DNA from: Hydrolagus colliei
Lineage: Eukaryota
Length of the DNA stretch: 64,000 nt
Reading direction: 5' to 3'
Assembly: GCA_035084275.1 (NCBI GenBank)
Contig: CM068759.1
Location: 8,618,001-8,682,000, forward strand
Shown here piece after piece: positions 1 through 64,000 of this stretch. The notes beneath the pieces are model-generated. The model was not told the DNA's origin. It did not search any database and saw only the letters and a list, made by a program, of their open reading frames with translations. The stretch's first letter is position 1. Each line of letters opens with the position of its first letter. The translations under genes and the position numbers were made by a program.

Positions 1-299
1 GTAGCCTGCAGAACCATCAACGCCCATTCACTCGACTCATTCACACTCGTCTAGATAAGTCCATGTTCGATCGGTACTGTGTGTTCCGTTTCTCTCTTGA
101 CTGAATATTTTCACAGATTTATGGCATAAGGTTTGGCCACCATTGATTTATGCTCTGTCCCTCCGCTAACACTGTTCCAATAAACCCTTCGTTTATCTTA
201 TTCACAACACAGCTGAGCTCTTGTTCAGTGTAGGGCACAGGGCACATTCACCTCGCTCTGAGGCACGATCCCTCGCTTCACACGTTGCCTCTTCAAACT

Positions 300-410
300 A
301 CAGCTCATTTTGCAAACATTTACGTAGTTGCTGTTTTGAACTTTGGCTCCGGGATTGCAATTTTGTGTTTGCTGGAAATTTCTAACCTGGTGACGTGACT
401 TAGATTTCCG
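300..410. promoter_or_regulatory. Candidate liver-type enhancer upstream of PCK1-A
   Basis: Motif cluster within ~90 bp: FOX-like TGCAAACA (311), DR1 TGAACTTTGGCTC (337-349), C/EBP-like ATTGCAA (354), CRE-like TGACGTGA (390). Motif evidence only. Confidence 0.35.
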
Positions 411-622
411 AAGTGCAGAGGCTGCGTTGTCCGAGTGCATCAGTCGTACCTCATCTCGCACTGTGTCCACATCACCAGCGTAACACAGTCACTTCTGTTT
501 TCTGTTTCCCAAGCGGTTTATCAGTTTTTCAGGGTCATCAGGAGCTGCTCACAACTGCCTTGTTCCTGAGTGCAAATAGGACAGTAATTAGATCATATTA
601 TTGACAATCCCTCTGAGGAGGT

Positions 623-760
623 TTATAATAATAATCCTTGCATTTGATATAGTACCTTGCCAAGTCTGCAAGCTGTCTCAAAGTGCTTCACAGCATATAC
701 TGTAAAGTGTAATGACTGTGTATTTTGTGGGTGAAATTCGGCAGCCAACATAGCAGTGTT
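623..760 (-). mobile_element. SINE 3' fragment
   Basis: (aat)n ccttgcatttgatatag ... cttcacagcatatactgtaaagtg matches the family tail. Confidence 0.7.
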
Positions 761-1077
761 CCACTGTTTTGTGGATTGAATAATACTGTCATAAAGTGAG
801 GTGGGCAAATACTCTGTGTTCACCACGAGGGTCAGATGTTATGGTCTGTCTTCAATTGAATCAGTTATACTTCGGGCTGAAGTAGGTTTGGCAGATGCAA
901 CCCAGAGCCTCACCCATCTTGAAGGGCCAGTCAATGAAGGTGTGCTCACCTCCTCACATATTACAACCAACATTTATACAGTGACTCTTGATGCATTTGG
1001 CTCATTTGATAGAACTTCTCACTTGGGGGTCAAACGGTTGTGACACTTTATGACACCTCCAACACTGAACTCAATCC

Positions 1078-1690
1078 TCTTAGGAGCATGTCCCAAGGTG
1101 CTGGACAGTCAGGGATTTGGACCCGAGCAGGAGGTTGAGATCAGGAGAAGTGGAGGGTAGGGAGAATAGGGTTAAGCGGGTGACCAAAGGCATGGTCGAT
1201 GAGGAGGGTCTTGAGACGTACCTTGAAGGAGGCAAGGGAGGAAGCCAGGCGAAGAGACTGTGGGATGGAGTGCCAAAGGATGGGGCCAGAGAGGCTGAAA
1301 GCCTGACCACCGATGATGGGGTAGGCTGGGCAGGGATGTGGGGCTTAACAGTGATTGAGCTAAGGAGAAAGTGGAGGTGATGGAAGGCACAGAGGAATGT
1401 ATCTAGGTGTTATCTGAGTAGGGGAAATGCAGAGGGAATGAGGCAGAGATTTCCAGAGTCTTGGGCATAAAAGCCCAGTCACCAATGGTAGAGGGGACAA
1501 GGGGCATATGCAGGAGGCTGGACCTGGCTGAGTGAGTGGGGCACGTCCCCGTGGTAACAGAAATAGGAAGAGATGAGTGGATTCATTAGACCAGTCACAG
1601 AACGTTTTCTGCAGTCGTATTTGCAACAAGACTCACATAAATGTCCAGAGATCCGGCTGAGAGAGGCCTGCAGGAACTGAACCCTGGGGG
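1078..1690 (-). mobile_element. Degenerate L2 LINE 3' fragment
   Basis: Resembles the 3' part of the 17463-20336 element (gtcccaaggtgctggacag ... ttgaaggaggcaagg ...). Confidence 0.65.
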
Positions 1691-2229
1691 TTGATCTCTT
1701 GTCTTCCCAATGAGATTTTGGCAAGTCCTCAAAACTCTGCAATCCGCTCTTTCCTCATCGTGTTTGTACTGGTGCTCGCTCCCTCACTGGAGATCTCTAC
1801 TGTGATCACAGCCCCCTCAGCTCTCTTAAATATTTATCCTTTTCCCTTTAAAATGCTGGAAGGCACAATATCAACAGCAATTGTTTTATATGATTATTAT
1901 GGAATGGGCTATAACCCCCCCCGCCCCCCACATTGCACAGTGTCTGTGTCATTCCATTTCATTCTATTGATGGGAATAAAGAAATTGAATGATTCAACTG
2001 GAAATGTTGCAATGTACTGTATACCACAAACCCACTGACTCTGATCAGTCACATGTTGCACACTTTGTCTACAGGTGTGAGCCGTTGTAAATAAGTTGCA
2101 TTCTTTTGAGAATTGGAATTTTAATCAGTAAAATGTATCTCGAGGAGGCACGAAGGGAACAAGTTGTTTTTGTGAAAACACCCAGTTATGCGTCCACCTG
2201 CGTGCGCCGTGCAACAGATACTGAATCAG

Positions 2230-2507
2230 ATCTGTTTATCAATGAAAATACACTATTTTCTTGTCCAAAGTTTAACAGTTAATCATTTGCTGCACAACAC
2301 TTTGTGACCACAGAGGGCTTAGCTGCTGACGCCACTGACTGCCCTCCCCTGCGAGCTACCGAGGTCATCATCATTCACTCAGATGGTATTAAAGGAGGAG
2401 AGAGACAACCGAGTGAATCAGACAGTCTAGAAGCCAAACCGCAGAGAGAAGTACTGCAGAGAGCTGCTGGAGACTGACCGATACAGCACAAAGAATCCCA
2501 GGACAAG
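2230..2507 (+). promoter_or_regulatory. Putative PCK1-A promoter and non-coding exon 1
   Basis: TATTAAA at ~2387, CRE-like TGACGCCA at ~2327, AGGTCA half-site at ~2362, HNF4-like GTCCAAAGTTTAA at ~2263, HNF1-like GTTAATCATTT at ~2278. Strong donor AAG|GTAAGC at 2507/2508, pairing with the acceptor at 2681/2682. Confidence 0.65.
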
Positions 2508-2666
2508 GTAAGCCGTTGCGAGCATCAATGTATTGCTTATGGTTGCTCTATGGGTTTTTTTATAGGGTGGTTGTTGGGACAGTAGAATTGTCCCCAATGT
2601 GTCTGTGCGGGTGCTCACTGCCCCGCAATGGAGCTCCCCAATTAAGTAATACAACTTGGACCATTC

Positions 2667-5600
2667 ATTGTGATTTTGCAGGGCTGTGAACAGTGTGGTG
2701 AGAAAGCCATGGCACCCCAGCTCAAGGCACAACCTCTGCACCCCTCCAAGGTGCTTCGTGGGGACCTGAACAGTCTGAGTGCTGGAGTCAGAGAATTCAT
2801 CGAGGAGAGTGTGCGGGTGTGCTGTCCAGACTTCATTCACATCTGCGATGGGAGCAGCGAGGAGAACAAGGAGATCCTGGCCATGATGGAGGAGCAGGGC
2901 ATTATCAAACGTCTGGTCAAGTACGAGAACTGGTGAGTGAGTTTCTTTCCTTCCAAAGCTCTTTTTGGGGAGGACTTTTCATGTTGATCTAAGCGGGAGT
3001 TGTTAGTGCTGAGATCCTGAGAGGTTTTCTCAATCACCTGGTGCCATGATTTAATGTCAGGGCTGGGTTCTAACCGCTCTGCTAGTCAGTACGCTTGGTG
3101 AAGGCACTGGTTTTGTGGCTGCCAGTGGTAGGATTCACAGGTTAACAAGTTATTCAGTTAGAGTTATGGCGAGAAAAAGGAAACCTAATACGGAAAATGT
3201 TCATTTCCTTTGTATTGGACACTTGTCAGTACGAAGAACAGAACAATCTTTTTGAGTGACATGTTTCTACAAAGGCAGACCGTGAAAATACACGAGTCAC
3301 AAAAGCTTCCCCCCCAAACAGGTTGGAATCTATCAGCATTTTGGGGAAAAGAAAGTAAGTGCAGATCACAAGGTCCCCTGCATCCTATAAAGAGTTCAGA
3401 ACATTTATATGAAGGTAACCAGATACCTTATAACAATCTCTCTCCCGGACGGCGATTTCAGACCTGAGACAGCTCGAGAGAGAGAGAGAATGTAACTGAA
3501 CTGAGTCCAAAGCTAAAATATACTTGATCCCAAATTCAGACACAGTACAGTAATATTATTCTATTCTCTTCTGATACTAATGAGGATTGACTTGCTTGAA
3601 TATGGGTTACTGATCAGTTCTTAAACTTGCCCCTTCCAGCTGGCTGGCTCGCACTGATCCAAGGGACGTGGCCCGTGTGGAGTCGAAAACCGTCATCATT
3701 ACCCCTGACCAGAGGGACACCATCCCCACCCCAAAGTTGGGAACCAGCCTGCTGGGACGCTGGCTGTCAGAGAAGGAGTTTGACAAGGCTTTCAATGCAC
3801 GCTTTCCAGAGTGTATGAAAGGTACCGAGCCTCAAACTGTCCGGTTAATAGTTACTCATTGGCCATCCTTTCTCAGGCATTAATTGGTTTATTATCATAT
3901 TGATTGTTTATAATTGTACACTCATGGAAAGCTTACATACGCAGAGAAGGAAAACATTCTGCCCATCATGTCTGAGCTGGTGTATTTTACCCCCTGATCA
4001 TTATCTTCTGTAATCTCATTCCCTGCTCTTTCCTCACTGGTGCTTTCCACTCAAATGCCTTTCCTTGCCGTGCCTATGCTTGTTCTTACTCCCCACTGCA
4101 GCTCTCTAATCTAATCTAATCTAATCCATTCCTTGCTCTTTCCACAATCAGTAGTATTTCTTTTGTGTGTGTACAAACTTTCCTTTAACAGACATTAACA
4201 GTCTCTTCCTTTCCATTGCAGGCCGTATAATGTATGTGATTCCATTCAGCATGGGACCTGTCGGATCTCCTCTGTCCAAGATAGGCATCCAGCTGACTGA
4301 CTCCCCCTACGTAGTGGCCAGCTCCAGGATTATGACCCGAATGGGATCAGATGTGCTGGAGGTTCTGGGCGATGAGCAGTTTGTGAAATGCCTTCATTCA
4401 GTCGGATGTCCTTTGCCACTAAAGAGTGAGTTTAGCCCCATTATTACAGTGTGAGCTTTGGGAGTGGGGAGGTGGAGGGAAGGGGAGGTGGAGGGAAGGG
4501 GAGGGAGGTGAGAGGGAGGGGGAGGGGAGGGAGAGGTTTATCCACCTTGTTCCAGGCCAGCTGTGTGGTTTCTTATTGACACTGAAGTAACAAAGTGTTT
4601 GTTGTGTTTAGAACCTCTTGTCAATAACTGGGCATGTAACCCAGAGCTGACGCTGGTGGCTCACATCCCCCAGCGCAGGGAGATCATCTCCTTCGGGAGC
4701 GGTTACGGAGGGAACTCGCTGCTGGGAAAGAAATGCTTCGCTCTGCGGATCGCCTCCAAAATAGGCCAGGAAGAGGGTTGGCTGGCCGAGCACATGCTGG
4801 TGAGAACACACAATACACAGTCACTCCACTTCAACCATGAGACGTCCTCCTGACGGGAAAGCGTTGTAATGAAAGTGAGGATTATTATTATTGTTATAAT
4901 AGAGGAGTATCTGAAGTATTCAGTAATAATCTGGATTCACAAAGCCAGGGATGGCTTTCAGATCACACCAGGTTGGTGTGGGAGGATTGTGAAATCAGGC
5001 AACAAGCAAATGTCTCACAACGGGAACTCTGTGAAATATGCACATGATTCAGCACAGGGAACGGGATGTGAGAATAGGAAACACGTTTACTCCATGTATG
5101 GATAGAACAGAGATCAGCTCCACATGGCACCACCATCAGCTGCTCATCAGGCTGTGCTCCTCCTCCACAGATCCTGGGAGTCACCAATCCCGAGGGCCAG
5201 AAGAAGTACATGGCGGCAGCGTTCCCCAGCGCTTGTGGCAAAACCAACATGGCCATGATGAGCCCGACGTTACCGGGCTGGAAGGTGGAGTGTGTGGGGG
5301 ACGACATTGCATGGATGAAATTCGACAAGCAAGGTTTGCTCATTTCCTGCCATCATTCACGGCAACCGGTTTGTCAGTATAACTTCACTGTTTACATGAA
5401 GGACAGACAATGTCAGTCACTCATTAATGGCCTTTTTCCCACAGGTAACCTGAGAGCCATCAACCCCGAAAATGGCTTCTTTGGTGTGGCTCCTGGAACA
5501 TCATGGAAAACCAATCCAAACGCCATGAAGACCATCAGCAGAAACACCATTTTCACCAACGTGGGGGAGACCAGTGACGGGGGGGTTTACTGGGAGGGCA

Positions 5601-6664
5601 TGGATCAGGCTCTGCCTCCCGGGGTCACCATCACTTCGTGGAAAAACAAAGAGTGGTCATCAAACTACGGAGAACCGTGTGCTCACCCCAACTCCAGGTT
5701 CTGCTGTCCGGCCAGTCAGTGTCCCATCATAGACCCGGCCTGGGAGTCCCCTGAAGGAGTTCCTATTGAAGCCATCATCTTTGGCGGAAGGCGACCAAAA
5801 GGTATTGTAGGCCGAGCTGTAGAGCCGGCTTCTCTCAGCCCCACAAAACACAAAGAGATCAGAGTCTGAAAGCAGAGCCTTCAAATGCTTTCTCTCTGTT
5901 CCAGGTGTCCCTCTGGTGTACGAAGCCTTTAACTGGCAGCACGGAGTGTTCATCGGAGCCGCCATGAGGTCAGAGGCTACAGCGGCTGCTGAGCACAAAG
6001 GTACCGGCGACACACAGTAACAACACAGGTCATTGACACACGGCACTGACACACACCGACAACATGCGGCAGCTAAACACATCAACAACACACATCAGCT
6101 CCTCACACACAACAATAATCTGCAGGAAAGGTTTAGAGAAATCTGCCATCAGCAGCATTGAATGCTCACAGATCTTGTCCTTGTCTCACAGGGAAGGTCA
6201 TCATGCACGATCCCTTTGCCATGAGGCCGTTCTTCGGCTATAACTTTGGCAAATACCTGACTCACTGGCTCAGGATCCAGCACCATCCCGGCGCCAAACT
6301 GCCCAAGATCTTCCACGTCAACTGGTTCCGCAAGGACAAGCAAGGCAACTTCCTGTGGCCAGGCTATGGGGAGAATTGCCGAGTGCTGGATTGGATGTGC
6401 AGGAGAATCAATGGAGAGGATTGCGCCACGCCGTCTCCTATTGGCCTCATTCCCAGAGACAACGCCCTCAATATCCGGGGCCTCGACAACATTAACTTGG
6501 CCGAGCTGTTCAGCGTGGAGAAAGGGTTCTGGGAAGAGGAAGTGAAAGCCATCAAGAAGTATTTTGAGGAACAAGTCAACGAAGACCTTCCCAGCGATGT
6601 GGCCAATCAGCTGGTGCAGTTAGAGAAGAAGATAAGGCGATTGTAACAGACACGTGACAGAATT
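2667..6664 (+). repeat. Arm 1 of a ~4 kb near-perfect inverted repeat (partner 11477-15724)
   Basis: Mirror ORFs have near-constant coordinate sums (18141-18144; 18391 beyond a 246-bp indel). The left boundary is attgtgattttgcag and the right boundary is cacgtgacagaatt. Confidence 0.95.
2709..6646 (+). CDS. PCK1: Phosphoenolpyruvate carboxykinase, cytosolic [GTP], copy A (622 aa, 8 coding exons)
   Basis: GT-AG exons read from the sequence: 2709-2932, 3640-3821, 4222-4425, 4612-4799, 5171-5333, 5445-5801, 5905-6000, 6192-6646. These sum to 1869 nt = 622 aa + TAA. Motifs present: FPSACGKTN (P-loop), [34 protein letters not shown]. It starts MAPQL with no mitochondrial presequence, which fits PCK1 rather than PCK2. 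Confidence 0.96.
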
Positions 6665-7940
6665 CCAGGGGGATCTCTATATTCCTCTATTTGTTTTGAT
6701 GAAATGGAACATCCCCTGATAACTTTTCAAGTGTAAAACATGTTTTAACATATTTCACAATTTTTTTTCACCTAACAATCAGGACATTTGCTGTGTTTGG
6801 ACAGCAAGCAGGAAGTTTTCTCTCACCTCCTCCAGAGCTGGTTTGTTCTTCCAGCTCTTTTAAAAGTTGATAGGAGAGCAGAAAAGTTGGTAGGAGAGCA
6901 GAACGGTGCCTATAACTGGCCTATTAACCTGCAGTGTATGGTCAGTGAGGTGCGGAGTGGGAGTGGGGGAGGGTGGGGGAGAGAGGAGGAATGACACCCA
7001 AATCCTTACTCAATATCCCCTGCTGAAAAGTGGACATTCATAGACATCCAATTTACAATCGCGCAGAATTATAGGTGCTAAACAAAATAGTTAATATTTT
7101 GATTGAAACTGAAAGTACTTTCAATGGACATTAAGATACAGAAGAGCAGAAACTTATCACAACCTATGGTAATAAGTAACGTCAGTAAATACATAAAACA
7201 CAGCTAGTCAAGAGTTTGTACAAGCTGGAAACATGAACATGCTTAAACTTACAAGAGTCTAGTTAAAGTGAGACCAGTTGTGCGTTCTGATTGCAATGCT
7301 GCATTTAATTTTGCAGACGCTAACCTGAGGTGTGTGTGTGTGATGATGATTGTCCTGCAGACTGGCCTTTTGCTAGTCTGGGCCCAGCACATGAGCAGTG
7401 ATCTTGGACCAGGGCGTTTTATGGCTGTGTTAGCCGTTGATCTTGGCCTTGTGGTTTGGAATCATGATTGTGGATTTTTAGTGACGTGTTTTTGGTTTGG
7501 GAGAAAATGAGGATCTCAAACTGCCAATTTGAGCAGAGAATAACAATGCACTCCCGAAAGGTTGCATCTGTAAAAGTGTAACTTTTAAATAAATGCCTTT
7601 GATTATTGTGAGATCTGTTGAATTATTGCAAAATGCTGAGCTACAGCAATCAGGCGAGCTGAGCGACATGTGGAATCATGTTGGATCAGACTTATTGCAT
7701 TATTGAATCAAAAACAATTTCTATTAAAATTAAATCCAATATTATTTTCTTAATGTTAAAACTGTCCCAATAATTCACAACAATTGTTTTTGGGGAAAAT
7801 AGAATGCTGTGTTTTTTGTAAGTGTGTTTCTGTAACTTATTGAACAGTAGATGTTTTAGTAGATGTTTGAGGTGTGTAAGGATATGTGTAGAGATTTGCC
7901 TCGGTTGATAATGCAGTGAGTAAACAAGGCTTCATTCAAA

Positions 7941-7968
7941 AATAAACTTTATTTTTTAGAAAAATAAA
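7941..7968 (+). terminator. Candidate polyadenylation signals of PCK1-A
   Basis: Two AATAAA (7941, 7963) followed by a U/GU-rich tract, implying a ~1.3 kb 3' UTR. Confidence 0.55.
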
Positions 7969-8819
7969 CACTTTGTCTCTTCTAGTTTGTTCTTACAAAG
8001 GATGATCCAAGGATCACACACTTGTATCTGACAGAATCTTCTGATAACTATATTATGTTTAGACCATTTACAGAGAAAACCTGAAGCTGCTAATCTCCAC
8101 AGGAGCCTCCAAACTGATCTCATTCTCCTGCTCACTCTTCAATGTTCTAATTTCACAGATGAGCCTTAAACCTGCAACCTTCTGACTCAGAGGTGAGACT
8201 GTTACCACTGAGCCAGGCTGACATGTTAAACCAAGGTTCCATCAGCCTGTTCAGGTGGACGTTAAAGATCCCTTGGCATCCCTTGGCCGAAAAGAGAAAG
8301 GAGTTTCCCTTTCCCAGTATTTTAACCAACAATCCCTCAAATAAAATTGATTAGTCACATCATGACTGGTCATGGAAAATGCTGTGCGGAATCTGCTGCC
8401 GGGTTCGCTTGCAAAATACACAGTCACCTACATTTTCCAATTGGGTTAAAAGAGAGCATTGGCGCTGGTCTTTACTTGAAGGAGACATGCAGATGCTTTC
8501 TCGAAGCTCCAGCTGGTCTTCAAAACAGCTATTTTCAAGCTGGTAGTTTGAACCAGACGTAGTGTATTTCTTCCTTCACCCGTCTCCCACCCAAAAAAAA
8601 CTCAGATAGAATGTGAATAAGAAAATAACCCTGCTGAACCTTTGATAGTAACTATAGTAATAATCCTTGCATTTGATATAGCGCTTTTTATGACTTCCAA
8701 CCGTCTCAAAGTGCTTCACAGAATATACAGTACTATAAAGTGAATTGAATGTACATCTGTTGGCAAAATGGGGAAAAATTAAGGATTTCAGGGCTACGGA
8801 ATTTGTTATGCATTTTAAC

Positions 8820-9060
8820 AAAACACAATACAATGCAATACATTTGTAAAGCGCTTTATACGTCAGGAGGATGTCCCAAGGGACTGAACAGTCAGGGATT
8901 CAATCCCAAGAGAGAGGGTAGCAGGATGACCGAAAACAAAATTGACAAGGGAGGTACTGAAACATGCCTTGAAGGAGGCAAGGGAGAGAGTGAAGCAAAG
9001 GGAATGTAGGATGGAGTTCCAGAGGCTAAAGGTGCTACTGCGGATGGTGAGTATAAGAAG
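8820..9060 (-). mobile_element. Degenerate L2 3' fragment
   Basis: catttgtaaagcgctttatacgtcaggaggatgtcccaagg matches the L2 terminus. Confidence 0.6.
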
Positions 9061-9154
9061 AGGTTTAAAATCATTACTAAAATTATTGCGTGATACCCTA
9101 AAGTGTATGTAAAACAATTGGGACAAACTTGATTGATCTTAAGAAGTAGAGTTG

Positions 9155-9525
9155 TGTAGCTCAGTGGTTAGAGCACTTGCCTTACAAGTGAGAGATGTGG
9201 ATTCAATTCCAGGTCAGGGCGAAACCTTGGGCAAGTTTCCTTACTCCATACACCTAATAATAATCCCTCAAAAATAAACAATAATAAATTGATCATTTCA
9301 TTCACGACTGTCCTCCTGACATGAAAGGCACTAGACAAGTGTAATTTTGTTATTGTTGTGTTATTGTTGTTTGTAGGACACTGTCGTGCATAATTGGCTC
9401 CCGCGTTTCGCCCACATATATACAGTCAATTCACTTTGTAGTATATTCTGTGAATCACTTTGAGAAGTCTAGAATATGTGAAAAGCTCTATATCCAATGC
9501 AAGGATTTTGATTATGATTATTATT
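9155..9525 (+). mobile_element. tRNA-derived SINE with L2-like tail
   Basis: A-box GTAGCTCAGTGG, B-box-like GGATTCAATTCC, a core shared with many copies, and a tail ending atccaatgcaaggat(tat)n. Confidence 0.8.
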
Positions 9526-9969
9526 AAGATATGTGTGAGGGAATTTAAACCAAATGGATTGAGGTCTGTGTTTTGGGGTTCTGTGATACGTTTGATGAAG
9601 ACTTGATGGATTGGTGTTATTCCTTTCCTCATTTGGAAGAATGTGTCTAACAGTCTATCTCAAGCAAATGAAATGGACATTGTATGGACATACAATCAAT
9701 CAACTAAGACCCAAGGCCTCAGCATTCATAAGATCAGAGACATGTGGCTTCAAGTTACCTGATGTTGTCCTGATTAATTGAACTTGGTGCTTTGCAGTCT
9801 GCTTTGACAAGATGTTGAAAGGAATTTACGTTGTTAAGGCATCAAGGAAGGACAATTAATTGTCTAATTGAACTTTTCACACTTTATATCAGAGGAACTT
9901 TCAAATTTGTGAGATTAAACCTTGATAACCTTAGGGGCCTGCAGTGTATGGAAAGATGATTGGATAAAA

Positions 9970-10338
9970 ATTAATAATTCTTGCATTTGATGTAATCGCT
10001 TCATCACATCTTAGAGATGACTCAAAGCGCTTCACAGAATATACTGCAAAGGAATTGACTATATATTTTCTGGGCAAAACATGGTAGGCAATTGCGCACA
10101 ACAGTGTCCCACAAACAGTCATGGATTGGTGGATTGCAATAATCCCTTCAAAAAATGTTTTACTTATACGGTAAATCAATCTAGGACTATTTGTGAGACT
10201 TTTCTGTGTGCAATTAATTGGCTGCCGCAAAATATAAAGTCATTTACATTTTTTATATATTCTGTGATGCGCTTTGAGACAGCTCAATGATGCGATAAGG
10301 TGCTATATCAAATGCAAGGATTATTATTATTATTATTA
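9970..10338. mobile_element. Two SINE 3' halves in inverted orientation
   Basis: Minus copy ~9970-10135 and plus copy ~10175-10338 of the same SINE family. Confidence 0.7.
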
Positions 10339-11224
10339 AAAGTCAAACACAGTCTCGAGGAGTAAAAATATGAGAATTTTTTTTATTTTCTATATAAAGT
10401 ATAAATTTTACTGCTAAAACATATTGAAGTAAAGTACAGTGGAGTTTGCGGTAGAAAAGTAACACCTGATTATAAAAGATTAATGCTCCTTTGCTTCGTT
10501 AAGATAATTCAGATTTTCATTGTGATTTGATAGTGAAGCATAGGGAGCACAAAACAGTCACTGTGCTGCTCAGCTCAGCTTGTGTTCAAAATGAACAATT
10601 TTCCTTGAACTAAAGTTAACAAGCTTTTTCATTGTAAAAACATACTGTAAACACTCCCCACCTCACCCCCTGCTGAGGGTATAGCAGACATTTGCTGGAA
10701 GCCTAAACTGTCCTTGTTTCCGTACTCTCCAGTACACGCTGGCCCCTTAAAAACCTGGAGCAGGAATAAGAAGGTCACGTGCGTTAACATGTCCAGAACT
10801 CCCTGCGGAGAAATGCTGTTTGCAGAGAGTTTTTTTTTCCACGGTTGTGATTTGAACTAGAAAGGTGCAGCTAATCCTAATCTTTCTACCCATCTTTTAT
10901 CATCATCTGATAATCAAGATTAAAATTCTCAATGAAATAACCCTCTCGAGAGCGGCTGATAGGGCGACAGAAAATATCGTGCTTACTTCGAAAATCAGAT
11001 AGTGAACAAACAGTTGAAGTAGGTCCAATTCCGGACTTGCCGTACTCTTCCTCAAGCGATATCTACTGTGTGTTAGCCATTGCTGTATTTAATGTATCTA
11101 TTAAACAGAGCATCAGACCAGTGGTAAGAACATGATATGTTCTTAAACATGTGTTTTCTGGACTGCGCTGCTCAGTAAGCAGCTTGTTACTGTACTAATC
11201 TCCTGCTGAGCTGTTTCTTTCTGT

Positions 11225-11230
11225 TTTATT
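11225..11230 (-). terminator. Candidate polyadenylation signal of PCK1-B
   Basis: AATAAA on the minus strand ~265 nt after the stop codon. An alternative lies at 10382-10387. Confidence 0.35.
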
Positions 11231-11476
11231 TTTGTGACGATCGCCACCAAAATAAGTAAACGGTAAAGTGTGCTCTTGTGTGATGTGAACGTCCCTTGAT
11301 TGGACATACACTGAATGGCATCATGTGTGCGTTCAGAATGCCCCCATGTATCTTAAGACAACGTAATCATATCGATCGTGATTCACGCGTGTTGAATTGA
11401 ACACATATGGCATTAATCAACAACATGACATTACACACCGTTGTCAATGAAAACCAACAAAACTAAATCTGTTGCT

Positions 11477-14400
11477 AATTCTGTCACGTGTCTTTTACAA
11501 TCGCCTTATCTTCTTCTCTAACTGCACCAGCTGATTGGCCACATCGCTGGGAAGGTCTTCGTTGACTTGTTCCTCAAAATACTTCTTGATGGCTTTCACT
11601 TCCTCTTCCCAGAACCCTTTCTCCACGCTGAACAGCTCGGCCAAGTTAATGTTGTCGAGGCCCCGGATATTGAGGGCGTTGTCTCTGGGAATGAGGCCAA
11701 TAGGAGACGGCGTGGCGCAATCCTCTCCATTGATTCTCCTGCACATCCAATCCAGCACTCGGCAATTCTCCCCATAGCCTGGCCACAGGAAGTTGCCTTG
11801 CTTGTCCTTGCGGAACCAGTTGACGTGGAAGATCTTGGGCAGTTTGGCGCCGGGATGGTGCTGGATCCTGAGCCAGTGAGTCAGGTATTTGCCAAAGTTA
11901 TAGCCGAAGAACGGCCTCATGGCAAAGGGATCGTGCATGATGACCTTCCCTGTGAGACAAGGACAAGATCTGTGAGCATTCAATGCTGCTGATGGCAGAT
12001 TTCTCTAAACCTTTCCTGCAGATTATTGTTGTGTGTGAGGAGCTGATGTGTGTTGTTGATGTGTTTAGCTGCCGCATGTTGTCGGTGTGTGTCAGTGCCG
12101 TGTGTCAATGACCTGTGTTGTTACTGTGTGTCGCCGGTACCTTTGTGCTCAGCAGCCGCTGTAGCCTCTGACCTCATGGCGGCTCCGATGAACACTCCGT
12201 GCTGCCAGTTAAAGGCTTCGTACACCAGAGGGACACCTGGAACAGAGAGAAAGCATTTGAAGGCTCTGCTTTCAGACTCTGATCTCTTTGTGTTTTGTGG
12301 GGCTGAGAGAAGCCGGCTCTACAGCTCGGCCTACAATACCTTTTGGTCGCCTTCCGCCAAAGATGATGGCTTCAATAGGAACTCCTTCAGGGGACTCCCA
12401 GGCCGGGTCTATGATGGGACACTGACTGGCCGGACAGCAGAACCTGGAGTTGGGGTGAGCACACGGTTCTCCGTAGTTTGATGACCACTCTTTGTTTTTC
12501 CACGAAGTGATGGTGACCCCGGGAGGCAGAGCCTGATCCATGCCCTCCCAGTAAACCCCCCCGTCACTGGTCTCCCCCACGTTGGTGAAAATGGTGTTTC
12601 TGCTGATGGTCTTCATGGCGTTTGGATTGGTTTTCCATGATGTTCCAGGAGCCACACCAAAGAAGCCATTTTCGGGGTTGATGGCTCTCAGGTTACCTGT
12701 GGGAAAAAGACCATTAATGAGTGACTGACATTGTCTGTCCTTCATGTAAACAGTGAAGTTATACTGACAAACCGGTTGCCGTGAATGATGGCAGGAAATG
12801 AGCAAACCTTGCTTGTCGAATTTCATCCATGCAATGTCGTCCCCCACACACTCCACCTTCCAGCCCGGTAACGTCGGGCTCATCATGGCCATGTTGGTTT
12901 TGCCACAAGCGCTGGGGAACGCTGCCGCCATGTACTTCTTCTGGCCCTCGGGATTGGTGACTCCCAGGATCTGTGGAGGAGGAGCACAGCCTGATGAGCA
13001 GCTGATGGTGGTGCCATGTGGAGCTGATCTCTGTTCTATCCATACATGGAGTAAACGTGTTTCCTATTCTCACATCCCGTTCCCTGTGCTGAATCATGTG
13101 CATATTTCAAAGAGTTCCCGTTGTGAGACATTTGCTTGTTGTCTGATTTCACAATCCTCCCACACCAACCTGGTGTGATCTGAAAGCCATCCCTGGCTTT
13201 GTGAATCCAGATTATTACTGAATACTTCAGATACTCCTCTATTATAACAATAATAATAATCCTCACTTTCATTACAACGCTTTCCCGTCAGGAGGACGTC
13301 TCATGGTTGAAGTGGAGTGACTGTGTATTGTGTGTTCTCACCAGCATGTGCTCGGCCAGCCAACCCTCTTCCTGGCCTATTTTGGAGGCGATCCGCAGAG
13401 CAAAGCATTTCTTCCCCAGCAGCGAGTTCCCTCCGTAACCGCTCCCGAAGGAGATGATCTCCCTGCGCTGGGGGATGTGAGCCACCAGCGTCAGCTCTGG
13501 GTTACATGCCCAGTTATTGACAAGAGGTTCTAAACACAACAAACACTTTGTTACTTCAGTGTCAATAAGAAACCACACAGCTGGCCTGGAACAAGGTGGA
13601 TAATCCTCTCCCTCCCCTCCCCCTCCCTCTCACCTCCCTCCCCTTCCCTCCACCTCCCCCTCCCTCTCACCTCCCCACTCCCAAAGCTCACACTGTAATA
13701 ATGGGGCTAAACTCACTCTTCAGTGGCAAAGGACATCCGACTGAATGAAGGCATTTCACAAACTGCTCGTCGCCCAGAACCTCCAGCACATCTGATCCCA
13801 TTCGGGTCATAATCCTGGAGCTGGCCACTACGTAGGGGGAGTCAGTCAGCTGGATGCCTATCTTGGACAGAGGAGATCCGACAGGTCCCATGCTGAATGG
13901 AATCACATACATTGTACGGCCTGCAATGGAAAGGAAGAGACTGTTAATGTCTGTTAAAGGAAAGTTTTGTACACACACAAAAGAAATACTACTGATTGTG
14001 GAAAGAGCAAGGAATGGATTAGATTAGATTAGATTAGAGAGCTGCAGTGGGGAGTAAGAACAAGCATAGGCACGGCAAGGAAAGGCATTTGAGTGGAAAG
14101 CACCAGTGAGGAAAGAGCAGGGAATGAGATTACAGAAGATAATGATCAGGGGATAAAATGCACCAGCTCAGACATGATGGGCAGAATGTTCTCCTTCTCT
14201 GCGTATGTAAGCTTTCCATGAGTGTACAATTATAAACAATCAATATGATAATAAACCAATTAATGCCTGAGAAATGATAGCCAATGAGTAACTATTAACC
14301 GGACAGTTTGAGGCTCGGTACCTTTCATACACTCTGGAAAGCGTGCATTGAAAGCCTTGTCAAACTCCTTCTCTGACAGCCAGCGTCCCAGCAGGCTGGT

Positions 14401-15724
14401 TCCCAACTTTGGGGTGGGGATGGTGTCCCTCTGGTCAGGGGTAATGATGACGGTTTTCGACTCCACACGGGCCACGTCCCTTGGGTCAGTGCGAGCCAGC
14501 CAGCTGGAAGGGGCAAGTTTAAGAACTGATCAGTAACCCATATTCAAGCAAGTCAATCCTCATTAGTATCAGAAGAGAATAGAATAATATTACTGTACTG
14601 TGTCTGAATTTGGGATCAAGTATATTTTAGCTTTGGACTCAGTTCAGTTACATTCTCTCTCTCTCTCGAGCTGTCTCAGGTCTGAAATCGCCGTCCGGGA
14701 GAGAGATTGTTATAAGGTATCTGGTTACCTTCATATAAATGTTCTGAACTCTTTATAGGATGCAGAGGAACCTTGTGATCTGCACTTACTTTCTTTTCCC
14801 CAAAATGCTGACAGATTCCAACCTGTTTGGGGGGGAAGCTTTTGTGACTCGTGTATTTTCACGGTCTGCCTTTGTAGAAACATGTCACTCAAAAAGATTG
14901 TTCTGTTCTTCATACTGACAAGTGTCCAATACAAAGGAAATGAACTTTTTCCTTATTTGGTTTCCTTTTTCTCGCCATAACTCTAACTGAATAACTTGTT
15001 AACCTGTGAATCCTACCACTGGCAGCCACAAAATCAGTGCCTTCACCAAGCGTACTGACTAGCAGAGGGGTTAGAATCCAGCCCTGACATTAAATCAATG
15101 CCAGTCACCATATGAATCTACAACCTTGCGCCTAACTGAGGGTGTTTACCCACAGAATGCACAGTCAATTGTTGCTACAATATATTCTGTGAAGCGCTTT
15201 AAGACGTTACCAAGACGTGCTAAGGCACTATATCAACTGCAAGGATTACTATTTATTATTAGTATCCTCAAGTCTGGCTCAGTTGTAAAGTTAACTGTGA
15301 ATGTGCCGTTGGTGGAGCCCTGTGTCAGACACTCGCTGTTTCATGGCACCAGGTGATCGAGGAAAACCTCTCAGGATCTCAGCACTAACAACTCCCGCTT
15401 AGATGAACATGAAAAGCCCTCCCCAAAAAGAGCTTTGGAAGGAAAGAAACTCACTCACCAGTTCTCGTACTTGACCAGACGTTTGATAATGCCCTGCTCC
15501 TCCATCATGGCCAGGATCTCCTTGTTCTCCTCGCTGCTCCCATCACAGATGTGAATGAAGTCTGGACAGCACACCCGCACACTCTCCTCGATGAATTCTC
15601 TGACTCCAGCACTCAGACTGTTCAGGTCCCCACGAAGCACCTTGGAGGGGTGCAGAGGTTGTGCCTTGAGCTGGGGTGCCATGGCTTTCTCACCACACTG
15701 TTCACAGCCCTGCAAAATCACAAT
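11477..15724 (-). repeat. Arm 2 of the PCK1 inverted repeat
   Basis: Reverse complement of 2667-6664 with scattered SNPs and an extra 246 bp at 15098-15343. Confidence 0.95.
11495..15682 (-). CDS. PCK1: Phosphoenolpyruvate carboxykinase, cytosolic [GTP], copy B (622 aa, 8 coding exons)
   Basis: Minus-strand exons: 15682-15459, 14503-14322, 13920-13717, 13529-13342, 12970-12808, 12696-12340, 12236-12141, 11949-11495. Splice sites and frame are intact. The only amino acid difference from copy A that I found is GRTMY (B) vs GRIMY (A), plus several silent changes. Confidence 0.95.
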
Positions 15725-15989
15725 CACACCAGGTTACAATGGGAAACACACCTTCATTGTTCAGGTCTTTTCATCTATAAGAACTGTTCAAGAATACAGC
15801 AAATCAGCCTAGGTTTTTATCATCGTGTTGTTAAATCAATGTCACCAGAATGCACAGATTTGTTGAACCACTTTTGAGAGGAAGTAAAAAAACACAATCA
15901 ATGAAAATTGTCATATAACATATCAGACGCCAAGGTAAATATTTTAATATGTTTAAAGTTTTCTGTGTTTCTGAGGTAGATTGACTTAC

Positions 15990-16300
15990 CGGTTTTCCGT
16001 GCTTTAAAGGAGCTTCAATGAGCTTGCTCAAATGTCCTCTTCCTCCTTCTGGTTCTCAGCAATGTCAAGCTTGAACTGCTCACTTTATCTGCTGAGCTCC
16101 CCAAAGTTGTTGAGCCCTTTATGTACAGAAATCACGAGCCTTCTCATTAGCTGGGGATGTGGGTGTTGTCTTGGTCACCATTGATAAGGGACACACCTCC
16201 TCAAACGTAGTTAATGCATAATCTAATAAAAAAATAGTCTGTAGACAATATCTGACCCTGGATCAACAATCAATAGCATAAAGTTTTTTTTAGCTGAGGT
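15990..16300 (-). promoter_or_regulatory. Putative PCK1-B non-coding exon 1 and promoter (unrelated to copy A)
   Basis: Minus-strand donor CCG|GTAAGT at 15990/15989, pairing with the acceptor at 15710/15709. TATA-like TACATAAAG at ~16117-16125, GATA motifs at ~16083 and ~16183, HNF1-like GTTAATGCATAA at ~16210, DR1-like TGACCCTGGATCA at ~16252. Confidence 0.5.
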
Positions 16301-17462
16301 TTGCAAAATGTAGATTGTGGGTAGCGAGTGCAATAGTTTGACCTGTACACGAAGCAGCAGTAATCTTTATTTTATGAAATGGGCTTGGAATTGCCCAATA
16401 GAACTCATTGTTATTTCAGTTATTCCCTTTTGATGCCCTTGCTGCTCCAATCAGCTCTTTGTAAAACCTTACACACCTACAGAGCTGAAGGGCACCTGCC
16501 TGGTCAGTCACTGGTTGGTCTGGGAACTGGAGGCTTGGTCAGGGTGTGTTTCCAACCCACAGTAACTTTTTCAACTCAAAATAGAATAAAATACATATAC
16601 TGTATATCTTTTATGGTCAGCCTGATACATGCAGAAACCTATCACCGTCAGTATCCAAATCTAACTGAGAATTCCATGCACTGTAAATTCAGTGCGGCAC
16701 TTTGAGACGTCTAGAAGACGTGAAAGGCTCTATAGCAAATGTAAGGATTATTAATATTATGATCCATCTTTTGGGAGCTTGAACAGTTTCTCGGGAATGA
16801 CTTCCTAACACAATGCAGCAACCACTGGCATATTTCCACTCCCAATCCGGTGTCCTCCCAATTGGCGACTACTGCAGCTACCATGAGAGAACGTTCGCCA
16901 GGGAAGGAGGGAGAGAGTGGGCCAATGTTGGAAATGTTCTGCTCTGTATAAATGTGCTACAAGGAAGAACAGTTAACATTGAGGCTCAGGTGTTGAAAAC
17001 TACAAGACTGTCACAGAGAGACGACTCAATTCTGATCTCCCATTGTCAGGCACAGCATCTGGGAGTCAACCTGTTCCCAAAGACATTCCCCCATCCCCCT
17101 TGAGGATAGTCACTAGTAAGTCAGTAGAAATCTGCAAGCACAGATCTTACGAGTTGTGTCTGATAAGCAGCACAAGAAGCTCTCCATGTGCACCACTCCA
17201 CCACAACTGGAGTTTAACAACAACAGCAACAAAATTACATTTGTATAGCACCTTTTAAAACACCATGGACCAGAAATTGAACTGGAGTCTTCCTGATCCG
17301 TATGGACCTGTGCCAGCAACACAGTGCTGCTAAAATAATAATGATTATTAATAATCCTTACATTTGATACAATGCCTTATCATTTCATTGAGATGCTACA
17401 GCAACCCTACAGCATCTGTGGATACTCTGAAGATCCTTAGATATTTCTTTCACCATAATTGT

Positions 17463-20336
17463 CAACAACAACAACAACAACAATTTACATTTATAGAGCG
17501 CCTTTCACGTCGGGAGGACGTCCCAAGGCGCTGAACAGGAGGCGTGTGACCCGAGCTGGGAGGGGAGTGTTTGGGAAGGGGTGAAACACGAAGGGGAGGT
17601 AAAAGAGTTCGGGGTGGAACAAAAGGCACGATCGAAGAGGAAAGTCTTCAAACCGGCCTTGAAAGAGGAAAGGGAAGAGACGAAACGGAGGGTTTGAGGG
17701 ATGGCATTCCATAAGGTGGGAGCGGAGAAACTGAAGGCCCGGCCTCCGATGGTGGGGCGGTTCGGGCGGGGGGCTTGGAGCAGGCCAAGTCCTGTTGAAC
17801 GGAGGGTCCGGGTGGGCGTGTAGGGGGAGAGTAGATCGGTTAAGTAGGATGGGGCAAGGCCGAGTAAGGCCTTGTAGGTGAGGACGAGGATCTTAAACTC
17901 GATCCTCTGGAGGATGGGGAGCCAGTGGAGACGGGCGAGGGTGGGGGTTATGTGGTCGCGGAGGCGGGTGCGGGATAGTACACGGGCTGCAGAGTTTTGG
18001 ATGGCCTGCAGCCTATGAATGGAGGAACTGGGGAGGCCGATTAGGAGAGAATTTCCGTAGTCCAGCCGTGAGGTGATGTATGCGTGCACAAGTGTTTCGG
18101 CAGCATGGGGGGTAAGATAATTACGGAGCCTGGCAATGTTGCGCAGATGGAAATAGGCGGTGCCGGTCAAGGCGCGGATGTGGGGGAGGAAGGAAAGTTT
18201 TTGATCGAACATGATGCCGAGGTTCCTGATTGGCTATGTGAGGTGGAGAGTGCAACCTTGGATATTGAGGCTGGCAGCGCCCGATGTGCAGAGGCGCTGG
18301 CTTGAGCCAATCAGGAGGGCCTCGGTCTTATTCACGTTCAATTGCAAAAAGTTGTCCCTCGTCCACGACTCGATGTCGGACAGACATGCTGTCAGAACAT
18401 CGATCGTCTGGGGGTTGAGGGATGAGGCAGAAAGGTACAACTGGGTGTCATCCGCATACATGTGGAAATTTACCCCATGTCTGCGGATGACGTCACCCAG
18501 AGGGAGCGTGTAAAGGGTGAAAAGGAGGGGACTGAGGACAGAGCCCTGTAGGACGCCGTGGGAAACTGTGCGGGGGTTTGAAGAAAAACCATTGGAAGTA
18601 ACAAAATGTAAACGGTGGGTCAAATAAGAATGGAACCAGTCAAGGACTGTGCCTTGAAGGTTGAGGTGGGAGGAAAGACGTTGAAGGAGGATGGTGTGAT
18701 CGACTGTGTCGAACGCAGCAGACAGGTCAAGGAGGACGAGGAGGCAGAGGGAGCCATGGTCACAGGCGGTTAGGATGTCATTTGTGACCTTAACCAGGGC
18801 AGTTTCTGTGCTTGTGGATAGGGCGGAAACCTGATTGGAGGGGTTCAAGAAGTGAGTGATTTTAAAGGAAAGAGCGGAGCTGGGAGGCAACCACTCTTTC
18901 AAGGACCTTGGATAGAAACGGGAGGTTGGAGATGGATCGATAACTTGATGGTTGCGACACATCAAGGGAGGGTTTCTTCAGGATAGGGGTGATGGTGGCT
19001 GTTTTAAGGGAGGTAGGGACGGTGCCTGAGGATAGGGAAAGGTTAATGGTGTCAGAAATGAGTGGGGCTAACAAATGGAGCTGTGTGCGGAGGAGGGGGG
19101 TGGGGATGGGGTCCAATGAACACGTGGTGGGTTTCATGGAGGTGATTGTTTTTGTGACTGAAAGCGGGGTGGTGGGGTTGAAAGTGTTAAATGGGGGGGT
19201 GAGTAGGGGTTGAGGTAGCTGATGAGGGCGCGGAGGTGGAGGAGTGGTGGGGGGAGGAAACCGCAGAGCAGATTTTCTCAATTTTGGACTCGAGGAAATC
19301 CAGCATCTCCTCACAACGAACGTTTGAGGAGAGGATCTGCGAGGTGAGGCGGGGGGGCGGAGGAGCTTGTTGGTGGTGGCGAAGAGGAGGCGGTGGTTGT
19401 CCTTCGCTTCCAGGATTATCCTGGAATAGAAGGCTGATTTGGCGGTGGTTAGGGCGGAGCGGTAAAATTTTATGCGGTCCAGCCAGATTTGCCGGTGGAT
19501 CGTGAGGCCAGATTTGAGCCAGGTGCGTTCAACTGCTCTCACTTGGCTTTTGAGGGAACGGAGGTGAGTTGTGTACCATGGTGATGATCGGGAGTGGGAG
19601 ACGGTTTTGGAGGTGAGGGGGGCCAGGGTGTCGAGGGTAGTGGAGAGGGTGTTGTGGAGGGCGGTGGAGGCAGAGGATGGGTCGGTACAAAAAGAATGCC
19701 ATTGTGGGAAGAGGTCGGAGGTTTCTAGGGCAGAGGTGAAAGTTTGAGGGGGAATCTTCTTCCAGGGCCGGTAGAAGATGGTGGTGGGTTTGGAAGTGGA
19801 GGGGGGAGGGATAGAGGTGTTGCAGGAAATGAAAAAATGGTCGGGAATGGCCTTGTCTGTGATGGTGACGCCAGAGACGTTGAGGCCTCGTGTGATCACT
19901 AGATCGAGAGGATGGCCGTGAGTGTGGGTGGCAGTGTTAATATGAAGGGAGAAGTTGAAAGACGAAAGTAAAGAGGAAAATTCTGAGGAAATGGGGCAGG
20001 AGGGGGTGAAATGGAGGTTGAAATCGCCAATAATAATAAGGCGATCAGAGGAGGCACAAAGGGAAGTTAAAAGTGAAGAAAAGTCTGAAATGAAAGTGGG
20101 GGAGGGTTTGGGGGGGCGATAAACTAATAGGATTTTGAAAGAATTGTGGGAGGAGTGAGAGAGGGTGAGTTGTTCGAAAGAGGGGAAGGAGCCGGAGGAA
20201 TAGGGGGATAGGGCGAGGGATGACTTTGAGATGAGGGCCACGCCACCGCCACGACGGTTGGGTCGAGGAGCATGGTGGAATGTGTAGTTGGGTGGTGTGG
20301 CTTCAACAAGGGGAAAAGTGTCGCCTGGGGTGAGCT
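17463..20336 (-). mobile_element. L2-clade LINE, 5'-truncated, ORF2 (APE endonuclease + reverse transcriptase) broken by frameshifts
   Basis: ORFs 18862-20376 (VYRPP, GDFN, LDLVIT), 18234-18965 (LLDLSAAFDTVDH, QGSVL, YADD) and 17505-18212 (L2 C-terminus, RLDYGNSLL, LHWLP). The 3' end reads ...GGCGCTCTATAAATGTAAA(TTG)n. Confidence 0.93.
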
Positions 20337-22060
20337 TATTCGTTATCTCTGGGTCACGGGATTCAAACAATTGCAATGCTTGTACCAGTAGAAGGTTAGT
20401 CCAACATGGGTTATGTGTGGATGGATTATCTTTAAAAGAAAGTACAAAACTACAGGGATATGGAGAAAAGACGGGTGGTTTATATAGAGAATATCAATAT
20501 TTATCTACATAACTAGAAATGTGCTACAAGGAAGAAGTTAACATTGAGGTTGTTAACATTACAGCATCAGCTCACAATCTCATTCCCTCAATGGGACTTG
20601 GGATACATGTAGGGCTCTACAACGTTTCACATCAACAGGCGTAAGACATTCCTTACCTTTCCCAGATTTCTATTAATGTGATACTCACTGTTCAATGGCA
20701 GTTTCCATGACTCAATCCCGTGATACAAAAAGCAGTGATATGCATCTTAGTGACTGAACAGGGGGAAATATCAAAGCTGAAAAAAAGCATGCGAGGGACG
20801 TCTCAGAGGGGCAATTATAAATATAATATTCTAAACTGATCAACACAGAATTATACTTTCTTATGGCAAGGGAGTGGGATTGCAGGGCACATTCAAGATG
20901 TCATGGGCAATTTTAGGACAGATAGAAGTATTTCTTTGCACAAACTGGAACAGTTTATCAAGAAGTGCAGAGCTCAAGGCTCAAAAATGCCTCAAATCTG
21001 AAATTGGAATTTGCTGGTTAGAGGGGACCAATCATTGTGTCTGGAACTCAGTAACTTTTCTGATGAGTTGACAAGTATCTTGCTGACAGAAATTATTTGG
21101 AGTTTACTTTTTAAAGGAATGATATTTATTTTAAGAGGTAAAGTCTGAGGTGGCCATTTGCAGAGAGAAATTTTGTAGGTATCTTTTATTTAATTTACAT
21201 TGTGTATTTTTATCCACAGTGTGGTGGTTGTTTGCTAAGTCAATCACATTTTGCAGATAGTGGATTGTGTTTCCTTTGGAAAGGAGCCATGTTTGTTCAG
21301 GACGTGATATCTGAGATAGGTAGACATAAGAGTACGCAAGTGGCATTATCTAGATGCTTCGATCACGCTCACAGAAAAGACATGGTGTTGCTTCTGATTT
21401 ATGCAAACATTGACACAAAATCTCTGGAAATCAAACCAGTACAGTTTGGGTGCAGCTTGAAAACTCTCAATTTCTGGTGACTACTTGACTTGTTTTTTTT
21501 TTTTAATTGCCTGAAAAAACCTTGCCAATGGGGGAAAAAAGTGCCATAGGTGCAAAAACAATATAGTGCTGTATATTAATTCCTCCCGCAACCTAGTGTG
21601 ATTGCAATTCAAGGGTCAATGTATTTTTGGAAAACATATAACCCTCAAAATGATTGACGATAACACTAGTTATTTATTCTGTGAATCACCTGACTCTGAT
21701 GTATATTACATTTTTATCATTTCACATGTATGAACTGTGTTTTGGTTTGAAACTTTTGTACATTCGAATGGCGTTTCCTGACACACTTATCACGTTACAT
21801 ATGGTCCTAATATTTTATTCCAGTTTATGTCTCAAACAATTCACCCAAATTGCAATTCACCCATATCACTCTTGCCATTCAGCTTTCATCTCAATCTTTC
21901 TCCCAGTGGCTGTCACTGATGGGTAGCAGCATAAAGAACTCCAATAAAGCCTTGATTATTTTTTACCTTACTTCTGTCACTACTAGCTCCCACCCATCAA
22001 ATCTCAGTTCCAGCAGCAGTGGGGGACAGGGGTGGGGGGGGTGAGGACGTAAGTGGTGGT

Positions 22061-22092
<32 letters not shown>

Positions 22093-22599
22093 ACGTGAGC
22101 GGTGGGGGCTGCGGAGGACACAGCTGAAAATGAGTCCACAGCAAGATTTTTGACCAGGTATCTGACACATGTGAAAATCCTGTCACCATACTTCAGAGAA
22201 TCCAAACTGAAAATTCTATGCATCCAACTACACATTGAAATTCCAGCGATAGATTGATGGAATACAATACTGTATAATACAATCTCTCCCTGGAGTTATA
22301 CATCCTGCTTACCTAATTCCGGAAAGTGTTAGGCCCAGGTTGGCAAGAGCCGAGGCTTGGGGAAACCAGAGTGCATGTTGGGGTAACTGCTGGAGTCTAA
22401 CCAGCTAAAAACTGCATAGTTTGGCATTGATATCACTATCTGGTAAGCTTACCTGCTACTTTTCCAGCTAGGACCACCCTGCTGGTTGGGTCTTTGGTTT
22501 GCAAGGAGCTGAGTGTGAGGATTCCCTGCCCCCAGTGACTGGTCTGTTCTTCCAAGTCCTGCTGATGACCCAGGCTGGCTGTGCTGTCATTATAAGTAG

Positions 22600-22840
22600 G
22601 ATCCCGGTTGTTAATCGATTGGCGAATTCCTTTTCCGAGGATAATATTCCTTTAAAAAAATTATAATTTGGTCACTCAATCTCCGACTGTTTGTGGGACA
22701 ATGCTGTGCACCAAAGCTGCTGCGTTTCACATACAGATATTGTATAGTGAATTCACTTTACAGTATATTCTGTGAAGCGTTTGAGACATCCAGAAGACGT
22801 GAAAAGTACTGTCACATGCAAGGATGATTATTATTAGTAG
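22600..22840 (+). mobile_element. SINE fragment
   Basis: Family core gactgtttgtgggaca ... attcactttacagtatattctgtgaagcg. Confidence 0.7.
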
Positions 22841-24189
22841 TAATTGTGCCCTGGAATACTCTAGACCTACTTAACTCAGGAACCAGACGAGACACCGTCA
22901 CAGAGGGCAGACTCGATTCCGAAATTCCATTGGCAGGCATGTCAACTTGGAACCAGTTCAACTCCAAGGTGGCCCCATTTGTACACACAAAATTATGTCA
23001 CCTCAAGTATACGTGAATTCAGGTTCTCCCAACCACCCCACACGTTTCACAGTCTCCTTCATTGTCTCCATTAAAAGATAGGCTGTCTGTTTAGTAAACC
23101 TGGCACTTCACTATTCAGGACAACAGTCATTGACTGCGGCCACTACAGCCCCCTCTTCCACTTAAAACATGCCATAAATCCCCCCACCGCCACTGGTGTG
23201 GGCTCCGGTCACACACGCGCAGGGAGTGTTGGGATCACAGAAGTAGCGCCAGCAGCAAATCGACTTCACCCGCCACCTGGGCCTTACCTGAACTCCTGTG
23301 GCTAATTCCTGGTAAGTGCTGTAAATAAACATGCCACCGCTGAAGCAGACAGCCTATCGTTTAACATGGACAATGAAAGAGACTAAAATATGACTGCAAT
23401 TGTGAGGCGGCTGGATTACTGAGGCAACCGCAAACTGGGTTTCTACTGTAGTCTCTCTCTTTAAACGTGAAGCTGCATAAACTGAAGAATCCCAACATAA
23501 TCACTGTGGAACAATTACCGGATGATGCACTCATCATACCTTATGTGTACACTAGCACATACTATAACACGCATTTATAATGAACAAAAAAATTATGTTG
23601 CCCCATGGCTTGAGACTGTGAAATAAACATGTTTTTCAAATACCAGTGGACTTAACTGATTTCTTCACTAACCCAGAAGGAAAGAATATAAAACCTTAAG
23701 AAGTTAATGATTACATTTTAGTAAAATAGAACACCACAACAGTAAAAACAAGTTTGAAATATAATGCTATTTAAAGAAACTGCAACAAGGTCAGCTGGAC
23801 TATTCTAGCAAACAGCTTGTTTTTAAACTTAGTCAGAAGTAGGTGAGAGTTCCTGAAGTTGACCCATGTGTTTTCTCCACGTGGAGCACTCCACACTTGA
23901 ACCTGATCTTTGTGGGAAATGCTGAGAAACCATTTTAAAAGAGGAAATTATTCCATTGGTAAGCTTCTGGGATTTAGCAGTGGAGACTGTGATGATGGAG
24001 TTTGCACTAACCTAATCGCTAGCATTTACATACATTCACATCGGAAAACTCTTTTGTTTTAAACATACAGCCACGCAGCTCTTCTGGGTTCTTTCTCTCG
24101 CCCAAACCTGAGGCAATTCAAGCACTATTCTCCACTTGTCGGGACATTCATCAGAATTGTAGTGGTCACATATTATTTTCCACTTGTGA

Positions 24190-24680
24190 AGATATTACTG
24201 ATCTTCATGGTTAGAGCTTACAATGGGAAAATCCCAATAGGACTGGCACTCAACCAGTCTGTGCTTATACTCTACCCGAGTCTCAATCCATTCCTCACTC
24301 CCTCCAATACCCTCCTATTTCCTCTCTCCCTCATGTGGAGGTCTAGCTTCTTCTTAAATGCATTATTTCTATCTGATTCAACCCTGCTTCACACGGCAAG
24401 TTCCAAATCTCATTACCCTTAGGGTGAAGTATATCCTCCTAAATTCTCTTTTAACTGGTGGCTATCTTATTTGTCCCCTGATTACGGACTCCCCAAACAG
24501 CAGATAGTCTATTTATGTTAACGTTATTTAAGTTAAACAGTTCTATAGACACTTAAATGTCTCTTCTTTACTGACTGAATAAAAGCCTAACCTATCCATA
24601 GTTTTTCTTGATAGGGCTAAACTGCCAGCCCTGGTATTATTTTTGTAACCTACTTTGTACCCTTTCCATCGCTGTTATAT
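24190..24680 (-). mobile_element. Degenerate CR1-type LINE 3' fragment
   Basis: Decayed CR1 3'-end wording with no intact ORF. Confidence 0.45.
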
Positions 24681-25701
24681 CCTTCTTATGTTAAAGGTTC
24701 ATTCATGCAGACTTAGGTGGACACATGTATGAATACATGTTGTTTGTGCTCCAGAGTTGAAATTATGTTTGGTCTAAGTGAAAGGCGGGGGTACAATATG
24801 AGAATTTTTGTGCAGCTTTGCATTATATGCTACAAACCGAATATAACAGGATAGTGATGCACATTATGTGAATAACCACATTTTGAGTGAAGACAATCAT
24901 TTGATTGTTGAGTCACAGCAGCGTTCTAAGTGGTGTGGCTATTGGCAGGTTCTAGAGAAGCGAAAGATCACGTTGTTCTGGGAACCCCACTCTACAGAAC
25001 TGTGATATCGCTTCAGTTTAAGTTCACATCTCCAAATGTCCTTGAAACACCTTGGAGACTTAATAAAAGGGACATTTTAGTTTCACAACTTTTGTCTTCT
25101 TGTTTAATATCATCCTTTCTCCCTGGATTTAGCCCAGCTGTCACAGAGTACCTGGACACCATGCTGTCAGACTAAGTGGCCTGTAGTTCCCAGGTTTATC
25201 TCAGTTCCTTTTTTTGATTTGTTTAGCTGGAATTCCTATCAGAGTTAGAGATCCATGAATGCCACCAATCCCAAATTAGAATGCCCAGGTGGCAAGCCAT
25301 TACAGATAAGTGCTTTGGGACGTAACAGTGGTGGCGCTTGACACTGTGCCTGGGAGAGAGGGGAGGTACTATAGTCACAGTGAAAAATAACACATCCATA
25401 TGTGATATGAACAATAACAAAATTGCACTTATAAAGCGCCTTTCACGTCGGGAGGATGTCCCAAAGTGCTGAACAGACAGGTCGGGACACGAGTGGGGGG
25501 TGGGGGGAGTGATAGGGGTAAGGGGCTACCTGAAGATTGGCAAACAGGACTATCTATGTACTGGCAACGCATGTTGCCAACAGTCAGCATACAATATATA
25601 GCATTTAATGTACAGATATCAGTAGATATTGTTAGAGATCATTTTCTGTTTTGTATGCCAATTTCTTGATCAGAAAAATAAGCATTTTGGTAGCAGAACT
25701 T

Positions 25702-25720
25702 CACTGCCACCTGGTGACTG
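25702..25720 (-). promoter_or_regulatory. Candidate CTCF-binding motif
   Basis: Reverse complement CAGTCACCAGGTGGCAGTG closely fits the CCACCAGGTGGCAG consensus. Confidence 0.45.
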
Positions 25721-26244
25721 CTCTTCTGTGATGCTGTATTTATTATTACATGCTCCTTGCCTCTTCAGCTGTGCTGGGCCAATAGAAAACTGTGGGAATA
25801 TTTGCCAATAACTACGGAGAGATTCTACCAATGTTTGCTTGAAAGATGGTTTACCGGAAACTCATTGGCCCTGAGGTAGTAGACTCTTTCAGGATACCGC
25901 AGCCAACTAAACCTCAGAGAGGCAAAGGATAGTTCTCTGTGCTTAGAGGAGACAGGCATCTCAGTCAATCTACAACCTACATTGTTCAGCATGACGATTT
26001 ACCATCCACCAATGATGTTTCTAAGGTAAACAACAGAGAAAAGACAACATTTATATGTAAACTGTCATACCAAACCTCAATCAGATATTCAATCAACCTT
26101 ATAATCATGACATGACACAAATTCCTCTGCTGGGAGTCCAATCTGCACATTTACCATTATACAAGAGAACATTTCTTGTAACCGGTCTTCACCGGTGTCC
26201 TTTAGTTCTACAATTACAAATAAATAACAAATTTTTGAGCTTTT

Positions 26245-27068
26245 ATAATAATTATCTTTGCATTTGATAATAATCGTATCACGTCTACAAGACGTCTCAA
26301 AGAACTTCACAGAATATACAGAATATACTGTAAAGTGATTTGACTATATATTTTGTGGGCGAAATGTGGCAGCTAATTCACACAGCAATGTCCCACAAAC
26401 AGTTATGGTTTGAAGTGACCAATTTATTATTTTTTTAAAGGAATTATTAACCCTGAAAAAGCGATCCACCCATCGTTTAACATTTGTGCTCCTACTTACT
26501 GCTAGGTAAACTTGTGAGGAAACTTGCCCAACATTTCGCCCTGCCGGGACTCAAATCTAGGCTTGCGAGTGCTCTAACCACTGATCTGAAGGACACCACA
26601 AAATCTGAGATTATATTATGATTGCCAGTCTTAATTTCTGTTGGTGATACTTATTACCTTCATATGCGATTTTTGGTGTGAAAAACTAAGCACCACCGTG
26701 CTGGCACTTCTCTCAAAGTGGCATCCCCTCACTTTCCTGTGCTCTAACCATTGAGCTCCTATGGCTTGTCTTGCAAGTTGGGGAGACTTGTGTTCGATCC
26801 AGGCAGATCAGGGCGAAACCTTAGGCAAGTTTCCTTACTCCACACGTCTAATAATAATCCCTCCAAAAAACCCACAATAATAAAAATTGGTAATTTCAAT
26901 CCACGACTGTTTGTGGGACACTGCTGTGTGCAATTGGCTGCCGAGATTCGCCCACAAATATATACAGTCAATTCACTTTACAGTATATTCTGTGAAGCGC
27001 TTTGGGATGTTGATAAAATGCGAAAAGCGCTAAATCAAATGCAAGGATTATTATCATAATATTATTAT
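26245..27068. mobile_element. Inverted pair of near full-length SINEs
   Basis: Minus copy ~26245-26590 and plus copy ~26750-27068. Confidence 0.75.
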
Positions 27069-27539
27069 TTCTGACCGTGAATTTATGTTTTCATATGTGT
27101 ATGTGTATACAATGGGACATATTCTCCTATATTTTTAAGTCAAATGGGATGCTCGCTAAATTGCCGAATCAGCTGAATTCAGATCCTCTGAAGTCGTACT
27201 CGGGTAGGTTTCAGTCGGGAGGACGTCCCACGAAGCAGGACATTTGGAGGTTTGTACCCGACCTGGGTTGCATTTGGGGGTTGCATTCGAAAAGGGCAGG
27301 GGCCCTCAGGTGGTGGGGAAAAAATGCCCAAGCCACGGTCAACCATCATTTTGACATGAGCCTTGAAGGAGTGAGTGAGTGAGTGGTTCAGAGTGTATGC
27401 TGCTGATAGCACTCAGTGCTATATAAATGTATTACTGTATTCAGAGAATGAGTGTTATTCAAATATCCAAACTGTTACTCAGCCTGGGTGTGGTTACTCG
27501 CTGATGCTCCTCCCCCATCACTGGCCTATCATTAGACTC

Positions 27540-27640
27540 ACCTGCTCAGGCGCCCGGGAAGGGGATGTGTACTGCGCATGCGCACGGGGTGGGGTTTCCC
27601 GCCTCTTGCGAGAGGGCGCGAAGCGACAACACGAGCAGCG
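27540..27640 (+). promoter_or_regulatory. CpG-rich CTCFL promoter and non-coding first exon
   Basis: Perfect NRF1 palindrome TGCGCATGCGCA (27573-27584), E2F-type GGCGCCCGGGAA (27549-27560) and TTTCCCGCC (27595-27603). Donor GCG|GTGAGC at 27640/27641; acceptor at 28774/28775. Confidence 0.65.
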
Positions 27641-27659
27641 GTGAGCAACCGTCACCTTT

Positions 27660-28345
27660 TCTCCCCCACACACCTCACCCCCCCCCACCCCCACACACAC
27701 ACACCTTACCCCCCCACACACGCACCCCACCTCACCCCCCCCACACACACCCCTCACACCCCCACCCTCCACACACACACCCCTCAAACCCCCCCACACA
27801 CACACCTCACCCCCCCACACACACACCCCTCAAACCCCCACACACACACACCTCACCCCCCCACACATTCCCCCACACATACACACCCCTTACCCCCCCA
27901 CACACGCACCCCACCTCACCCCCCCCCACACACACACACCCTCTCAACTACCCCTCCCACCTCAGGCCCTCCACACACAGCTCACAACCCCCACCTCGCC
28001 CCCACAAACACACACACCCCGTCTCAGACACCTCGACACACACCTCACCCCCCCGCACTGAGCACATACACCACCTCCCGCCTCACCCCCCCCCCCCCCC
28101 CCATCTCAGTCCCCCGCCTTAGCCATCCCTACACACACCACCCTGACCCCCATCCCCACCTCACCGCCACCTCTGCTCCCTCCATTCCCACACACACTGT
28201 CCACCTCATTCCCCCTAACCCCCCCCACCACCACACCCCCTCAGCCACCTCCACACACTCACACACACCCCACCGCCTGCCTCATCTCCCCTTCCTCGGG
28301 CCCCCCGACTCTACACCTCACCTCTCTCTCACCACCCCACTCAGC
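27660..28345. repeat. C/A-rich low-complexity tract (G-rich on minus strand)
   Basis: Degenerate cacacacccc(t) units. Confidence 0.85.
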
Positions 28346-28387
28346 CCTAGACAAACATTGTTTTATCAGCATATAGTAGACTAGCTG

Positions 28388-28699
28388 TACCCGTTGCAAC
28401 TTTGCTTACAAAGAAAGAACCAATATGGAATGTAGATTGACACACAGGCAAACGCAGGAACAGACATTTCATTTAGACATTATAGGCAGCTGGATGGATT
28501 TCTATGGGAGGACTCCTTTTGGGTAGACTCTGTGGGACACCTTTGATATATTTTTCTCTCAGTATCTCTCTTGTCTGACCCACATGGGAAGTTTCTAGCA
28601 TCTATGACAACCAGAAGAAAGATAAAGACAAAGTGTCTGTCTGTGTCAATCTGCATTTCATATTGGATTCTTTGGTTGCAATCAGAGATGGAACAGGTA
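28388..28699. mobile_element. Degenerate MITE-like inverted repeat in CTCFL intron 1
   Basis: The left arm ...aagaaccaatatggaatgtagattgacacacag is the imperfect reverse complement of ctgtgtcaatctgcatttcatattggattcttt... Confidence 0.55.
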
Positions 28700-28784
28700 T
28701 TTCTCTGCTCTTGTATGAGAAGAGTGTAATAATGCTTCCATTTTAAATCACATCAATATTTTCTTCGTATGCAGAATATTCAAG

Positions 28785-39326
<10,542 letters not shown>

Positions 39327-40747
39327 GAAACTAACCAAATGCTTTCTTATTGTAGTGGAAACAGCACCCTGTATTTTCTTCTAACAATTCTCCGTAGTTT
39401 ATTCTTTTCATATGCGCTGTTCGACACAATTTGCTTCCAAGAAAGAGATTATTCCCAGAATAGAACAAAAGTATTTTTAGAAGAAGAAAAAAGCATTTTG
39501 TAACTAATATGAAAAAGGAAGATTACGTCCTTCATTAGCTCAGATTGAAATTAATCACAGGAAAAGGGTATTTATAAAATACAGACAATATTAAGAATTT
39601 GTAAAACTATTACTGAACATTTTTGATATTCAATTTATGGATTTATATATTTTCTTTTGTGTGTCTTAATTGGACTTTGTAATTGGGTTTTGTTCAAAAT
39701 TCCATAGTCGGACCCTAACCAAAATTCTGAATGTTCTTGAGCTTGACTTTCTCTCTTGTGAGATCATTGAGTATGTGTCTCAGTGTCCCAGGCACATCTG
39801 CTTGCAGGAGAGCTGTGGGACTTGACTGTGCACATTCTCAAGTCAATTGGGTTTAAAGTGGGATTTCAGCTTCATTACATGGAATCAAAGCCAAGTTCTA
39901 TAAATGAATGTCAGTGAGATCCTTAGGCCAAACCTCCTAACTCTAAAATAACATGTGCACATATTGCACATATTAAGGATCAGAGTGACTCATGCCAACA
40001 CTTAATTACTTGACTCCTGTAGTAATGTTCCAAAATTCGAAGATCCTTTGAAAACAACACAGTACAATATTTCAAGCCTCTACAAACAAATTAATGCCTA
40101 GTTTAAGAATTTCTGATGGATAAGATTATGAGAACCAACAGAAAAAGAGTGAGGCTGATCAGAACTTTTGTGACATGCTATATCTGAACTAAGGATTGCA
40201 GTTGATCAATGCTATGGTTGTGAGTTTCTGCTAGTTGAGAAGTTGCAGTGCTAGATGCCAATGGGAAACGTGCTCTAGGGGGAGAATGAAGAATAGCTCT
40301 GAGTAAAACATTACTGACCTCCACCCTCACAGGATGGTTGTGGAACAAGTAATGAAGTGATTTTTCCCATAAGTACAAAACCGATTGATTCACCATTTAT
40401 TTCTAATTAATCTTCTCTTAGCTCTAGAATTGTGTTTAACTCTGTTAAGGCTGTGGTGTTCAAGTGAAGAACAGATGGTTAGAATATAGTCTTAGGGCAA
40501 AATTATTAGATCCTTTGATGCTTCTGTTTGTACCTCTGTTTTTGGTGCTTTCCATGAGCCCTTCACTACATAGGGTCAACTGTAAACTAATGCATCAGTT
40601 CCCTCTCAGATGTAGCACAAATCTAGGATTGTATTAAGCCTGCCCAATGGTGAGATGTAATTTATTTTGGTTGTTAAATTTGTCAATATTCACAGTGATC
40701 ATTTATCATCTTAATCGGTCCAAATCATTTTTAGTTACAAACTATTC

Positions 40748-40753
40748 AATAAA
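40748..40753 (+). terminator. Candidate CTCFL polyadenylation signal
   Basis: AATAAA ~1.4 kb downstream of the stop codon in an AT-rich UTR. Confidence 0.4.
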
Positions 40754-41494
40754 AGTGTTACTGAATTATTCTATGCAGTTTAAATGTTCATCAGTTAAAT
40801 GAATTGAATTCTGCACTATAAACAATGATTTTCTATGTGTGATTCCATTTCTACAATTATTTTAGATTTTGGCACATGTTGCAGTTCAATGATACCTTAA
40901 TGATATGTTAGAAGAAGCATAGAACAGCAAATACAAGCTGCTCCAACACTGTTTCTGATGTTTGTAATTGTTATTTCTGAAATGGAATGGAAAGTTTAAC
41001 ATGGATGAAAAGAGATTGTAACTGATGACATATTGGGGTGGCCGTGCTCATTGGCTGAGTTATTTTAAAGAGGACTCTTGTTCTTAGGGGTTGGGGAAAG
41101 CTGAGTAGGCTCCAAGGTAACATCTTTGGGAATGAAATGTCGGAATCAAATCAACCTATTTGGTTTTACCTAGGTAACCTCCATCAGTAAACACGGTGAT
41201 GGGTTTCAGCATGTGTCAGACACCCAGCTAACCCCAAACAATTTCTTAGCAAAATTGATATTATTAAACAAGTTCACTCTTACTGTAATAAGATTATATT
41301 GGGAATAAAAACCCAAAGAATTACAATAATCCATCTGCATATTTTCTGCATTTTTTCATGTGGTGCATGTATTGAACACATTACTTTTGATTAAATATAC
41401 ACATTTTACACCACTGACTGTCTATATTCCTTTTCACTTGTGGAAGAGTGCAACGCTTTGTTAAAATCATACTCAATAAGCATTATAAAGGTAT

Positions 41495-41670
41495 CAAGTT
41501 GGTAGCGCTTGCCTTTGGGTCAGAAGTTTGCAGAGACTTTATTTTGCGATTGAGGCTAACCATCAGTACAGTGCTGGGGAACACTACATTTTTATAGGTG
41601 CTGTCCTTTGGATAAGATATTAAAACCAAGTCCTGTCTGCCTGTCCTCAGATGAATATTAAAGATCCATG
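41495..41670 (+). mobile_element. Old Deu-domain-type SINE fragment
   Basis: tRNA-like head followed by gtgctgtcctttggataagatattaaaaccaag...taaagatcc. Related fragments occur at ~8160-8350, ~48945-49075 and ~53690-53850. Confidence 0.5.
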
Positions 41671-42225
41671 ATACCTGAGCCTAATATCTGCACTAATTGG
41701 GACCAACTACATGGTATATATGAAAATAATGTGGTCATCAAATGTACAATGTGCAACAGCAAATTATATCTGTGTAGTGCTTTTCCGATCAGGAAACATA
41801 CATTCCAAGGACATCCCTTCTATATTATCAATATACTGCACACAATGCCAGCCTTTCTACATCTCTCACAGGCCTTTAACTTTTCTCTCTCATATCACGA
41901 CTGTCCGTGTCTCACATTCAGAGTCTTGTATTCTGTATACATAATTGTCTTTGTGTGTTTCTCTCCATGAATTTAACCTGCATTTGCTTCTCTGCACATC
42001 ACGCTGCAAGTAATATTCCATGTGCATACTTGTGCTCAGCTCACAGGTATTTCAGCCAACTCAAATTCTGCATCTTAGCCCTGAGGTTAGCAGAGGTGTG
42101 GTTATATGACACGTGGATGGGAATCTATTCAAAAAAGACATTTTTTACCAATGTCTAGTTGATAACCAACACATCTAGATTAGTTCGGCACATGGGACCT
42201 TATTCTGTGATATGTTGTGTCAGTT

Positions 42226-42245
42226 TGGTCATTAGATGGCGCTGT
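42226..42245 (+). promoter_or_regulatory. Candidate CTCF-binding motif
   Basis: TGGTCATTAGATGGCGCTG resembles TGGCCACYAGRKGGCGCT. Confidence 0.4.
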
Positions 42246-43889
42246 CATGCCTTGAAATAATTTAGAATAATTCCCTTCCGTCAACTTGGACTCTAACCAA
42301 TCTGTGGCCAGTTTAGCTGTTTAACTCCCAAACAGACTTATTGGTAACTTGAAATGTTGATCATTGGTAAATAATTCACCATTCCACATGGCAACGGTTA
42401 CATGCCCCTCAATCAGAGAGAAACCACGACCGTGCATGTTTATATAATGGTGTTTGGGAAATTCTCCTGATATGGAAGGCGATACAGAAATATAAATTTG
42501 CATTATATGAAAAGACATTAGGCTGTTGAAGAAGATAGCATCGGGCTGATTTGCAAATTGTAGGTCGCACATATTTGATCCGGTATTGCTGGGGAAGGCA
42601 ACAGCCAAGTACAGTACAATCACTAAATATAACAACCACTTGCTCTTGTACAGTACCCTCCACCCTGCACAGCATCTCAATTTAACAGTGGCGGAGCCTG
42701 ACTTTGAGCTTGGTAATACTAATCAACTTAACAATTACAGTGATAATAATAACAACGATATTAATAGGAATAATGGTCTCCCTCCTGTCAGTCACTGGTT
42801 ACTGGGAAGGGAAAGAGACAGAAAAAAAGTACCTTATATTCACTAAAATCTTCATTAAAGTGTGACACGATTTACATAATTTTAGCAGGGTTTGTAGCCA
42901 AATAGTTGGTTAATAACAACTCACGCTTATACAGGGAGGACATTCCAAAGTGCCAAGAAGTCAGATATTTGGACGTGTGTGTTGGTGGGGATGTGCAAAA
43001 GGAGAGTTCTTCAAGTAGAAAGTATTTCATTGTAGATTTGATCTTCCCTTTTAAACTCCAGCATAAGACCTGCAGAACTATAGCCGAAAACATGTACAAC
43101 TGTCAGTTCATATTGAACCCGTCCAGTTCAATATGAACTGACATTTGCAATGTTACTTACAAATCAGCGTGCTGTTCAACATGCAAAGTATTATCGCTAT
43201 TATCCTTGAGAGGATCCCAGACTGACCTGTGACATGCCTTTGAGAGAGGAAGGGTTGTCATCCCCCATCATGACACTTTGACAATGTTGTGTTGTTTAAA
43301 TGCATTCAGCTGTTTCTCAAGGGGGAAACTGGTGATTTACCATGTCACCATGGCTTCATGCACATAGGCTCCCGCTGTTAGCTACTGTTTGCCTGGCAGC
43401 ACGGAAGACTCCCACACAAGCAGCAATCTGCCACTGCCTGTTCTTTCATGAGGTCAAGGGCAGCATCCTGCATTACGCGAGTCTCCGCTCGCACTTGGAG
43501 AGTGTCCCACATCTGCCCTTCATACAATCCAGGTCAAGGTCACAATGATTGGCAGGACTTCATGAGAAAAAGCAAGGAAATAATTACAAATGGTAGAATT
43601 CACAGCAAACCCCACTAAAACAGACAAAGCTTCTTAATTGTCTTCTGGTGCAGCGAAATGTGTGGAAACAACTATTCAGGAGGCCAGCAAATCTCAAAAT
43701 AAGTGAGGATTGACACTTACAGCTTGGCTCTGGGGCTTCAAATATCATTGTGAGTTTAGAAAAATGCTTTAGAACCCTTTCACTACCGCAAACATTTGGT
43801 TCTAGGCTGCCACGATAGTCAACACAACTACAACAACTTGAATTACATATCGCCCCTCACAAAAGGTAGCCATCCCAGGGCAATCTGTT

Positions 43890-44100
43890 TGTAATCTAAT
43901 AATAATCCCTCCAAAAAATTAATTGGGTCATTTCAATTCACGACTGTTTGTGGGACGCTGCTGAATGCAACTGGCTGCTGCGTTTCACCCGCAAATATAC
44001 AGTCAATTCACTTTACAGTATATTCTGTGAATCACTTTGAGACTTCTAGAAGATGTGAAAAAGCGCAATATCAAATGCAAGGATTATTATTATTGTTGTT
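43890..44100 (+). mobile_element. SINE 3' half
   Basis: Family core and (tat)n tail. Confidence 0.75.
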
Positions 44101-47100
44101 ATTTTTTGTTCGCGTTTGCCTCAACGAGATGGGTATTGTTAGTGAGAGAAGATTGATGCGGTCATTTCTGGTAAGGTTCCTTGATTCTAATTAATGAATT
44201 GCAAGAAATATTGAAATGAGCCCGATCTCTCTGGAGACCCAACCTCCCATTTTGTCATCAAAGCTGTTTCTTGTAAGTGTCCAGCACATTGGGCTGCATC
44301 AGAGTGGGCGACAACTGGGCTTGTGCTTTGCTACAATAATGGATTGCTTTGGAGAGAAGATAAGGCACGTTTCAGGAGTCGTTAACATCATTAACTGTGA
44401 CCAATTGTTCACAATTGTTACATAATTCTGCGTGAGTGTCCCGGGACACCCGAGGGGTCTGCTTGGATCTGAACAGGTTCCAAGGTGACAGATTTGATAA
44501 CCGAATATCGGAATCAAGTCATCCCTCTGTTTCTGCAGCAGACAACCTGCTGACAAATAAAAGTTCATTAACATCTGCCACGGCACCACTGCCTAAAAGT
44601 AGAGCTGGATGAATACGTAACATATGATTAATACAGAGGAGGATTATTTAATCTTGGCCACAAGATTGGAAGATATGACTTGGATAGAAAAAGCACTTCA
44701 GGCCATTTGTCCCTCCATCACAGCATCCAGCTACTGTTCAAATGAGTTCAGTATCCCGGCCTCAACCACCTTTCCTGAAAACCTGCTGCAGTCGTTAATT
44801 ACTCTCTGAGCAAAGGTGGCTTCCTGGTGTGTGTGTGTGTGTGTCTGTCTGTCTGTCTGTGTGCTCTCCAGTGTCAGTTATGAATCATTCAAATTTTCAT
44901 CCATTGTTTACAAAATGTCACCAGAAAATTTTGATTAAATTCAAATGTGTTCATTCCCAGATATCTGTGTCTCTGTAAACCATCCATTTCCTCTGATTAG
45001 GTTAGGTCTATTAAACCTAATTTTCCTGCACAAACACTTGGGTTAGATTCCGGTCTACGGCTCACTCTGGGGACGCCCTTCTGACATGAACGGTGCTGTA
45101 GAAATGCAAGTTATTGTTGTTGTTGAGTATTTTCCATCGGAACCACTTCATCAGATTTAAGCCTGTAACTCTCAACTATTCATTACTGGGGGGGATTAAC
45201 CACCTGAGCCTAATAATATCCATCATTCTGTATTGTCTTCAGTTTACATTGAAATATTTCTCACAGGTCACTGTATCCTATTGACTTGGATTGGACTGAA
45301 TTACTGAATGAAGGATTTGCAAACGGTCTATTTATATTTTATTGCTGCTGCTGCTGCTGCTTATTACCTCCCCTGATCTGCACTGAACATTCCTTGGCAA
45401 AGCTGCTAACACGATTATCATTGCCTCAAAGGTGTAGGGTCTTGGCAGAGCCAGGGAGATGTCAAATCAGTTTGCAGTAATCAGTGCGTGATGAATGCTA
45501 GATGCCACCGATGGAGTGGATCCAAGTGACTTTCTCACACTGGCAATCAGCGATGTGCCATTTCTGATGAGCTGTTTACATGCCAGCTTCTCACTGACTG
45601 CTCACCAACAATAGCACAGCATTGTAACAGGCAGCTGGGAGCAACCTTGCCATCCACAGAGGCGCTCTGCAGGTTTTTGCGGGGGTGGAGGGGGCAGTGG
45701 GGCGGCATGCTTCGCAAACAAATTTAATTACTGCTGACAAGCAAAACAGAATGGATTTGAAAACTGTTCCACCTCTCTGTGTTGCTCCTCTCCCTCCCTC
45801 CCACTTCATTGTGAGGGTCTGGTTTGATGGCAGTGAGGGAGAATTAGCCAGCAAACAGTTACACACACACACACGCGCGCGCTTTGGAAAGGGCTCTGTC
45901 AATGCCAGCAGCGGATAGCTCTTTAACTCGAATGAAAAATGACAGAAACACCTGTTGTGACCTTGTCTGGGAGCCCAGAGTTCAAGCAGTGAGCTGTAGC
46001 TACCTGTCACTCTGTCACTCACTGCTCTCTTAACAAACACACAGAACTTACATTCTTATAAAGCACTGCATTTATACTGAAACCATCTCAAACCATGTGG
46101 CAGCAATTTCCGTTGACACTATATATTTATGGGCAACCTCCCCCCCACCCCCCATCTCTCTCTCTCTCTCACACACACACAGAGAAAGGTGACAAAATAA
46201 ATCACTGCATAAGGATTTACTCAGTTGCAAAATAAATTGGAATCCACTAGATTTGTATTTAGATAGAAAACACTGGCTTAAAACACAACGAGCATCTGCA
46301 ATGAGTGGTTCTTTATTGTTTGAACAATAACAATCGTGCAAATGTGGTCCCAATGTCAAATGCGATTTGTTGTTGTTGTCGTTGTTGTTGTTGAGATAGT
46401 ATTTCTCTCATAGGGAGAAATGAGAGAAATAAATGGTCTCCTTCATCTCTGCCTGATGGACAGAAATTGTCCTTCATTGCACCTCAGTACACCAAAACGT
46501 CTTGGAAGAGTTGCTTCACAGGGATTACTGTCTAATTGTTGTTCTCCCTTGTTAAGCATGGGAGCCATTTGGAGCCCAGCAAGACCCACAAACAGGCGTG
46601 TGAGATGCCGCGTGACCAATTTCAGCTGAAGGATTTTTGGCCAACGAGAAACTTCCCTCCCTCGTTCCGAATAGTGTGGTGTCATCGGAAGCTTTAACGC
46701 TGGCACAAAGAAGCAGGGTGATGTGGTTCATCGTCTCATCCAAAAGTCAACACCTTCAACATCACAGTGTTGCCAAGCAGCGAACTGATATTTTACATAT
46801 TTAAAAAACTAACTGGTCAACAGCAGCTAGTCATGCAGAACGTTCCAACACACCAGCAACAGTTGTGGGCACGTTATATAAAGCATTTGCAGGAGTGTTT
46901 CCCAAGTGAAGTGTCGGTTGGCTGTCATTGTAATCTCTTGTAATCCTTTATCTGAATAATAGGTTGGAAGGTGGTTGGGTTCCAATGTGGGACTGTCCAA
47001 TGCTTCCGACACAAAGCGTTGCTAAGGTAAAACACTCCTCTGTTCCTTCATTGTGAGACGCTGGTGTTTAAACACACTGAGATGCAGTGGGTGGTGGGGG

Positions 47101-47514
47101 TGGGGGGAGGCCAGGGTAGTGTTGTGTAGGATCTCAGGCTGCCCTGGGAGGTAAAACCACAAGCCTGGGCATGTTTATCAACACAGGCAGGAAATGCTCA
47201 CTGCTCCCTGTGGAGGGGAATTCAGGCAACACCCTTTATGCCCCATTTCCTCTTCAGATCTCTGGCTTGATCGGTAGAAAAGCGAGAGTACCATAGTAAC
47301 AACCCACAGAGATGCATGTACATAGCTATAAACATCTACAATTTCCACTATGAATAGACATTAGTTGAAAGGACGCATAGCTGTACAGTACTGTACTGGA
47401 GGAAATATTGAGCTTAATTGTCCAAATCAGTGTATGTTAACTGTCAGTTAACATTTAAAATGCTCCATCTTGTATATTCTGCTGTGAACCAACCTAGATT
47501 GGTATTCCCTACAT

Positions 47515-48940
47515 GGAGTCATGGAGGATAGTGGTTAGCATGCTCGCCTCGCAAGTGAGAGGACCCAGGTTCAATTCCCAGGGGGAGCGAAACCTTAGAA
47601 ATATTTCCTTAATCCATCTGTTTAATAGAAAGAGTAAGTAGTAAGTAAGAAACTGGTTGTTAATCAATTTCCTGGGGTAATACAGACAATTTACTTTACA
47701 GTATATTCTGTGAAGTGCTTTGAGACATCTAGAAGATGTGAAAAACGTTACATCAAACACAAGGATTATTATTATTTTATTAGAATAATATATATTTTTT
47801 AATCATTCACTCCATAGCTGTTTGTGGGACACTGCTGTGCGCATTTGGCTGCTGCGTTTGATCCACAAAAATACAGTCAATTCATTTTACAGTATATTCT
47901 GTGAAGTGTTTTTAGATGTCTTAAAGCACTTCATAGAATAAACTAAATTTGTGGGCATCCAAACGCGGCAGCCAGTTGTGCACAGCAGCGTCCCACAAAC
48001 AGCCGTGGATTGAAATAATCCTGATATCATGCCTGTGATATCAGGGCCATTTTAGCCATTTTGTTTTTTGTTGTGTCTTTTATGTAACATATTGTTTCCT
48101 AATTTGTTAAAATGAAATAATCCTCCGTATACACTATCCCTCACTCAAACACTCACTCACTCATCTCCATTACACAACATTTTTAGGCCAGAGACTGCTG
48201 AGGATTAAGCAGCTGTCTCAGAGAGATTACAGGGAGGAGCACCCCCCACACCATGTCCTCTACCACCCCATGTAACACAAAACAGGCTGACATCATTATA
48301 ATATTATCTTGCATTTGGTACAGCACCCTGCAAAGGAGCCACGTCAAAGCTTCATAATGTATACTGTGAAGTGGTGTGACTGAGCATTTTGTAGGCAAAC
48401 CCAATAGCAGCTGATTAGTGCTTGGCAGGGTCTCACAAACAGTGAGTGAGTATTGATAAATAATAATGAGCCTTGAATTTGAGATAGCGCTTTCTCGTCT
48501 TCGAGACGTCTGAAAGCGCTTCACAGAATATACTGTAAAATGACTTAACTATATTTTGTGGGTGAAACGCAGCAGCCGTTTGCCCATAGAAGTATCTCAC
48601 AAACAATCTTAGATTGAAGTCAACCAACGTACTATTATTATTTATATTTGTTTTGAAATAATGATTACCTCCGGTAAAGCAATCCACCAATTGACTAACA
48701 ACTGGGCCCCTACTTACCACTGGGTAAACAGGTGCGTGGAATAATTCAAGCAAAGTGTATTTGGGGGATTATTGGCCAGGACTCTGACGGGAGAAAAACA
48801 AATATGAATAATAATAATAAATTGGTTCACTTCAATCTAAGATTGTTTATGAGACACTTCTGTGTGCAAACGGCTGCTAAGTTTTGCCCACAAAATATAG
48901 TTAATTCACTTTACAGTATATTCTGTGAAGCGCTTTCAGA
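47515..48940. mobile_element. Cluster of ~6 SINE copies in both orientations
   Basis: Copies at ~47515-47780(+), 47810-47920(+), 47920-48015(-), 48290-48430(-), 48460-48730(-), 48800-48940(+). Confidence 0.75.
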
Positions 48941-50189
48941 GTAGTCCTTTTGAGTCGTGCCACAGGATTTAGAACATCCAAATGAACAGACAACCTTGGG
49001 GCAAAGTCTAATTTGAAGAAAAGCACCTCCTACAATGCAGCGCTTCCAAGGCACCACTGGAGTGTCAACTTAGACTGTTAAGATCAACAACAACATTACA
49101 TTTGTAGAGCGCCTGATAGTCCCAATGTGGAGTTCTGTCAGGCTCTGAGGCCGGAATACTTCAAACTAAAGTAAACCAGACAACTCACTATTAACTGTGA
49201 AGAGTTAGGGTGGGAGTAGGGTGGAGCAAGACGGCCTATGAAATAGAATAAACAGCACTGGTGACGACAGTATTTCCCTCACGGTTTCATTCTGCAAAAT
49301 AAAAGATTTTTAAAAAAGAAATTATTCCAAAAACTCCCAAGGGTTGCTCGGCTAGTGATGCAACCATAGCAACGATCACATTCTTCAAGATATGTCTACT
49401 CATTTTGGAAATCTGACATGTTTTTCTCATTTTTCCTGCTCCTCTTTTCTGTGTGTGAGTGTGTTTTTTTACCATCACTTTTACCTCTGTGTCTGCAATT
49501 TCTTGGCCATCAAGGGGAAGCAGAAAGTGTTGGTTCACTCAAGTACAAATTAGATAGATTTATTTGGGAAAATAATATTTTGGGAGACAGTGAATGGGTA
49601 GTATGAGTTGTAGGATCCTTGGAAGAATCAGATGCTCCCAAAGCTTTGTTGGAGACTAATCCATACAGAATTCATTGCTAACAACATCTCCATCATTGTA
49701 GCATGTGACTAGCAGGGTGATAAGTCTAGCAATTCCTATGTTCTCATGCTCCTTATTTTCCCAACAATGCTCCAAATAAAATTGGTCATTCATTTCCTTG
49801 CCGTTTGTTGGATGTTCTGTTGTGTCTAATTGGCTGCCACGTTTGCCCCCACAAATGCATCCACTGAAAGTTTGAGTTATGCTTTGTGCCGCAAGCAGAG
49901 CTGTCTCACATGCAAGGATTATGATGAATGGCCAGCGATTGCCTTGGTCTCGTTCAGTGGATTGCTTTAATGGTAGGATTCAAACAAAACTCTTGTGCCA
50001 GGAAAAGCAGGGCAGTGAAACCGGATCGGGGAAATTAGAATTCCAAAGCTCTGATCAAAGTCTGAGGTGAACATCCAGTGGCTCATTGTTCAAAGCAGGT
50101 TTCACGTGGGACTCAATTTGGACTCCATTTGTCTCTGTGCAGCACAACTCAAGCAGAAACTTCTCAACACTTGGCTCAAATGAGTATGA

Positions 50190-51480
50190 TAATAATAATA
50201 AACCTTTGCACTTGATATCCTGCCTAATCGTGACATTTAGCCATCACAAAGGAATATATTGTAAAGTGGATTGACTGTATTTTGTGGGCAAAATGCGACA
50301 GCAAGTTTGCGCACAGCAATGTCCCACAAACAAGTCAATTTTACTTGGGGGATTAATGGTTAGGAGAGGGTCGTCGAGGATGCTGTCCTTTGGATGAGAT
50401 GTTAAGCCGAGCTGCTGTGTAAATAAATTTAAAATCAACATGGCTTTTAATCGGGGATTTTTTTTGTTAAATGACCACAATAGTTACTTCCTGCACAACT
50501 GGTATTATTAGTAAGGTCTGTGCTACACAAAGTACAACAAGGGAAAGACTGGCAGCGTTTACAATCCAAAGCTTCAGTTCATTCTGAGTTCAGAGTCGCT
50601 TGAAGAGCTTCTGGAACTGGGAGAAGACCCAGGTTTGATTCCCGAGGTTGGGCAATACCATAGGCAAAAATCTTTACTCCACACACATCTCTGTTTAGCT
50701 GTGAGTAGGAACCCAGTTGTTAGTTGATTGGCGCATCACTTTCTGGGGGTAATAATCCATTCCATAAAAAATGTGGTCACTCAAGCCATGACCTCTTGAG
50801 GGACATTGCTGCGTTTAATTGGCTGCCACATTTTGTCCGCAACATATACAGTCAGTCGACTTTACAGTATATTGTGCGAAGTGCTTTGAAGCGTCGCAAA
50901 GATATGATAAGGCACCATATCAACTGTGAGTATCCCTCTTTGATCGGTTATTGAGCCCAGACAGAGAGTTGTGCCATTGGCTTGGGTTTAACTTACTTTG
51001 GAGTCGCATTCACAGAGCCATGTCAGCAGGGGGCGTTGGAGGGTATCAAAGGGCTGAAGTTCTCATGGTTTTAGCCTGAAGACCACTTGTTGTCTAAAAC
51101 TTTAATATCACACACAATTACAGAGTTTGGGGAAATTTGCTAGCTTGTTTTGTAATTTGGGATCCCCAAAGTTGTTCACCCTCAGTTTTGGCTTCAGAGC
51201 TTGGAGCAGTTTTTTTTAAATAATAATAATAACCCTTGAATTTGATAAAGCACCTTAACACATCGTTGATGCGCCATATGCACTCAAAGTGCTTCACATG
51301 CAGCAGCCAAATGCACACGGCCATATCCCACAAATAATTGGTGACTGAGTAACCAAATTCCTATTATTATTACTTTTCAAGCGTTTATTACCCCCCGGAA
51401 AGCGATCTGCCAATTGAATATCAAGTGCCTTCCTATTTGCAGCTGCCTCGCAAGCGAGAGGACTTGGGTTCAATCGGCAA
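50190..51480. mobile_element. Three SINE copies
   Basis: Copies at ~50190-50340(-), ~50620-50925(+) and ~51220-51480(-). Confidence 0.65.
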
Positions 51481-54400
51481 CCTTTTGCCTTGCTCCGTTT
51501 GTCTAACAATTGACAACTGTTCCTACCTACTACCTACTTCTTAGTCGACTTATTACTCGCTTATCTGCGAGTAATAAGGCGCTATATCAAATGCAAGGGT
51601 TATTATTAGTACTACTAACATTTCTGCCAGAAACAAGGTTTTGGTTCCGTCACTGTTCGATTGCTCTGAAATTTGACCTGCAAGCTGCTAAGTTCAGAAC
51701 AATTGGAAGGTCCTTAGAACAGTGTTATCTGAGCAGTCAAGGGTAAAGTACCATTACAGCATGTTTCCACAAGAGCTCTATTGCCTGGGACCCAGGGATT
51801 ATTAACCTGTCACTGTCGCAACCCTATCTCAGTTCAAACTGGGTGTCTCCAGCACAGAGCAATTGTGGAGAGGAGACATTCACAGCTTGCTGGCTCCCAA
51901 TGTCTGGCGTATGTGTGTGTGTGTGTGTGTGTCTCACCATCAGCTGCAGTACACATTTAAATGATTGAATGGGAAACATACAGTGTTCACGTAATAACAA
52001 TAAATATAATAATCCTTCGGGTTGTAGACCTGAAACGTTGTCTCTTTTTCCTTTCTCCATGGACGCTGCCTGACCTGCTGAGTTTCCCCAGCAACTTCTG
52101 TTTTTGTTAATAATCAAAATATAGTGTTTTATCACATCATTGAGACTTCCCAGTGCTTCACAGAACATACTGTAAAGTGAAGTGAACTGTATTTTGTGGG
52201 GAAAATGCACCAACAACAACAAAATTACATTTGTATAGCGCCTTTCATGTCGGGAGGACGTCCCAAGCCAGACCTGTGTGGAGGTCTCCGTGAGTTGATC
52301 GCTGAGCTGGACAGCTCCAAATTCTCTTAACCCTGCAAACCCGAAGCCAGCCAGTGTTTGCAATGCGCGAAGCCTGGGCAGCTCAGGGCAGTGACATAGC
52401 TGCTTTATGGAGCTTTACAACAGAGTTACTCGAGCAGACATCAGGAATGCATTTCTCGGAGGCTGGATTAGCAGTGCGGATGGCGTTATGTAAGAAATGC
52501 AAACTGCCATCAGAAATGGCCTGAATCACACTGAACTTCAAAGGATGGCTGTACAGCAAACTGCGGCGGGGAGCATTCCAACACTAGAGATATTTCACGC
52601 ACATGAAATATTGTGAGCTCCTTACTCTTTGGCCTGTCATTTCTGGGAATGCAAAGTGGTCTTAACGGCCAGCCCAGTGACATTGAGCGTAATTATAGGG
52701 ACACCTCCCTACCAACAGGACAGGCATATCTGACTTCGGTTTAATGGGTTTCAGATTATATCGTTGGCCAATTCCACAAGGAAAGAGCTTTGTCTTAAAC
52801 TGTTAGATGTCAGATTGGTGAGAGTCAAGGTGTGGTGACCCCAACTCAGGCTAAAGTTGCTCATTATCCGGACACGAAGAACCCTAGGCAAGTTTCCTTA
52901 TTCCACACATCCCTGTTTACCCAGCAGTAAGTAGGAACCCGGTTGTTAGTCATTTGGCAGATTGCTGTCCAGGAGTAATAACACCCCTTTCAAAAAATTG
53001 GGCGCTCAGTCCAATCCAGTCACTCACTGAAGGTTCAACTTGTTAGTTAGGCTTCTCTTGTTCCTCTTTTACCATCCCTGTGATCTCTGTCACTCCCTCC
53101 CATTCTCCCACTCTCTCCTCGTCTTGTTCTCACTCTTTCACTCCTTCCCTCCCTACCTCTCCTCTTTGCTCTCTCTTCCAATCTCTTGCTCTCTGTCTCT
53201 CCCAGTCTGTCTGGATCTCATGCTGCAAATCTATCTCCCCCCAACCCCTCTCTCAATACCTGTCTGCTCTCTCACTCTCTGTCTCTCCTAATCTCTCTTC
53301 TCTCCCTGCCTGCCTCTGTCAGTTCATCTCATTCGCTGTCTCTTTCTCTCTTAGTCTCTCTGCCTTCTGCTCCAAACTCACTTTGGGAATGTGAGCAGCT
53401 AAACCCTTCAGCTAAAACACATCTAAATTTGGCTGTGAAAGCAGGGACAGCATTCCTGTGGGAGCTGCCAGTGGAGGGGACAAAAGGCAGAGCTGCAGAT
53501 TGTCTTATCAAACAGCCAGAGTCACAGCAGTGAGACTTCCCATCAGCAGCAGTCGATGTCCACTCTCCCCTGGGAAGGCTCCGATGATGGAAAGAAAGAA
53601 AAAATAGCTCCTTATCACATTGAGATGCCTCAAGCTCTTTACAATAATTGACATCATGTGTAGGGACCTTGTAGGCAGACGTACAGCTGCCCCAGTCTGA
53701 CTCAGTCAGCAGCACCTACTATGCAGAGCCGAAACATCAACCTCGACTGTACATTCCAAGTCCTGACGTAGGGGCTTGAACCCACAACCTTATGACTTAG
53801 AGATGAGGGTGTTACATACTGAGCCAGGCTGACTCACACTGAGCCAGGCTGACGTTCTAGACAAACGCGGTAGCCAGTTAATGCCCAGCGATTCCTGTGC
53901 TGTGTAACATGCTCTGGAGCGCAAAACATGTCCTGAGACGTGTTGCAGACTAACGTACAGCGCCACTCCCACGTCACCATTGAGGGGGTCACAGGTCAAT
54001 CATCAGCCATGACCCGGCTTCTTTTGGAGAAAGTTTTTTTTAATTAATCAAAATTTCCCCCAACACATCATTACTAGTGAAAATGGATAGAAACTGACTT
54101 TAATGTTCCCTGGTGCAATCAGTTTGTATGTCACACACCAAGAGTTTCCGGCTGACACACGGCTTCTCTAGCAGTATTTATTGAGGGTCAAAACATTCTT
54201 TCCAAAGCGCTGCGTTGTCTGTTGGTCATCGTTCCAGGCCATCAGCTATTCATTATCATATCAGCTTCCTCACATCCTCAGTGTCACCATGATGCCTGGC
54301 TGCAGGGTGTCAGCTTCTCTGAGCACCTGATAACTGACCAGCCCTCCACCCCCCCCACCCCACCCCAGGCTGATGAAACCTCACAGACCTTGGCTGTGGC

Positions 54401-55869
54401 CTGTAATCTCTTGTAACTCCGTGGTTGTCTCTCACACACAGGCCCCCCTAAACCCTCATTGCTCCACTCCACTGAGTTGGTGAACACAACTACTGTAGCT
54501 CTTAAGTCTGAGTTCAATGATGCATACAGTCACACACCGAGTGGGTTTCACATCCCAGCACGGCCTGAATACACTGTGAAATCAAATTGGTTCCATTTGT
54601 TGAAGGTTTCTATTTAAGCGATTGCTGCCATGGTAGCCCAGACGTGTCAGAGCGTGTACTCTGTCAGGTGCTGAAAACCTAAATATAGCCCAGAATCAAC
54701 ATGCAAATGTGTGGGGCCGAAAGCTTGGTGGTGCAATAGAGAGGAACAAGTCTGATCTGTGGCTCATTTAGAGCACACCCACACAGCAATGCCTGTGCAC
54801 ACACAAACACAAACACACACACACACACATATACCAATGTTTGCGTGCACACACACACACACGCATGCCAATGTCCATGCGCACACACATATGAATATGC
54901 ACAGGGCTAATATGTGACCTCAGGCAGGAATACACAGTGGGAGATGATTGTGTGTTAATTCTTTTCAACAATCAACACCAGCCCTGAAATACATCCACCT
55001 GTTACACACTCTGTGTAGTGGGTGATTTATGCCTTCTCAGGATCACTAACTGCTCACACACCATACCCTGCCTTGTCCGCCGTACCCTCTCCTCCCTGTC
55101 CGCCTTGCTCACCACTGCCCTGTCTTTCCAGCCTTGCCCTGCCCTGTACCCCAGGCTGTGAGGAGGGACTCTGACCTCTGTGCAGTTTCTAGGTGTGCCT
55201 GCTGCTGCTGCTGCTGTTCGTTCAAGGGACTTTGCCCATTCTCTTGCTTACAGTTGGTTTGATTTACTGAGCGCTCTCCGTGCTTTAGAACAAGAGAGCT
55301 GTGGGCGATTTGGAGGAGAATCAGCTCATGCGTTGGCATATGTCAAGTAGGGAATCGCTGTGAGTTTCAGCGAGGTGGCGCTCAGCTGTGCAGCAAACAG
55401 TGTGTGTGGGCTATGGCTGTGGAGCTGCCCTGCCTCTGGTGTGGTGGTGGGGGGTGGTCAGTTACAGATGGCTATTCAGCTGGGGTTGAGGACAGGCAGC
55501 ATTTGCTTTCGACAACAACTTGCATTTATATAGCGACCCCCCCAGAGCTATTCACGGTGACAGAGTCTGACGACGGGCCAGTGGGAGTGGGAGGAAGAGG
55601 GACATATTGTATTATATCATGTGTGTCCTATCACAGATCCTTTGCTGGGAATCAGACTTTCTTTATATTGTTACAGCACTGAGAGTGTAAAGTACCCCCA
55701 TCCTCCTCAGCCACCCCCAGTTCTCTCTATCTCCCCCTCAAAGTCAATATAAATAATTTTAAAAATTGGTCATTCCTCTTTGACCATGTATAAACCTCTT
55801 TTCCCCCCACTGCCATCCACCCTCCAAATGCAAGGATTATTATATTATTATTGTATAAACTCACTAAGA

Positions 55870-56160
55870 TAATAATAATCCTTGCATTTAATGTAACGCT
55901 TTTCATATTTAGACATCTCAAAATGCTTCACAGAATATACTGTAAAGTGAATTGACCGTATATTTGTGGGCAACCAATTGCGCACAGCAGTGTCCCACAA
56001 AAAGTCGTGGAGTAAAATGACCAATTTTTTATAGGTTTTTTTGGGACGGATTAGTATTAGGCGTCTGGAGTAAGGAAATTTGCCCAAGCTTTCGCCCTGA
56101 TTCGAAACACAGGTCTCACGCTTGTAAAGCGAGTAATCTAACCACTGAGCTACAGGACTC
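55870..56160 (-). mobile_element. Near full-length tRNA-derived SINE
   Basis: Reverse-complement head ...ctaaccactgagctacagga and the complete family tail. Confidence 0.8.
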
Positions 56161-58477
56161 CACATACCGTAACAGGACAGAGAGACAGACAACAACAATT
56201 TACATTTATATAGCAGGTAGTATGGGGTTAGACTGTGGAGGGATTTATAGCGAGGATAAGGATGTTGAACTCAATCCACTGGGGAGCCAGTGGACGCGGG
56301 TGAGGATGTGGGGGTGGGGTGGGAATGTCCACATTATATATATCTGGAGGAACAAAAACATAACCATTCTTTACTGGAAGTAGTGTCTTCTGAGATCTTT
56401 AGATTGGGCTTCGCACAGGCCAAACAAAGTGTGATTGAGTCACACCCACAGCTTGTGGAGTCAAAGATTAGCATGCACTCAGACTGCATGGGTCTGGCAA
56501 CAGCAGAGAGACAGATAACACATGTACCATCCTGACCAGTGAGTCAAGAGAAGAGCCACCTCAGTCACAGTCAGTGTCTGCGGCTGATGTTGTTGTTATT
56601 TGTAGTAAAGCAGCTGTCCTGTATGTTGATGCTGGAGGCTTTTATGACATTTCCTAATCACCTCCAGGCTACAGAGTGTCTGGTTCATAGAGTAGAAGAG
56701 GGAGTATAACCTGCCAGACTTGCAACAGCCACACCATATCTGCCAGGTAACAGTCAAACACCAAGACTGGCTCCAACCACAATGTCTTTAGCTTTTCAGA
56801 CTGACATGCAAACAGGCTGAAGCAGCAAGGCTGGAGATCAGGGAACCAAAGTCAGGATGAGAGCTTGGCTAATGGCTCTGAGCACCACAGCGTTCAACAG
56901 CTTTCCTGTTGCTTTACTGACCGCACGCATCACAATGTGGGGGGTGCAGGGTCACAGAGCGGTCAAGAAAGCTCCTCTGTGGAGCTTGTTGACCAAAGGC
57001 ATGATTGAGGAGGTGTGTTTCTAAGAACACTTCAAGGTGAGGAAAGGAAGCACAGGGTGGAGGGAGATTATGAGATTCCCAGACGCTGGGAGCAGTGATT
57101 CCAGAGAGAAAAATCATATTTGGAACCTCGCTTACAGCCCGGCATGGAAATGGTGTTCAGCTCTGCAGCCAACCTATTCGGATCCTCTGATGTCTGGTGA
57201 CTGTGCATTGCCCTGTGTGTGCCAGCAGATTGGACATCCAGAGGGGTAACAATAAACAGCGGGCACATTCCCTATCTATGGCTGAGGAGCAGCCATAGCA
57301 ACCTATGTGGGGTGGAGAGGTGCTGGCAGTGGTGAGAGATATCCATGCCAACCTGATAAAAGTCCACCAGTTATAGACACAAACCCAACTGGTATTGAGC
57401 CTCTGGCTGAGAGTCAATCTCTCAGACTGCGGCCAGGAGCGGGGACAGCCTTCCTCAGGCCCCTACACGGGGACCAGCCGCTAAACACTGATTGTTCAAA
57501 GTGTTTAGCACAAAAGTGACCATTTAACCTGTGCCAATCTGATCATCTTCTAAGGAGCTATCTGCTCATATCCAAATCCAAACCCAAACATTGTCCTCCA
57601 CTCTTTAATTCTGTGTTTCAAATTGCTTTTTAAATGTGAACAGCCGTTGGCAGTGACGTGACGCACATGCTAACTACTTAGTGTGTACAATCCCTCCCTG
57701 ACCTCCATCTCTCTGGTAAGAATGCCGAGTTTAGTACATCATCTTGGGAGACCTTTTCCAGTTGGGAGACTTTCTGGCAGAACCTGAGTGAATGACTGTC
57801 TCTCAGATCCAGGACGTACAAATCAGTTTCTGTAAGCGTTTTCTGAGGCTGAACTTTGGGCCCGAATCACAGACTGCAATTGTTACATTAATCACAGTAA
57901 TTGTGCGATCCCACGCCAAATGCGTTTACCCCAACAGGAGATTGCAATTTATCCACAGACGTCGTGAATCCAGGGCCATCGTAACTGAAAGTTCCTCCCT
58001 TCAAATGATGGAACCACTTAACACCAGTGTTCTTTGTGTACATCAGCAACAGGATGAGTGCCAGACAACATCTGTATCACACCTGCAACTGTAACCTACA
58101 GATACTTGTCTCTGCTTACACTGAGCACAAGCAACATGCAAACCAGTGTCTTTGGACCACAGCCTTGCGTCAGAGCGAGAGATTTGTTTTTGAAACAGAG
58201 CCATGAAAACATTACTGTGAGAATGCATTACGACAGGAGGCAGTTACGTTGGGTTAGACTGAGATCAAGATTGACTGCTTTGCACACAAGGAGTGAGATT
58301 CTGAAGGTGGCAGAGGTGGAATACAATTAGGATTTATTTGTGGTTAGATAAATTGCAGGGCCATTAGTAAGTGGCTGACCAGCCTCTGTGGCTCTGTGTT
58401 ACTGTATGATTGGCCTCTTACTGGGGACAGTATCAGACCCCAGCCCGGCCCCCGCTTATCAGTCAAACAATGTGGAG

Positions 58478-58790
58478 TTCTGTAGCTCAGTGGTTAGAGC
58501 ACTCACTTTATAAGCGAGAGACCTGGGTTCGATTTCAGGCAGAGCGAAACCTTGGGTAAGTTTACTTACTCCATACACTTGATAAAAGCAATCAAAACCC
58601 TCAAAAAAAGCAATAGTAAACTGGTCAATTTTCACAACTGTTTGTGAAACACTGCAGCATGCAATTGGCTGCCATGTTTCGCCTACAAATATACAGTCAA
58701 TTCACATTACAGTATATCCTGTGAAGTGCTTTGAGACATCCAGAAGACATAAAAAGCTCTCCATCAAACGTAAGTGTTTTTATTATTATT
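58478..58790 (+). mobile_element. Near full-length tRNA-derived SINE
   Basis: TGTAGCTCAGTGGTTAGAGC ... GGGTTCGATTTC head, core and (tat)n tail. Confidence 0.8.
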
Positions 58791-60279
58791 AAACAGGAAG
58801 CTGGAAAGCAAGAGTGACTGGGCTGCCGAGATACGGGCTGAACATAAGGGCGTTTCCCACCTGCTGTGACTTTGAGCATCGATAACAGGAGTTGCTGTCA
58901 GCCTGAGCCAGGGAGTGCCAGGCACCAGGGCTCAGTTCAACAGCCAGAGTGGAGGGACCCCGACTTCACACTACCTCCAACTCTAATACTCTCTAACACT
59001 TTACTTTCTGATTCTCTACACTCTTAATAATGTAAGAATCTGAGAAATGGAAGTCCATCCAAATTGGCTTCAACCATCCAGGCAATCACGTGCACTTGTC
59101 ATGTCTTAAACTACATACTGTGTCCCAAGATATTGTTTCCTAATTTGCTTGAATATTCTCCTCTGTAATACTCTTAACCTCTAATACTCACTTCCTGGTC
59201 CCCTCTGTGTGTGTGTGTGTGTGTGTGGACTGAATGTTCTTATAAACATTGCATTTGATATATAGCACCTTATCACATCTCAAAGGCATGAAAAGGCTTT
59301 ATATGAAATTCTAGGGTTATAGTAACCAGCCAACCATGCTTGCCAGTATCCAAACTAGACAGAATTCCACTTACTTCTAGACAGCTACATTTAGCTGCAC
59401 CAGTATTGGAATGCAATGTCATTTTCTGCCCTGGAGAATGGACAGCCCACCCACTCTCTGTGCCTCTGCTGTGACCACGTTCACACAATCAGGTCAGGCT
59501 TGTCCTCAGCAACGAAATGCATGACCTGCCTCTCATCTGCATCTCACCCACTTCTGACCTGCCTCTCACTCGCCTCTGACCCACCTCTCACCTGCCTCTC
59601 ACCCGCTCGCTCCCCTTTCCCCATAGCTCGGGTTATCTGCATCAACATGAGACGGAGGAAGACTCCACATTCCAACCATTCATCATATATTCCAACTCGT
59701 GAGCCTAAGCACAGCTATGTGAGTGCCGTCACCCTCTCATCCCCGGACATTCGCTCACCAAGTACATAGTGAGACGTGAGGGGCGGAGGGACTGGAGAAG
59801 AGGAGAGAGCATTGTTTGTCAGAGCTATCTTTTTCCTTTGGTGTCTAACACATACGGAAACCTATCATCATGCTTTAGAGCCTACAAACTAAGATGGGAA
59901 TTCCATGCATTCCATCCATGCATCTGTTGTTGGAATGGAATAGGCCCTCTCTCCCTGGAAGGACACACCGTACTTACCTAATTCCGGATAATTATTAGGC
60001 ACAGGTTGTCAAGAGCGAAAGCCTGGGGAACTCCAGAGTGTGAGTTGGGGGTAACTGCTGGAGTCTAACCAGCTACGATCATGTCTCCATCTTGAAGTCT
60101 CACTAATGAACCACACACCAGCCTCGGTGGCTGGCCACAGAACAAAAGCCACTCATCTTGAATTTGATGATTTATGCTCTTTTAATGTCACATGGAAACC
60201 AGTGTTGGCTACAGTGTTTACATCAAGGGCTCTGTGTGCTAGACAGTCACATTGGTCACTTGTTGTCATTAGCAAATTC

Positions 60280-61280
60280 CGTATTTTAATTATGGATGAA
60301 AATGTATTTTAATTCTCGACTTCAAAGTCTCGCGTTGTTTGGGTATAAAACTGTATTCAAGTATATCTCGTTTTTGACACTGAAAACTAGCTGAGTTACC
60401 CTGCAGCACCCAGGATTTGAGTACAGTTTCTCAGCCTCTGTCCAGATGGGGGGAAAAATAATACCCTAAAGTTGTTTTTTAAAAATAGACCTAAGTTGAG
60501 ATGATTTTTATCAAAAAGATGAATCATTATAAAGTTATGAAAATAGAGCAGTGTGTCAACTACAGAGAGGTTGTTTCCCAGCAACATTTAGGCGTGTTTG
60601 CAAGTCGAAAGAATCAGCTGTCTATTGAATTTATGCCTACGTACAATAACACTGCGGCGATCGGTCAGTAATACATAGACACAGATCCCCACCTCTAAAA
60701 GGGAGATGTTCCTTTTATTTATATTACCGCCCCCCCCCCACCCCCCCCCATTCCACCCAGCTTGCGATTCGGTGCGAAAAGCATCGCAATAAATATTAAA
60801 AGTCGTTAATAATCACTTTGTATGGCGTTGATAAATAGGATGCTGTTTTCTTCCTTCCATTGCAGATTTGGGTCATTTTCATAAAGGCCTGGAACCTCAC
60901 CTTGGAGCTCACCCCTGACTGTAAAGCGAGGGAGAGAGAGAGGGAGGGAGGGAGGGCGGAGGGTACGTACAATTTATAAACCAAAGCTATAGTTTGTTTC
61001 TTCGATCGGGGCCGGGCTGTGCGGAGCGGATGTGAGGAGCTCTCGGCCTCCTTGTCTGGGAGGATGAACGGACAATGAGCGCTCTTCAACGAGGCGTCTT
61101 TCTCCCAGACAAGATAGGGACGTGTCCACGCGTGCAGCTCCAGAGTAACTCAGGCCCTGTGAATACTTTACCCAGCCCCTTGTTGTTCGCCCGCTCAAGT
61201 TATCGCTTGTCCATCGCCCAGCTCTCAGAAACCGTCCCGAGGTGTGGTTTGAGCCGGACCGTCTGTGTGCTGGGGCCGTG
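60280..61280 (-). other. Probable RBM38 3' UTR
   Basis: Repeat-free sequence downstream of the stop codon, with ATTAAA candidates (minus strand) at ~60285 and ~60308. Confidence 0.5.
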
Positions 61281-61578
61281 TTACTGCACGCGGTCAGGCT
61301 GCAGCTGTTGAGCCTGGTACTGGAGAAGCGTTGTGTTGCCGGCAGGGGCCGAGGTTCCAGCGGTGATGGGCTGCTGTAGGGCCGAGTAACCATAGCCGAT
61401 GTAGCCGGCGGCCGGGGAGGCGGTGTAGGGATACTGATCGAAGGCTGCGGTGGCGTACTGGGCGTAGGCAGCCGAGGTGCTATAGTCAATGTAAGGGGAG
61501 CTCAGCGACTGCAGCTGGGTGGGAAGCACGACCCCGGGCTGCACGTAGGCCTGTGGGTACACATAATGGGTGGCGAGC
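61281..61578 (-). CDS. RBM38: RNA-binding protein 38, last coding exon (rest of the gene lies beyond the window)
   Basis: Acceptor tcctccccatag at 61579. Translation [17 protein letters not shown]...SLSSPYIDY...[10 protein letters not shown]...QQLQPDRVQ* matches the RBM24/38 C-terminus. The lack of RBM24 poly-Ala runs and synteny with CTCFL/PCK1 favour RBM38. Confidence 0.88.
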
Positions 61579-63111
61579 CTATGGGGAGGAAGACAACAGA
61601 TTAGTTGAAGCTGAGATAAACACAACAGCTGGCGTTTCAGAGCTGTAAGCCTTCAATTACTGCCAAGTGCAGAGACTGTTTTGTTCTTTTTTTAAATCGG
61701 CTCAGTAATGGCCCACAAGTAACTATTTTCCAATATGATCACGGGATCTTTAATATCCGCATGAACGAGGCACCTCGGCCCATCGCATGGCAGCACTCGT
61801 CCTGAACATTTTCTTTGGCTCAAAGCACTTGACAAGGTAAGGAAAGGCAGAGAGGTGACCAGATGAGTCGAAATGAGGCAAGACAAGGACAGGGAATGTA
61901 TTAGCATGGCCTGTGAGCTCAAGATCATCACCATGAGCTGTGACCCAAACTCAGCTAAAGGAGATCCCCGATGGACCAATTGGTGAATGCGTTGACAAGT
62001 GGGAGGCGCAGAGCTCAGGGGGCAAACTCGGTCTCCAGGTTAGACTGGCTCAGCTGACATTGGTCAGAGCTGGGACCCTCAGATCAGGCAGACACTAATC
62101 TCAGGGAGGCAGCAGAGAGAGGACAGCACCTGAGGTTCTGTCCCGGTCTGACAAACAGCCAAGGAGGGAAACGCTTCACACTTGTTTTTAAACAGGTTAA
62201 ATGTCTGCAGCTCGGTGTACTGAGACCCAAAGTGGAATGGCTTCCTGTGGCCACTCAGGAAGAGTGAAGCCTCACTCAGGCCCTCTCCACCGCCTTCCAC
62301 AGTGCATCCGCCTGTGCCCCCACCCTACCCCCCCCCCACGCCTCTCCTTCTTCTCCCCATACCCCACACAATCTCCTCTCTTCAAACTCTCATCAACCCA
62401 CCAGAGTGATCGCAGCAATTCAGGCAAATCAGCAGACCTTGTGAACGCTGGTCAATGTCACAGACCCGTCTCCAGCTCCACAACACTGTCTATTTACAGC
62501 AGCATTTTTGAAGCGATTCCAAAGCAATGAACGAACGGCCTGATCTTGCTGTTTAATGTGAGGCCGAGGAAGGCTGGGTAGCCGGCAGCATGGCTATACA
62601 TGGCTCTGTGCGTCTGCAGCATTCACTGGTTGCTGGGTGTTACTCAAAGCTTTTATCCACTTTATTCAAAGTGGTGGGGGGCGGGGGGAGGGATGGGGGG
62701 GAAGAGGATTATGACAGGTTTAATAGGACAACTTCTGCTTAATCCTCTGCTCAGTGGGGATTTAGGCCCCAGGCCAGCACCAAGCATGTGTACAAATGTT
62801 TATCACTAAGATTCCAGCCAGGATTCTGCAGCAACAGATCGGGCTGTAAGATCCCGTGAAACCAATCATAAAGAAAGCTCCACGCCAACAAGGCAACAAG
62901 CCACTCACCATCACTGATAACAATTGCATTGGATCGAATCGTCAAAATTCCAAAACCATTCGTAGGATTTATTGTAAAATAATTGCATGTGTGTACTAAC
63001 CTTCGCACAGGGCAACACCCCGATCAGCAGTCAAATAACAAGCCACAAAGGAGGAGAGGGGTGGGTGATCACATGGGTGGGAGAAGAGGTAGGTTTTTAG
63101 GTGGGATTTGA

Positions 63112-63250
63112 GTAATAATAATCCTTGCATTTGATATAGCGCTTTTCACATCTTATTGAAGTCACTAAGCGCTTCATAGAATATACCGTATTTGAACATA
63201 GGTCTCATGCTTGTAAGGCGAGTGCTCTAACCCCCGAGTTACAGGAGCTC
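63112..63250 (-). mobile_element. Internally deleted SINE
   Basis: The tail is joined almost directly to the tRNA head. Confidence 0.65.
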
Positions 63251-64000
63251 CAAATATAAAAATCACAGAAAGACTTTCCTTTGAAGAGGAGGCAGAGGGA
63301 GGAGAGATGCTCAGCAATTTTAAGGTCCTAGAAAGAGCGAGTTAATAAAGGAGACTGTGCGATGGGTTTCTTTTCTTCACTGTACGTATGTAGAAGGATT
63401 ATAGAGGATGGCTTAGCATGAGGAATAAAGGAGAGTATGACTCTACGTGACTGTAATCTGAAATGTTCTACATGTAATAGTTGTATCTAATAGCTTTCTT
63501 GCAGGGCCGGGCCGGGCGGCTTGCTGCTCAGTGCTGCAGAGAGGAAAATCAAGAAGGGGAGATGGTTTTGTATGAAGGAGTGAGTGCAGTGTGATTTGGC
63601 TCCAGGGAGAGATCACACTGCAGCTCGGCCACTGACAATGTGAATGGGCTCATTGTTGGTTATCCCCCCCGCTACCCATTGTGTGTCTGGGCACAGGGCA
63701 CCCAACACGTCATGATTCTTCCAACCAGAACAAATCACTCTTTAAAAGAAGCGAAAAACCTTCTGTCCTGCCCGGACTCCACTTCCTCTTCACTCCAGTG
63801 CTAATACGAGAGGCGTACATACACACAGTGTACCCACCAACTCCACGGACTGTACTCACACACACGCACAGTGTACTTACCAGCTCCCAGTGCTGTACAT
63901 ACACAGCTCTACAGTATACACACACACCAGCCGAGTATGGTGAACAGCCCGCACACTGTGCTGTGCCTCAACAGTGTGCTACAGCACTATTCAAACGCAG

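Follow-up and report, generated by a model that had tools for sequence, protein, structure and literature searches.

A palindromic PCK1 gene pair in Hydrolagus colliei with gene bodies probably kept alike by gene conversion

The PCK1 locus

The window, a 64,000-nt stretch of Hydrolagus colliei DNA, contains two convergent (tail-to-tail) PCK1 genes, here termed copy A and copy B. The two are carried on arms that are reverse complements of each other around a unique spacer, and hence form a palindromic (inverted) gene pair. The arms, coding sequences and neighbouring gene are as follows.

2667-6664, + strand: arm A, 3998 nt, the inverted-repeat arm covering the homogenised gene body
2709-6646, + strand: copy A CDS, 622 aa, placed by exon borders, Pfam order and collinearity with 622-aa shark PCK1 proteins
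2709-2932, 3640-3821, 4222-4425, 4612-4799, 5171-5333, 5445-5801, 5905-6000, 6192-6646, + strand: copy A coding exons
6665-11476: unique spacer between the arms (4812 nt), holding both differing 3' flanks and four copies of a SINE-like family
11477-15724, - strand: arm B of the inverted repeat (4248 nt)
11495-15682, - strand: copy B CDS, 622 aa
15682-15459, 14503-14322, 13920-13717, 13529-13342, 12970-12808, 12696-12340, 12236-12141, 11949-11495, - strand: copy B coding exons, from high to low
15098-15343, - strand: SINE-like insertion of 246 nt in intron 2 of copy B only, located by the arm alignment
28785-37190, + strand: CTCF-family gene (an N-terminal ORF and six zinc-finger-bearing exon-like stretches), head-to-head with copy B

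Each copy has eight coding exons with GT-AG borders and 1869 nt of coding sequence (622 codons plus stop), and neither coding sequence contains an internal stop. In alignments with 622-aa PCK1 proteins, the start codon falls on their residue 1. The eight exon pieces match Pfam PEPCK_N (PF17297) at 1-217 and PEPCK_GTP (PF00821) at 8-356 in order, all with scores above the curated cut-offs, in a comparison that leaves aside profile positions about 211-257 (the first part of the last exon, 6194-6331). The N-terminal and C-terminal P-loop domains of a GTP-dependent PEPCK are present, complete and ordered. The nearest named proteins are the 'cytosolic' PCK1 of Callorhinchus milii and sharks. Among solved structures the exon 4 peptide best matches human and rat cytosolic PEPCK (E 2.3e-33), compared with E 3e-23 for the chicken PEPCK chain 2faf, which we take to be the mitochondrial form. 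Judged by the lack of a presequence, the nearest sequences and the locus, the window genes classify as cytosolic PCK1 rather than mitochondrial PCK2.

Both intact coding sequences are under purifying selection. The copies differ at seven coding positions, six synonymous and one non-synonymous (pS 1.46%, pN 0.069%). Seeing at most one non-synonymous change in seven would have a probability of 0.0007 with both copies neutral and of 0.008 with a single neutral copy. The single amino acid difference lies at codon 138, which is ATA (Ile) in copy A (4227-4229) and ACA (Thr) in copy B; threonine is also the residue in all 49 other sequences compared.

CTCFL-PCK1 synteny has been described in shark, turtle and human (PMC7471279). 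Copy B, head-to-head with the CTCF-family gene, would occupy the position of the single bony-vertebrate PCK1, and copy A would be the extra, inverted copy. Human PCK1 and CTCFL are presumably also arranged head-to-head. The bony-vertebrate gene thus shares its family, its cytosolic type and its CTCF-family neighbour with the window, but it is single in each of the four bony vertebrates used here as tree outgroups, whereas cartilaginous fishes have two copies.

Limits and divergence of the arms

Similarity between the arms begins 15 nt 5' of the exon-2 acceptor (exon 2 starts at 2682) and stops 18 nt 3' of the stop codon, which ends at 6646. The arms diverge by about 0.8-1%: aligned along the 3998 positions of arm A, they show 30 substitutions, four 1-bp indels and the one 246-bp insertion in copy B. 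The (CTAAT)4 and (GA)7 microsatellites have the same length in both arms. The insertion was absent from the description in the original prediction. Its family has 23 further matches in the window. Compared with a majority sequence drawn from 17 local family copies, which themselves range from 66 to 88%, the insert has 70.9% identity. By this divergence, the insert present in copy B only appears to be old.

Divergence along the arms may be patchy. Around the insert 12 of 404 neutral-type sites differ, and at the 3' end 1 of 628 (unbiased permutation p values of 0.031 and 0.022, respectively); a chi-square test over five segments is not significant (p 0.069). The shared introns show no GC enrichment (0.441 versus a window mean of 0.443) and therefore no sign of GC-biased conversion.

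Beyond the arms, each copy has its own candidate regulatory and terminal features.

2387-2394, + strand: TATA-like motif (TATTAAAG) of copy A, a motif only, 120 nt 5' of the putative exon-1 donor
2395-2507, + strand: region with the putative non-coding exon 1 of copy A, inferred, with its donor at 2507/2508
2508-2681, + strand: intron 1 of copy A, common to copy B only in its last 15 nt (2667-2681)
7588-7593, + strand: first poly(A) signal of copy A, within the spacer
11225-11230, - strand: first poly(A) signal of copy B, within the spacer
15712-15989, - strand: intron 1 of copy B, unique save for the 13 nt nearest exon 2 (15712-15724)
15990-16115, - strand: region with the putative non-coding exon 1 of copy B, inferred, with its donor at 15990/15989
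16116-16123, - strand: TATA-like motif (CATAAAGG) of copy B, a motif only

Local alignment detected no homology between the 5' flanks of the two copies (z -0.8 and 0.4) or between their 3' flanks (z 3.0, with a score of 17 below the best shuffle score of 19). The putative exon 1 of copy A has the donor gacaag/gtaagccg and an in-frame stop, and its sequence is unique to that copy; that of copy B has the donor aaaccg/gtaagtca and in-frame stops. Neither contains an ATG, and hence no in-frame upstream start. The TATA-like motifs lie 120-133 nt 5' of the respective consensus donors. Each copy may thus have a promoter of its own and come under separate control.

The original prediction had described two intact 622-aa PCK1 genes in a near-identical inverted arrangement with microsatellites of equal length. 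All of this holds, the eight-exon frames being open in both copies and the inverted repeat ending at exactly the limits claimed. Its claim of unalignable flanks likewise stands against shuffled sequences, and its claim of a separate exon 1 and TATA-like box for each copy is confirmed at the level of motifs only.

PCK1 pairs in cartilaginous fishes

Cartilaginous fishes as a rule carry two PCK1 genes on the same chromosome. Of 23 chondrichthyan species, 20, including C. milii, have two distinct PCK1 proteins in public annotation, and in 19 of these 20 both copies lie on a chromosome-size contig of the same length. A published analysis based on an older bamboo-shark assembly, in contrast, reports one-to-one PCK1 orthology (PMC7471279). 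A catshark study handled pck1 as a single gene; two PCK1 proteins are annotated in that same catshark.

The copies within a species are 94.3-99.5% identical across the 20 species, compared with 81-93% between orders and 83-93% between lineages. The window copies are one amino acid apart and the C. milii copies four, while window and C. milii proteins differ at 27-28 of 601 residues. Neither window copy is closer to one C. milii copy than to the other: all four comparisons give 95.3-95.5% identity (573-574 of 601 residues). Paralogs within a species are thus closer than orthologs between species for the window and C. milii, and the careful tree places both copies of a species as starred sister rows in 9 cases out of 20. 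Concerted evolution of the pair seems to run through cartilaginous fishes generally. Over the 20 pairs, differences between copies concentrate at the ends, at 9.5% in the first coding exon and 3.3% in the last, with 0.7-1.7% between them. For the copy-specific residues that sharks have in common with rays, 9 sites are usable, and polarity agrees at only 7 of them (a hand count, with a post hoc one-sided sign test of ~0.09).

Rays and skates display conflicting histories along the gene. Their first coding exon sorts by copy, the two copy types being split by one change on the tree (support 86; none of 500 shuffles as low), and in the remainder of the protein the grouping follows species or family. 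A copy-type clade is rejected for both the internal part and the last exon (AU p 1.35e-8 and 1e-7, respectively). The original prediction had expected gene bodies to cluster by species and the ends by copy; at the protein level, on public sequences, batoids follow this pattern. They directly demonstrate that a pair can be old while its gene bodies look young. In batoids the conversion domain would have shrunk and the first coding exon escaped from it.

Several sharks and all batoid orders sampled also have one copy annotated with its own upstream-coded N-terminus, which indicates a separate, used first exon in those fishes. The upstream-coded peptide is conserved among rays and skates.

Gene conversion and alternative explanations

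The best explanation, with a probability of roughly 80%, is an old palindromic PCK1 pair whose bodies have been kept alike by repeated interlocus gene conversion between the inverted arms. This was also the interpretation of the original prediction, and its support comes chiefly from outside the window, in the pairs of 20 of 23 species, the equidistance from C. milii and the batoid trees. In Hydrolagus colliei itself, both the conversion mechanism and the age of the pair are probable.

Under this mechanism a broken arm would be repaired with the other arm as template. As conversion requires homology flanking the break on either side, the homologous block could not be corrected at its edges, which would erode inward as far as sequence held by selection, here the exon-2 splice acceptor and the stop codon. 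The short introns between conserved exons would be co-converted, and intron 1, exon 1, the promoter and the 3' UTR would evolve independently in each copy. A crossover between inverted arms would flip the spacer and delete neither copy, so the pair is proposed to be structurally stable.

A broader scenario can be put forward tentatively, at slightly below even odds. Conversion may have kept the palindromic pair ever since with only the ends free, giving the same enzyme two promoters and different tissue or hormonal control. In rays and skates the unconstrained 5' end would have changed more, one copy losing the normal start codon and gaining the conserved N-terminal peptide, which may alter the enzyme's place or mode of action.

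It is also conceivable, if rather unlikely, that conversion is real and there is no second regulatory programme, one copy being silent or randomly transcribed and kept intact through repair from the working copy. Conversion alone could maintain such a copy, and the exon 1s and TATA-like boxes of both copies are motifs only. Against this, the pair has been kept in 20 of 23 species, roughly the whole class, one copy has its own upstream-coded N-terminus in the sharks and batoids noted above, and six of the seven coding differences in the window are synonymous.

A recent, lineage-specific partial duplication is improbable. In this scenario a single event would have placed an inverted copy of the segment between late intron 1 and a point just beyond the stop 4.8 kb downstream. 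The ~1% divergence would then be the age of the event and the flanks would differ because they were never duplicated. This fits the absence of any trace of flank homology, a low overall arm divergence spread fairly evenly over the five segments tested (p 0.069), and the ordinary GC content of the shared introns. It would need a double coincidence to place the breakpoints so close to the acceptor and the stop, however, and the copy-B insert lies as far from its family as other old copies do. The insert would require either a precise 246-nt deletion in copy A or a young insertion that looks old; together with the patchy divergence and the unalignable flanks, it argues against a recent one-off duplication. 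C. milii likewise has two near-identical, equidistant copies, so holocephalans alone would require the event twice, with many further repeats among sharks and rays, and batoids show that such a pair can be old while its bodies look young. For holocephalans the support for conversion is indirect, and two independent duplications there are conceivable though unlikely.

An assembly artefact, with a single real PCK1 represented twice because of haplotype duplication or a fold-back chimera, has the ~0.8% arm divergence within allelic range in its favour but is hardly credible given the unalignable 5' and 3' flanks of each arm, the 4.8-kb unique spacer, the insert that distinguishes the arms, the distance to the sole N run of the window (32370-32544), the presence of 0.82-0.90 of the words sampled from 6100-12000 in runs of the same organism that cover two samples and two studies, and the two copies annotated on one chromosome in C. 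milii and 18 other independently assembled species.

Comparison with known systems and significance

Like the Drosophila Amy and Hsp70 genes, the PCK1 copies are probably palindromic duplicates that evolve in concert, and concerted evolution of inverted duplicates has been broadly known since the work on those genes. According to a review (PMC3924832), Amy-p and Amy-d are linked mirror-image copies whose coding regions are homogenised within species, whose flanks are independent and whose pairing predates the species. The inverted layout, coding-region homogenisation and independent flanks described there are those of the PCK1 pair. PCK1 differs from the Amy genes in being an intron-rich vertebrate gene for gluconeogenic PEPCK with introns 2-8 homogenised as well, and in a pair that appears to span a whole vertebrate class. 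The same review presents Hsp70Aa/Hsp70Ab and Hsp70Ba/Bb as inverted paralogs subject to ectopic gene conversion, the inverted orientation causing breaks to be resolved by conversion (PMC3924832). These pairs are inverted and homogenised like PCK1, but the Hsp70 genes are intronless. Silent polymorphisms common to paralogs have been reported for the Hsp70 copies.

The literature search found no paper on the twin PCK1 pair. Primate sex-chromosome palindromes have inverted arms around a unique spacer, with >99% identity maintained by intrachromosomal conversion. Their arms run from tens of kb to Mb and carry whole genes with flanks, whereas the PCK1 arm is one gene body ending at the ends of the coding sequence. 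The pair would be a clean vertebrate case of a conversion domain trimmed to coding limits. If the broader scenario put forward above is true, it would also be among the longest-running cases in which a vertebrate metabolic gene of single-copy type has evolved in concert.

With copies 94-99.5% identical in 20 species, coding-region qPCR, in-situ probes and short-read RNA-seq cannot separate them; if the broader scenario is correct, published shark 'pck1' expression data mix two genes. PCK1 is a textbook case of an enzyme whose control is chiefly transcriptional. Two near-identical PCK1 proteins with unrelated promoters and 3' UTRs would be a natural experiment in which regulation is split and the enzyme is unchanged.

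Structure of the inverted PCK1 pair

The two PCK1 genes lie tail-to-tail in an inverted repeat whose arms were delimited by repeat search and local BLAST.

Arms of the inverted repeat (positions within the window)
2667–6664, + strand: arm A, carrying copy A
15724–11477, − strand: arm B, carrying copy B

A spacer of 4812 nt (6665–11476) separates them. Global alignment of the arms shows 30 substitutions and four 1-bp indels. Arm B also carries a 246-nt insertion (15098–15343), which was absent from the original prediction. In other respects that account of the repeat was accurate: the shared sequence opens 15 nt ahead of exon 2, the first coding exon, and closes 18 nt past the stop codon, and the (CTAAT)4 and (GA)7 microsatellites are equal in length between the arms. 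The flanks proved as unalignable as claimed, with no residual homology above shuffles in local alignments of 400–1000 nt beyond these limits (200 shuffles each). The 5' flank alignments gave z-scores of −0.8 and 0.4, while the 3' flanks gave z = 3.0, yet with a score below that of the best shuffle.

Coding capacity and constraint

Both copies are intact 622-aa PCK1 genes, as had been read from the sequence. Each has eight coding exons with GT-AG borders and no internal stops, giving a coding sequence of 1869 nt (622 codons plus the stop). Searches with the gene model were made exon by exon and covered all but one short part of the last exon in each copy. The exon pieces match Pfam PEPCK_N positions 1–217 and then PEPCK_GTP positions 8–356, in order, and run parallel to shark PCK1 proteins of 622 aa. 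Among solved structures, the exon 4 peptide hits the cytosolic PEPCKs of human and rat at an E-value of 2.3e-33 and the chicken PEPCK chain 2faf, the mitochondrial form, at 3e-23.

Seven of the 30 substitutions between the copies are coding, six of them synonymous and one non-synonymous (pS 1.46%, pN 0.069%). Seven changes would include no more than one non-synonymous change with a probability of 0.0007 under free drift of both copies and 0.008 under drift of one, which indicates constraint on both coding sequences. Copies A and B have thus both been constrained since they last became identical. The single replacement lies at codon 138, where copy A reads ATA (Ile) and copy B reads ACA (Thr). 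Thr is also the residue in each of the 49 further PCK1 sequences in the comparison, so copy A carries the derived state.

PCK1 pairs across cartilaginous fishes

Relatives were reached from a 219-aa stop-free ORF at 5210–5866, which reads through intron 6 and retrieves partial shark PEPCKs; alignment of two of these led to full-length shark PCK1 and from there to the chondrichthyan PCK1 clusters. The best of the 120 matches listed for this ORF was a partial bamboo-shark PCK1 (68%), and no same-species protein was among them.

Two distinct PCK1 proteins are publicly annotated in 20 of the 23 chondrichthyan species in the clusters. In 19 of these 20 pairs both proteins are on a contig of equal, chromosome-scale size, mostly with adjacent accession numbers. 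Among the pairs are XP_007882620/XP_007882639 of C. milii, XP_038658865/XP_038658868 of S. canicula, XP_055508019/020 of Leucoraja, and XP_059836370/371 of Hypanus. One full-length PCK1 is found in Rhincodon, Narcine, and Chiloscyllium plagiosum, the last of which has an extra partial PCK1 on a 12-kb contig. Identity between the copies of a species is 94.3–99.5%. Between species, sevengill shark PCK1 is 93% identical to that of catshark, 91% to whale shark, 88% to ray, and 83% to Callorhinchus milii. The nearest named protein to the window copies is C. milii PCK1 (95.3–95.5%), followed by those of sharks and rays (81–83%) and coelacanth (77%), which places the window in a holocephalan other than C. 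milii. All four comparisons between the window copies and the two C. milii copies give 573–574 identities in 601 positions; one residue separates A from B, and four separate the C. milii pair.

A maximum-likelihood tree was built from 45 chondrichthyan and four bony-vertebrate rows with none dropped, including an extra C. milii UniRef entry and a Heptranchias copy from a small contig. Chondrichthyan PCK1 forms a single clade (100/99). The copies are starred sisters in nine of the 20 species, group by copy across species in six (Leucoraja with Amblyraja, and four myliobatiforms), and are unresolved or unsupported in the remaining five. Clustering of gene bodies within species, which had been proposed as the mark of concerted evolution, is therefore the pattern at protein level between the window and C. 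milii and in nine of the 20 species in the tree.

Gene conversion or separate duplications

Within-species clustering could also arise from separate duplications, and the batoids decide between the two for their own lineage. In each batoid order sampled, one copy has its start Met replaced by Leu and continues into an N-terminal peptide encoded upstream, which is conserved among stingrays, sawfish, and skates. In the database proteins concerned (handles P0242, P0350, P0351, P0355, P0356, P0243, and P0365) this peptide is ~24–41 residues long and includes W-W, C-x-C, and an acidic-run motif. It might alter PCK1 localisation or regulation. No such ray-like extension exists in the window copies, whose putative first exons have in-frame stops and lack an ATG.

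Copy types were defined by the Met-to-Leu change and N-terminal peptide, or by a nearby signature in Amblyraja, where the model is truncated. With these labels, a single change on the tree splits the copy types in the first coding exon (aa 4–75; support 86), and none of 500 label shuffles was as low; the labels were chosen with the alignment of the N-termini already in view, and the signature shares positions with this partition. The same labels require five changes each in aa 76–471 and aa 472–622, and a tree that keeps the types together is rejected by both (AU p 1.35e-8 and 1e-7, respectively). The expectation that ends would sort by copy and bodies by species is thus borne out in batoids at protein level, for the first coding exon versus the rest. 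For the batoid lineage, these partitions argue for conversion and against separate duplications.

Summed over the 20 pairs, differences between copies amount to 9.5% in the first coding exon, 3.3% in the last, and 0.7–1.7% in the six between. This is the picture expected if conversion corrects the middle and not the edges. A single duplication underlying the pairs of sharks, rays, and chimaeras would be the parsimonious reading. Deep copy identity between sharks and rays is suggestive only: where the same two residues distinguish the copies in a batoid pair and in a shark pair that includes an extended copy, polarity agrees at seven of nine usable sites and opposes at two, in a post hoc hand count that falls short of significance (sign test ~0.09).

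Divergence within the window

A recent single duplication between the arms fits poorly with the 246-nt insert, a SINE-like element in intron 2 of copy B whose family matches 23 other places in the 64 kb. The family core is ~120–190 nt, with examples at 614–735, 8644–8767, 9964–10078, 10225–10338, and 44102–43984. Against a majority sequence built from 17 local copies, the insert is 70.9% identical (family range 66–88%), placing it among the most diverged members, while the surrounding arms differ by only 1–3%. Recent derivation of B from A would require a young insert, and it looks otherwise; recent derivation of A from B would require the loss of exactly these 246 nt from A. Conversion around an old insertion requires neither.

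Divergence between the arms at non-coding and third-codon sites is 1.05% (29/2752) and unevenly distributed, with 12 differences in 404 sites beside the insert and one in 628 in the last 1.2 kb. A cut-free permutation gives p = 0.031 for the densest stretch and p = 0.022 for the longest difference-free stretch; with the arms cut into five segments, a chi-square test gives p = 0.069. By themselves these signals from the window are moderate, and they agree with the comparative result. GC-biased conversion left no signal (shared introns 0.441 GC, window mean 0.443).

An assembly artefact as the source of the pair is very improbable, given that the insertion and 30 substitutions separate the arms, that each arm has its own flanks in a gap-free neighbourhood (the sole N run in the window is at 32370–32544), that two PCK1 genes are annotated on one chromosome-size contig in a second holocephalan and 18 other species, and that five of the 12 sequencing runs listed, drawn from two samples of one organism in two studies, contain half or more of the words sampled from 6100–12000 (shares of 0.82–0.90).

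Position of the pair and neighbouring genes

Copy B is head-to-head with a CTCF-family gene, recognised by six stop-free, exon-like zinc-finger stretches.

CTCF-family gene (positions within the window)
28785–37190, + strand: CTCF-family gene with typical zinc-finger exons
30720–30947, + strand: zinc-finger stretch
31610–31810, + strand: zinc-finger stretch
34438–34698, + strand: zinc-finger stretch
35325–35528, + strand: zinc-finger stretch
36304–36549, + strand: zinc-finger stretch
36933–37190, + strand: zinc-finger stretch

Human PCK1 and CTCFL are likewise head-to-head, which makes copy B the probable positional ortholog and copy A the probable extra, inverted one. By synteny, the CTCF-family gene is the CTCFL orthologue. 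Kadota et al. 2020 (PMC7471279) describe CTCFL-PCK1 synteny as kept in human, turtle, and bamboo shark, and report CTCFL in elasmobranchs. The ORF at 28785–29237 (+) has no Pfam match.

Between copy B and this gene is a non-LTR retrotransposon remnant (17505–20376, −) with Exo_endo_phos and RVT_1 domains in its ORFs. A low-complexity CA/CT-rich stretch at 27518–28384, with 'PHTHT' repeats in its ORFs, is found just upstream of the start of the CTCF-family gene, and comparable simple sequence flanks the N run on both sides (32156–32955). Adjoining the N run, antisense within the CTCF-family gene, is a 146-aa ORF (33003–33443, −) that matches the Pfam BED zinc-finger profile zf-BED (E 5.9e-08) and is probably what remains of a hAT-type transposase. 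Further along, an ORF at about 61281–61625 (−) has an end rich in Tyr, Ala, and Gln that we take to resemble the C-terminus of RBM38/RBM24. The human gene order, presumably RBM38-CTCFL-PCK1, would fit an RBM38-like ORF. This ORF has no Pfam match, and no RRM motif was found within the 64-kb window.

Putative first exons and separate regulation

Each copy was predicted to have its own promoter and non-coding exon 1, and at motif level this holds: a separate, donor-bearing putative exon 1 and a TATA-like motif, 120–133 nt upstream of the donor, accompany each gene.

Consensus splice donors by sequence motif (positions within the window)
2507/2508, + strand: donor upstream of copy A
15990/15989, − strand: donor upstream of copy B

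Candidate HNF1-like, CRE-like, and nuclear-receptor half-site-like strings can be picked out by eye upstream of both TATA-like motifs. The first poly(A) signal is 942 nt past the stop in copy A and 265 nt in copy B. With promoter, exon 1, and 3' UTR free to differ, the copies may be differently regulated. The best indirect hint of separate regulation is that the annotation of other species assigns a separate coding first exon to one of the copies.

Relation to known systems and proposed mechanism

The structural and evolutionary part of the original prediction, an old PCK1 pair kept alike by gene conversion, is supported by the comparative tree, the batoid partitions, and the old insert. The pair is probably a further case of the already known concerted evolution in palindromic gene pairs. 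The Drosophila Amy-p/Amy-d and Hsp70 pairs are likewise palindromic, with concerted evolution confined in their case to the coding sequence and independent flanks, as outlined in a review (PMC3924832). Here, however, the gene is PCK1, the pair is intron-rich, and it apparently spans a vertebrate class.

A literature search that reached few subscription journals found no description of paired PCK1 genes, or of conversion between them, in cartilaginous fishes. Working from an older short-read assembly of bamboo shark, Kadota et al. 2020 (PMC7471279) describe the orthology of PCK1 as one-to-one. A study of gluconeogenesis in the cloudy catshark measured 'pck1' as one gene with one primer and probe set. 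The annotation of that catshark lists two PCK1 proteins with 99.4% identity, so the published signal is probably the sum of both genes. In public annotation the pairs are named 'cytosolic [GTP]' and 'cytosolic [GTP]-like', so as a raw fact paired PCK1 is already in the databases, even if unremarked.

Under the proposed mechanism, a break in one arm would be repaired from the other. Repair tracts would need homology at both ends, so bases at the very margin of the shared block would never be corrected, and its edges would decay until bounded by sequence held by selection: on one side the splice acceptor of the first coding exon, on the other the stop codon. Introns 2–8 (103–707 nt), located between conserved exons, would be carried along in conversion, while the promoter, exon 1, intron 1, and 3' UTR would fall outside the block and be free to differ per copy. 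A crossover between inverted arms would invert the spacer and delete no gene, which may explain the wide retention of the pair. Such a flip of 6665–11476 would also join each promoter to the 3' part and 3' UTR of the other copy.
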